32,000 bases of DNA from Candidatus Methanoperedens sp. (GTDB lineage Archaea; Halobacteriota; Methanosarcinia; Methanosarcinales; Methanoperedenaceae): positions 60,001 to 92,000 of the forward strand of contig JAPZAR010000030.1 in NCBI GenBank assembly GCA_027460535.1, written 5' to 3'. Below, one piece after another: positions 1 to 32,000 of the stretch. Numbering within the stretch: position 1 is the stretch's first letter; the number at the start of each line of letters is the position of its first letter. The translations under genes were made by a program, and so were the position numbers. Below the pieces are notes generated by a model. That model saw only the letters and a list, made by a program, of their open reading frames with translations. It was not told the DNA's origin and searched no databases.

Positions 1-1
1 G

Positions 2-373
2 TTCATACTCTTTACAGCAGGAGCCGCCCTTGCCTATTTTATTGTTATACCACTCATGTTTAAATATACGATACTTTATTCAATTGATGTGGCGGCCCCT
101 CAGATATCTGTGATAAAAACAATTGACGCCATAACAACGCTGGCCCTGAGTTTCGGCCTCATTTTCCAGTTCCCTCTGCTTCTGATATACTCCATAAAAA
201 TGAGACTTTTGAAACTTGAGTCGCTCAGAGGAAAGAGAAAGATAATATATGGTGCACTTATTGCGTTTGCTTTATTCGTGTCACCTGACCCTTCCGCCCT
301 TTCCGAATTGATCGTGGCTGCTGTGCTTGTCCTATTATTTGAATTCAGCCTTCTTGTGGCCAGGTTTTTTTAA
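2..373 (+). CDS. tatC: Twin-arginine translocase subunit TatC, C-terminal part (5' end lies outside the window)
   Basis: The reading frame is open from the window edge (FILFTAGAALAYFIVIPLMFK...). It is helix-rich and shows the TatC C-terminal pattern FGLIFQFPLLL ... FVSPDPSALSEL ... LLFEFSL. Confidence 0.8.
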   Translation, partial: FILFTAGAALAYFIVIPLMFKYTILYSIDVAAPQISVIKTIDAITTLALSFGLIFQFPLLLIYSIKMRLLKLESLRGKRKIIYGALIAFALFVSPDPSALSELIVAAVLVLLFEFSLLVARFF

Positions 374-817
374 AACGACAAACTATTTATACTATGTTCG
401 CATATATACGAACTAATAGTGGGCAAGACTAACTTTTTTACACCACCATAATCCCCACTCGCCCACTATCCTCCTATTATTTTTTGAATAATAAGTTCAC
501 ATATTGGATTCAGATTTTAAGAGTGTTCCAGAGGAAATGGAGGTTGCAGGTTTTAGTCATAAATGTAACGCATAGAAAAAGGGATTTATTTTGATTCCAG
601 ATGAGCTCGAAAATTTTTAAAACCGAATGGTAACGAATGATTTTTTATAGAAAATTTTCCATCATTATCATAAGTAGGATGATTTTTATTTTCCAACCGA
701 AATAAAGGGGTTGGCAAAAGCATAGTAACAGCGTGAACCGATATTATTCATCGATCGGTTTCATGCATCCTGCCGCAACTCTGTAAAATTATCCGCGCAT
801 CAGTTGAAATCGAAAGT

Positions 818-2479
818 TTATTTGAAAATCGCACCATTATCAGACGAACTCACCTGTTTCCGGTACCTTGCGAGATACCCTTTAATTTCGGGCAAAGGGG
901 CCTTCCACCTTCTCATTCGTTCATCCATTTCTTCCCGGCTGAGCCTCAGGTTCAATATCCGGTTTGGAATATCGATATCGATGATATCTCCTTCCCTTAC
1001 AATGGATATAGGTCCTCCATCAGCCGCTTCAGGCGATACATGGCCTATGCAGGGGCCCCTTGTTCCTCCCGAGAAGCGACCGTCTGTGATGAGAGCCACG
1101 GAATCTATCATACCCATCCCCGCGATGGCGGCGGTCGGGGAAAGCATTTCACGCATACCCGGTCCGCCTTTTGGCCCTTCATATCTGACAACCACGCAAT
1201 CACCAGGTTTGATCTTGTTGCCCATGATAGCCTTCATGGCAAGTTCCTCACTGTCAAAAACCCTGGCTGGTCCTGAATGCTTTAACATTTTCTGGCTTAC
1301 AGCGGTCTGTTTGACAACGGCGCCCCGTGGGGCGAGGCTTCCGCTGAGAACAGCTATTCCTCCTTCGGGGTGCACAGGGGAATCAAGAGTAGCAATGATC
1401 TCTTTATTGGCGCGCGGATTTATTATCACAACCTTACCAAGGTTTTCTCTCAGGGTTTTTCCCGTAACGGTCAATGTATCCAGGTTTAATTTCTCCTGCA
1501 GCCTCTGCTGTATGGCCGGGACGCCCCCGGCACGTTCGAAATCGATAAGATAGCGATTCCCTCCAGGCCTCAAATTGATGAGATGCGGCGTCTCCCTGCT
1601 CAATTCATCAAACCTTGATAGAGGCAGGTTAAGTCCGAATTCCGAAGCTATGGCCGGCAGGTGAAGTGTTGTATTTGTGCTTCCACCGATAGCCATATCG
1701 ACCCGTATAGCATTATCAAGCGATTCCTCTGTAAGTATCTGGCGGGCATTTATTCCATTCCTGACAAGTTCGAGAATTTTCATACCGGATTGCTTGGCTA
1801 TCCTTATCTTCTTGGCATCTACAGCATGGGCGGTCCCGCATCCTGGCAGGCTTAATCCAAGCGCTTCTGTCACGCATGCCATGGTGTTGGCTGTGAATAG
1901 TCCGGCGCATGAGCCAGCGCCGCAGCACGCACAGTCTTCAAGATTTTTCAGCTCCTGCTCGGTTATTGCATTTTTCCGCCGCTGTCCAACAGCCTCGAAG
2001 AGCGAAATTACATCCCTTGGCTCATCTCCAACGATTCCCGGCAGCATCGGTCCACCCGTGACCACAATCGTAGGGATGTCAAGTCTCCCTGCTGCCATCA
2101 GGTGCCCCGGTACGATCTTATCGCATGTTGGTATCATGACCATGCCGTCAAACTGGTGCGCTTCAACCATGAGCTCTATGCTGTCAGCTATTACTTCGCG
2201 GCTTGGAAGTGAGTATTTCATTCCCGTGTGCCCCATTGCGATGCCGTCGCATATTCCTATTGTATTAAATTCAAAAGGAACGCCCCCTGCCATGCGTATA
2301 CCTGCCTTTACGGCTTCTGCAAGTTTATCAAGGTGAATATGACCCGGGATCAGCTCGTTCCATGAATTCACAACCCCGATGAAGGGAAGGATCATTTCTT
2401 CATCGGTCAACCCGACTGCCTTTAATAAAGACCTGTGCGGGGCCCGCTCAAGTCCTGATTTTATATTATCGCTTCTCAT
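818..2479 (-). CDS. ilvD: Dihydroxy-acid dehydratase
   Basis: 553-aa ORF starting [21 protein letters not shown]. It carries IlvD/Edd family motifs [28 protein letters not shown] and [12 protein letters not shown]. Confidence 0.95.
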
Positions 2480-2946
2480 GGTATTCCTGTGTAGGTTACT
2501 TCAACATTGAATATTCGCAATCGCATAGGTTAGCTATGTTATTAAACCCATTGGATAAGCCGGAAGCCCGATAAAGGCCATATGATAAGCCATTAAACAA
2601 GCCTATAAAAGCAGTTAATGGGGCATCCAATAGCTTTCCGGGTATAATATCGCAAATGATTGGCAAGATGTATTTTGAAATCCATATTTTAGCCCATGAT
2701 AACCCAGGCCAATAAAAACCTTACGAATATCGCCGATTATTTAATTAGTCCTTTTCTTGGACCCTGATTTTGAAAAACGGAGGCATCGACGGAGATGCTT
2801 CTCTATATCGAAAAAATCGATTAAGGGGATAGGGATCTAATAATTTTTATTAATCCGTTAGTAATCTATAAATAAACCATTGCTTATAATTGAAATTAGA
2901 GCATACCCCTGGAAATGGTATTTTCTGAAAAACGGATTTCATACCG

Positions 2947-3180
2947 ATGAATATTAAAATAGATGACGATATTATAAAAAAGACTACTAAATGTGGAAAA
3001 AAGTTTTCCTGTTTATGTGGTGAAATAACACAGGTCTGTAAAGTTGAAGAATGCATGGGGGAAATAATTTTCATCAAGCACAAAGAGGAAAATCTTTGTA
3101 AATATCGAACCTATTTTGGTTATTCTCAGGTTTGTACCTGCCCGGTGAGAAAAGAATTGTACTATCGTTATAAAATCTGA
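2947..3180 (+). CDS. Small Cys-rich hypothetical protein (77 aa, 8 Cys)
   Basis: ATG-initiated ORF in an otherwise AT-rich spacer. Cysteines are patterned as KCGKKFSCLCG...CKVEEC...C...CTCP. No family assignment is possible by eye. Confidence 0.35.
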   Translation: MNIKIDDDIIKKTTKCGKKFSCLCGEITQVCKVEECMGEIIFIKHKEENLCKYRTYFGYSQVCTCPVRKELYYRYKI

Positions 3181-3989
3181 ATGCCCAATAATCCTATGCT
3201 GTTAAATCCATGCTTCAGGCATCAGTCATATTATTCTATTTGTTATTATATGTCGGGAATTTAGACACGCCTCTCCTGATTGAGGTTCATTCATGATTTT
3301 TCCATTACCTACATAGTGTATGCCGGATAAGCAACTCTTTAAATTCCGTCTCTTAACCCACCACTCCCAATTCGTTGTGTATTTCCGCGGGAATATTTTC
3401 TTAGATAAATATCGTTTTCTCTCCATGGTGTTTTCCAGTTTACTCATCACGGCAAAATTAGTCATCAAGGACAAAAATCTATGAAACCCTCGTATTAATA
3501 AATCTTTTTCCGGTGGAAATCTATTCAGCTTGGTTATGAGAAAAGATTATCATGAATATTTTTTTTAGATAAAATATTATGGTATCACTTTTATTATTTT
3601 TATAATGTCTGACTAAGATATGCTGTATACTACCAATCAAATTAAAATCTCTACAGGAAACACTGGGGTATTACTACTGTAGTAGTACCTAAATAACACC
3701 CATCTATTTATCGATACTACTACACAAGTTAAATGGTAGGATAGATAGGAACTCGATAATCAAATGTTTGTACTCTGATAGACTGATGATTGGAAAGTGT
3801 CAGCAGGTTGGGGTGGAAATGGGCAGGTTTGGGAGTGGGGATATCATGATCAAAAGAGTTCATCTGCCGCATTATGCAGTATCTCAACTACATTAAATAT
3901 TTTCCAAGGAATATATCCCCATTACTTCATCCTTCCAATCAGGGAGCTTTTGATCAAATGGTTTTACCTATCATCTGCAAGGTTCGCAT

Positions 3990-5213
3990 TTACCATATTT
4001 TCCTGAAATAATAATACATCACTCCTGCTGCACAGGCAATGAGCCCTATTATCCAGGCATCCCTTGCAAGGAAAAATAAAAGCATCACGCTGGTTATCAA
4101 TCCAAGTATCGGTATGATACGAGGATATACAGGTTTTTTTAATCTAAGCGCTGAGATGTTGGCAATAGCATAATACAAAAGTGAGGCGAAATTGGATATC
4201 GCGGCTGCCCGCATCAGATCAGTGAATGCCGCAAAGATCGTCATTATCAGGCCGAAAACCAGAATGGCGTTGGAAGGCATCGCATTCCTTGGATTTAGCT
4301 TTGCAAACAGAGCAGGAAAATCCTTATTCCTTGCCATAGCAAAGGAAATGCGGGATAATCCAAGAAGCGTGGTGAGAAGGACGCTCAGGGTAGCAACGAG
4401 CGCGCCCATGGAAATAAGGAAAGCCGCGTTCTTGCTTTCAGACATTGCGGCATCGGCAAGTGGAGAACCGGTGGATGCGAGTTCCCGGTATCCTACAAGA
4501 CCCACAGCGACGAAACTCACAAGCACATAGATCAGGGTGGATATTCCAAGGGCAAGTATTATAGCAAGCGGAATATTTTTTCTGGGGTTTTTCACTTCCT
4601 CTCCGATGATGGTGATCCTCGCAAACCCGGAATAGGCAAAAAATATTATCGCAGCGCCCTGCATTACCCCGCTTTCTCCATTGGGCATGAAAGGTGAAAA
4701 ATTTCCAGACTTCATGGCACCTATGCCAATAACCACAAAAAAGGCCAGGATCAGGAGTTTAATCACCACCAATATGTCATTTACAAGCCCGGATTCCTTT
4801 GTTCCAAGATAATTGATCAGGGTAATAACAAGGCAGGCACCAGCAGCCATCATATTCACAGGAAGAGGGATGAATATCGCAAGATAGCTTGCAAAACCCA
4901 GGCTTACCACGGCGCCCACAACGATATTGGCGAGAAGCCAGAGCCACCCCGAAATAAAACCGGCAAAAGGTGAGATGAGTTCATGGGCGAACTCATAAAC
5001 TCCCCCCTCTTTCGGGATGAAGGCAGCCAGTTCTGCAAAACTCAGGGCCGTGAAAGCGGAAATAATAGCACCGATAAGCAAGGATATGATGAGCGCGGGA
5101 CCGGCGAGACCCGCAGCTATACCTGTCACAACAAAAATGCCGGCACCTATTATGGCCCCTATTCCGATAGCCATCGCATCGAATAGGCCAAGCGTTTTTT
5201 TCAATTCCGTCAA
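3990..5213 (-). CDS. APC-superfamily amino acid/polyamine permease
   Basis: 407-aa polytopic membrane ORF. The N-terminus LKKTLGLFDAMAIGIGAIIGAGIFVVTG and FAELAAFIPKEGGVYEF are typical of the APC family signature region. Confidence 0.9.
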   Translation of the reverse strand: MTELKKTLGLFDAMAIGIGAIIGAGIFVVTGIAAGLAGPALIISLLIGAIISAFTALSFAELAAFIPKEGGVYEFAHELISPFAGFISGWLWLLANIVVGAVVSLGFASYLAIFIPLPVNMMAAGACLVITLINYLGTKESGLVNDILVVIKLLILAFFVVIGIGAMKSGNFSPFMPNGESGVMQGAAIIFFAYSGFARITIIGEEVKNPRKNIPLAIILALGISTLIYVLVSFVAVGLVGYRELASTGSPLADAAMSESKNAAFLISMGALVATLSVLLTTLLGLSRISFAMARNKDFPALFAKLNPRNAMPSNAILVFGLIMTIFAAFTDLMRAAAISNFASLLYYAIANISALRLKKPVYPRIIPILGLITSVMLLFFLARDAWIIGLIACAAGVMYYYFRKIW

Positions 5214-5302
5214 TATTTATCCCCCCAGCTTTCAATTGATCGTTCAATGAATATTAGGATTTTCCATTAATATATGTATCTGGAGATGCATTAAGGATTC
5301 AA

Positions 5303-6043
5303 ATGTCTCAGGATAACTCCCGGATCGAACATTATTGGGATCTTATTCAATTCGGCCTGGTACGTATTCTCATCGCCATGGGAATTGGCTTTATCATTGC
5401 TGCGTTGTTAAATCCCGAGGGCACCAGCCGACTGATCGGGACAATTTTGTACAATCCTAATGCTCTATCCGATGAATTCAAACTTGATGAGACCTGGATA
5501 CTGTTGGGTTTAGGAACAGGGTTAGTTATATTTGGTATTTTATTGTACACTTTTATGTATCTGACAGAATATCGCTTCAAACTTTTTCTCCAAAAACTGA
5601 AAAGAAGCCAGGCCGTTTACCTGGAAAAAAAGGTGCACAGCCAGCTTCTTGAGCTCCAATTCCTCATTACACTTTCATTTTTGATAACATTTACAGCATC
5701 AAGAGCGCTCGTGGTATTTTCTGGCGAATCACAGCCCTCTCTTGAACTGTGGATAGGAAATTATCATATACACCATTTTTTCTTTGGTATTCTTACTTTA
5801 TCAATAAGTGGCTGGATAAGTCTAATAGGAAACAGGAGAAAATATAAAATGGCAGCAGCCATTCTTTATGGAGGCGGGTTGGGTCTGCTTATAGATGAGA
5901 TGGGTCTTTTGCTGACCTGGGGGAATTACTGGGCCAAACAATCATATGTCTTTGGCGTTATTGTGATAGTTATTTTCCTGAGCATTATTCTATATGAGTA
6001 TACAAGAGAGAGAAAGAGAGATTCAGACTGGACGATAAAATGA
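5303..6043 (+). CDS. Polytopic membrane protein, function unknown
   Basis: 246-aa ORF with at least 6 hydrophobic helices and conserved-looking NYHIHHFFFG and GLGLLIDEMG patches. Its stop overlaps the next start (ATGA at 6040). Confidence 0.6.
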   Translation: MSQDNSRIEHYWDLIQFGLVRILIAMGIGFIIAALLNPEGTSRLIGTILYNPNALSDEFKLDETWILLGLGTGLVIFGILLYTFMYLTEYRFKLFLQKLKRSQAVYLEKKVHSQLLELQFLITLSFLITFTASRALVVFSGESQPSLELWIGNYHIHHFFFGILTLSISGWISLIGNRRKYKMAAAILYGGGLGLLIDEMGLLLTWGNYWAKQSYVFGVIVIVIFLSIILYEYTRERKRDSDWTIK

Positions 6044-6549
6044 CCAGCAAAATAAATATTGAGAGACGCGGTATTTTGATATCTGCTATCGTATTAGTAA
6101 TTTCAGTTCTTTTACTGGTCGATAGATTGCTGGCGACAGGTCCCGTGCAGCTTATTATAGAAAATGGCAAGGCTGTCCCGGTAGAGGGAGTCTCATATTT
6201 TTCATTAAATGATGTGTTGTTTTTCATCATAACAGCATGGCTTGGCGGCATGTCTTTCCTTTACATTGTTCTGCTCTCAAAAGAAACGCCCGCAATACAA
6301 GAAGATATCAAAGCAACCCAGGAAAATAAAAACACATCGCTATTAGCAGCCAATCTGCTTGAAGGGGATGAGAAGATATTATTCAAAGAAATTCTGGATA
6401 ACGACGGGATATTGCAAAGAGATCTTATTCTAAAGACTGGTTTTTCTGAGCCGAAAGTGAGCAGGCTTCTTGACAGGATTGAGAGAAGAGGATTAGTAAT
6501 ACGCCGAAGGGATGGGATGGGGAACAGGATTTTGCTAAAAAAGGAATAA
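6040..6549 (+). CDS. Membrane-anchored winged-helix transcriptional regulator (COG2512-like)
   Basis: Two N-terminal TM helices are followed by a MarR-like wHTH (ILFKEILDNDGILQRDLILKTGFSEPKVSRLLDRIERRGLVIRRRDG). It is translationally coupled to the upstream gene. Confidence 0.7.
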   Translation: MTSKINIERRGILISAIVLVISVLLLVDRLLATGPVQLIIENGKAVPVEGVSYFSLNDVLFFIITAWLGGMSFLYIVLLSKETPAIQEDIKATQENKNTSLLAANLLEGDEKILFKEILDNDGILQRDLILKTGFSEPKVSRLLDRIERRGLVIRRRDGMGNRILLKKE

Positions 6550-6989
6550 TTCAGCTGATTTCAATTTTTTGAGGTTGATGCATTCCTGCAATTCCGGCAT
6601 TTTCGCAATTTGCTAATTCAGGTGAATTAGATAATGATGGGATTCATCAATTTCTCTTCCAATTCAATTTTTTTCATACGGGACTATAAAAAGCTGGATT
6701 GAGGGATAGCATGATAGGATGGTGGTGGTGGGGGTAGGAAAAAGAGGTGGTCATGCCATCGTTCCTCCCGGCTTTCGCTTTTCAAGATCTTTTTACTGTC
6801 GTCCTGGATTATAAAGGATGTAATCCATCCTCAAAAAATGAGAACAGCACATTTCTGAAAATTATACAGCAGCCAAAATTCTTTGAATCAATAAGAAATT
6901 GGCAAGTATTTGTGAATCCAACCAAAGAATCGTCAAGAATAGGATGGAAAGAGTCCACGTGCATGGAAGAGCTTAGCCTTCATCAGATG

Positions 6990-7187
6990 TCATCTCCGAA
7001 CCACTACTACGCGTGCCTGATATCCGAGACGCGATAAAAAGTACTCGTAATCTTCCCATGTCATTCCTAATGCTTTTACATCTGCCAGGCCAAGCCTGCT
7101 GACAACCTCGCGAAGGGCATTAAAATCATTGCTTTCGAAATCCGCTTCCATCATCATATTTTCTGACCATTCCACAAGCTCTGGCAA
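6990..7187 (-). CDS. Small acidic hypothetical protein, possibly a frameshifted longer gene
   Basis: 65-aa ORF from a TTG start. The same frame stays open upstream to 7247, and an ATG at 7249-7251 is out of frame by one base across a 5-nt homopolymer (see findings). Confidence 0.3.
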   Translation of the reverse strand: MPELVEWSENMMMEADFESNDFNALREVVSRLGLADVKALGMTWEDYEYFLSRLGYQARVVVVRR

Positions 7188-7305
7188 TGTGATGCGGTGA
7201 TGCAGGTAATCAGCTATTTTCAGGGCTACATCTGTAGGGGTGATTTTTCATAGCTTTTCCTTTATTACTTTTTTATGCCCCTTATCATCGGGATATTCAA
7301 GAGAA

Positions 7306-7638
7306 TCACTCTTCTTTCAAGATCGCCATGGTTTTCTCTTTGAGATCAGGAAGCTCGTTCACTATCACAGCCCAAACAACATCTACATCAATTCCAAAAT
7401 AATTATGGACCAATATATTCCTCATTCCAATGATCTTAGACCATGGGATATCAGGATATTTGTCTCTGAAATTATCAGGAAGAGCACGCGCCGCTTCCCC
7501 AATTATCTGAAGGTGATGAACAATCCACGTTTGAATCAGTTCATCGTGCTCAAAAGCATCGCGTCCACGATTTGCGTACTTTTCAATTCGCTCAATGGCT
7601 TCCAGAATATCCAGTAGCCTTTCACGCACCTCTCTCAT
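7306..7638 (-). CDS. hepT: HepT (DUF86/HEPN) toxin of a type VII toxin-antitoxin pair
   Basis: 110 aa. The Rx4HxY HEPN motif is present as [13 protein letters not shown]. It overlaps the upstream nucleotidyltransferase gene by 4 nt. Confidence 0.9.
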
Positions 7639-7934
7639 AGAGGTTTAGCCTCTTTAAGTACTCGCTCACGAATACGTGGTCGTAATCCCCTTTCAGTCAC
7701 CACATCAACTTTACAGGCAAGTAAATCCTGAAGATCCATCAACAACCCACCGAGATCAAACAGGCTGCGTCCGGGCTCAAGGTCAACCAAAAGATCAATA
7801 TCGCTATCCTGCAAAGCTTCGCCGCGCGCGGCAGAGCCAAAAAGTCGGACATTCCGGGCGCCGTATTTTGCAGCAATGCGAAGGATTTCATTGCGCCTGA
7901 CTTTTAATAACTCTGCAATGTTCATCTTCTTCAT
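7635..7934 (-). CDS. mntA: MntA-type minimal nucleotidyltransferase antitoxin
   Basis: The GSx(n)DxD motif is present as [20 protein letters not shown] place the start at the ATG giving [10 protein letters not shown], because the track ORF start (7988) is upstream of the first Met of the conserved domain. Confidence 0.88.
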
Positions 7935-8049
7935 TTTATATATGTATGTGCACATCAAATAAGAATTTTGCTGAGCCCTATATTCCATCCACTCCAGATC
8001 AAACAGTTACAGGAAAAAACAATGTGCAGCGTTTCTGTTGTCCGAATTG

Positions 8050-8212
8050 TTGATAAAAACCCTTGGTTGGCGCTGTCCTCCGCCGCGTTCGCCATCCGAA
8101 AGCAGCGCCGCGTATCCATCCGTCGGGGGCACCGGGGAACAGAATAACCTCTGGCAGCGCGGAATCAAGAATTCGTACCACAATCGTTATCCGATGCTAT
8201 CTTCGCAACTCA
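8050..8212 (+). repeat. Intergenic repeat element copy R1 (5'-truncated or diverged)
   Basis: Contains the conserved core ggcgctgtcctccgccgcgttcgccatccgaaagcagcgccgcgtatcc (8069-8117) and the downstream ggaacagaataacc / caagaattcgtacc block, both shared with R2. Confidence 0.8.
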
Positions 8213-8223
8213 GATAATTCAAT

Positions 8224-8613
8224 TTACCATTTTTCATATTTCAAGTCCTCAATTTCACCAAAATGACCATCACGAGTAACAAGTATAAGATCATTTTGCA
8301 TGGCAACGGCAGCTATCCAAATATCATTTTCAGGAATTGGTTTTCCTTTATCTATAAGTTTATTTTTCACCATTCCATACTGATATGCAGTATTCTTGTC
8401 ACATGTAAGAATGGTAATACTATCCGCAAAATCTGATATTCGCTTTAAATTGGTCTTAGAATGTTTCGACTTGAAAGCACCAAAAAATAACTCTCCAAGA
8501 ACAATGCTGGAAATAAATACTTCATCTGCTTTTAAAAGATGTTCTTTTATTGATGTTTCTCCACTGAAAATGGCAATTACAATATTTGTATCAAGAATAA
8601 ATCTACCACTCAT
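8224..8613 (-). CDS. vapC: PIN-domain ribonuclease toxin (VapC-like)
   Basis: MSGRFILDTNIVIA at the N-terminus (first acidic PIN residue), then NDIWIAAVA and ILVTRDGHF. The ATG at 8611-8613 overlaps the antitoxin stop. Confidence 0.85.
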   Translation of the reverse strand: MSGRFILDTNIVIAIFSGETSIKEHLLKADEVFISSIVLGELFFGAFKSKHSKTNLKRISDFADSITILTCDKNTAYQYGMVKNKLIDKGKPIPENDIWIAAVAMQNDLILVTRDGHFGEIEDLKYEKW

Positions 8614-8830
8614 TAATATCAACTTTTTCGCACCCTTTTTCGATTGCCTGGGTCATATCATTGACATCATCAGCATTTAATATACCTGCAAAACGAAGGA
8701 GTTTCTTGCCCGAAACACCTTTTTGCGGGGATGGAGCTGCTGCTTCGGCCAGATCAAGAATTTTTATTTGTATCTCGGTGGGTAAGCGATCAAGTCGTTT
8801 TATTATTTCTCGCCTTTTAAGTTTGGTCAT
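8603..8830 (-). CDS. VapB-type antitoxin (small, precedes and overlaps the PIN gene)
   Basis: About 75 aa from the ATG giving MTKLKRREII. The call rests on position and overlap with the PIN gene. The C-terminal ...AIEKGCEKVDINEW resembles antitoxins paired with PIN toxins. Confidence 0.6.
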   Translation of the reverse strand: MTKLKRREIIKRLDRLPTEIQIKILDLAEAAAPSPQKGVSGKKLLRFAGILNADDVNDMTQAIEKGCEKVDINEW

Positions 8831-8921
8831 AATGAGATAAATCACCAATGTATAAATTTACTTATTGCATTTTTTGAATATAGCCCTTTCTTAAGAAGAA
8901 AATTAAAAGAGTATTACCTAA

Positions 8922-9192
8922 TCTCTCGCGCCGACATGACCCTATACAACCTCAAGCGCATCGTGTAAACTGTATTTTATAGAACACTGAAAATAAAAAC
9001 CGCGGATGAACGCAGATGAACGCAGATTGGCTGCATGGTATCCTCCAGCTGGCGCTGTCCTCCGCCGCGTTCGCCATCCGAAAGTAGCGCCTCATATCCG
9101 CCGGGAGGAGGCAGGGGGAACAGAATAACCTCCGGCAGAGGACTATCAAGAATCCGTACCGCAAGCTATTCTCCGATGCGACATTTGCACCC
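8922..9192 (+). repeat. Intergenic repeat element copy R2
   Basis: Has the 5' block cgcgccgacatgaccctatacaacctcaagcgcatcgtg, the decamer tandem cgcggatgaa/cgcagatgaa/cgcagattgg, the core at 9051-9099, and a 3' block shared with R1. Confidence 0.85.
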
Positions 9193-9288
9193 ATAAAACC
9201 AGTAAATATGTACGGGATAACAGGATGAACTGGATTTATCATGTGCTCATCAATAAAGTTATTACCCATAAGTGGGATATATGGGATT

Positions 9289-9552
9289 ATGCCTATGACA
9301 AAGATGGATGAAAGAGGTAGGGTTCTACTTCCAAAAGAGATCAGAGAAGAAATGAATCTCAAACCCAGTGAAGAATTGCTTATAATAAATGCAGGGAAAG
9401 AAATGATCTTGCTTAAGAAGGTGAATGTCAAACAAATGCTGGGAGATATCATTGATAGAGTAAAGGGACTCGATCTTGAAAAACTCGAACGACAAATAGA
9501 AGATGAAGGAAATAAGATTACGAAGAAAAAGTATCCGAAGGTTTTTAGTTGA
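9289..9552 (+). CDS. AbrB/SpoVT-fold antitoxin
   Basis: MPMTKMDERGRVLLPKEIREEMNLKPSEELLI is a typical SpoVT/AbrB swapped-hairpin N-terminus. The start is ambiguous between 9289, 9295 and 9304. The track start at 9241 falls inside repeat-flanking sequence. Confidence 0.75.
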   Translation: MPMTKMDERGRVLLPKEIREEMNLKPSEELLIINAGKEMILLKKVNVKQMLGDIIDRVKGLDLEKLERQIEDEGNKITKKKYPKVFS

Positions 9553-9940
9553 TACTAATCTTTTCATATCAGCAATAAAAAAGTGGGCAAAGAGTACTGA
9601 TTTGCTCCTTTATTTGCTCACGAGCACTGAAATAGAATTGATCGTAAACGAGGTTTTAATCGGAGAATACCGCAAGTTCACGCTCAAACTTGGAGCGCCG
9701 GAATTCTTAGAACTGGTATCCAGTGTTGTTGTGGTATTAAATCCGTCAGAAGAATATGTAAAAGACTGTAAACAATACTTTCCTGAAAATAAAATGGCTG
9801 ATGTTGTTCATGCAGCTACATGTCTCCAATATGATGCAGTCTTAATCAGCAATGATAAGCATTTTGATAAGATAAAAAACATGAAACTAATTGAAGTCTG
9901 GAAAATTAATGAAGCGATAGAAGAATTTAACATATTATGA
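9503..9940 (+). CDS. PIN-domain toxin partnered with the AbrB-like antitoxin
   Basis: FLVDTNLFISA, DVVHAATCL and AVLISNDKHF are PIN acidic-residue contexts. It overlaps the antitoxin gene by 50 nt. Confidence 0.8.
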   Translation: MKEIRLRRKSIRRFLVDTNLFISAIKKWAKSTDLLLYLLTSTEIELIVNEVLIGEYRKFTLKLGAPEFLELVSSVVVVLNPSEEYVKDCKQYFPENKMADVVHAATCLQYDAVLISNDKHFDKIKNMKLIEVWKINEAIEEFNIL

Positions 9941-9943
9941 TGT

Positions 9944-10290
9944 TATAATTATAAAATCACGCGCGCCGACATGACCCCATGCAACCTCAAGCGCATCGTG
10001 AAAACCAGATTTTTTATGAGCGCTAAAGATAAAAACCACAGAGCGCACAGAGGACACAGAGAAAAACAAATATCTTGAAAATGCCTCCGGGCGGCGCTAG
10101 TCTCCGCAGCGGTCAGATCGCCATCCGAAAGCAGCGCCGCATATCCGTTGGGGGGCACCTGAGATCAGAATAACCTATGACAGCGCTGTATCGCGAATTC
10201 TTACCGCAAAGAACGCAAAGGGCGCAAAGATTTTGCTGCTACGCTTTGCGTTCTTGGCGCACTTTGCGGTGATTTATGTTTAGCAGTTCA
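9944..10290 (+). repeat. Intergenic repeat element copy R3 (longest; carries an extra hairpin module)
   Basis: Starts with tataaaat (9950-9957) followed by cgcgccgacatgaccccatgcaacctcaagcgcatcgtg. It then has the 9-mer tandem cacagagcg/cacagagga/cacagagaa and the core at 10093-10146. A 26-bp imperfect hairpin at 10204-10269 is built from cgcaaag 9-mers. Confidence 0.85.
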
Positions 10291-10304
10291 GTTTTATCAT
10301 AAAT

Positions 10305-10567
10305 TATGACATTCTAACTATAAAATCCCGCGCGCCGACCTGACCCTATGCAACCTCAAGCGCATCGTGAAAACCAGATTTTTGAAGAGCACTGAAAATA
10401 AAAACCGCAGATGAACGCCGATGAACGCAGATTGGCTGCCTGGAAAAACCCCTCCGTCCGGCGCTATCCTCCTCCACATTCCTCTCGCCATCCGAAAGCA
10501 GCACCGCATATCCGTCTGGAGGGAGCAGGGGACAGAATAACCAGCGGCACAGGACTACCAAGATATT
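10305..10567 (+). repeat. Intergenic repeat element copy R4
   Basis: acattctaactataaaat (10309-10326) is followed by cgcgccgacctgaccctatgcaacctcaagcgcatcgtg, the decamer tandem cgcagatgaa/cgccgatgaa/cgcagattgg, the core at 10460-10513, and ggacagaataacc. Confidence 0.85.
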
Positions 10568-10770
10568 TATTACATTCTAACTATAAAATTCTGCGCGCAA
10601 ACGTCCCCCAAGCAACCATCGACGCATCGTGCAAACCGGATTTTCAATCTTCACGATGAATAAAATCCACAGATTGTGCAGATTCGCGCAGATTGGCTGC
10701 ATGGAATCCCCGGCCGGCGCTGTCCTCCGCCGCGTTCATCTCGCCATCCGAAAGCAGCGCCGTATATCAT
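10568..10770 (+). repeat. Intergenic repeat element copy R5 (3'-truncated at the end of the giant gene)
   Basis: acattctaactataaaat (10572-10589) lies 263 nt after the same string in R4. The core is at 10716-10768. Homology to the other copies stops about 22 nt before the stop codon (10791-10793) of the giant ORF. Confidence 0.8.
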
Positions 10771-10790
10771 TCAACCTTTCACCTTTATAC

Positions 10791-13700
10791 CTAAATTACC
10801 AAGAACGATTGGAGTTCAAAGTGATGCCTGGGTTCACTTGGAACGGGCCTTTTCAAATTAAACAGTGCAACGAGACCATTAGCCTTTGCATCCGTGCCAC
10901 CGCCGCTTCTCCAAGGAATAGTTACATCCATAGCATTTCCAGAACAATGATTGCTAACACCAGGATAAGTGTTTGGGGCCCTGTGAGAATCACCTATTTT
11001 ATATCCTTCTGCAGCCTCGTTACCTTTTGCAGCCTCGTTACCTACATATTTGCTTATTGCATTCTGTCTGATTAAGACATACTGATCAATAAGGTCAAAA
11101 ATCTTCCATTCGGGTTTATACCATAAGTTGCCGTCCTCATCTACTGGGTGCGCTCTCAGGTTTTCTATCGGCACTCGATTATTCAAAATGGACCATGCGG
11201 TACTCCACAGATGGGCTTTTTTAGGCGAGCGTACTCCTTCGCCAAACTTAATATTACCGGAAACAAGGTGATTTATAAGCAAATAATCAGAAAGTGATTT
11301 CACATGATTATACAGAGTTGGGCTCAGTTGAACACCATCCAGTTCAAAAAAGAACTCTGGGTCGTATACAATTCGATAGGGGGTCAGGTGTGTTGAACTC
11401 CTCGCCATATATTTATCAAATATATCCATCATAGGCGAAATTAATATTACATCACTTAGAGAAATTTGCCCGCTTGGATCAATTTTATCTGCAGGGGCAG
11501 CATTTGCATAAAGGTATTCATGTAATGAAACTGGATCGAAAATATCGCCTTTATAGGAATCCATTGATATGAAACGCCCAATAGCCTGATTGTAATACCT
11601 TGCTCTAAGATAATAGAACCCTACATTGTGATCATATTGTTCTCCATTATAAAGATAGTTGTTGGCTGTGGAGCCAAATTGTTGTAACAAAAGTCCAAAA
11701 GCGTCATACATATAACTATCTGTTATTGTTCCATTGGAATCCGCTAGCTTTCTTGCGGACATATGGCCATCGTATAGATAATAAGATATTGAACCACTTC
11801 GATTCTGGCTGATGAGATCATCCCCATAAACATAGCTGACAATTGGCATATCTACTCCGTCAGTTTCGAGTAGTACCTGAGCATATGGCTGATTTCCATC
11901 CACCAGATATTTTGTAGTATCTGATCCATCAACTATCTTCTGGACTCGAATGTTATCTCCATTATAGGCATATTCCACAACAGAACTTCCTGAAACATCA
12001 GTTATATCTGCCTTGACTAATCTATTCTGGAAGTCGTATCTGTAGAGCACATTTTCTGTTGCATTGATTCTTTTCAGCGTGTTTCCGTTATTATCGTAAG
12101 TGAAACTGTTGTCCCACTCAGTCAGCAGCCTGTCATTGGCATCATAGGTATACGTTCTACTGGCGTCATCATCCATCTTTATCAAACGGTTCCCTACAGC
12201 ATCATAACTATAGTTGATCATCCGCAATCCCGATACCGGATCATTGATACTCTCATTCGTCAGCTTGTAAGTCTTATCGTAGCTGTAGTCCACCTTCCGT
12301 CCAGTATCTTCTACAACTCTGATCCTGTTTCCTGCAGGTGCGAGTGTGTAGGAATAGGATGAGATGACCCCGCCGACAGATTTACGGTTCAGCAGATTTG
12401 TCATGCGGTTCAGTGAATCATATGTATATTCCGCCACTGCGCCGTTCGGATATGTCACGCTGTCACGATTGCCCACGGCATCGTAGGTGTATGATGTTAC
12501 ACCACCATCAGGGTCGGTCACTGTCGATAGCCTGTTCAGAACATCGAAAGTATAGCTCGTAGTGCCTGAAGGAATGGTCAATAATACCCGATTCCCGGCT
12601 TCGTTATATGCATAAGAGAGGCTCCTGCCATCTGGATCGGTCTGTTTGACCAGCCTGTCACGGGCGTCATATTCATACGAAGTAACGCCTCTGCTATCGG
12701 TCACTGTCTTTCGCTGTCCGCTGGCAGTGTAGGTAAATATATCAGAACTGCCGTCGGGGAAGCTCTTTCTGGTGAGGCGACTGTTGGCATCGTAGGTGAA
12801 TGTCGTGGTATTCCCATTGAAATCGGTCTGCGATACCATATTCCCTGCCGCATCGTAGGCTGCGGTTTCAGACATCCCAAGCGGAAGCGTGCGCTTTGTG
12901 CGCCTGCCGAGCTTGTCATATTCAAATGAGGTGATGTGGTTGTTGGCATCTGTCTGGGAGACCATGTTCCCGGATTCGTCATAAGCATAGGCTGTTACCT
13001 GTCCAAGCGCATCAGTGACCTTCACCAATCTTTCCAGAGCATCATATTCAAACTGCATAGCATTTCCAGCCTGATCAGTTTCTGAGACCTTTATTCCCGA
13101 AGCATCGTATGCTATCGCAGTTGAAGTGCTGTCGGGATATATTGTCTTTATTTTTCTATTTCTGAAATCGTACTGGTACTGGAAAACACTGCCTCTGGCA
13201 TCGGTCATCTGGATTTGGTTGCCGTTATTATCGTATGCGTATGTGGTTGTATTACCCAACGCATCGATGACTGATATTTGTCTGCCTTCCGAATCGTATG
13301 TATAGCTCGTGGGATTGCCGCGCTCATTGATAACTCGCGTGATCCTGCCTGCTGCATCGTACTCAGTCTGCGTAATGTTTCCGTCTGGATAAATGGTTTT
13401 GATCATCCTGCCCAGCTTATCATAGGTGTACCTTGTCGTTCGCCCTGCACGGTCGATTGATGTGTTTTTCCTGCTCTCGACGTCATAGGTATAGCGCTCA
13501 TCTCTGCCATCCGGATATACCATTTTAACAAGGTTACCCTTTGCATCATATTCGCTCTGCAAGCGGTTGCCAAGTTTATCGATCGTGGCAACTTCTTTCC
13601 CATTAGCGTTATATTCTGTAGTGGTCAAATTGCCATAATGATCAATCGTCTGCACCAGCCGGTTTGCCTTATCGTACCCGTACTTCGTAATACTCCCTGA

Positions 13701-16700
13701 AGGCATTGTCTCGTTCAATTTGTTTCCGTTCTTATCATATGCGTATGTGGTTGTATCGCCCAGCGCATCGATGACCGATATCTGCCTGCCTGCTGCATCG
13801 TAAGTGTATCGCGTGGGATTGCTGCGCTCATTGATAACTTGCGTGACCCTGCCTGCTGCCTCATACTCGCTCTGCGTGAAGTTCCCGTCTGGATAGGTGG
13901 TTTTGGTCATCTTTCCCAGCTTATCATACGTGTAACTGGTCGTCCGCCCCGCACGGTCGGTTGATGTGATTTTCCTGTTCTCGACATCATAGGTGTAGCT
14001 CTCATCAGTACCGTCAGGATTCACCAGGCGCGCAAGATTGCCCCTCGCATCATATTCGCGCTCCATGCGGTTGCCCAGCTTGTCGATCGTGGCAGCTTCT
14101 TTTCCGATAGCATCATATTCGGTCGCGGTCGTGTTTCCGTACGGGTCGATGGTCTGCACCAGCCTGTTTGACTTATCATAATCGTACTGCGAAATACCAC
14201 CTGTTGGCGAAGTCTCGCTCAACCGGTTCCCGTTGGCATCATAAGTGTAGGCGAAAACATTCCCCAGCGTATCTGTCTGGCTTACCATATTGCCCGCGCC
14301 ATCGTAGGTGTAGGATGTCACACCGCCCAGCGGGTCAGTCATCCTGATGAGATTCCCTGCCGCATCATACAGGTTGGCGGTCACATATCCCAGCGGGTCG
14401 GTCGTGCTCAGCAGATTGCCGTTAGCGTCATAGGTATTCGTGGTGACATTACCCATGGCGTCAGTGGTAATCAGCATCTGTCCGCGGCTGTTGTAGGTGT
14501 ACGCGACAGTATTTCCCAGCGGGTCTTTCTGGCTCAAAAGATTGTCCTTGCTGTCATAGGTATAGTTTGTCGTATATCCCAGCGGATCGGTCTCTGAGAG
14601 CTTGTTGTCCCTGGCATCATACGTGTATTTTGTCACCCCGCCAAGCGGATCGGTCTTTTGCAACACGTTTCCTCTGTCATCATAGTCATAGGCTGTGATG
14701 CTTCCCAGGCGATCTTTCACGATCTCCTGCCGTGTGCCGATGTTGTGGGTGTATTCGATCCTGTTCCCGTCAGCATCCGTATGCGCGATTACCCTGCCAT
14801 CGTTATCGTATTCTGTCCGGGCGGGCTTGATTCCCCGCGGATCGACGATATCCACAAGACCGTGATCGGAATTGTAGGTGAACCTTGTGGTGCGTCCTTC
14901 CTGATCCGTGACGCTCACAAGATCGCCGTAGTAATCGTACTCGTACCGTATCGTGCTGCCCATCGGGTCAGTGATCTTTGTTATCCGTGCCAGTGCATCC
15001 CTTGTGAAGGTGACGCTCTTTCCTCCGGAGTGGATGATGCCCCCTGCGCCTATGGTTATGGTATTGCCGTTCGTGTCCCTGATACTCTCAAGTCCGGTCG
15101 GCTGGTTGGCGGTATAAACCGCGCCGTCCATCGTGGTGAGCTTGTAGCGGTTGGGATTGATCTCATTGAAATCTGCATCGTACAGTTTGTCGTCTTGAAG
15201 GTAATCGTATGTTACAGGATCAAGTGATTCAAGAGTAGAAAACGTTCCGGATTGAGCAGCAAATGTGAAATAGCCCTGAGCAATACCGGATTCATCTGCA
15301 TACGAAGTCACTGCCTGGACATCGAACTCCTGGTCGCGGGTTCCGGGAATACTCACAACTATGGTATGACTGCTGCTCGCGCTTACTCCCCATTCCAGGC
15401 ACGTACCAAATAATGATCTCTTACAATACAGCCCCCATCCTTCTCCTGGTACGCGATTCTCCTGAAGCTCTATCGACTCAAAGTCAAGAGTCCATCCGAT
15501 GCCGAAATCTCCCTTTGATTTGACCCTGCTGTCATATGTGCGGGTGACCGTGATGGGTATTCCTGCCATCGGGACGGTCAGGTCATTGAAGCTGATGGTG
15601 AAAGCACCGACTTTCATCTCGCCATCGATCTGGTATGTCTTTATGACATAAGCCGTATTCCCGCTTGCGTCCTCCGCAGTGAGTTTGATATCATAGAGAC
15701 CGTTCCTCATCGTTGTCGGGTCAAGCTTGCCCAGGACACCATTCGTTACCGATGAATTCCCGCCTGCGAAGGTGATGAATTCATTTTTATCTTTGGCCGA
15801 GTACTCAAGCCTGTAGCTGATAAGATTTGCATCACTGGCAGTGCCTGTGATATTTGTGGGAAAGGAGAACTTTGAATCATCAGCAGGGGAAGTGATCCCC
15901 ACCGTGGGCAGTATTATATCTCCAGGAGAGAGCACCCTGAATTCTGCTTTATCCAGTCCCTCATTTCCCGCAGCATCGAGTGCAGTGCCAACAGCGGTGA
16001 AGACACCCACAGCTGGAGAGCTATATGTTGCATTCCATGAAGCATCAAGCGCAACAGGTACGCCGTTCACGGTCAAAGATCGTGAGATCACACCTACATT
16101 ATCTGTGGCTTTAACGGTTATTGTGACGGGTTCACCAACATTTGCCTGCGGTATTACGATGACCTCAACTGCAGGTCGGATATAATCCGGGCCTGCCGGA
16201 GGCGCGACGGTCAATGTCTGAGCTGGACTTGAAATTCCGTCACTGGTTGCGTTTATCAGTGTAGTTCCCGGTGCCACAGATGCCGCCAGTCCAGAGGCAT
16301 TGATTGATGCTACACTGGTATTGCTTGATGACCAGACTGCAATTGATATGAGATTCTTTTTAGTGCCGTCTGAATACGTTCCATTGGCAATGAACTGCTG
16401 GGTCTGACCAATAGCTACGGTTGGATTTACTGGTGTAACTGTGATCGAGACAAGTTTTGCAGAGGTTACTGTCAGTGTCCTGGCCGGACTTATGATCCCG
16501 TCACTGGTTGCATTTATCTGGGTAGTTCCGGGTGCTACCGAAGTAGCCAATCCGGTGACATCGATCGTTGCTACACTGGTGTTGCTTGATGACCAGATTG
16601 CTGAAGAGGTGATGTTCTTACTGCTGCTATCTGTATAGGTTCCGTTGGCGGTGAATTGCTGGGTCTGACCCTGAGATATGGTTGGATTTAGAGGTGTTAC

Positions 16701-19700
16701 TGCGATTGAAACCAGTTTCGCAGGGGTTACGGTCAGGATCTCTGCCGGACTGGTTATTCCTTCGCTTGTTGCATTTATCAGGGTATTTCCCGGTGAAACA
16801 GATGTCGCCAATCCTGAGGCATCGATGGTCGCTACACTGGTATTGCTTGACGACCATGCTGCAATTGATGTGATATTCTTTTCAGTGCCATCTGTATAAG
16901 TTCCATTTGCTATGAACTGCCGGGTCTGACCCAGAGCTATGATCGGGTTCACGGGTGTTACTGCTATCGAAACCGGTTTTGCAGAAGTTACGGTCAGCGT
17001 CTGGGCAGGACTTGTTATTCCATCGCTGGTTGCATTTATCAGGGAAGTTCCGGGCGCTACCGAAGTAGCCAATCCGGCGGCATTGATCGTCGCCACGCTT
17101 GTATTGCTCGATGCCCATGTCGCAAATGATGTAATGTTCCTTATACTGCCATCTGAATAAGTTCCATTTGCGACAAACTGCTGAGTCTGACCCAGAGCTA
17201 TCGTGGGATTTAACGGAGTGATAGCGATAGACACTAATATTGCAGAGGTTACAATCAAGACCTGAGCCGGACTGGTTATCCCGGCGCTTGAAGCAGTGAT
17301 ACCGGTAGTTCCTGCTGCTTTTGATGTCGCAAATCCTGAAACATCAATAGCGGCTACACTGGTATTGCCTGATGACCAGGTTGCTGTGGAAGTAATGTTT
17401 TTTATACTCCCGTCTGAGTAGGTTCCATTTGCCATGAACTGTTTAGTCTGACCCAGGGATATTGTGGGATTCACAGGAGTAATTGCTATCGATACCAATT
17501 TTGCAGAAGTTACAGTCAAAGCTTGAGCCGGACTGGTTATCCCTTCGCTTGAAGCTGTAATGTTTATTGTTCCCGCTGATACCGATGTCGCTGTTCCTGA
17601 ATTATCTATAGTGACTACACTTGTATTGCTCGATGACCATGTTGCAATAGATGTGATATTCTTTGTACTGCCATCTGAATATGTTGCATTGGCCGTGAAA
17701 TGCTGTGTCTCACCCAGCGCTATGGCTGGATTTTTGGGTGTAACTTCTATCGATACCAATCTGGCAGATGTAACATTCAAAGTCCTTGCTGTTTCATTTA
17801 CCCATGTAGCGTTTATGTTTCCTGCTATATCGACTGTTCTCGTTCCTATCTCGTAAACTGTATCCGGAGCAAGACCTGTTGCATTGTAGTACGGATTGGA
17901 GATGTTATCTTTCCAGCTCCCGTTCAGGTATATCATCGTATGGTTGAAATCCGAATCCTGAGGATTCGACCATGTCCAGTTTATCCATGTCGTCCCGTTG
18001 ATGGATGCAAGATTTGTTATGCTTGCCGGCGGCGAATTATCCAGCAATGGCGCTGTTCTTGCGGTATGGTTGACCCATGTCTGGTTGATACTCCCGCAAG
18101 GTTGGGGTATATTTCGGAACGTACCAATAGCACTTAATATAGCATTTCGATTTCCATAAAACGTCGGTGGATATCTATCCCCTGTGAAGTACATCCTGTA
18201 CTGATCATCAGATATTCTAACAATTTCTCCCGGCGATACGATACTATAAGGGCCGCCTTCAAGCCCCTTATTATCTATGCGGATGCCGCATTCTTTACTC
18301 CATTTTAAACCGTCTGCTGATACAGCGGTCAAAAGGCGACTGTTCCATTGTGCATCCGCACCACTATAAGACAAGACAAATCTTCCATCTGAAAATTTAA
18401 TTATCCGAGGTGATGATACACCAAAACTATCATAGGTTCCACCAATGTTGATTCTTATTCCTTCTTCTTTTGTCCAGTTAAAGCCGTCAGTGGAAACAGC
18501 GCTAAGAATGCGGTAATTACCATATTGAGAATTCAAACCCTGATAGTACATTCTATAGGTCCCGTCTGATAACTCTACGATATTTGGACCCTCTGCTAAT
18601 ACAGTGTCATAAGTTCCACCATAGTCAATCCTTGTTCCTTGCTCTTTAGTCCAGTTTAAACCATCTGAAGATATCGCACTTAAAATTACCCCTCGTACCC
18701 ATCCTCCAAATGCGTATTCATGATCATAGTACATTCTGTAGGTTCCATCGGAAAGAACTAATACTTCCGGTTCATTTGCCCAACCTTCCTGACCTCCATA
18801 ACCCTCCCCAACTCGAATGCCACTTTCTTTTGTCCAATTCATAGCATCTGAAGAAATCGCACTTCGTATGTTCGTCGGATAAGTATAAGGGGGAACGGAT
18901 GAAGCATCTGAATGATACATCCTGTATTTTCCATCTGCCAATTTGACGATACTGGGATTACTTGCCCAGCCACCATCCAGCCTGATGCCACTTTCAACCG
19001 TCCAGTTCGAACACGGCTCGATACAATCGACAACATCACTTAATCTGGCGGATATGGTGTGTTCTGTATCCTGTGAAAAACCTGTTGCATTGTAGAATCG
19101 AACGCCTTTTGAAACATTGGTCTTGAATATGCCGTCGATGTATATCATTACCTTTGAGAAATCCGAATTTCCCGGTTCTGTCCATGTCCAGTTGATATAG
19201 GTCGGAGCATAGCTTTTGTTTGTCAGGTTGGTTATGCTCGGGCAGGATGTTGTGTCAGTTACAGGCGCCGTCCTTGCAGTGTGATTTACCCAGGTCTGAT
19301 TTATGTTGCCATAAATATCCACAGTCCTGGTCGCAATAATATGCTCTGTATCCGGAGCAAAACCAGTTGCATTAAAGAATTGCACTCCTCTGGCGATATT
19401 ATCTTTGAATACGCCATCTATCCAGACGCTTACACTGGCAAAGTCAGCATCCGCAGGATCAGTCCATGTCCAGTTGATATAGTTCCGGGCATAGCTTACG
19501 TTTGTCAGGTCAGTGATGCTGGCAGGTGGTGTTGAATCACATGATACTTTCTCAGCGCCCACGCCGACCAAGAGATCGGGGGAGGTGTATTTGCGGGCAT
19601 AAATATAATCCCAATCGGCATACGAGCCTGCAGTTGCCCAGACAGTAGAAGAAATAACCACTCTTTGGGTTGCCTCGACTGGTGTGGTTAATGTAGCTGA

Positions 19701-22700
19701 AAACACATCTAGATAATTTGTTCCGTCATAGCTATAACGTAACGCAATTTGTTGTCCGTTCCTTGTGACCTCATACCAGTAGGTGTGCCTGACCCAACCA
19801 TTATTGACTATATCATCAGGAGCAACCAGATTGTTCTTATTAACGAGGTTGGTATCATTATTTACAAGGTATACGGTTATATCGTTATAATTATACCACT
19901 GATCCGTACCGCGGTCGATCAAGAGGTAATCACTAATACCATTTCCTAAAGGAATTATCAGCTTTTGACTTTGTGCACCAGTTCCGGGATAGTTAAAATT
20001 ATACGTCACTTTTGTACGCAAGATCCAGTTATCCCCATCAAAAGGACGAACCAAACTCAGGCTCGGGCACCAGCCACCACTACATCCTTGTCCCGTCCAT
20101 CCTCCTCCATGAGATAGCGGGCCTTGAAGGATATACTTTAAGTATCCTGGGTTATCGGTTAGTGAATAACTACCTTGACCTGACAATACTTGCCAAGATG
20201 AATCCAGAATCGGACTCGAAAAATCATCAAAAAACTCAAAAGTCTTTGTTCCATCGCTCGCACTCGCCGCGCCCGGATTCCCGTAATACATCCGCATGCT
20301 GGTATCTCCGCTTGCGAGTATGCTCGAAACATTCACCCACACCAGCGCGCTCCTGTTCGCATAATCCCATGTCTCAAACCAGTAACTCAACTCGGCGCCG
20401 CCCGCATCCCTGAATCGCAGGTCTGCGCCGCTGGTCTGCGCGCTGGTGGGGAAGGCGCTTCCTGTGAGATTTACAAGCACCTGATAATCAGTCAGGGCGC
20501 TGCCGGGGTTATTGATCGTTATATCCCGGTAATACTGCCAGCCGTCCTGGGTGCACGATGTGATTTCAGGCGCCGTCTTTGTGGTGCGATTTACCCAGGT
20601 CTGATTTATGTTGCCATTCGTATCCACAGTTCTTGTCGCAATACTATGCTCTGTATCCGGGTCAAAACCAGTTGCATTAAAGAATTGCACGCCTCTGGCG
20701 ATATTATCCCTAAATACTCCATCTATCCAGACGCTCAAACTGGCAAAGTCAGTATCCGCAGGATCAGTCCATGTCCAGTTGATGTAAGTAGGGGCATAGC
20801 TTACGTTTGTCAGGTCAGTGATGCTTGCAGGCGGCGCTGCATCACAAAATCCTTTCTCCGCGCCCACGCTGATCGAAGGCTCAGGGGACGTGTATTTGCG
20901 GACCAAAACCCTGCCGGGATAATTTAATGTGGTGTAGCCGTAGTTGTTGTAGAGGTCTGAAACTTCATCTGCATTCAAAGCGCGGTTGTAGATGCGGACT
21001 TCGTCGATTGTGCCGTTGAAATAACTGTTAAGCACAGAGCCTATCGTTAATGGAACATCGCTTGCAGCTATGGTGCCGGATGCATTTGCGGTTGAAACAG
21101 GAATTCCATCAACGTAGAGCACCAGGTTTGTGCCGTTATAGGTGCCTGTTACGTGATGCCAGCCTTTTGTTTGGATCCTGTTGTCAAACACGGAGTATAT
21201 GCCTTTGTTTGTGTTGATGCGCATACCGAAGCCGAAGGGAGTGCTTCCGTAACTGTTCTGACCGAGGCCGTAGAGGAGGCTGTAAGATGCGTTGCTGCCG
21301 GTTGTGTCGTATCTGGTGACTTGACCATTATGCGGCGCGAAATAGACGTTTCTGCCGTCAAAAACCCCACCACCAAAGCCTCCATTTGAATTTGAATTCT
21401 GCACTCCTGTGTCGTAAAATGTCCAAGAGTTCGAGTCCATGAATGAATTTGTTGTGTCGTATTTCATTACCCGACCGTCATAGTAAGGAATGAAAAAGAC
21501 ATATTTGCCGTCAAAGACAGCACCATGGAAGCCTTTTTTACCATAATTTCGAATTCCTGTATCATAAAAGTTCCAGGAATTCGGGTCTGCGAACGAGCCC
21601 AATGTATCGTATCTCGTTACCCTATCAAGAACAATAGGTACAAAATAGACATATCTGCCATCAAAAACTGCTCCTGAGAAACCCATTGAATTTGAATTCT
21701 GAGCTTTCGTATCATAGAAGTTCCAGGAATTCGGGTCTGTGAACGAACCACCAGTGTCGTATCTTGTTACCTGTCCATGACCCGTACCCGGATCTCCGTA
21801 TGGTACGAAATAGATATATTTACCGTCAAAAACCGCACCATAGAAGCCTCTTGAATTTGGATTTTGAGCTCTTGTGTCATAGAAACTCCATGAGATTGAG
21901 TCTGTAAAAGAGCTTGTCGTGTCATATCTTGTTACTTGGCCACCCTTACCTGTATAGGAAGGTGCTGGCACGAAGTAAATATACCTACCATCAAATACTG
22001 CTCCAATAAAACCTATTGAATTTGAATTCTGAGCTGTCGTGTCATAGAAGTTCCAGGAATTCGGATCTGTGAAAGATCCGGCTGTGTCATATCTTGTAAC
22101 CTGCCCGTGATAGGTGTAGGTGTCCCAAACTTCTGGTACGAAATAAATATATCTGCCGTCAAAAACTGCACCATAGAAGCCTTTTGAATTAGGATTCTGC
22201 GCTGCTGTGTCATAGAAACTCCATGAAGCTGAGTCATTAAACGAACCATTTGTATCATATCTTGTAACCTGACCATGATAAACGCCGTTATTGTATGGTA
22301 CAAAATAGACGTATCTCCCGTCAAAGACTGCACCAATGAAGCCTTTTGATTTAGAATTTTGAATTGCTGTATCGTAGAAGCTCCATGAATTCGGGTCTGT
22401 AAAATTACCCGTTCCAGTTTTATCCACAATCGCGCGTATGTTTTCCAGAGACGCGCCTCTTGATGCGTTTACCCATGCTTCGATGCTAATTTCATTCTGA
22501 ATATTCAGACTTGTATCATTCCCAGCATTTGCATAATCTTTCAAGCCATCAAAACTCAGCGCTTTTCCGAACTTCCCGGTAAGCCACATCGGATCATTAA
22601 CTAAAGCCCCATTATTTCCTTTTCCAGAGGTATCATAAGCAGTCACACTCGAACCTTCATCAAAATGCCAGCTTCCCATCACTGGCTTAACATTGTCGAT

Positions 22701-24746
22701 CACCCTCAAGAAGGTTGCATCTACATCGCTCGCTCTCACCGCGCCCGGATTCCCGTAATACATCCGCATGCTCGTGTCTCCGCTTGCGAGTATGCTTGAA
22801 ACATTCACCCACACCAGCGCGCTCCTGTTTGCATAATCCCATTTCTCAAACCAGTAACTCAACTCGGCGCCGCCCGCATCCCTGAATCGCAGGTCTGCGC
22901 CGCTGGGCTGCGCGCTGGTCGGGAAGGCGCTTCCTGTGAGATTTACAAGCACCTGATAATCGGTCAGGGCGCTGCCGGTGTTGTTTATTGTGAGATCACG
23001 GTAATACTGCCAGCCGCCTTGATTACATAATATATCGGATGTTACGGTCAAGGTCTGCGCAGGACTGGTTATTCCTTCATTGGTAGCTGTGATAAGGGTT
23101 GTTCCTGCTCCAACCGATGCTGCTAATCCTGAAGCATCTATAGTAGCTACACTGGTATTGCTCGATGACCAGGTTGCAGTAGTTGTAATGTTCTTTGTAC
23201 TACCATCTGAATAAGTTCCATTAGCTGTGAATTGTTGAGTCTGACCCAGAGTTATTGTTGGATTTTCAGGAGTGATCGCAATCGATACTAATTTTGCAGA
23301 AGTTACGGTCAAGGTCTGCGATGGGCTTGAAATACCGCCGCTTGTAGCATTGATCTGTGTAGTACCTGCGGCGACTGACGTTGCCAATCCAGTATCGCTT
23401 ATTGTTGCTATGCTTGAATTGTCTGACTTCCAGGTTGCAGTGGATGTGATGTTTTTAATGCTGCCATCTGAATAGGTTCCATTAGCGATGAATTGTTGAG
23501 TCTGTCCAAGTGCAATTACCGGGTTTACTGGTGTGAGCGCAATGGATACCAGTTTAGCTGCCGTCACGGTCAAAGTCTGGGCAGGACTTGTAATTCCTCC
23601 CGCGGCAGCAGTAATATCAGCAGTTCCTGCCGCGATTGACGTTGCAAACCCTGATGCAGCTATGGTCGCTGCGCTATGGTTGCTGGATGTCCAGGTTGCG
23701 GTGGAGGTGAGGTATTCCGTGCTGCCATCAGTATAAGTTCCAGTAGCTGTGAACTGCTGGGTCTCACCCAATACTATGGCTGGATTTATAGGGGTTACTG
23801 CTATCGATACCAATTTGGCAGAAGTCACGGTCATAGTTTGTGCAGGACTGGTTATCCCGTCACTGGAAGCTGTGATCTGGCTATTTCCAATAGCCTTTGA
23901 CGTAGCTAATCCAGAAGCATCAATGGTAGCTACACTGGTATTGCTCGACGACCAGGTTGCACTGGCAGTAATATCCTTTGTACTGCCATCGGAATAAGTT
24001 CCATTAGCGTTGAACTGTTTATTCTGGCCAAGAGCTATGGTTGGATTTACAGGAGTAACTGCGATCGATACTAATGTACCAGAAGTTGATCCGTGAGCCT
24101 GGTGGTTTCCACCTTTCAGGTTGCCAGAGACCGAAAGGACGAGTTTGCCTTTGGCATCCCAAATATAAATTGTAGCAGAATCTTTATTGCCAGGCTCTCC
24201 AGCATCGGTAAATATCCAGTGCGCGGAGGCGCCGGGCACACCATTATAGATGCCGGTACCGCTACCTTCATAGGTATCAAAGCCGGCAGAAGGTGGATTG
24301 GGCTTGATGGCAGGATCATCAGTGCACGAGGCTGTGGTGAGATTTTCAAGATGGAACTTATTGCCCTTATCCCAGTTAATTTCGAGGTTGTTCGGGTTCG
24401 TGCTGGCATCGCAGTTCAGCTCGAAGCCGTGCGTTACTCGCATGCTGCCATTGAACACGCTGCCTCCACCGGTCATGCGTCCATTTATTTCAGGAGGGGA
24501 GTAGACATGGTCTATTGCATTGCTCTCAGCACCGATATTCGAGTTAGGTCCATCATTGGCCTTGGGTGTGGAACTCACTTGGCCATTATAATTACTCGGT
24601 ATATAGGTCGGGTTGGGCGTAGTGCTTAATGTTCCATCAAGCTCTGAAGCAGCCGATACAACAGGTACATAAAGAATAGATGAATTCAATATAAGAGTTA
24701 TTAATGCTATTGATAATATCTGAGACAACAAGTCTGATGATTTCAC
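10791..24746 (-). CDS. Giant secreted RHS/YD-repeat polymorphic-toxin-like surface protein (4,651 aa) with a C-terminal LAS/M15-like peptidase domain
   Basis: Single uninterrupted ORF. It has a GTG start preceded by GAGGTGAG, an N-terminal signal peptide, and Big_2, DUF2341-like, LamG-like, FN3-like and propeller modules. Dozens of YD repeats follow (YxYDxxGN...). The RHS core reads YYLRARYYNQAIGRFISMDS...YLYANAAPADKIDPSGQ, followed by a 224-aa variable C-terminus. Confidence 0.92.
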   Translation of the reverse strand: MKSSDLLSQILSIALITLILNSSILYVPVVSAASELDGTLSTTPNPTYIPSNYNGQVSSTPKANDGPNSNIGAESNAIDHVYSPPEINGRMTGGGSVFNGSMRVTHGFELNCDASTNPNNLEINWDKGNKFHLENLTTASCTDDPAIKPNPPSAGFDTYEGSGTGIYNGVPGASAHWIFTDAGEPGNKDSATIYIWDAKGKLVLSVSGNLKGGNHQAHGSTSGTLVSIAVTPVNPTIALGQNKQFNANGTYSDGSTKDITASATWSSSNTSVATIDASGLATSKAIGNSQITASSDGITSPAQTMTVTSAKLVSIAVTPINPAIVLGETQQFTATGTYTDGSTEYLTSTATWTSSNHSAATIAASGFATSIAAGTADITAAAGGITSPAQTLTVTAAKLVSIALTPVNPVIALGQTQQFIANGTYSDGSIKNITSTATWKSDNSSIATISDTGLATSVAAGTTQINATSGGISSPSQTLTVTSAKLVSIAITPENPTITLGQTQQFTANGTYSDGSTKNITTTATWSSSNTSVATIDASGLAASVGAGTTLITATNEGITSPAQTLTVTSDILCNQGGWQYYRDLTINNTGSALTDYQVLVNLTGSAFPTSAQPSGADLRFRDAGGAELSYWFEKWDYANRSALVWVNVSSILASGDTSMRMYYGNPGAVRASDVDATFLRVIDNVKPVMGSWHFDEGSSVTAYDTSGKGNNGALVNDPMWLTGKFGKALSFDGLKDYANAGNDTSLNIQNEISIEAWVNASRGASLENIRAIVDKTGTGNFTDPNSWSFYDTAIQNSKSKGFIGAVFDGRYVYFVPYNNGVYHGQVTRYDTNGSFNDSASWSFYDTAAQNPNSKGFYGAVFDGRYIYFVPEVWDTYTYHGQVTRYDTAGSFTDPNSWNFYDTTAQNSNSIGFIGAVFDGRYIYFVPAPSYTGKGGQVTRYDTTSSFTDSISWSFYDTRAQNPNSRGFYGAVFDGKYIYFVPYGDPGTGHGQVTRYDTGGSFTDPNSWNFYDTKAQNSNSMGFSGAVFDGRYVYFVPIVLDRVTRYDTLGSFADPNSWNFYDTGIRNYGKKGFHGAVFDGKYVFFIPYYDGRVMKYDTTNSFMDSNSWTFYDTGVQNSNSNGGFGGGVFDGRNVYFAPHNGQVTRYDTTGSNASYSLLYGLGQNSYGSTPFGFGMRINTNKGIYSVFDNRIQTKGWHHVTGTYNGTNLVLYVDGIPVSTANASGTIAASDVPLTIGSVLNSYFNGTIDEVRIYNRALNADEVSDLYNNYGYTTLNYPGRVLVRKYTSPEPSISVGAEKGFCDAAPPASITDLTNVSYAPTYINWTWTDPADTDFASLSVWIDGVFRDNIARGVQFFNATGFDPDTEHSIATRTVDTNGNINQTWVNRTTKTAPEITSCTQDGWQYYRDITINNPGSALTDYQVLVNLTGSAFPTSAQTSGADLRFRDAGGAELSYWFETWDYANRSALVWVNVSSILASGDTSMRMYYGNPGAASASDGTKTFEFFDDFSSPILDSSWQVLSGQGSYSLTDNPGYLKYILQGPLSHGGGWTGQGCSGGWCPSLSLVRPFDGDNWILRTKVTYNFNYPGTGAQSQKLIIPLGNGISDYLLIDRGTDQWYNYNDITVYLVNNDTNLVNKNNLVAPDDIVNNGWVRHTYWYEVTRNGQQIALRYSYDGTNYLDVFSATLTTPVEATQRVVISSTVWATAGSYADWDYIYARKYTSPDLLVGVGAEKVSCDSTPPASITDLTNVSYARNYINWTWTDPADADFASVSVWIDGVFKDNIARGVQFFNATGFAPDTEHIIATRTVDIYGNINQTWVNHTARTAPVTDTTSCPSITNLTNKSYAPTYINWTWTEPGNSDFSKVMIYIDGIFKTNVSKGVRFYNATGFSQDTEHTISARLSDVVDCIEPCSNWTVESGIRLDGGWASNPSIVKLADGKYRMYHSDASSVPPYTYPTNIRSAISSDAMNWTKESGIRVGEGYGGQEGWANEPEVLVLSDGTYRMYYDHEYAFGGWVRGVILSAISSDGLNWTKEQGTRIDYGGTYDTVLAEGPNIVELSDGTYRMYYQGLNSQYGNYRILSAVSTDGFNWTKEEGIRINIGGTYDSFGVSSPRIIKFSDGRFVLSYSGADAQWNSRLLTAVSADGLKWSKECGIRIDNKGLEGGPYSIVSPGEIVRISDDQYRMYFTGDRYPPTFYGNRNAILSAIGTFRNIPQPCGSINQTWVNHTARTAPLLDNSPPASITNLASINGTTWINWTWSNPQDSDFNHTMIYLNGSWKDNISNPYYNATGLAPDTVYEIGTRTVDIAGNINATWVNETARTLNVTSARLVSIEVTPKNPAIALGETQHFTANATYSDGSTKNITSIATWSSSNTSVVTIDNSGTATSVSAGTINITASSEGITSPAQALTVTSAKLVSIAITPVNPTISLGQTKQFMANGTYSDGSIKNITSTATWSSGNTSVAAIDVSGFATSKAAGTTGITASSAGITSPAQVLIVTSAILVSIAITPLNPTIALGQTQQFVANGTYSDGSIRNITSFATWASSNTSVATINAAGLATSVAPGTSLINATSDGITSPAQTLTVTSAKPVSIAVTPVNPIIALGQTRQFIANGTYTDGTEKNITSIAAWSSSNTSVATIDASGLATSVSPGNTLINATSEGITSPAEILTVTPAKLVSIAVTPLNPTISQGQTQQFTANGTYTDSSSKNITSSAIWSSSNTSVATIDVTGLATSVAPGTTQINATSDGIISPARTLTVTSAKLVSITVTPVNPTVAIGQTQQFIANGTYSDGTKKNLISIAVWSSSNTSVASINASGLAASVAPGTTLINATSDGISSPAQTLTVAPPAGPDYIRPAVEVIVIPQANVGEPVTITVKATDNVGVISRSLTVNGVPVALDASWNATYSSPAVGVFTAVGTALDAAGNEGLDKAEFRVLSPGDIILPTVGITSPADDSKFSFPTNITGTASDANLISYRLEYSAKDKNEFITFAGGNSSVTNGVLGKLDPTTMRNGLYDIKLTAEDASGNTAYVIKTYQIDGEMKVGAFTISFNDLTVPMAGIPITVTRTYDSRVKSKGDFGIGWTLDFESIELQENRVPGEGWGLYCKRSLFGTCLEWGVSASSSHTIVVSIPGTRDQEFDVQAVTSYADESGIAQGYFTFAAQSGTFSTLESLDPVTYDYLQDDKLYDADFNEINPNRYKLTTMDGAVYTANQPTGLESIRDTNGNTITIGAGGIIHSGGKSVTFTRDALARITKITDPMGSTIRYEYDYYGDLVSVTDQEGRTTRFTYNSDHGLVDIVDPRGIKPARTEYDNDGRVIAHTDADGNRIEYTHNIGTRQEIVKDRLGSITAYDYDDRGNVLQKTDPLGGVTKYTYDARDNKLSETDPLGYTTNYTYDSKDNLLSQKDPLGNTVAYTYNSRGQMLITTDAMGNVTTNTYDANGNLLSTTDPLGYVTANLYDAAGNLIRMTDPLGGVTSYTYDGAGNMVSQTDTLGNVFAYTYDANGNRLSETSPTGGISQYDYDKSNRLVQTIDPYGNTTATEYDAIGKEAATIDKLGNRMEREYDARGNLARLVNPDGTDESYTYDVENRKITSTDRAGRTTSYTYDKLGKMTKTTYPDGNFTQSEYEAAGRVTQVINERSNPTRYTYDAAGRQISVIDALGDTTTYAYDKNGNKLNETMPSGSITKYGYDKANRLVQTIDHYGNLTTTEYNANGKEVATIDKLGNRLQSEYDAKGNLVKMVYPDGRDERYTYDVESRKNTSIDRAGRTTRYTYDKLGRMIKTIYPDGNITQTEYDAAGRITRVINERGNPTSYTYDSEGRQISVIDALGNTTTYAYDNNGNQIQMTDARGSVFQYQYDFRNRKIKTIYPDSTSTAIAYDASGIKVSETDQAGNAMQFEYDALERLVKVTDALGQVTAYAYDESGNMVSQTDANNHITSFEYDKLGRRTKRTLPLGMSETAAYDAAGNMVSQTDFNGNTTTFTYDANSRLTRKSFPDGSSDIFTYTASGQRKTVTDSRGVTSYEYDARDRLVKQTDPDGRSLSYAYNEAGNRVLLTIPSGTTSYTFDVLNRLSTVTDPDGGVTSYTYDAVGNRDSVTYPNGAVAEYTYDSLNRMTNLLNRKSVGGVISSYSYTLAPAGNRIRVVEDTGRKVDYSYDKTYKLTNESINDPVSGLRMINYSYDAVGNRLIKMDDDASRTYTYDANDRLLTEWDNSFTYDNNGNTLKRINATENVLYRYDFQNRLVKADITDVSGSSVVEYAYNGDNIRVQKIVDGSDTTKYLVDGNQPYAQVLLETDGVDMPIVSYVYGDDLISQNRSGSISYYLYDGHMSARKLADSNGTITDSYMYDAFGLLLQQFGSTANNYLYNGEQYDHNVGFYYLRARYYNQAIGRFISMDSYKGDIFDPVSLHEYLYANAAPADKIDPSGQISLSDVILISPMMDIFDKYMARSSTHLTPYRIVYDPEFFFELDGVQLSPTLYNHVKSLSDYLLINHLVSGNIKFGEGVRSPKKAHLWSTAWSILNNRVPIENLRAHPVDEDGNLWYKPEWKIFDLIDQYVLIRQNAISKYVGNEAAKGNEAAEGYKIGDSHRAPNTYPGVSNHCSGNAMDVTIPWRSGGGTDAKANGLVALFNLKRPVPSEPRHHFELQSFLVI
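10794..11465 (-). other. C-terminal toxin domain (aa 4428-4651), LAS/M15 VanY-like zinc peptidase motif set
   Basis: GVRS (R4506), SNHCSGNAMD (H4600-x6-D4607; His codon at 10947-10949) and EPRHHFE (H4641/H4642; codons at 10821-10826). These match the GxRS / SxHxxGxAxD / ExxH pattern of VanY/M15 peptidoglycan peptidases. Confidence 0.65.
11466..15610 (-). other. RHS/YD-repeat shell including the RHS-associated core
   Basis: Begins around ITVTRTYDSRVKSKGDFGIGWTLDFE. It has a continuous run of YD repeats (e.g. YTYDANGNLLSTTDPLG, YEYDARDRLVKQTDPDG). It ends with ARYYNQAIGRFISMDS and DPSGQ (Asp codon at 11478-11480). Confidence 0.9.
16205..17780 (-). repeat. Array of 6 tandem Big_2 domains, 261-nt period
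   Basis: Same 87-aa unit as the first array, present 6 times (TSAKLVSIAxTPxNPTIxLGQTQQF...SPAQTLTV). Confidence 0.85.
18120..19012 (-). repeat. Five-blade Asp-box-like beta-propeller
   Basis: Five units of about 58 aa: (S)A(I/V)SxDGxNWTKExGIRIxxGGxYD...P.IVxLSDGTYRMYY. The SxDGxxW element resembles BNR/Asp-box or GH-type propellers. Confidence 0.55.
19560..20270 (-). other. Concanavalin-like/beta-sandwich domain (unassigned)
   Basis: FEFFDDFSSPILDSSWQVLSGQGSYSLTDNPGYLKY...WILRTKVTYNF...WYEVTRNGQQIALRYSYDGTNY. The pattern resembles a lectin/glucanase-fold jelly roll. The assignment is tentative. Confidence 0.4.
20275..20548 (-). other. DUF2341-like module 2 (about 93-96% nt identity to module 1)
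   Basis: GWQYYRDITINNPGSALTDYQVLVNLTGSAFP...SYWFETWDYANRSALVWVNV...MRMYYGNPGA. A hand alignment to 22745-23020 shows about 20 mismatches in about 290 nt. Confidence 0.6.
20575..20850 (-). other. FN3-like domain 1 (sequon-rich archaeal surface-protein type)
   Basis: PPASITDLTNVSYAPTYINWTWTDPADTDFASLSVWIDGVF...NATGFDPDTEHSIATRTVDTNGNINQTWVN. Related copies lie at 19270-19545, 19045-19265 and 17785-18050. Confidence 0.6.
21300..22410 (-). repeat. Seven tandem repeats of about 53 aa (Kelch-like/beta-propeller-like) inserted inside a LamG-like domain
   Basis: The unit SFTDPNSWxFYDTxAQNxNSxGFxGAVFDGRYIYFVPyxxxxxHGQVTRYDTxG occurs 7 times. It is flanked by LamG-like halves: MGSWHFDEGSS...ISIEAWVNA at 22410-22690, and GWHHVTGTYNGTNLVLYVDG...FNGTIDEVRIYNRAL at 20945-21300. 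Confidence 0.6.
22745..23020 (-). other. DUF2341-like module 1
   Basis: GWQYYRDLTINNTGSALTDYQVLVNLTGSAFP...ADLRFRDAGGAELSYWFEKWDYANRSALVWVNV...MRMYYGNPGA. The DNA is locally very GC-rich. Confidence 0.6.
23040..24085 (-). repeat. Array of 4 tandem Big_2 (bacterial Ig-like group 2) domains, 261-nt period
   Basis: The 87-aa unit LVSIAVTPxNPxIALGQTQQFxANGTYSDGSxKNITSxATWSSSNTSVATIDASGLATSxxAGTTxIxATSxGITSPAQTLTVTSAK is repeated 4 times. Confidence 0.85.
24648..24746 (-). other. Sec-type signal peptide of the giant protein
   Basis: MKSSD (n-region), LLSQILSIALITLILNSSILYVPVV (h-region), and a SAA/SE candidate cleavage site. Confidence 0.65.
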
Positions 24747-24749
24747 TTT

Positions 24750-24757
24750 CTCACCTC
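24750..24757 (-). promoter_or_regulatory. Shine-Dalgarno-like ribosome-binding site of the giant gene
   Basis: The minus strand reads GAGGTGAG aaa GTG, with the start codon at 24744-24746. Confidence 0.5.
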
Positions 24758-24926
24758 AATGCAATCAATAAAACTATCAGCAGACCTGTGCATCATGCCC
24801 CCTTTCCTCACAAATGCCCGCCAACAACAAGGCCATCACCATTCTTTTAGGGCAAGCCAACTGCAATCTTTTCCTTGATAATTTTCCCACCTCTTTCACC
24901 ACACCATGGCCCACTCCTTTGAGCGG

Positions 24927-24944
24927 CCATCATATACATGATGG
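24927..24944. promoter_or_regulatory. Palindrome ccatcat-atac-atgatgg between the wHTH gene and the giant gene
   Basis: Perfect 7-bp arms with a 4-nt spacer, about 180 nt upstream of the giant-gene start. It could be an operator or an RNA hairpin, and its function is untested. Confidence 0.25.
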
Positions 24945-25080
24945 TTTGACTATTAACTAACTGATATTAAAACCTTCCGAAATTTTTAATATAGATTAAT
25001 TATTATTAAATTGATATCCACTTCTCCCTTCCCTTCTATCCACTATTCCTGCATTTAGCTGAGTTTTGCCTTTATCGATA

Positions 25081-25449
25081 TCAGCGACTTGGCACGACAT
25101 CTTCCTTATCTGGATGAGCGAGCCTTTTCCATAGTCTGATGATCTTTTCGCTACGATCTTCTTTCTTAAGGTCGAGAGAAAGCTCTCCTCCATTGATATG
25201 CACCACAGCCTCGCGAATTGCACAGCGATAATATTTCTCCTCGTTACCCTGAAGATTTATGATCGTCTTCACATGCTGAATGAGCCCCGTACTTTCCAGA
25301 AGCTTAAGCTTCCTGTACACAGTTGCAAGCGGTATTTCGAGTTCCTGGCTCAATTGGATGGCTGAACATTCTTTTATGGATGTCAGGGATATTATTGCTC
25401 GTGAGTACTTATTTGCCAGGAGCTCAAAAAGCAACTCTTCTTTGCTCAT
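25081..25449 (-). CDS. ArsR-like winged-helix transcriptional regulator
   Basis: MSKEELLFELLANKYSRAIISLTSIKECSAIQLSQELEIPLATVYRKLKLLESTGLI is a wHTH. An alternative TTG start at 25482 lies 5 nt after the upstream gene's stop. Confidence 0.75.
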   Translation of the reverse strand: MSKEELLFELLANKYSRAIISLTSIKECSAIQLSQELEIPLATVYRKLKLLESTGLIQHVKTIINLQGNEEKYYRCAIREAVVHINGGELSLDLKKEDRSEKIIRLWKRLAHPDKEDVVPSR

Positions 25450-25487
25450 ATTTGATCTATTCCAATTACCTTCTTCCACCAATATTA

Positions 25488-25739
25488 TTAGCTTTTTTCC
25501 ACCGCTATTATCAATGCAATCAGCCCGAGTATATCGAAAATATTTGCAAGTAATCTGTCCATCCTAACGTCATTAATATAGTAAATGGCAGAAAATAGAT
25601 TTCCTACTGCTATCAGGGAAAATCCCAAGGCGAGGTAAAACATGGCACTTGCTTTTGTTTTCAAAAATGCTCGGAATGATAAGATCATTAGAATTAAACC
25701 CAATAGAAATCGAATGGCGATGATTAAGTATGGCGTCAT
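25488..25739 (-). CDS. Small three-helix membrane protein
   Basis: 83 aa with three hydrophobic segments. It lies immediately upstream of the wHTH gene on the same strand. Confidence 0.5.
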   Translation of the reverse strand: MTPYLIIAIRFLLGLILMILSFRAFLKTKASAMFYLALGFSLIAVGNLFSAIYYINDVRMDRLLANIFDILGLIALIIAVEKS

Positions 25740-25864
25740 AGTTTTCCAGGAATGCCTGATTCCAATTCCGTATTTAGTATAAAGTATTGATCTTAGTTAA
25801 TGATTTCTATGATTCTCAGAAAATGAGAATGGAACATGTATTTTTTAGTTCACTGTGACATGAA

Positions 25865-26188
25865 ATGCAAAAAGAGATTATTATGGCAAATAAATTTGTA
25901 TTATCGATCGCTTTAATTATTGCAGCGGCTTTAATATCAGTAAATATCTTCCATAAAAATATAGAAAGCCCTCAAAGTGATCAGACCACAGGTCCGGATT
26001 TAATGGCCAAAACCAATACACCTCCGGGATTTACCTATTTGGGCATACATGAATTGTCAATTCAAACTGGAAATAAAGAAGTCGGCCCTTTGTTTTCTAC
26101 CGATGAAAGTATATACTCTGCCACCCTATTTGATATTGATAGAAGCAAGGTAATATATAAAAGGGGAGATAATGAAGCGGTTGGATGA
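25865..26188 (+). CDS. Small membrane-anchored protein (single N-terminal TM)
   Basis: ANKFVLSIALIIAAALISVNIF forms the anchor, followed by a soluble region of about 70 aa. It is the first gene of the rightward ABC cluster. The start may instead be at 25883. Confidence 0.4.
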   Translation: MQKEIIMANKFVLSIALIIAAALISVNIFHKNIESPQSDQTTGPDLMAKTNTPPGFTYLGIHELSIQTGNKEVGPLFSTDESIYSATLFDIDRSKVIYKRGDNEAVG

Positions 26189-26242
26189 AGAACACCAAAA
26201 GCCCGACCTATGGGCACATAAACCGTTTTTTAGGGTGACCTA

Positions 26243-26920
26243 ATGGAAACTATAATAGAATTGCAAGACGTCTGGAAAATTTACCGCATGGGAGAAGTTG
26301 AGGTAACTGCGCTTTCCGGGATAAACCTTGCAATCAAAAGAGGCGAAGCAGTTGCAATAACAGGACCAAGCGGATGCGGCAAATCAACGATGTTAAACAT
26401 GATAGGCTGCCTGGATATGCCTACCCGGGGAAAAGTTTTGCTTGAAAAAAGGGACATATCGGAATTCAAGAGGGATGAACTTGCCCGCATAAGAGGCAAG
26501 AAAATCGGATTTGTATTCCAGACTTTTAACCTGTATCCTACACTGACAGCTCTTGAGAACATCCGGCTCCCCATGAGAATTCATGAGTTCTCTGAAAGAG
26601 AGGTAGAAGAGATATCGCAAAACCTTCTGGCTACTGTCGGATTGGTGGATCGCGGATATCATTTCCCTGCCCAGCTATCGGGCGGGCAGCAGCAGAGAGT
26701 GGCAATAGCTCGTGCTCTCTCTACAGGTCCTTCTATCCTCCTGGCTGATGAGCCTACAGGGAATCTTGACACAAAGGCAGGCAGTGAAATTATGGAGGTA
26801 TTCAAACGCTTGAACAGCGAAGGGTTGACCATGGTGATGATAACTCACGACCCGAGAATAGCGGGATATGCAGGAAGAGTTGTGAAAATGCTGGATGGGA
26901 AAATAGTAGGTGAAGCATGA
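26243..26920 (+). CDS. ABC transporter ATP-binding protein, MacB/LolD/FtsE-type
   Basis: Walker [10 protein letters not shown], signature [15 protein letters not shown], Walker [13 protein letters not shown] and H-loop ITHD. GGGTGA lies upstream of the ATG. Confidence 0.92.
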
Positions 26921-28110
26921 GAAGAATAAATTTGATTTTGTTGACTATGTTAGCATTATTGCTGGTACATGTTGCATCTGCCGCCTCTGAGTTTCTTGTA
27001 ACTGACACGGCGCCGGTTTATCCGGGGGATACGACCTACATATACGTGCCTGTACAGAACCTTGGATTTGGCAACTTTTTGACAGATGTAACAGTCAGGC
27101 TAGTACCCAAGGACAATGCCTCAGCAAATGCCGTGAGCTTGCTGGACGATATAGCTTATCTGGGAACTATCGATAAATGGGGGGATCAGAGAACTGCCAG
27201 GTTCAGGATCCATGTAAACCCTGATTCGAAGGAAGGAAATTATCTTTTCGACGTCTATATTACTTCAACGGGGCAGCTGACCAGCGCCGCTACTCAACCG
27301 ACCCCGGTAACCACAAAGCTTGAGGATCAGATATTAACCATTAAGGGAAAGCCCGTATTAGTTCTGCTAAATTCAACGCTCGGTTTTGTTGAACCGATGA
27401 GCATTAATAGCGAAACACTGCTGCTCAAGAATACAGGCACAGGTACTGTCCAGAATGTTGTGGGTGAATTAGATGTTTCCGGCTCATCTTTTTCAATTTT
27501 GGGAGGAGGAACAAAATTTTCACTCGGCAACCTCAAGCCCGGGGACGAAGCCAGTATTACGTTCGACCTTGCTGTTGACATTGCCGCACGTCCGGGGGTG
27601 TATAATCTGCCTTTGACATTTACAGGCCTGGACAATTTTTCATCCAGTGATTTCGTAGGGCTGGTTGTCGCAGGAACAACTGATTTTGAGATAAGTTACC
27701 AGGTGACTCTGGGCTCATTTTCGCTCAATGTTGCCAATGTGGGGATAAATCCCGCAAGTGCCGTGACCGTCAGCATACCGAACCAAAAGAACTTCACTTC
27801 GACGGGGAGCAGTTCTGCCGTGCTTGGGAATTTAAATCCGGGTGATTACACATCCGCAATATTCCAGATCTCGAAAAAGCCAGGAGCAGGAAACAACCTC
27901 GATGTAGTGATTCAGTACACCGACACCAGTGGAGTAAGACATGCCATTACAAAAAATCTTGCTGCGGATTTGGCATCGACCCAGGCAGGGACAAGAGCAC
28001 AGAGCAGCACAAATTATACCACATGGCTGCTGGCGGCTGTTATTATAGTGGTATTATACTGGCAGCGAAGAAAAATAACTTCCTATTTCCGGAAACCAAA
28101 AGGAGGATAG
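26917..28110 (+). CDS. Secreted, C-terminally anchored COG1361/CARDB-like beta-sandwich repeat protein
   Basis: Signal peptide [24 protein letters not shown] and about three repeat units with the GxY(N)L.L...Y.D pattern (EGNYLFDVYITS, PGVYNLPLTFTG, NNLDVVIQYTDTSG). The C-terminal TM is WLLAAVIIVVLYWQRRK. Its ATGA start overlaps the ATPase gene. Confidence 0.65.
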   Translation: MRRINLILLTMLALLLVHVASAASEFLVTDTAPVYPGDTTYIYVPVQNLGFGNFLTDVTVRLVPKDNASANAVSLLDDIAYLGTIDKWGDQRTARFRIHVNPDSKEGNYLFDVYITSTGQLTSAATQPTPVTTKLEDQILTIKGKPVLVLLNSTLGFVEPMSINSETLLLKNTGTGTVQNVVGELDVSGSSFSILGGGTKFSLGNLKPGDEASITFDLAVDIAARPGVYNLPLTFTGLDNFSSSDFVGLVVAGTTDFEISYQVTLGSFSLNVANVGINPASAVTVSIPNQKNFTSTGSSSAVLGNLNPGDYTSAIFQISKKPGAGNNLDVVIQYTDTSGVRHAITKNLAADLASTQAGTRAQSSTNYTTWLLAAVIIVVLYWQRRKITSYFRKPKGG

Positions 28111-28173
28111 ATGCCCCATATGGAGATCCCGTATAGAATCCCGCGTTTTAATACGGATACCAATAGGGATTAA

Positions 28174-28328
28174 TATGCGGACCTGGGGATGATGAACGCA
28201 ATTGTCACGCCACAGCTTATAATATTTGCACTTGTATTCTCCGTGTTCGTGGGCGTGATCTCAGGTGTTGTGCCTGCTGGACGGCGGCAAAGAAGAACCC
28301 TGTGGATGCACTGCGGTTTGAACAATGA
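28174..28328 (+). pseudogene. Remnant of a MacB/FtsX-type ABC permease (last TM helix only, frameshifted)
   Basis: One frame gives ...MMNAIVTPQLIIFALVFSVFVGVISGVVPA. The adjacent frame continues WTAAKKNPVDALRFEQ* (stop at 28326-28328). Restoring one base at about 28278 yields the canonical FtsX C-terminus ...SGxxPAWxAAKxNPVDALRxE. Confidence 0.7.
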
Positions 28329-28529
28329 ATATCTGGCTATCTTTTTTCCTTCATAGACACTCTTTCAGAAAAAAGAGAAGGACATAGTATCCTTCTTGAT
28401 AAGAAATGGAGGTTCTGCAACCCAGGCAGACATTCGATATGAAATAGCTTTTTGCCAGCATTGATTGGTCAAACCTGATAATATCATGAAGATATCATAT
28501 TCCACTTTTCGCTCAATTTACATGAGGGA

Positions 28530-28539
28530 TTTATAAAAT
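28530..28539 (+). promoter_or_regulatory. TATA-box-like element upstream of the YqaA-like gene
   Basis: tttataaaat is centred about 30 nt upstream of the ATG at 28565. That spacing would fit an archaeal leaderless or short-leader transcript. Confidence 0.35.
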
Positions 28540-28564
28540 ATTAATGCAAGTATAGGGATAAGAA

Positions 28565-29029
28565 ATGACATTATTCGATTTATTCATATCTTATGGCATG
28601 ATCGGGCTTTTTATCATTAGCATTATTTCATCTATCATACCAATACCTACAGAGCCAGTAGTTTTTGGGCTGCTTGGTATTGGAGGAAATCCTGATCTGA
28701 TATTCATAATTTTGACATCTGGCTCAATACTCGGAGCATCTGCAGGTTATTTTATGGGAAAACATGGACTTACAAAAATTATCCAGTTTCGTAATAAGGA
28801 AAACGACAGAAAGATACAGATGTATTTTCATAGGCATGGTGCATTGCTCCTTTTAATTTCACCATGGATTCCTCTTGTGGTTGACCTTGCTCCTATTGCG
28901 GCTGGAATAGAAAACTATGACTCAAAACGGTTCTTGATCGTGATTTCAATTGCAAATATTATTAAGAGCATAGGAATTGTTTTTCTATCTATCAGTATAA
29001 TTAACTGGTGGACGTTATTTATGAAATAA
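28565..29029 (+). CDS. DedA/YqaA-like (SNARE-associated/VTT domain) small membrane protein
   Basis: 154 aa with 4 TM helices. The IPIPTEPVV motif and the GSILGASAGYFMGKHG pattern are typical of the YqaA/DedA family. Confidence 0.65.
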   Translation: MTLFDLFISYGMIGLFIISIISSIIPIPTEPVVFGLLGIGGNPDLIFIILTSGSILGASAGYFMGKHGLTKIIQFRNKENDRKIQMYFHRHGALLLLISPWIPLVVDLAPIAAGIENYDSKRFLIVISIANIIKSIGIVFLSISIINWWTLFMK

Positions 29030-29093
29030 ATATTAAAGAAATATTTCACAAGCTTTTATTTTGTATTAGTCTTAATATAATCGAGAAGGAGAT

Positions 29094-29852
29094 TTGAACT
29101 TATTGGAACCTATTATTGAGGTCAGGGATCTTACCAAGGTTTTCCTCGCAAGAAGGGCGAAGATAACGGCAGTGGATAATGTCAGTTTCGATATATTCAA
29201 AGGCGAGATCTTTGGTATGATAGGGCCCAACGGGGCGGGCAAATCCACCGCATTCGCCATGATGACCACGTTAATAAAACCCACAAGAGGCAGTATAAAA
29301 GTTGCAGGTTTTGATGTTGAAAAAGAGGATGACAGGATAAGAACCTTCATAGGTATAGTTCCCCAGAAACTCAGCCTTTACCCTGACCTTACAGCCAGGG
29401 AGAACCTGGAGCTTATGGGAAACCTTTATGACGTGCCCAGAAAGGTCAAGGAAGAAAGGATTGAGTACTACCTGAAACTGGTCAATCTTGAAACTCATGC
29501 AGAACGTCTTACAGGCGGCTTTTCAGGCGGCATGAAGCAGCGCCTTTCCGTGATCAGTGCAGTGATACACGACCCGCAGATAATCTTCTGGGACGAGCCG
29601 ACCACAGGGCTTGACCCGCAGACAAGACAAGCTATCTGGAAACTTGCCCGGAAATTCAATAAGGAAGGAAAAACTCTTATTTTCACTACACATTATATGG
29701 ACGAGGCAGATAAACTCTGCGACAGGGTCGCGATAATGAATGCAGGTAAACTGATGGCTTTAGATACGCCTGAGAATCTTAAGAAGGCTTCAAATAGCAC
29801 GAGTCTTGAAGAAGTTTTCATTCATCTGACAGGCGAGGAGATACGTGATTGA
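29094..29852 (+). CDS. ABC-2-type transporter ATP-binding protein
   Basis: Walker A GPNGAGKST, signature FSGGMKQRLSV and Walker B IIFWDEPTTGLD. The start is TTG at 29094 or 29103, after AAGGAG. Confidence 0.9.
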   Translation: MNLLEPIIEVRDLTKVFLARRAKITAVDNVSFDIFKGEIFGMIGPNGAGKSTAFAMMTTLIKPTRGSIKVAGFDVEKEDDRIRTFIGIVPQKLSLYPDLTARENLELMGNLYDVPRKVKEERIEYYLKLVNLETHAERLTGGFSGGMKQRLSVISAVIHDPQIIFWDEPTTGLDPQTRQAIWKLARKFNKEGKTLIFTTHYMDEADKLCDRVAIMNAGKLMALDTPENLKKASNSTSLEEVFIHLTGEEIRD

Positions 29853-30966
29853 ATTGGATTTAAAAAAGGAAATCAGGAAATCCTGGATAATTATGATAAA
29901 GGAGTTCAGGCAGATCCTCAGGAAAAAAGCATTCATGATCCCGATGTTCATGTTCCCGATAGTCATGATCGTCTTTTTCGGCTATGGCATGGGCGGCACA
30001 ATCAAAAATGCCGACATTCTCGTTATCAATGATGACATAGGTACAGCTTCAAGTTCCCTTGTCCAGGAAATCGGAAGCTTCATCCCCAAATACGGGGATC
30101 CCAGAATGTTCTCCATAACCTATACGAAGGATATGTCCCAATCCGAGGCTGAGAGAAAAATAGACGGTGGGTTGTATAAAGCCGTCCTCATAATTCCGCC
30201 GGATTATAGTGAACGCGTTGCAAAAAATGAGAACGTGACCCTGACACTGCTGACCGATTCCTCAGACACCACATCAAGCGGCATAATCATTAATTTCATG
30301 AAACAGTTATTTGCAGGAACGTCAGGTTCGCTTGTTTCGTTGAATATTCCTGATATTTACGGAAAGCTGGAGTACATCGACTTTCTCACACCTGCTGTTA
30401 TTGCACTTACAGTATTTTTCGGCACAATTCAGACCATGGGTTATGCGATAGCAGGAGAGCGGCAGGACGGCACTTTGGTTCGTATTATGATGACACCAGT
30501 GAGCCGGGGTGCAATTATTCTCGGCAAAACTCTGCATCAGCTTGTATTGCAGCTTGCCAGGGCTGTGGTACTGATACTCGGCGCAATTGTTCTCCTCGGC
30601 GTCACTATGAATGGAAGTTGGCTCCTCGTGGCTCTGGTGCTTATCATTTTCACTTTTGGCGCGGTAGGTCTTGGAATGGCTATATCTGCCATATCAGAGG
30701 ACATGATCTCTTTTCAGGCGATAAGCATGTTAGTCGCATTTCCTTCCATGTTTGCCACAGGCGTTTTCTATCCTTTGGGCTCAGCTCCCGACTGGATGCG
30801 CTGGATAGCGTATATGGTGCCTCTCACGTATGCTAACGATGCAATGCGTACCATTATGATCAAGGGTCAGGGTCTAGCTTTTATAGCCAATGATTTGATT
30901 ATACTTATTTTCTTTGCGATTCTTTATTTTGCATTAGGTGTCTATCTTTTCAGGAGGGAAGCATAA
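29845..30966 (+). CDS. ABC-2 family permease
   Basis: 373 aa with an N-terminal TM, a large extracytoplasmic loop and a C-terminal bundle of 5 TM helices. Its GTG start overlaps the ATPase stop by 8 nt. Confidence 0.85.
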   Translation: MIELDLKKEIRKSWIIMIKEFRQILRKKAFMIPMFMFPIVMIVFFGYGMGGTIKNADILVINDDIGTASSSLVQEIGSFIPKYGDPRMFSITYTKDMSQSEAERKIDGGLYKAVLIIPPDYSERVAKNENVTLTLLTDSSDTTSSGIIINFMKQLFAGTSGSLVSLNIPDIYGKLEYIDFLTPAVIALTVFFGTIQTMGYAIAGERQDGTLVRIMMTPVSRGAIILGKTLHQLVLQLARAVVLILGAIVLLGVTMNGSWLLVALVLIIFTFGAVGLGMAISAISEDMISFQAISMLVAFPSMFATGVFYPLGSAPDWMRWIAYMVPLTYANDAMRTIMIKGQGLAFIANDLIILIFFAILYFALGVYLFRREA

Positions 30967-31950
30967 ATGAAACAAATTTTGATCACCTTATTTCTATTGG
31001 TTTTGATGTCCGCAGCAGCGGGCGCTGATACCCCCAGCACATATAATGTGCCCAGAAGCTTTGATTTTGGGTCACATTACTATTATACATACGGCAGCCC
31101 GGATATTAATGCTACCATTGTCGGCACCAATGAATTCGATAGGGACCAGACCATTACTCTGCCTATTGATTTAATGAACCGGGGCAAATATTTAGGATTT
31201 GAGAGAGACCATACCCCTACAACAGCTGATGAAATATATGCCGCTCAGACCCAGATAAAGCTTGAAAGCAGGATAGTGGATGCAACCGGCATAGTTGTAG
31301 CGCTCTCAGTTGATCCGAGAGGTCCGCTTGAAGTCATGTCTCCCGCCCAGCAGGTCGGTTCAATAAAGAGCGGAGAGAATACGCTTTCTCCGGTAAAATT
31401 CGATATAAAAATCGCCAAGAAAGCCAAGGCAGGCTTATATAATCTCTACTTAAATCTAACCTATGATTATCAGAAATATGTGCAGATCTCAAATCCCAAT
31501 GCCACTGCGCAAACATACGATGCAAGCTACTGGTACTCGATGATTGGCCAGAACCAGACCCTGAAATTCAAGGTAAAAACGCAGGCGGATTTTGAGGTGG
31601 TGCGAACCACAGGCAGCCTTTATCCCGGAAGGGAAGATGTCGTGCAGATAGCGATTAAAAATACGGGGGAGGAAGAAGCAACGAATGCAAAGGCAATAAT
31701 CAACCCATCAGACCCCCTGAGCACCACGGACGACCAGGCATTCCTCTATACCATAAAGCCCGGTGATACAGTAGTTGCCAGCTATAAAATAAAGGCAGAT
31801 AGCAAGGCTGTGCCCAAGACCTATGGAGTGGACACGGTGATAAGATACGAAAACCTGGATGGAGATACCGTATATTCAACTACTATGCAGGCGCCTGTTG
31901 AGGTGAAGGAGATCGGGCTCTCACAGAGATTATTTGGATGGTTGTATTAA
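30967..31950 (+). CDS. Secreted COG1361/CARDB-like beta-sandwich repeat protein
   Basis: Signal peptide MKQILITLFLLVLMSAAAGA. Repeat signatures are AGLYNLYLNLTYDY and PKTYGVDTVIRYENLDG. The ATG immediately follows the permease stop codon. Confidence 0.65.
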   Translation: MKQILITLFLLVLMSAAAGADTPSTYNVPRSFDFGSHYYYTYGSPDINATIVGTNEFDRDQTITLPIDLMNRGKYLGFERDHTPTTADEIYAAQTQIKLESRIVDATGIVVALSVDPRGPLEVMSPAQQVGSIKSGENTLSPVKFDIKIAKKAKAGLYNLYLNLTYDYQKYVQISNPNATAQTYDASYWYSMIGQNQTLKFKVKTQADFEVVRTTGSLYPGREDVVQIAIKNTGEEEATNAKAIINPSDPLSTTDDQAFLYTIKPGDTVVASYKIKADSKAVPKTYGVDTVIRYENLDGDTVYSTTMQAPVEVKEIGLSQRLFGWLY

Positions 31951-32000
31951 GAGAAATCTTGAGTATTTTCTCGGCCCGGCAAAAAAGATACTTTATTAAA

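Follow-up and report, generated by a model that had tools for sequence, protein, structure and literature searches.

Wall peptidases serve as the toxic module of delivery proteins in the T6SS Tae/Tse-Tai/Tsi systems and in Rhs-linked L,D-peptidase toxins, both of which have been described together with linked immunity genes (PMC3482391); the immunity proteins of such effectors are periplasmic. Many toxins delivered by PVC/eCIS systems are encoded without adjacent immunity genes (Zhang et al., 2012; PMC3482391). Genes for secreted, bacteria-killing peptidoglycan hydrolases were also found in archaea (PMC12352652). Those of Halogranum salarium, Woldo and Danwoldo, are small modular enzymes composed of an M23 catalytic domain and PG_binding_1, which are secreted free and cleave murein although the archaeon itself has none, and an anti-bacterial use was inferred for them (Strock et al., 2025; PMC12352652). 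Integrons and CALINs (attC clusters without an integrase), rich in toxin-antitoxin cassettes, are known from archaea as well (PMC9668308).

The window analyzed here, by which the whole stretch of 32,000 nt is meant, contains an rhs gene whose downstream region differs from that of the described Rhs toxins. Its IlvD is 84–86% identical to Candidatus Methanoperedens proteins and archaeal DUF7xxx families are found in neighboring genes; by these sequence affiliations, the host is a Methanoperedens-like archaeon. To our knowledge, neither murein nor pseudomurein is made in the Methanoperedens lineage. A sequence-only reading of the window had stated that no immunity ORF follows the toxin domain and had suggested, as a possible reason, that the producer may lack the target, peptidoglycan.

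The rhs gene and its protein

The gene, the boundary of its variable part and the C-terminal domain are arranged as follows:

10791..24746, minus strand, rhs gene (intact ORF of 4651 aa)
10793-10791, minus strand, rhs stop codon TAG
11469..11480, minus strand, DPSG of the Rhs core-end motif PADKIDPSGQ, which fits PxxxxDPxG (from the translation)
10794..11468, minus strand, C-terminal toxin domain of ~225 aa, predicted from motifs, profile and fold to be a divergent LAS-fold (VanY-like) zinc peptidase

The start codon is GTG and the ribosome binding site GAGGTGA lies 6 nt upstream. A Pfam scan of the protein revealed ten Big_2 domains, two DUF2341 domains, Laminin_G_3, beta-propeller-like repeats, DUF6531 and RHS/YD repeats, with PF05593 matching in 25 stretches (E 1.6e-155). 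Big_2, DUF2341 and Laminin_G_3 are adhesin-type domains, and an N-terminal hydrophobic segment resembles a signal peptide. PG_binding, LysM and SH3 domains were absent from the 4651-aa protein in the domain scan. TEN_YD-shell is on record for an identical protein, and the same protein is present in at least two other assemblies.

Upstream of PADKIDPSGQ, the protein carries the motif RARYYNQAIGRFISMD. Judging from the family, the shell is expected to cleave itself from the toxin tip at DPSG. The Rhs core is nearest to WapA-like Rhs proteins of Firmicutes (57–61% identity across the final ~530 residues of the core), from which the shell was probably acquired, and the G+C content of the tip is lower than that of the core. 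Measured against the features that define Rhs/YD polymorphic toxins, the shell, the core-end motif and the variable tip are present in the window, while the immunity gene and orphan cassettes are absent. Between 7000 and 10790, only toxin-antitoxin cassettes and repeats were found, with no second RHS-like ORF and no orphan tip/immunity cassettes.

The C-terminal tip

The tip domain of the window yielded no significant Pfam or PDB sequence match of its own and belongs to an uncharacterized family without a Pfam model, which comprises ten close homologs and ~239 representative clusters. In alignments of 11, 83 and 107 sequences, the residues R94, H188, D195, E226 and H230 are invariant or nearly so, and the signature of LAS-fold zinc peptidases (MEROPS M15; VanY/VanX/LdcB type) is present, with His-x6-Asp and a distal His as zinc ligands, the catalytic Glu in E-x-(W)-H and an Arg for the substrate carboxylate. 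The corresponding codons encode the His of SNHCSGNAMD (10947-10949), the Asp (10926-10928) and the His of EPRHHFEL (10821-10823). A family profile built from 83 relatives matched the VanY structures 5hnm, 6a6a and 5zhf (E 0.0025–0.005), with the catalytic motifs SxHxxGxAxD and ExWH aligned to the VanY counterparts PGTSEHQLGLAVD and NEPWHY, and Pfam VanY (PF02557) was found in 4 of these 83 relatives (best E 7e-5). For two independent AlphaFold2 models (pLDDT 72 and 86.7), Foldseek returned VanY/VanXYc first, followed by LdcB, LysECD7 and ChiX, with a probability of up to 0.99; due to a large helical insertion, E values reached only ~3e-3 and TM scores 0.3–0.45, and Hedgehog N-terminal domains were also among the matches. 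The assignment to the LAS fold rests on these convergent weak signals and on the motifs. In the window, the Trp of the family's ExWH motif is replaced (EPRHHFEL), and the activity may be altered by this.

Among the 83 relatives scanned, fusions to PG_binding_1 (7), SH3_3 (7), LysM, OmpA and a Pesticin-type lysozyme were identified, 25 are eCIS-core (PVC-type) cargo proteins, and none showed an RHS-repeat match. The relatives are mostly encoded on unclassified metagenome contigs, typically as cargo of contractile injection systems, and in five of six contexts no adjacent same-strand gene is located downstream. Taken together, sequence and structural models make it very likely that the tip cleaves stem peptides of peptidoglycan. 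As its metal-binding and catalytic motifs are intact and relatives are fused to peptidoglycan-binding domains, murein is the likely target.

The region downstream of rhs

Of the 850 nt that separate the rhs stop codon (10791-10793) from the end of the PIN gene at 9940, ~96% belong to three diverged repeat copies in the same orientation, and ~40 nt lie outside of them. These copies, two further ones and the neighboring cassettes are:

10567..10772, plus strand, repeat R3, 3'-truncated, starting 18 nt from the rhs stop codon
10303..10563, plus strand, repeat R4, modules A to C
9934..10282, plus strand, repeat R5, modules A to D, with the CACAGAG variant of module B
9503-9940, plus strand, PIN gene (PF01850, E 7e-10), convergent with rhs
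9241..9940, plus strand, cassette of a MazE/AbrB-type antitoxin preceding the PIN toxin, convergent with rhs
8901..9212, plus strand, repeat R2, between the PIN/antitoxin and MazE/PIN cassettes
8224..8830, minus strand, cassette of a PIN toxin and a putative antitoxin of 75 aa
8048..8208, plus strand, repeat R1, 3' half only (modules C and D), between the MNT/HepT and PIN cassettes
7306..7988, minus strand, MNT nucleotidyltransferase and HepT toxin-antitoxin cassette

In pairwise blastn comparisons within the window, R4 and R5 are 76.6% identical over 244 nt (E 4e-47), R4 and R3 76.2% over 210 nt (E 9e-37) and R5 and R3 69.3% over 212 nt (E 1e-23), which exceeds chance similarity by far. R5 additionally contains a hairpin with 27-bp arms at 10203-10270.

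Three ORFs are listed for the gap (9949-10158, 10318-10509 and, on the minus strand, 10346-10561), all of which lie inside the repeat copies. None of them is preceded by a GGAGG-type ribosome binding site or gave a meaningful Pfam match, and a metagenome gene caller called zero genes in the gap. Across 24 copies of the repeat family, variation shows no 3-nt periodicity, and indels are mostly not multiples of three (24 deletions of 1, 2 or 5 nt and two of 3 nt). Compared with the orthologous array of the locus L067, every gap ORF gave only short matches with frame switching. The gap is thereby confirmed to be non-coding repeat DNA without gene-like behavior. The sequence-only reading was accurate in all of these respects: a three-copy repeat fills the 850 nt after rhs, the next gene is a convergent PIN toxin, the ORFs in between are translated repeat DNA, and no immunity ORF follows the toxin domain.

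Orthologous loci

Orthologous rhs loci were identified in L067 and L066. Both share the core with the window at 80–88% nucleotide identity up to window positions ~11758/11610 (88% for the L067 core), beyond which the tips are unrelated, so that three orthologous alleles carry three unrelated tips. In L067, a three-copy repeat array follows 140 nt after the tip and matches that of the window copy for copy. Homology between the two loci restarts precisely with the first nucleotide of the truncated repeat, whose truncation junction, GAAT(T)GATATRCGGCGCTGC in R3, is common to both; at its 3' side, the variable tip of rhs is bounded by the edge of a repeat. No full-size immunity gene follows the rhs tip of L067. 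A 17-aa ORF (5439-5492) with the ribosome binding site GGAGG 6 nt upstream runs into the first repeat. On comparison of the sequences, the array is kept at the orthologous position despite the different tip, and it therefore appears to mark the 3' edge of an exchangeable tip cassette. Since the unrelated tip of L067 is likewise found without a full-size immunity gene and the relatives of the window's tip usually lack a linked one, its absence is a property of the locus and the domain family and not of this allele only.

The repeat family

Repeats of this family are 200–350 nt long. Their building blocks are a module rich in A/T, which has a TATA-like box and carries oligo-T tracts on either strand, a module of short iterons, a GC-rich 19-bp interrupted palindrome and an optional long hairpin; many internal deletions and truncations occur. 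The family was found in the Ca. Methanoperedens metagenome-assembled genome L028 and has been seen so far only in Methanoperedens-type sequences. At every locus seen, the repeats alternate with toxin-antitoxin cassettes, and co-oriented repeats alternating with single cassettes occur in the window, L060, L051, L061 and L064. R1 is collinear with L051 and L046. The cassettes may face either way and their order varies between loci, some of which lack rhs. Conservation amounts to ~92% for the cassettes versus ~80% for the flanking repeats, and cassette homology breaks 30–85 nt from the repeat ends and not at a fixed point.

Compared with shuffled sequence, the gap folds somewhat better (z -1.8 and -2.3), the 19-bp interrupted hairpin is kept in ~90% of cells and RNA covariation is weak. 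Searches against Rfam 15 gave no match with E <= 1 in 7000-12000 and none at the gathering score in the whole window; a known Rfam family was rejected for this lack of a covariance-model match. A canonical attC site was rejected as well, as both strands of 8000-10800 are free of RYYYAAC...GTTRRRY core-site pairs (0.84 expected by shuffling) and attC sites measure 57–141 nt. [quoted passage not shown] Convincing terminal inverted repeats are absent from the family consensus; only R5 shows a weak symmetry (TTATGAT...ATCATAA), and copies are mostly tandem or truncated. To judge from its composition and distribution, this element is modular, non-coding and specific to the Methanoperedens group. 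The term "non-coding" used in the sequence-only reading is correct but understates what is a conserved, positionally orthologous array.

Why no immunity gene is present

The best overall explanation, which we hold with somewhat better than even confidence, combines an exported Rhs protein with a murein-cutting tip, a naturally immune producer and an ancestral non-coding array. According to this model, the Rhs/YD-shell protein would be exported via Sec and displayed on the surface with the VanY-like zinc peptidase tip encapsulated at its C terminus. The shell would cleave itself at the DPSG boundary and take the tip to neighboring bacteria, where the peptidase would cut D-amino-acid-containing stem peptides or cross-links of murein and thereby weaken the wall. 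Against this model, the Rhs protein has no peptidoglycan-binding domain, and release of an archaeal Rhs protein onto the wall of a bacterium is not known to have a mechanism. Natural immunity of the producer to the tip would be expected, because it makes no murein and because the toxin would be exported co-translationally within the shell; consequently, a cognate immunity gene would not be selected for. On similar reasoning, it has been argued that archaeal homologs of bacterial weapons lost their immunity genes (bioRxiv 10.64898/2026.07.27.741052). The 850 nt would represent an ancestral three-copy array of the lineage-specific repeat and not a degraded gene. Most plausibly, this array would terminate transcription between rhs and the convergent PIN unit or insulate the two from each other, and it may also be a recombination substrate. 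The explanation given by the sequence-only reading, absence of the peptidoglycan target, stood in part: a murein-type tip and a wall-less host agree with it, whereas peptidoglycan as the specific cause is weakened by the five of six relatives without a downstream gene and by L067. As the tip of L067 also lacks an immunity gene, the absence of murein is not the sole explanation, unless that tip is bacteria-specific too.

An immunity gene might once have been present and been lost by replacement of the tip cassette or by repeat expansion and recombination, with the locus now decaying, "disarmed" or protected in trans. The 17-aa ORF of L067 resembles the stump of a truncated gene, a recombination breakpoint lies where homology between the window and L067 restarts, and the repeats frequently suffered internal deletions and truncations. 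However, the 17-aa ORF could be due to chance, the 18 nt between stop codon and repeat in the window leave no stump, the 4651-aa ORF is intact with conserved catalytic residues and recurs in other assemblies, and relatives of the tip elsewhere are also devoid of linked immunity genes; such a loss appears unlikely. To a similar degree, it is improbable that the tip is not a weapon and that a surface Rhs protein serves adhesion to, or remodeling or scavenging of, bacterial walls, for example in mixed aggregates, in which case immunity would be irrelevant. The many adhesin-type domains would fit such a role, as would the consortia in which Methanoperedens lives and the fact that VanY and LdcB relatives are housekeeping carboxypeptidases. 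This is at odds with the location of the tip behind the DPxG boundary, the exact site of exchangeable Rhs toxins, with unrelated tips at orthologous loci, a hallmark of polymorphic toxins, and with the share of eCIS-core cargo proteins among the relatives.

Two further explanations concern the repeats themselves. Integron-like recombination sites that shuffle toxin-antitoxin cassettes and the Rhs tip would leave the missing immunity gene as a by-product of cassette boundaries. The alternation of co-oriented repeats with cassettes of either direction and variable order, the higher conservation of the cassettes, the coincidence of the tip's 3' edge with a repeat edge and the existence of archaeal integrons and CALINs all point in this direction. 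Against it stand the missing core-site pair, the length of the repeats, homology breaks without a fixed point and the stable inheritance of the rhs-adjoining array, which was not shuffled; moreover, no integrase was recognized in the window, where no scanned ORF matched a recombinase family. We regard this reading as quite doubtful, and the same low expectation applies to a variant in which the repeat is the substrate of an undescribed, integron-resembling cassette system without canonical attC sites that shuffles toxin-antitoxin cassettes and provides a fixed 3' anchor for Rhs tip swaps. If true, an archaeon could re-arm its contact weapon against bacteria and never carry an immunity gene. 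An immunity factor made from within the repeat copies, either a small protein or an RNA, is highly improbable. R4 and R5 contain ORFs of 63–71 aa, folding is slightly better than in shuffled sequence and the interrupted hairpin is kept, but the ORFs lack ribosome binding sites, codon periodicity and conserved frames, and indels break them. The presence of the repeats at rhs-free loci and beside a different tip renders a cognate, toxin-specific function implausible, and an RNA antidote would be needless for a secreted wall peptidase.

If the favored mechanism of an immune producer is right, the locus provides a testable case of contact-type warfare across domains, in which a methane-oxidizing archaeon attacks bacteria at a structure it lacks by means of a bacterial-style Rhs shell, and a near-obligatory immunity gene is missing because the target structure is absent from the producer. 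A polymorphic toxin without an immunity gene in a target-free host could then serve as a screening rule for finding cross-domain weapons. Apart from the toxin, the conserved array of repeats that accompanies toxin-antitoxin cassettes is a distinct feature of the genome islands of Methanoperedens.

Comparison with known systems

The closest described proteins are the WapA/Sec-dependent Rhs proteins of Gram-positives (best core matches in Acetivibrio and Herbivorax), with which the window protein shares the YD/RHS shell, the DPxG boundary, an exchangeable tip of lower G+C content than the core and the signal sequence. It differs from them in its archaeal host, in the huge array of Big_2, DUF2341, Laminin_G_3 and propeller domains that makes up its N-terminal two-thirds, and in the non-coding repeats found in place of a cognate immunity gene or orphan tip/immunity cassettes. 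Compared with the peptidoglycan-degrading interbacterial effectors (PMC3482391), the tip lacks an immunity gene and its LAS/VanY-like domain is not among the toxin domains listed there. Cargo toxins of eCIS/PVC systems, which carry the eCIS_core N terminus (PF13699), contain the same LAS-type domain (35–53% identical) and usually have no adjacent immunity gene, but are delivered by a contractile injection system instead of an Rhs shell.

The repeats resemble mosaic intergenic repeats of enterobacteria (BIME/REP, ERIC) and the VCR/attC repeats of Vibrio chromosomal integrons in being short, modular and non-coding, in their GC-rich imperfect palindrome and in their position at 3' gene ends or between convergent genes; with VCRs they also share the interleaving with toxin-antitoxin cassettes. 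They are, however, unrelated to these elements in sequence, longer, and devoid of an Rfam family or attC core sites.

In contrast to Woldo and Danwoldo, the window enzyme is encapsulated as the tip of an Rhs protein of 4651 aa, which has no wall-binding domain. The survey of Strock et al. (2025), whose main text makes no mention of Rhs or immunity, asked for a catalytic domain together with at least one wall-binding domain; the latter is found only in relatives of the window enzyme, which these criteria would have missed (PMC12352652). To the recently discovered archaeal peptidoglycan hydrolases, the locus adds a mode of delivery and a family of enzymes that published survey criteria would not detect.

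The rhs gene and its product

The rhs ORF codes for a 4651-aa protein and is preceded by the ribosome-binding site GAGGTGA, located 6 nt upstream of the start codon. Pfam searches revealed ten Big_2 and two DUF2341 domains, a Laminin_G_3 domain, a DUF6531 domain and 25 RHS-repeat stretches (E 1.6e-155), and the protein begins with a stretch that looks like a signal peptide (MKSSDLLSQILSIALITLILNSSILYVPVVSAAS...).

Features of the rhs locus
8048-8208 and 8901-9212: two further copies (R1 and R2) of the non-coding repeat found downstream of rhs
9503-9940, convergent with rhs: PIN gene (PF01850, E 7e-10), the next gene downstream of rhs, preceded by a MazE/AbrB-type antitoxin gene
9934-10282, 10303-10563 and 10567-10772: repeat copies R5, R4 and R3
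24746..10791, minus strand: rhs ORF, stop codon included
11469-11480: core-end motif PADKIDPSGQ, just before the C-terminal toxin domain (tip)
25081-25482, same strand as rhs: HTH_20/ArsR-like regulator, 133 aa, directly upstream of rhs
25488-25739, same strand as rhs: DUF7521 protein, 83 aa, directly upstream of rhs

Parts of the gene consist of tandem repeats: 261-nt units coding for Big_2 domains occupy 16210-17782 and 23044-24086 (six and four copies, 69-74% matches), and ~165-nt units at 21493-22404 code for a propeller-like module (FDGRYIYFVP...WSFYDT). The two upstream genes may represent a regulator pair for rhs; a role of either as an immunity gene found no support.

The last ~530 residues of the Rhs core share 57-61% identity with WapA-like, Sec-dependent Rhs proteins of Acetivibrio and Herbivorax, which suggests that the delivery shell was acquired across domains, from Firmicutes. 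Top matches for the end of the core (window 10794-13049) are likewise from Firmicutes, namely Acetivibrio saccincola and Herbivorax, and are annotated as WapA or polymorphic-toxin HINT. The G+C content drops from 0.47-0.54 in the core to 0.39 in the tip region, a difference typical of exchanged tips in Rhs proteins.

The IlvD protein encoded in the window is 84-86% identical to proteins of Candidatus Methanoperedens sp. and M. nitratireducens. Members of the Methanoperedenaceae (Methanosarcinales) are not known to produce murein or pseudomurein, the latter being restricted to Methanobacteriales and Methanopyrales. The ilvD neighborhood of another Methanoperedens genome (GCA_023249105.1) showed no synteny with window 1-6600 and nothing resembling the rhs or toxin-antitoxin region; an orthologous rhs locus could therefore not be read there, and the block of permease, MarR, toxin-antitoxin and rhs genes looks like a strain-specific island.

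The C-terminal toxin domain

The tip comprises ~225 residues following PADKIDPSGQ. Direct searches with its sequence against Pfam and PDB returned no match, nor did an 11-sequence profile against PDB, and the signal for its fold came only from an 83-sequence profile and from structure models. Only ten close relatives were found among 5.8 billion proteins. Profile searches extended the family to 239 representative clusters of proteins of 200-2581 aa, in which the domain is nearly always situated at the extreme C-terminus. Of 83 relatives scanned, none carries RHS repeats; 25 possess a PVC-type eCIS_core domain at the N-terminus, seven a PG_binding_1 and seven an SH3_3 domain, while LysM, OmpA and a Pesticin-type lysozyme occur once each. 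Four of them match Pfam VanY (best E 7e-5).

The residues R94, H188, D195, E226 and H230 are invariant or nearly so and belong to the motifs GVRSP..AH, SNHxxGNAMD and E-x-W-H. With these motifs aligned, the 83-sequence profile matched the VanY D,D-carboxypeptidase structures 5hnm, 6a6a and 5zhf (E 0.0025-0.005). AlphaFold2 models built from 11 and 83 sequences (pLDDT 72 and 86.7) both had VanY and VanXYc as top Foldseek matches at probability 0.99, with modest scores (E ~3e-3, TM 0.3-0.45); the lower matches, LdcB, the endolysin LysECD7, ChiX and Hedgehog N-domains, all share the LAS fold. The tip is thus probably a divergent zinc peptidase of the LAS type with murein stem peptides as its substrate, with the caveat that the Trp of the ExWH motif is replaced in the window protein (EPRHHFEL).

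The region between rhs and the PIN gene

The sequence-only reading had described the 850 nt downstream of the rhs stop codon as three copies of a non-coding repeat, followed by a convergent PIN gene, and both description and coordinates proved correct. The copies are arranged head to tail in the same orientation, are 69-77% identical in pairwise comparison (blastn, E 1e-23 to 4e-47) and leave ~40 nt of the gap uncovered. Three ORFs within them had been described as looking like translated repeat DNA. They are indeed present but non-genic, as they lack ribosome-binding sites and meaningful Pfam matches and their frames are broken in the orthologous array of L067 (see below), to which they show only short matches with a changing frame. 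In an alignment of 24 repeat copies from the window, a Methanoperedens MAG and metagenome contigs, column variability exhibited no 3-base periodicity (0.131/0.127/0.143 in the GC-rich module) and the majority of indels were not multiples of three. The window belongs to the ENA metagenome contig ERZ27247940:k141_415263, and the gene calls of this public assembly likewise contain no gene in the gap. An immunity factor concealed within the repeats was rejected in the form of a small protein, on the strength of the indels, the frame changes and the missing ribosome-binding sites, and we give the idea in any form almost no credence. Degenerate rhs orphan modules were also rejected, because the gap shows neither a coding signal nor similarity to the rhs core.

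Orthologous rhs loci and the 3' boundary of the tip

Two orthologous rhs loci were identified, L067 (NCBI GCA_040961635.1) and L066 (ENA ERZ27254809). Their cores are 80-88% identical to the window at the nucleotide level up to window ~11758/11610, beyond which the C-terminal domains are unrelated; neither of the two other tips has a Pfam match or a meaningful PDB match. In L067, 140 nt separate the rhs stop codon from the same repeat array, whose copies correspond one to one and in order to R3, R4 and R5 apart from an internal deletion of 75 nt in copy 2. The array thus predates the divergence of the rhs alleles. Homology between the window and L067 starts again precisely where the first repeat copy is truncated, at GAAT(T)GATATRCGGCGCTGC, so that the array marks where the exchangeable tip ends on its 3' side.

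As the two loci share the array despite their unrelated tips, an immunity gene of full size is missing from this locus irrespective of the tip. Between the rhs stop codon and the first repeat, L067 contains a 17-aa ORF (5439-5492, MNICRKMLTWIGFMCYKGA). Its ATG follows a good GGAGG site at a distance of 6 nt, and the ORF reads into the repeat; it might be what is left of a lost or truncated gene, or due to chance.

Structure and genomic context of the repeat

The repeat is modular. In module A, a TATA-like CTATAAAAT precedes GCAACCTCAAGCGCATCGTG. Module B combines oligo-T/oligo-A tracts on both strands with short iterated motifs in two variants, either two to three copies of GATGAACGC (R2, R3, R4) or three of CACAGAG (R5, L043, L060/1485, L061/1229, the last three from other repeat-carrying sequences); at window 9990-10060 and 10395-10450 these motifs resemble iteron-type protein-binding sites. 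The G+C-rich module C bears the near-invariant CGCCATCCGAAAGCAGCGCC, and the optional module D includes a long hairpin in copy R5. Truncation at the 5' end or absence of module B is frequent among the copies. A hand-drawn, potential 19-bp interrupted hairpin in module C is paired in 90% of cells, compared to 41-53% with the partners slid; it is backed by conservation, compensatory changes being few. RNAalifold gave weak consensus energies on both strands (-9.0/-7.3 and -6.6 kcal/mol) and essentially no covariation, and both a DNA-level palindrome and a conserved RNA hairpin are possible. Rfam returned no match to the repeats at E <= 1 locally and none at gathering score in the whole window.

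A 20-mer scan of the genome collection produced mostly single chance matches in high-G+C bacteria and genuine copies only in a Ca. Methanoperedens MAG (L028). Viral carriage was discarded, since the single viral contig matching the 20-mer shares only 40 nt of similarity, as expected of a chance match. In every locus found, co-oriented repeats alternate with toxin-antitoxin cassettes, which face either direction and vary in order. Between loci, cassettes are ~92% identical and the flanking repeats only ~80%.

Toxin-antitoxin cassettes located beside repeats
Window 7306-9940: HepT/MNT, PIN, MazE/PIN
L060: TumE/HTH and a RelE-like pair, with eight repeat copies in 3.6 kb
L051 and L046: HepT/MNT
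L064: HicBA
L061: RelE-like pair

The MNT nucleotidyltransferase of the window (7635-7988) matches the PADLOC candidate defense family PDC-S09 (E 2.4e-39). In L043 (219-4723), a solitary repeat (2642-2969) lies between two opposite-strand ORFs for group II intron reverse transcriptase/maturases, one of them frameshifted, and ~120 nt beyond this repeat are shared with L060 (1038-1160).

A similar alternation is known from the arrays of chromosomal integrons. The repeats were nevertheless rejected as canonical attC sites, since they contain no attC core sites; their units also exceed the length of such sites, and none of the window's ORFs was recognized as an integrase. We consider an integron-like cassette system unlikely. 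We tend to see the repeat as a BIME-like, recombination-prone mosaic spacer whose oligo-T tracts would act as bidirectional terminators between convergent units.

The missing immunity gene

It had been proposed that an immunity gene is dispensable if the producer lacks the target, peptidoglycan. This logic is sound and has precedents: secreted archaeal peptidoglycan hydrolases kill bacteria (PMC12352652), and the same rationale was put forward for immunity-gene loss in archaeal copies of bacterial weapons (bioRxiv 10.64898/2026.07.27.741052). However, the murein target is not the whole explanation, because most relatives of the tip lack an adjacent downstream gene, and L067, with its different tip, has no full-size immunity gene either. 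Outside the window locus, five of six tip-relative contexts (P0010, P0009, P0003, P0004, P0107) have no same-strand gene directly downstream, P0005 being the sole exception, and adjacent immunity genes are often absent for PVC/eCIS-delivered toxins (Zhang et al., PMC3482391). The absence is thus only partly accounted for by the lack of a target in the producer.

An immunity gene that was once present and has since been lost would suit the 17-aa ORF of L067, if that is a stump, and appears unlikely given that most relatives of the tip also lack a linked immunity gene. Equally doubtful is a role of the tip other than as a weapon. On balance, we lean towards a wall peptidase that the Rhs protein would deliver against bacteria and to which its archaeal producer would need no immunity, with an ancestral non-coding repeat array delimiting the exchangeable tip.

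An archaeal Rhs protein is not new in itself, as Methanosarcina acetivorans is already on record as carrying Rhs polymorphic toxins of the classical type together with immunity cassettes (Zhang et al., PMC3482391). The distinctive points of the window locus are its predicted murein-directed tip, the absent immunity gene and the repeat array, and it represents a variation on known Rhs polymorphic toxins and archaeal peptidoglycan hydrolases.

Follow-up and report, generated by a model that had tools for sequence, protein, structure and literature searches.

A single giant gene in an archaeal 32-kb window (the whole stretch of DNA analyzed, 32,000 nt) encodes a 4651-aa protein that we interpret, with a probability of about 0.6, as a mosaic archaeal polymorphic toxin, i.e., a Sec-exported, stalk-mounted Rhs cage that would carry an anti-murein enzyme and be aimed at bacteria. 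Judged by its sequence, the protein is an Rhs/YD polymorphic toxin, with a repeat shell, a DPxG core, and a variable tail (Table 1). A predicted murein substrate, an archaeal producer, and the lack of an immunity gene directly downstream together point to bacteria, rather than archaeal kin, as the target.

Table 1. Features of the giant gene and its 3′ flank, with nucleotide positions counted from the first letter of the window and residues numbered along the giant protein.
Feature	Residues (aa)	Position (nt)	Strand	Basis
Shine-Dalgarno-like GAGGTGA, 4 nt 5′ of the GTG start		24751..24757	-	read from sequence
Hydrophobic leader, MKSSDLLSQILSIALITLILNSSILYVPVVSAA/S	1-33	24648..24746	-	hydropathy
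Choice-of-anchor-P / post-COAP-1-like leader domain	~34-224	24075..24647	-	homologs
Four Big_2 Ig-like domains, 87-aa period	225-572	23031..24074	-	profiles above threshold
DUF2341 module 1 and LamG N-terminal half	573-779	22410..23030	-	profile and motif
Seven ~50-55-aa repeats inside LamG	780-1150	21297..22409	-	motifs, tandem DNA repeats
LamG C-terminal half	1151-1270	20937..21296	-	Laminin_G_3
FN3-like module, DUF2341 module 2, ConA-like domain, two FN3-like modules	1271-1935	18942..20936	-	profiles, motif
Five-bladed-type beta-propeller, GH32N/GH130/BNR kind	1936-2235	18042..18941	-	profiles
FN3-like module 4	2236-2329	17760..18041	-	fn3 E 0.026; INWTW
Six Big_2 domains	2330-2851	16194..17759	-	profiles above threshold
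Two Big_7 Ig-like domains	2852-3040	15627..16193	-	Big_7 E 3.6e-9, 2 stretches
DUF6531 and RHS/YD-repeat shell	3041-4346	11709..15626	-	profiles
RHS-associated core, ...RARYYNQAIGRFISMDSY...ADKIDPSGQ	4347-4427	11466..11708	-	TIGR03696
C-terminal toxin, 224 aa	4428-4651	10794..11465	-	predicted divergent VanY-like LAS/M15B zinc peptidase
850-bp gap 3′ of the stop, no credible ORF		9941..10790	.	three copies of a ~260-nt dispersed repeat

The gene lies on the minus strand (10791..24746) and consists of one uninterrupted 13,956-nt frame, which opens with GTG and closes with a TAG stop at 10791-10793. At the base composition observed here, 4651 codons free of stops would arise by chance with a probability of ~1e-113, and an independent gene caller placed the same start and stop. 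An identical 4651-aa protein with the same flanks was also recovered in two separate metagenome assemblies, ERZ27247940 (contig k141_415263, 116 kb) and ERZ27247996 (18.8 kb contig), and the single open frame reported in the preliminary description of this DNA therefore stands. A chimeric or repeat-collapsed assembly might be suspected for a repeat-rich gene that was put together from short metagenome reads (contig names begin with k141). However, identity among its internal DNA repeats reaches only 69-80%, which, along with the recurrence of the protein and its flanks in two assemblies and a frame that is open throughout, leaves an artefact with a close to negligible probability. A pattern scan across 185,579 species genomes yielded no relatives of the whole giant protein.

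Sequence comparisons place the contig within the archaea, closest to Methanosarcinales, in line with the archaeal appearance first attributed to it. This placement draws on neighboring gene families and on one marker gene, IlvD, which is 84-86% identical to sequences from archaeal MAGs (the best matches, labelled to phylum), ~65-71% identical to Methanosarcinales, and at most 61% identical to bacteria. Methanosarcinales relatives are not known to make murein.

The N-terminus consists of a hydrophobic leader, with the top 19-residue hydrophobic windows at aa 6-13 (Kyte-Doolittle mean ~2.0) and an AxA-like VSAA/S site that was read from the sequence by eye. This leader might be cleaved as a Sec signal peptide or, equally well, be retained as a signal anchor. 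The following ~190 aa, initially listed as unassigned, appear instead to belong to a widespread leader domain of choice-of-anchor-P-like type: aa ~34-224 have >1200 homologs, typically 60-74% identical over ~130 aa and N-terminal in diverse surface proteins. One of these proteins comes from Ca. Methanoperedens and another bears the name "choice-of-anchor P family protein", while the NF041523 profile scored below threshold (20.6 bits, cutoff of 40).

Adhesin-type modules account for ~65% of the giant protein, and profile searches (HMM scans) recovered nearly all of the domain map drawn initially. All 10 Big_2 units (4 + 6) exceeded the profile threshold, and the two DUF2341 modules were matched at E 3.7e-20 (module 1, aa ~616-684) and 4.9e-27 (module 2, aa 1440-1519). 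Laminin_G_3 matched the C-terminal half of the LamG domain (aa ~1152-1263, profile positions 59-151 of 151, E 5.5e-22), and the propeller at aa 1936-2235 was matched by Glyco_hydro_32N (E 2.1e-10; 41 bits, cutoff 22.1), GH130 (5.4e-7), and BNR_2 (2.4e-4). The insert that splits the LamG domain contains seven copies each of the motifs VTRYDT and GAVFDG and gave weak PQQ_2 and PD40 propeller matches; it probably forms a seven-bladed beta-propeller. The parts of the map for which profile matches were weak or missing are the LamG N-terminal half, recognized by motif and by eye only, the ConA-like domain, for which GH43_C2 and DUF1349 matches were both sub-threshold, and the four FN3-like modules, which share an INWTW motif (aa 1322, 1757, 1851, and 2255) with a single, sub-threshold fn3 match in module 4. 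A Pfam profile search revealed no recognizable murein-binding domain in the stalk. N-glycosylation sequons are enriched in the stalk (85 observed vs 47 +/- 6 expected) and not in the shell (15 vs 17), which suggests that the stalk is probably N-glycosylated. Overall, the profile matches bear out the original view of a very long Ig/lectin/propeller stalk, and the hydrophobic N-terminal segment is compatible with the Sec-type leader placed ahead of it.

In the Rhs region, 28 stretches matched RHS_repeat (PF05593; E 1.6e-155) and 17 matched TIGR01643 (E 2e-143), DUF6531 was detected above threshold at aa 3045-3090, and a TEN_YD-shell match was already precomputed for the giant protein. The TIGR03696 core is intact and full length (positions 1-76 of 76; 55.3 bits, cutoff 32.5), with a GRFISMD motif upstream of the DPSGQ at aa 4423-4427 that forms the core end and is presumed to be an aspartyl autoprotease site. 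A complete shell and core ending in DPSGQ, as proposed from inspection of the translation, is borne out by these profile searches. The nearest shells are 45-59% identical, in alignments that cover ~76-78% of the query and end at DPSGQ; all the named ones are bacterial, and their tails are unrelated to the one found here, the tail domain being absent from 120 of the 120 nearest shell relatives. Two shell relatives, with shells 45% identical, harbor a murein hydrolase in the toxin slot, namely an M23 (P0202) and an NlpC/P60 (P0268) enzyme.

The tail had been described as a variable C-terminus, and conserved motifs, a family profile, and an AlphaFold model searched with Foldseek now support its assignment as a divergent VanY-like LAS/M15B zinc peptidase, and hence a putative murein peptidase. 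No Pfam family matched the tail, even at E <=1, and a phmmer search against PDB sequences returned only noise. Motifs common to the tail homologs are VRSPxxAH, SNHxxGNAMD, and ExWH, and in alignments of 96 and 65 divergent members the R, H-x6-D, and E-x2-H residues are invariant or near-invariant. The corresponding residues are all present in the tail (R79, H173-x6-D180, and E211-x2-H214, plus H215, in tail numbering), although this copy reads EPRHH and lacks the near-invariant Trp of ExWH, a change that might reduce or alter activity. When the family profile was compared to the PDB, the top four matches were all VanY/VanXY-type D,D-peptidases with aligned catalytic motifs (E 0.008-0.012 for VanY chains and 0.27 for VanXYc). 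A first AlphaFold model built from 11 sequences (pLDDT 74.9, weak Foldseek E) was superseded by one from 65 sequences (pLDDT 89.4), for which the top 13 Foldseek matches in the PDB were all VanY, VanXY, or LdcB (best E 7.5e-4, probability 0.99) and included the VanXYc dipeptidase/pentapeptidase near the top, while the best viral structural match was a phage Peptidase M15B (E 5e-5). TM-scores to solved M15B structures were only 0.30-0.40, which suggests a distant M15B relative. By homology, the tail would act on D-Ala-containing murein peptides, with a bond specificity likewise extrapolated from these relatives.

The tail family comprises ~237 clusters. Among 96 scanned members, 6 matched Pfam VanY (PF02557; best 3.5e-5) and none contained RHS repeats, while the other domains detected were eCIS_core (21), PG_binding_1 (12), SH3_3 (9), SH3_4 (2), and LysM (1); in multi-domain members, the tail domain forms the C-terminal end. 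The closest relatives (49-53% identical) combine a DUF4157 (eCIS_core) domain with the tail domain, which suggests that the latter is a toxin cassette common to both vehicles. The GC content of the tail is 0.413, vs 0.484 for the shell. This low-GC payload, the bacterial relatives of the shell, and a sequon enrichment limited to the stalk count in favor of a mosaic origin of the giant protein.

Downstream of the toxin gene, no immunity gene was identified directly 3′ of the stop, either in the ORF list or in an independent gene call, up to a PIN gene that belongs to a convergent PIN/MazE pair beyond the 850-bp gap. Three small minus-strand ORFs (10346-10561, 10318-10509, and 9949-10158) were considered as immunity genes and rejected, as they lie inside repeat copies and were not called independently. 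The ~260-nt repeat itself was evaluated for folding into a structured RNA or an attC-like hairpin, for which z-scores of -1.3 and -0.6 gave no support, and for a role as a tail-swapping recombination site, which was dismissed because copies elsewhere do not sit beside Rhs genes; these copies adjoin toxin-antitoxin-like cassettes, group II intron reverse transcriptases, and metabolic genes. Scans of the window revealed no Rfam families or tRNAs. The genes surrounding this locus include members of families DUF7521 and DUF7343 as well as genes for surface proteins of CARDB/NEW3 type. No T6SS, T7SS, or CIS genes were found in the 32-kb window and no PAAR in the protein, and VgrG, an Eag chaperone, and a clade domain were likewise absent from the protein and its 32-kb neighborhood, in agreement with the initial reading of the window as free of PAAR, VgrG, and T6SS genes. 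An immunity gene could be located elsewhere in the genome.

In the mechanism that we propose, the Sec-type leader and the choice-of-anchor-P-like domain would mediate export and possibly also tethering to the cell, and the Ig-like, FN3-like, lectin-like, and propeller modules, ~3,000 residues in all, would form a long, probably N-glycosylated stalk. The lectin-like and propeller modules may recognize glycans on a target cell, as suggested in the preliminary description. At its distal end, a bacterial-type Rhs/YD cage would hold the 224-aa domain inside, with the core ending in DPSGQ expected to self-cleave. Once out of the cage, the payload, a putative VanY/LdcB-like M15B zinc peptidase, would attack D-Ala-containing stem peptides of peptidoglycan or of its precursors, and this cleavage would weaken or lyse the bacterium. 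A Methanosarcinales-related producer would have no murein of its own and would thus need no immunity protein, and none is encoded at the locus. A precedent exists in secreted archaeal peptidoglycan hydrolases, which kill bacteria (PMC12352652). Points against this reading are the lack of a Pfam match for the tail, its TM-scores of 0.30-0.40, the EPRHH sequence, and the absence of a murein-binding domain in the stalk. Characterized Rhs cages also deliver unfolded payloads into the cytoplasm of the target (PMC8765631, PMC11461821), and by analogy their use of a dedicated secretion system, vs a Sec-exported cage with a wall-acting enzyme here, counts against it as well.

This mode of delivery is also what recommends a variant of our best explanation that shares its target organism and differs in compartment. 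Namely, the payload might act in the bacterial cytoplasm in the manner of VanX/VanXY, cutting D-Ala-D-Ala or UDP-MurNAc-pentapeptide and starving wall synthesis. VanXYc is among the top structural matches and known Rhs cages do place their unfolded payloads in the cytoplasm (PMC8765631, PMC11461821), but the PG_binding_1, SH3, and LysM domains of family relatives favor action on the wall and no membrane-translocation module is evident in the protein, so we consider the cytoplasmic variant unlikely. A slightly lower probability still goes to a contact-dependent toxin of WapA type acting between related archaea, with lectin and propeller modules that would bind archaeal surface glycans. Polymorphic toxins classically target kin (PMC3482391), and the WapA-type delivery logic put forward in the preliminary description holds insofar as a Sec-type leader, a stalk, an Rhs region, and a variable tail occur without a T6SS. 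It fails at the payload, which is peptidase-like and not a nuclease, and at the immunity gene, which a kin-directed WapA-type system requires and which is missing 3′ of the toxin gene, and the kin model is weakened accordingly. The payload family moreover appears to consist of murein peptidases, with murein-binding domains in relatives, and Methanosarcinales relatives would not offer a murein substrate.

The ~65% of adhesin-type modules could alternatively indicate an adhesin or surface-matrix protein, e.g., one that attaches the cell to its bacterial partners within a consortium, in which the Rhs region and tail would persist as a decayed or non-toxic relic or serve only as a murein-binding tip. 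The replaced Trp of ExWH and the missing immunity gene would both be compatible with such a role, but the zinc ligands, catalytic Glu, and Arg are all kept, the core is intact and full length, and the 13,956-nt frame remains open through shell and tail, all of which makes this explanation improbable. We regard as very improbable that the payload targets the wall polymer of another archaeal lineage, such as Methanobacteriales pseudomurein or the peptide links of S-layer or methanochondroitin structures. Methanobacteriales often co-occur with Methanosarcinales, and a producer without that polymer would need no immunity. However, pseudomurein peptides contain only L-amino acids, the pseudomurein endoisopeptidases known to us are all cysteine peptidases, and the detected relatives of the tail (VanY, LdcB, PG_binding_1, SH3, and LysM) all point to murein.

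To our knowledge, evidence for archaea attacking bacteria is very recent and has so far concerned contractile injection systems and secreted enzymes that are small and soluble. The locus described here suggests a third antibacterial route, in which an archaeon would have captured a bacterial toxin cage, mounted it on a native-looking stalk, and turned it against a substrate known only from bacteria. Computational work has already predicted RHS/YD-repeat toxins for a minority of archaea, and these toxins are thought to be bacterial acquisitions (Zhang 2012, PMC3482391; Makarova 2019, as cited in PMC12352652 and 10.64898/2026.07.27.741052). We would put at somewhat below even odds the broader claim that this is the first Rhs-type Sec-dependent weapon of Archaea against Bacteria, with a glycosylated stalk whose reach may be at most on the order of 100 nm, a cage of bacterial origin, a murein peptidase, and no immunity, and with a payload from an unannotated VanY-like toxin family common to eCIS cargo. 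Targeting across domains predicts that an immunity gene should be missing, and this absence may serve as a simple genomic signature for more such weapons. The ~237-cluster payload family may likewise be regarded as a set of candidate antibacterial enzymes, mostly missed by domain-based surveys given that only 6 of 96 members match VanY.

WapA of Bacillus subtilis is a tRNase toxin that acts on kin and is followed directly downstream by its immunity gene wapI. The giant protein resembles it in its putative signal-peptide-type export, the absence of a T6SS, and the succession of a YD/RHS shell, a core, and a variable C-terminal toxin, and differs in its predicted murein peptidase payload, the missing immunity gene, the archaeal producer, and a ~3,000-aa stalk. 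With T6SS Rhs effectors such as RhsA of P. protegens, Tse5, and Tse15, it shares a closed YD cocoon, a C-terminal aspartyl-protease core motif (DPxG), and an encapsulated variable toxin (PMC8765631, PMC10684867, PMC11461821), features that are here predicted from sequence; unlike these effectors, it has no PAAR, VgrG, Eag, or clade domain and no immunity gene, and combines a Sec-type leader with a giant stalk. The pairing of a cage with a wall-degrading enzyme is also known from bacterial Rhs proteins with a peptidoglycan hydrolase (M23 in P0202, NlpC/P60 in P0268, and the Tox-LD-peptidase class, PMC3482391), although the hydrolase families differ from the one proposed here, and Imm16 and Imm57 are the immunity families given for the Tox-LD-peptidase class (PMC3482391).

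Among the enzymes themselves, VanY, VanXY, and LdcB (MEROPS M15B) have the R, SxHxxGxAxD, and ExxH motifs in common with the tail, whereas identity is ~14%, TM-scores are 0.30-0.40, and the tail contains an extra helical insert and falls below Pfam detection. These enzymes function in wall maintenance or vancomycin resistance, whereas the tail would be toxin cargo. Closer in purpose are Woldo and Danwoldo of Halogranum salarium (PMC12352652), which, as predicted for the tail, are archaeal, directed at bacterial murein, and made by a producer without self-target. Both are small, soluble, Tat-secreted proteins that pair an M23 or glucosaminidase domain with PG_binding_1 and were found through Pfam domains (PMC12352652), whereas the giant protein places a Pfam-invisible payload, without a murein-binding domain, in an Rhs cage that tops a giant stalk. 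When compared to the criteria used for archaeal modular peptidoglycan hydrolases (PMC12352652), it contains neither a Pfam catalytic nor a Pfam murein-binding domain, and a survey of that design would thus miss it. Finally, eCIS/PVC cargo proteins with DUF4157 carry a domain of the same family as the tail, and the difference lies in the vehicle, i.e., a contractile injection system in their case and an Rhs cage in the protein described here.

The giant protein is encoded by a single uninterrupted reading frame, as the preliminary description had claimed. The 4,651 codons start with GTG, a Shine-Dalgarno-like GAGGTGA lies 4 nt upstream, and a stop-free run of this length would arise by chance with a probability of ~1e-113 at the given base composition. 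An independent gene caller predicted the same protein, and its identical sequence, with unchanged flanks, was found on a 116-kb and an 18.8-kb contig, each from a separate ENA assembly. Since the tandem DNA repeats inside the gene (Big_2 units and the seven-repeat insert) are only 69–80% identical, a collapsed or chimeric assembly is an unlikely source of this ORF. Profile searches recovered most of the modules previously read from the translation, in essentially the same order and including a complete RHS shell and core, with DPSGQ (aa 4423–4427) at the exact end of the core; support was weak, or recognition by eye only, for the ConA-like domain, the N-terminal LamG half, and the four FN3-like modules with "INWTW". 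The GH32N-like propeller reads GWASNPS in place of WMNDPN, the nucleophile motif of GH32 enzymes; its nucleophile Asp may therefore have been replaced, and the module may be a non-catalytic, lectin-like binder.

Features of the giant gene, its protein, and the surrounding window (nt, window positions; aa, residues of the giant protein)
Feature	Position	Strand	Remark
Giant ORF	nt 10791-24746	-	4,651 codons, GTG start
Big_2 x4	aa 225-572		above threshold
DUF2341 #1	aa ~616-684		above threshold
Seven ~50-55-aa repeats	aa ~780-1150		motif counts; propeller hints weak only
Laminin_G_3, C-terminal half	aa ~1152-1263		above threshold
DUF2341 #2	aa 1440-1519		above threshold
GH32N/GH130/BNR-type propeller	aa ~1936-2235 (nt 18042-18941)		above threshold
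Big_2 x6	aa 2330-2851		above threshold
Big_7 x2	aa 2852-3040		above threshold
DUF6531	aa 3045-3090		above threshold
RHS/YD shell	aa 3041-4346		RHS_repeat, 28 stretches, E 1.6e-155; TIGR01643, 17 stretches
RHS core	aa 4347-4427		TIGR03696 full length, 55.3 bits vs cutoff 32.5
Tail	aa 4428-4651		224 aa after DPSGQ
HepT/MNT pair	nt 7306-7638, 7635-7988
PIN with 81-aa partner	nt 8224-8622, 8603-8848
MazE/AbrB-like with PIN	nt 9241-9552, 9503-9940
~260-nt repeat copies	nt 7990-8190, 8890-9175, 9925-10215, 10295-10570, 10560-10768
Inverted repeat	nt 10203-10270
Winged-helix regulator	nt 25081-25482	-	HTH_20/FUR/TrmB-like
DUF7521 protein	nt 25488-25739	-	small membrane protein
Two ABC-transporter units	nt 26243-31950		a secreted CARDB/NEW3-type protein after each
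CARDB/NEW3-type proteins	nt 26917-28110, 30967-31950		C-terminal hydrophobic segment in each

The tail had neither a Pfam match nor a direct sequence match in the PDB. An exhaustive profile search gathered 237 clusters of homologs (at 50% identity), and in multi-domain family members this domain forms the C-terminal end. An R, an H-x6-D, and an E-x2-H are invariant or near-invariant across the family alignments, a pattern that we take to be the LAS constellation of VanX and VanY, i.e., a transition-state Arg, His/Asp/His zinc ligands, and a catalytic Glu. When the PDB was searched with the family profile, the best four matches were all VanY/VanXY-type D,D-peptidases (VanY, E ~0.01; VanXYc, E 0.27), on which the family motif SxHxxGxAxD aligned with SEHQLGLAVD and ExWH with EPWHY; the Trp of ExWH, near-invariant in the family, is replaced in the giant protein (EPRHH). 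An AlphaFold model of the tail (65 sequences; pLDDT 89.4, pTM 0.82) had VanY, VanXY, or LdcB as all of its top 13 PDB matches (best E 7.5e-4, probability 0.99), with TM-scores of only 0.30–0.40 and ~14% sequence identity, and its best viral match was a phage Peptidase M15B (E 5e-5). By motif and predicted fold, the tail would qualify as an M15B peptidase, but it misses the Pfam threshold. Among 96 family members scanned for Pfam domains, 21 carried eCIS_core (DUF4157), 12 PG_binding_1, nine SH3_3, six VanY, two SH3_4, and one each LysM and Pesticin (a lysozyme-type toxin), while RHS_repeat was found in none; the toxin cassette of the giant protein appears to circulate as eCIS cargo too. At 3027–3991 of L084, a 175-aa tail homolog (P0010) follows and overlaps an ORF that weakly matches PG_binding_1; a frameshift has probably split a single gene here. 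This homolog likewise had no adjacent immunity candidate, with no gene called in the ~1.4 kb downstream.

Among 5.8 billion proteins, the nearest shells were only 45–59% identical, and most aligned to about 76–78% of the query, DPSGQ being at 76%. The tail domain was absent from all 120 nearest shell relatives; in those whose core end could be identified, it is followed by a tail of ~190–285 aa. The organism names on these relatives were all bacterial (Acetivibrio, Herbivorax, cyanobacteria, and Actinomycetia). Two of the shell relatives, ~45% identical in the shell, have murein hydrolases in the C-terminal toxin slot: a Peptidase_M23 (P0202, aa 1417–1517 of 1522) and an NlpC/P60 (P0268, aa 1280–1386 of 1407). 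Together with the RHS-borne Tox-LD-peptidase of the 2012 toxin catalogue (PMC3482391), these provide precedent for wall-degrading payloads in bacterial Rhs cages, and such payloads may be commoner than the searched literature suggests.

The N-terminal ~130-aa domain is 60–74% identical to >1,200 proteins and represents a widespread leader of archaeal and bacterial surface proteins; its best named match is from Ca. Methanoperedens, one homolog is named choice-of-anchor P family, and its NF041523 match was below threshold. N-glycosylation sequons (N-x-S/T) were nearly two-fold enriched in the stalk (window 15627–24647; 85 vs 47 ± 6 expected), whereas the rest of the protein (window 10794–15626) was at chance level in the shell (15 vs 17 expected) and had none in the tail. 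In composition, this contrast points to a mosaic gene history or to differing exposure of the parts. The GC contents of stalk, shell, and tail were 0.464, 0.484, and 0.413, respectively. Taken together, sequons, GC, the spread of the N-terminal domain, and the bacterial affinity of the shell suggest an archaeal-adapted stalk joined to a bacterial-type Rhs cage and a separately acquired toxin cassette.

The archaeal character of the surrounding genome was upheld by a single marker gene, the neighbouring IlvD, which was 84–86% identical to two archaeal MAGs labelled at phylum level, about 65–71% to Methanosarcinales (Methanosarcina, Methanosalsum, Methanothrix, and others), 55–56% to Methanobacteriales, and ≤61% to any bacterium ("Methanobacteriota" is the NCBI phylum containing Methanosarcinales). 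No rRNA or tRNA genes were found in the window. Archaeon-compatible neighbours include members of the DUF7521 and DUF7343 families. The CARDB/NEW3 surface proteins beside ABC transporters also fit an archaeon, and this archaeal-looking cluster has no evident link to the giant toxin. Immediately upstream, on the same strand as the giant gene, lie the winged-helix and DUF7521 genes, which may form a dedicated regulator pair; the 334 bp in between include an AT-rich, TATA-like stretch.

Downstream, no immunity gene was found in the 850 bp after the stop codon, which hold only dispersed-repeat copies and were also empty in an independent gene call. Beyond this repeat-filled gap lies a convergent PIN/MazE pair, part of a dense toxin–antitoxin cluster (window 7306–9940) whose small pairs are bracketed, like a cassette array, by copies of a ~260-nt repeat. 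Five same-orientation copies occur in the window (zero expected by chance), sharing the invariant core CGCCATCCGAAAG.AGC.CC...TATC, the last one broken off ~22 nt before the giant gene stop codon. Full-length copies (70–88% identity) were found on six other metagenome contigs, including about ten in 3.6 kb among small TA-like ORFs (L095) and others adjoining group II intron reverse transcriptases (L087). The repeat had no Rfam match and no significant fold, and is a candidate MITE-like element or cassette boundary. Between two copies, an inverted repeat (27-nt arms, 81% complementary, 14-nt loop) may form a terminator-like hairpin.

We propose that the giant protein would be exported by Sec and possibly retained via an uncleaved leader or the N-terminal domain, with an extended, glycosylated stalk whose lectin-like and propeller modules are candidate binders of target surfaces. 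The tail would be cut off at DPSGQ, kept inside the Rhs cage, and released upon bacterial contact to attack D-Ala-containing murein peptides or, in a VanX-like variant, their cytoplasmic precursors. We know of no Sec-dependent Rhs protein for which the release step is established. Archaea of the Methanosarcinales type are not known to synthesise murein or pseudomurein, so that the producer would be intrinsically immune, which would explain the missing immunity gene.

Compared with known systems, the giant protein lacks all of the delivery hallmarks of T6SS effectors: as stated in the preliminary description, there was no PAAR in the protein (domain search) and no T6SS gene in the 32-kb window, which also lacked T7SS and CIS genes. 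The likeness to Rhs/WapA-type stalked polymorphic toxins stands for shell, core, and variable tail, and fails for the immunity gene, absent at this locus. Archaeal polymorphic toxins were reportedly predicted by Makarova in 2019, according to citing papers. Such computational predictions, already mentioned in the preliminary description, date back earlier (PMC3482391), and in 2025 archaeal peptidoglycan hydrolases were shown to kill bacteria (PMC12352652). Those hydrolases are modular enzymes of small size, secreted by Tat or Sec, and were found through a Pfam-domain filter that the giant protein would not pass.

Follow-up and report, generated by a model that had tools for sequence, protein, structure and literature searches.

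Why should an archaeon encode what looks like a bacterial cell-wall peptidase at the tip of a toxin, and against whom would such a toxin be directed? The question is raised by a single very large gene within a 32-kb window of DNA (the whole stretch analyzed here), in which an earlier note had recognized an Rhs protein whose C-terminal domain carries the motif triad of LAS/M15 peptidoglycan peptidases, and had suggested that it might represent a weapon used by an archaeon against bacteria. Here we describe the gene and its host, the relationship of the C-terminal domain to known peptidases, and what its bacterial relatives and its immediate surroundings suggest about the probable target.

An intact Rhs gene in an archaeal genome

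The gene occupies positions 10791–24746 on the minus strand and is an intact 13.9-kb open reading frame that, from the list of ORFs, its translation and Pfam matches, encodes a 4651-residue Rhs/YD-repeat polymorphic toxin. An exact-sequence look-up identifies the product as NCBI entry MCZ7358032.1, 'DUF2341 domain-containing protein [Candidatus Methanoperedens sp.]'. All seven of the flanking proteins that were looked up, on both sides, are recorded, together with the toxin protein, in Ca. Methanoperedens MAGs, and the toxin and its flanking proteins lie on a 121.8-kb contig represented by two sets of accessions. The host is therefore the archaeon Ca. Methanoperedens, with archaeal genes to either side of the ORF. 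For the Rhs core and the toxin domain alike, most of the nearest named relatives come from bacteria, and this would be in keeping with a bacterial Rhs gene having been wrongly joined to an archaeal contig during assembly or binning. Such an artefact is scarcely credible, however, as the gene lies mid-way along the contig, the only named cluster members of the genes on both sides are from Ca. Methanoperedens or an uncultured archaeon, the 4651-residue protein is present in identical form under two accessions on two contigs, and the GC content of the gene (0.47) is that of its neighbors.

The protein is organized into several distinct regions. Residues 1–33 (24648–24746, minus strand), as read from the translation, resemble a signal peptide, with K2, a hydrophobic stretch and a VSA/AS junction, suggesting Sec export of the 4651-residue protein. 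These are followed by approximately 3000 residues of extracellular display or adhesion modules (15615–24647, minus strand; Pfam scan and translation), including arrays of Ig-like Big_2 domains, DUF2341, LamG, a beta-propeller-like segment and an unannotated tandem repeat of ∼55 residues. In total, Pfam matches across the whole protein comprise 25 of RHS_repeat, ten of Big_2, two of DUF2341, and one each of Laminin_G_3 and DUF6531; the same scan found no cell-wall-binding domain (PG_binding, LysM or SH3) anywhere in the 4651 residues. The Rhs/YD shell itself (residues 3045–4427, ∼1380 residues; 11466–15614, minus strand; Pfam and NCBIfam) begins with an N-terminal plug corresponding to DUF6531 (residues 3045–3090), and continues through RHS repeats that match the Pfam RHS_repeat model in 25 stretches (E = 1.6e-155) as well as the NCBIfam models YD_repeat_2x and RHS_core. 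It ends with an Rhs-associated core, for which NCBIfam model TIGR03696 (Rhs_assc_core) scores 58.6 bits against a cutoff of 32.5, with the full model covered and the match ending at Q4427, the last residue of a DPSGQ motif. This motif (residues 4423–4427; 11466–11480, minus strand; motif search) is where the core gives way to the toxin, and is the presumed site of autoproteolysis.

The DPSGQ boundary is also where similarity to other Rhs proteins is lost. Likeness to the closest Rhs relatives stops ∼15 residues past DPSGQ, and in one of these (P0184) the Rhs core is 71% identical over 433 residues up to DPSGQ and the sequences are unrelated afterwards. Because the closest cores are so similar up to this point and unrelated beyond it, the C-terminal tip appears to be polymorphic among close Rhs relatives, and the tips on other close Rhs cores include a nuclease, a deaminase, and M23 and NlpC/P60 domains.

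A divergent relative of the VanY/M15 peptidases

Positions 10794–11465 of the window (minus strand) translate without stop codons as the last 224 residues of the ORF (residues 4428–4651), and profiles, an AF2 model and Foldseek searches together point to a C-terminal toxin domain that is a divergent, LAS/M15B-like predicted zinc peptidase. The three motifs described previously are all present following DPSGQ, and the residue numbers assigned to them are all correct. Motif 1 is GVRS (residues 4504–4507, including R4506; 11226–11237), motif 2 is SNHCSGNAMD (residues 4598–4607; 10926–10955), in which H4600 and D4607 are predicted zinc ligands, and motif 3 is EPRHHFE (residues 4638–4644; 10815–10835), in which E4638 is the predicted general base; all three are on the minus strand and were placed by alignments, and the third zinc ligand is predicted to be either H4641 or H4642. 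By sequence comparison these motifs exceed what chance would provide. The pattern S.H..G.A.D occurs just once in all six frames of the window, and when 38 members of the domain family are aligned (mean column identity 32%) no variation is seen at the motif Arg (R4506), the first His, the Ala or the last His, with the motif Ser, Gly, Asp and Glu conserved in 90% or more. In an alignment of 77 full-length sequences only four columns are invariant, and three of these are motif residues (His, Ala and His).

The family to which the toxin domain belongs has at least 174 members, and no Pfam or NCBIfam model for it was found. The 224-residue tip gave no match to either collection even at E ≤ 10, and the curated M15 thresholds are missed both by the tip and by most of its relatives; among the latter the only recurrent Pfam matches are to VanY, Peptidase_M15_4 and Peptidase_M15_3, all below threshold, with weak VanY matches in 6 of the 77 full-length and 4 of the 38 trimmed sequences (best 3.5e-5). 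A direct phmmer search of the tip against the PDB returned one match, to phiKZ, that we rejected as spurious, and a second search for homologous proteins, with family profile A3, yielded only nine proteins and added little. The link to M15 is visible with family profiles only and not in single-sequence searches.

When the family profile was compared with the PDB by hmmsearch, the VanY-B sequences 5hnm, 6a6a and 5zhf were matched with E = 2e-4, and an hhalign comparison of the family with six genuine VanY/M15 proteins gave E = 4.4e-6 and a probability of 87%. By both methods motif 2 aligns residue for residue with VanY-B SEHQLGLAVD, and motif 3 with VanY-B EPWH. In the global hhalign alignment R4506 falls on the invariant Arg of VanY SGYR(T/S), with a moderate posterior; the local alignments stop short of this Arg. 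The AF2 model of the tip (pLDDT 91.9, pTM 0.86, block pLDDT 83–92) has VanY as its best Foldseek match in the PDB (E = 1.8e-3, probability 0.99), and ranks 1–11 are occupied by VanY, VanXYc, LdcB and one M15 endolysin, with probabilities of 0.96–0.99 for ranks 1–8; ChiX, Hedgehog-N, an RB49 peptidase and 1lbu are found at lower ranks. Against BFVD, the top match is 'Peptidase M15B' (E = 7e-5, probability 1.0). The Foldseek TM-scores are 0.34–0.39 with an rmsd of ∼9 Å, such that the core alone superposes. In the model GVRS is preceded by a strand and followed by a helix, an arrangement that we take to be the same around the Arg motif of VanY and LdcB. Similarity to the LAS/M15 fold, upon which the earlier proposal depended, is thus found in both profile and structural comparisons.

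The relationship is nonetheless a distant one. With VanY, VanXY and LdcB (MEROPS M15B, LAS fold; PDB 5hnm, 6a6a, 4oak and 4ox3) the tip has in common the motif order of Arg, SxHxxGxAxD and ExxH, whereas identity is only ∼13–15% and the TM-score is below 0.4. Between motifs 1 and 2 the family has a specific insertion of ∼70 residues containing invariant DxDGNxWY and AAEGY sequences, both of which are absent from VanY. The contexts also differ, as the tip is situated in what appears to be a weapon, and VanY, VanXY and LdcB are associated with resistance or housekeeping. Because the tip falls short of the curated Pfam and NCBIfam thresholds, we file the toxin domain, on the strength of its sequence profiles and modelled fold, as a probable divergent sister family within the M15/LAS superfamily rather than as a member of VanY.

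The proposed correspondence with VanY/M15 holds for the order of the motifs, but it is not exact within the third of them, where the Methanoperedens protein has E-P-R-H-H in place of the E-x-W-H of its relatives, reflecting one extra residue and the replacement of W by H. It could be imagined from this departure that the tip is what remains of a horizontally acquired module now in decay, with impaired catalysis and no current function, and two other observations lean in the same direction: the GC and GC3 values of the tip (0.42 and 0.38) are lower than those of the Rhs core and neighboring genes (0.48 and 0.54), and no close relative of the toxin domain was found in a single-protein scan of JGI metagenomes. 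We regard this as very unlikely, given that the 13.9-kb frame is uninterrupted, every residue that is invariant in the family is retained, an ExxH can still be read as E4638...H4641, E-x-H-H variants are seen repeatedly elsewhere in the family, and the region is modelled by AF2 with confidence throughout its blocks. The base composition gives no clean sign of recent transfer, with the drop in GC starting inside the end of the core (residues 4201–4500) and not at DPSGQ.

Bacterial relatives, immunity and the probable target

Those relatives of the toxin domain that are named by organism are all bacterial. The bacterial relatives (P0001–P0155; loci L007, L011, L016–L019 and L022) are 30–58% identical to it, and the domain is almost always C-terminal. 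A search with family profile A1 identified relatives at six GTDB loci, 6/6 of them bacterial, and at eight metagenome loci. In 28 of 77 relatives the domain is fused to eCIS_core/DUF4157, a marker of eCIS toxins (PMC8213781). Partners associated with the cell wall are PG_binding_1 (nine relatives), SH3_3 (seven) and LysM (two), and Transgly, Amidase_2, OmpA, GH46 and Pesticin are each fused in a single instance. Seven relatives are mounted on Rhs cores, and one homolog sits between a clpV-like gene and vgrG. Judged by these sequence contexts, the toxin domain in bacteria is the tip of a weapon. The suggestion that this class of payload is unusual for Rhs proteins was overstated, as the same domain is present on other Rhs cores and close Rhs relatives have M23 and NlpC/P60 tips. 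The most likely origin of the toxin module is acquisition from the effector pool of bacterial eCIS, T6SS and Rhs systems, and because no archaeal relative of the domain was found elsewhere, with none among the six GTDB loci, the acquisition may be recent and possibly transient.

The bacterial effectors with this domain, some of them likewise on Rhs cores, have small downstream ORFs for secreted proteins or lipoproteins that are likely to confer immunity, whereas the copy in the window is archaeal and is without an immunity ORF. The 850 bp following the stop codon (9941–10790; ORF list and repeats) contain no plausible ORF using a 25-residue cutoff, and hence no immunity gene, and are occupied by three copies of a GC-rich repeat; these repeats match nothing in Rfam at E ≤ 1, and their RNA folding energy shows no excess (z = +0.98). 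At the bacterial loci L016, L017, L018 and L019 there are downstream ORFs with signal peptides or lipoboxes, and a conserved candidate immunity family adjoins the closest homologs; a search of the six-frame translation of the window with an HMM of this family found nothing (best E = 2.6). A lipoprotein encoded at L007 was considered as a general immunity family and rejected, since neither the other loci nor the window encode a homolog of it. Methanosarcinales, and hence Methanoperedens, do not have murein, and a producer without murein would need no immunity protein. The assumption that the encoding organism is probably murein-free thus agrees both with its identity as Ca. Methanoperedens and with no immunity gene following the toxin, and the missing immunity gene fits a target that the producer itself lacks.

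The same observations bear upon two other views of what the peptidase might attack. One is that it is aimed elsewhere than at murein, either at the envelope proteins or pseudomurein of rival archaea, or in a role other than as a weapon, for instance in reshaping contacts with bacteria or in salvaging debris from bacterial walls. Polymorphic toxins usually hit close relatives, LAS-fold domains with non-murein roles exist (Hedgehog-N, among the fold matches, is an example), and the long adhesin-like N-terminus would also suit attachment. But a target resembling the producer itself would be expected to be accompanied by an immunity gene, which is not present; the family is otherwise bacterial, with murein-binding partners and secreted immunity candidates; pseudomurein contains L-amino acids only and is cut by unrelated cysteine peptidases; and toxins, rather than digestive enzymes, are what an Rhs shell typically encloses. 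We therefore consider a target or role of this kind to be unlikely.

A second view, and one that we think rather unlikely, is that the bacterial cytoplasm is where the tip is delivered and where it destroys wall precursors rather than mature murein, as VanX and VanY do, with D-Ala-D-Ala dipeptide, UDP-MurNAc-pentapeptide and lipid II as the candidate precursors. The cytoplasm is the usual site of action of Rhs toxins; VanY and VanXY, which are closest to the tip by structure and profile, trim precursors; and the archaeal protein is without a peptidoglycan-binding module. Set against this, the signal peptides and lipoboxes of the immunity candidates of bacterial homologs point to the periplasm or the exterior, and many of the relatives are fused to PG_binding_1, SH3_3 or LysM, which are binders of the assembled wall.

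Mode of action and comparison with known systems

Taking these observations together, we consider it probable that the protein is a Sec-exported, surface-displayed Rhs toxin with an M15B-like murein-hydrolysing tip that acts on bacteria and for which no immunity is needed, and from its sequence the gene most likely serves in attack on neighboring bacteria. Encapsulation and autoproteolytic release are known from the structures of Rhs and TcC proteins, and by analogy the Rhs shell would enclose the tip and the core would cleave it at DPSGQ. The released tip would bind zinc via H4600, D4607 and either H4641 or H4642, and E4638 would serve as general base. As a carboxypeptidase of DD or LD type, or else as an endopeptidase, the tip would hydrolyse a bond containing a D-amino acid in the stem peptide of peptidoglycan. 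Cross-linking would then fall, and the bacterial cell would lyse or stop growing. We infer zinc binding, murein hydrolysis and bacterial lysis from the homology, the fusion partners, and the secreted or lipoprotein immunity candidates in bacteria. The earlier interpretation as an inter-domain weapon, in which murein hydrolysis, a bacterial target and delivery are the predicted components, is supported as far as computation allows.

Several known systems share elements with this toxin. A signal peptide, a YD-repeat shell, a DPxG-type core and a variable tip are common to it and to the Sec-dependent Rhs/YD toxins, including WapA of Bacillus subtilis and TcB/TcC, the cocoon of ABC toxins. In WapA, which acts between bacteria, the tip is a tRNase paired with a cognate immunity protein, whereas the Methanoperedens toxin has a predicted wall peptidase tip, an archaeal producer and no immunity gene. 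Burroughs et al. (eLife 2025, PMC12419801) have described a bacterial polymorphic toxin system in which a VanY-like domain serves as an interchangeable toxin head, although the delivery scaffold in that system is cystatin-like, bacterial and coupled to immunity proteins, and the Methanoperedens scaffold is Rhs. Antibacterial peptidoglycan hydrolases in archaea have also been published already (Strock et al., PLoS Biol 2025, PMC12352652), and the concept is common to both, namely that a murein-free organism encodes a murein-cleaving enzyme, implying a cross-domain weapon; for the tip described here that activity is predicted. The hydrolases of Strock et al. are soluble and modular, in contrast to the predicted encapsulated Rhs tip of Methanoperedens. 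Their survey required a Pfam catalytic domain and a cell-wall-binding domain in one protein (PMC12352652), and the Methanoperedens protein has neither a Pfam catalytic match nor a cell-wall-binding domain, such that a search of this design would miss it; Rhs, M15, VanY and Methanoperedens are unmentioned in the main text of that study.

The M15-like effector family, which is without a curated model and comprises at least 174 clusters, is now defined together with a candidate immunity family, and both could be curated. In most polymorphic toxins the payload does not disclose the victim. Here the combination of a murein-specific peptidase, a murein-free producer and no immunity gene would make the class of target, bacteria, readable from sequence alone, and the encapsulated Rhs tip would represent an added mode of delivery beside the archaeal peptidoglycan hydrolases shown recently. 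Methanoperedens, which oxidises methane anaerobically and forms dense consortia with bacteria, is of importance to the cycling of methane and nitrogen. In our estimation the chances are about even that in this organism a giant, Sec-exported Rhs capsule at the cell surface delivers a murein-specific zinc peptidase, captured from the bacterial pool of eCIS and T6SS effectors, into neighboring bacteria. If so, it would be the first archaeal Rhs-type antibacterial weapon that needs no immunity protein, and the nature of the payload alone would place its target in another domain of life.

The giant Rhs gene and its host

Window positions 10794-11465 on the minus strand are the final 224 codons, uninterrupted by stops, of an open reading frame (10791-24746) encoding a protein of 4651 amino acids, which is present in NCBI as MCZ7358032.1 and MCZ7370041.1 with the sole annotation 'DUF2341 domain-containing protein'. 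Pfam identifies 25 RHS-repeat stretches, ten Big_2 domains, two DUF2341 domains, one LamG-like domain and a DUF6531 plug, and the N-terminus appears to resemble a Sec signal peptide. The NCBIfam Rhs-associated core model TIGR03696 terminates exactly at DPSGQ (residues 4423-4427), beyond which the C-terminal tip (4428-4651) contains the motifs GVRS (4504-4507, with R4506), SNHCSGNAMD (4598-4607, with H4600 and D4607) and EPRHHFE (4638-4644, with E4638, H4641 and H4642); the residue numbers that the earlier note gives are all correct, and the pattern S.H..G.A.D occurs once across the six frames of the whole window. Among database proteins, the nearest Rhs cores (P0183 and P0184) are 67-71% identical as far as DPSGQ with no recognisable similarity past it; the protein is a genuine polymorphic toxin whose tip can be exchanged.

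Seven flanking proteins, located on both sides of the Rhs gene, have exact matches in Candidatus Methanoperedens sp. MAGs (121.8-kb contig), and the other named members of their clusters are only Methanoperedens or uncultured archaeon; the host is therefore archaeal, as had been guessed. An assembly artefact or misbinned bacterial gene is extremely improbable, because the genes on either side are archaeal and the GC content of the Rhs gene agrees with theirs.

GC and GC3 fall to 0.38 and 0.33 at 12150-11250 (minus strand, residues 4201-4500), beginning within the final ~230 residues of the Rhs core and not at DPSGQ, a position that would fit tip exchange by recombination inside the conserved core end. 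Six or seven tandem units of ~55 residues (~21340-22425, minus strand; residues ~775-1135), with the signature SWxFYDT..QN.NS.GF.GAVFDGRY.YFVP...GQVTRYDT, are covered by no Pfam family and look like beta-propeller blades. Directly upstream of the Rhs gene on the same strand (25081-25482, minus strand) is an ArsR/TrmB-type HTH regulator (Pfam HTH_20) that could control its expression.

The tip family and its relationship to VanY-type peptidases

Alone, the 224-residue tip has no Pfam or NCBIfam match at E <= 10 and no match to PDB sequences. A word-indexed search yielded ten relatives (32-53% identity). An exhaustive search extended this to 174 cluster representatives with E <= 1e-3, of which 100 reach E <= 1e-10, and the domain is C-terminal in nearly all. 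Across the 38 domain sequences of alignment A3, whose mean identity is 32%, the Arg, the Ala and both the first and the last His of the motifs are invariant, and the Ser, Gly, Asp and Glu are conserved in at least 90%. Every invariant residue is present in this tip, and the idea that it is a decaying module is very unlikely; its ExxH region has one additional residue, with His where relatives usually have Trp, and E-x-H-H variants occur in other family members.

The family also carries an insertion of ~70 residues with two invariant motifs of its own, DxDGNxWY (here DEDGNLWY, residues 4536-4543) and AAEGY (4578-4582), as located in the tip-family alignments A1 and A3. Both lie between motifs 1 and 2, are absent from VanY, and may form an additional metal- or substrate-binding element. 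We note that a hydrophobic helix of ~20 residues, ISLSDVILISPMMDIF, directly follows DPxG (residues 4428-~4455; 11380-11465, minus strand), and that the otherwise unrelated tips of P0183, P0184, P0185, P0223, P0264 and P0279 start in the same way; in this Rhs clade it may be a common linker or membrane-interacting element.

Five independent lines tie the tip family to the VanY-type M15B/LAS peptidases. The A3 profile matches VanY-B sequences in the PDB (5hnm, 6a6a and 5zhf; E = 2-4e-4), with SxHxxGxAxD on SEHQLGLAVD and E-x-W-H on EPWH. Comparison by hhalign with an alignment of six annotated, plasmid-borne VanY/M15 proteins (A4) gives E = 4.4e-6 and a probability of 87%, and in global mode aligns the GVRS Arg with the Arg that is invariant in VanY SGYR. 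When a confident AlphaFold2 model built from A3 (pLDDT 91.9, pTM 0.86) is compared with the PDB, ranks 1-11 are taken by VanY, VanXYc, LdcB and one M15 endolysin, with ChiX, the RB49 peptidase, Hedgehog-N and the Streptomyces DD-peptidase further down; the model's best BFVD match is 'Peptidase M15B' (E = 7e-5). VanY, Peptidase_M15_4 and Peptidase_M15_3 are the only Pfam families recurring among members, and cell-wall fusion partners in 77 longer relatives include PG_binding_1 (9), SH3_3 (7), LysM (2), and one each of Transgly, Amidase_2, OmpA, GH46 and Pesticin. The M15/LAS-type motif triad claimed in the earlier note, which had called for such profile and fold comparisons, is thus supported by the profile, hhalign and model structure searches. 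Because the TM-scores are low (0.34-0.39), curated M15 thresholds are not reached, the ~70-residue insertion is present and the ExxH is irregular, the tip is predicted to belong to a divergent sister family inside the LAS/M15 superfamily, and not to VanY itself.

Weapon context and immunity candidates

The six homologue loci recovered from GTDB representative genomes all belong to bacteria: Gammaproteobacteria, Planctomycetota and Myxococcota/Deltaproteobacteria, with one bacterium unclassified. The eCIS_core domain (DUF4157), a marker of extracellular contractile injection system cargo (PMC8213781), is fused in 28 of the 77 longer relatives; Rhs cores carry the domain in seven relatives, and in a gammaproteobacterial MAG a homologue is flanked by a ClpB/ClpV-type ATPase with a lipoprotein ORF and by a VgrG gene. 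A function for the tip other than murein cleavage, or outside weaponry, we judge quite unlikely.

Small signal-peptide ORFs lie downstream of both Rhs-borne copies examined (n = 2). In three loci whose tips rank as closest or nearly so, a conserved ORF of 98-139 residues lies immediately downstream of the homologue (L018, 1449-1868; L019, 1398-1817; L022, 1584-1880), with the signature WRAIIAF.DT..VSEDWNW.Y, a lipoprotein signal in two of three members and no Pfam match, and we regard this as a candidate cognate immunity family. Secreted immunity proteins are expected for toxins working in the cell-wall compartment; attack on wall precursors in the cytoplasm, in the style of VanX/VanY, is unlikely.

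The 850 bp past the archaeal Rhs stop codon contain repeats but no credible ORF, and no match emerges when an HMM built from the candidate immunity family is run against all six translated frames of the window (best E = 2.6). Methanosarcinales are not known to have murein or pseudomurein, and an organism without murein would need no protection. Five GC-rich non-coding repeats of ~230-280 nt in the same orientation lie at 7900-10800 (cores at 8089, 9071, 10118, 10485 and 10741), the first copy beginning ~25 nt past the stop codon. They share the motif GCTGCTTTCGGATGGCGA (5 observed, 0.02 expected), have no Rfam match at E <= 1, show no excess folding energy in one copy (z = +0.98), and are possibly MITE-like. 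Small toxin-antitoxin-like genes are interspersed with them at 7306-9940: a MazE/AbrB-like gene (9241-9552) paired with a PIN gene (9503-9940), both identified by Pfam, and, from translation only, a PIN-like ORF (8224-8622) and a HEPN/nucleotidyltransferase-like pair (7306-7988).

Proposed action and relation to known systems

Judging from its domains, the protein would leave the cell through Sec and be presented on a ~3000-residue stalk of adhesin-like modules. The Rhs shell and its cleavage motif are evident in the sequence, and by analogy with known Rhs/Tc structures the shell would enclose the tip and cut at DPSGQ, with release presumably following bacterial contact. The tip would then act as a zinc peptidase (H4600, D4607, H4641 or H4642, E4638 and R4506) cleaving a D-amino-acid-containing stem-peptide bond, most probably by donor-stem trimming, since the nearest relatives are DD- and LD-carboxypeptidases, with endopeptidase activity as an alternative.

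Modular peptidoglycan hydrolases occur in ~5% of archaeal genomes, and two of these enzymes kill a bacterium (Strock et al. 2025, PMC12352652); that screen required both a Pfam catalytic domain and a wall-binding domain, and Rhs, M15, VanY and Methanoperedens are all absent from the main text of the paper. A VanY-like head is known in a bacterial polymorphic toxin system (Burroughs et al. 2025, PMC12419801), and the literature searched yielded no paper combining Methanoperedens with Rhs. The earlier note considered this an unusual toxin class for Rhs proteins; it is uncommon but not unprecedented, as close Rhs-core relatives have Peptidase_M23 (P0223) and NlpC_P60 (P0264) tips, and cell-wall hydrolase payloads are thus recurrent in this Rhs clade. 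The motif observation is confirmed, and the computational evidence, as far as it reaches, supports reading it as a murein-cleaving Rhs payload of an archaeon. The archaeal copy has an uncurated M15-like tip and lacks an immunity gene, and its predicted function would join in one protein two known kinds of system, the Rhs polymorphic toxin and the archaeal antibacterial wall hydrolase.
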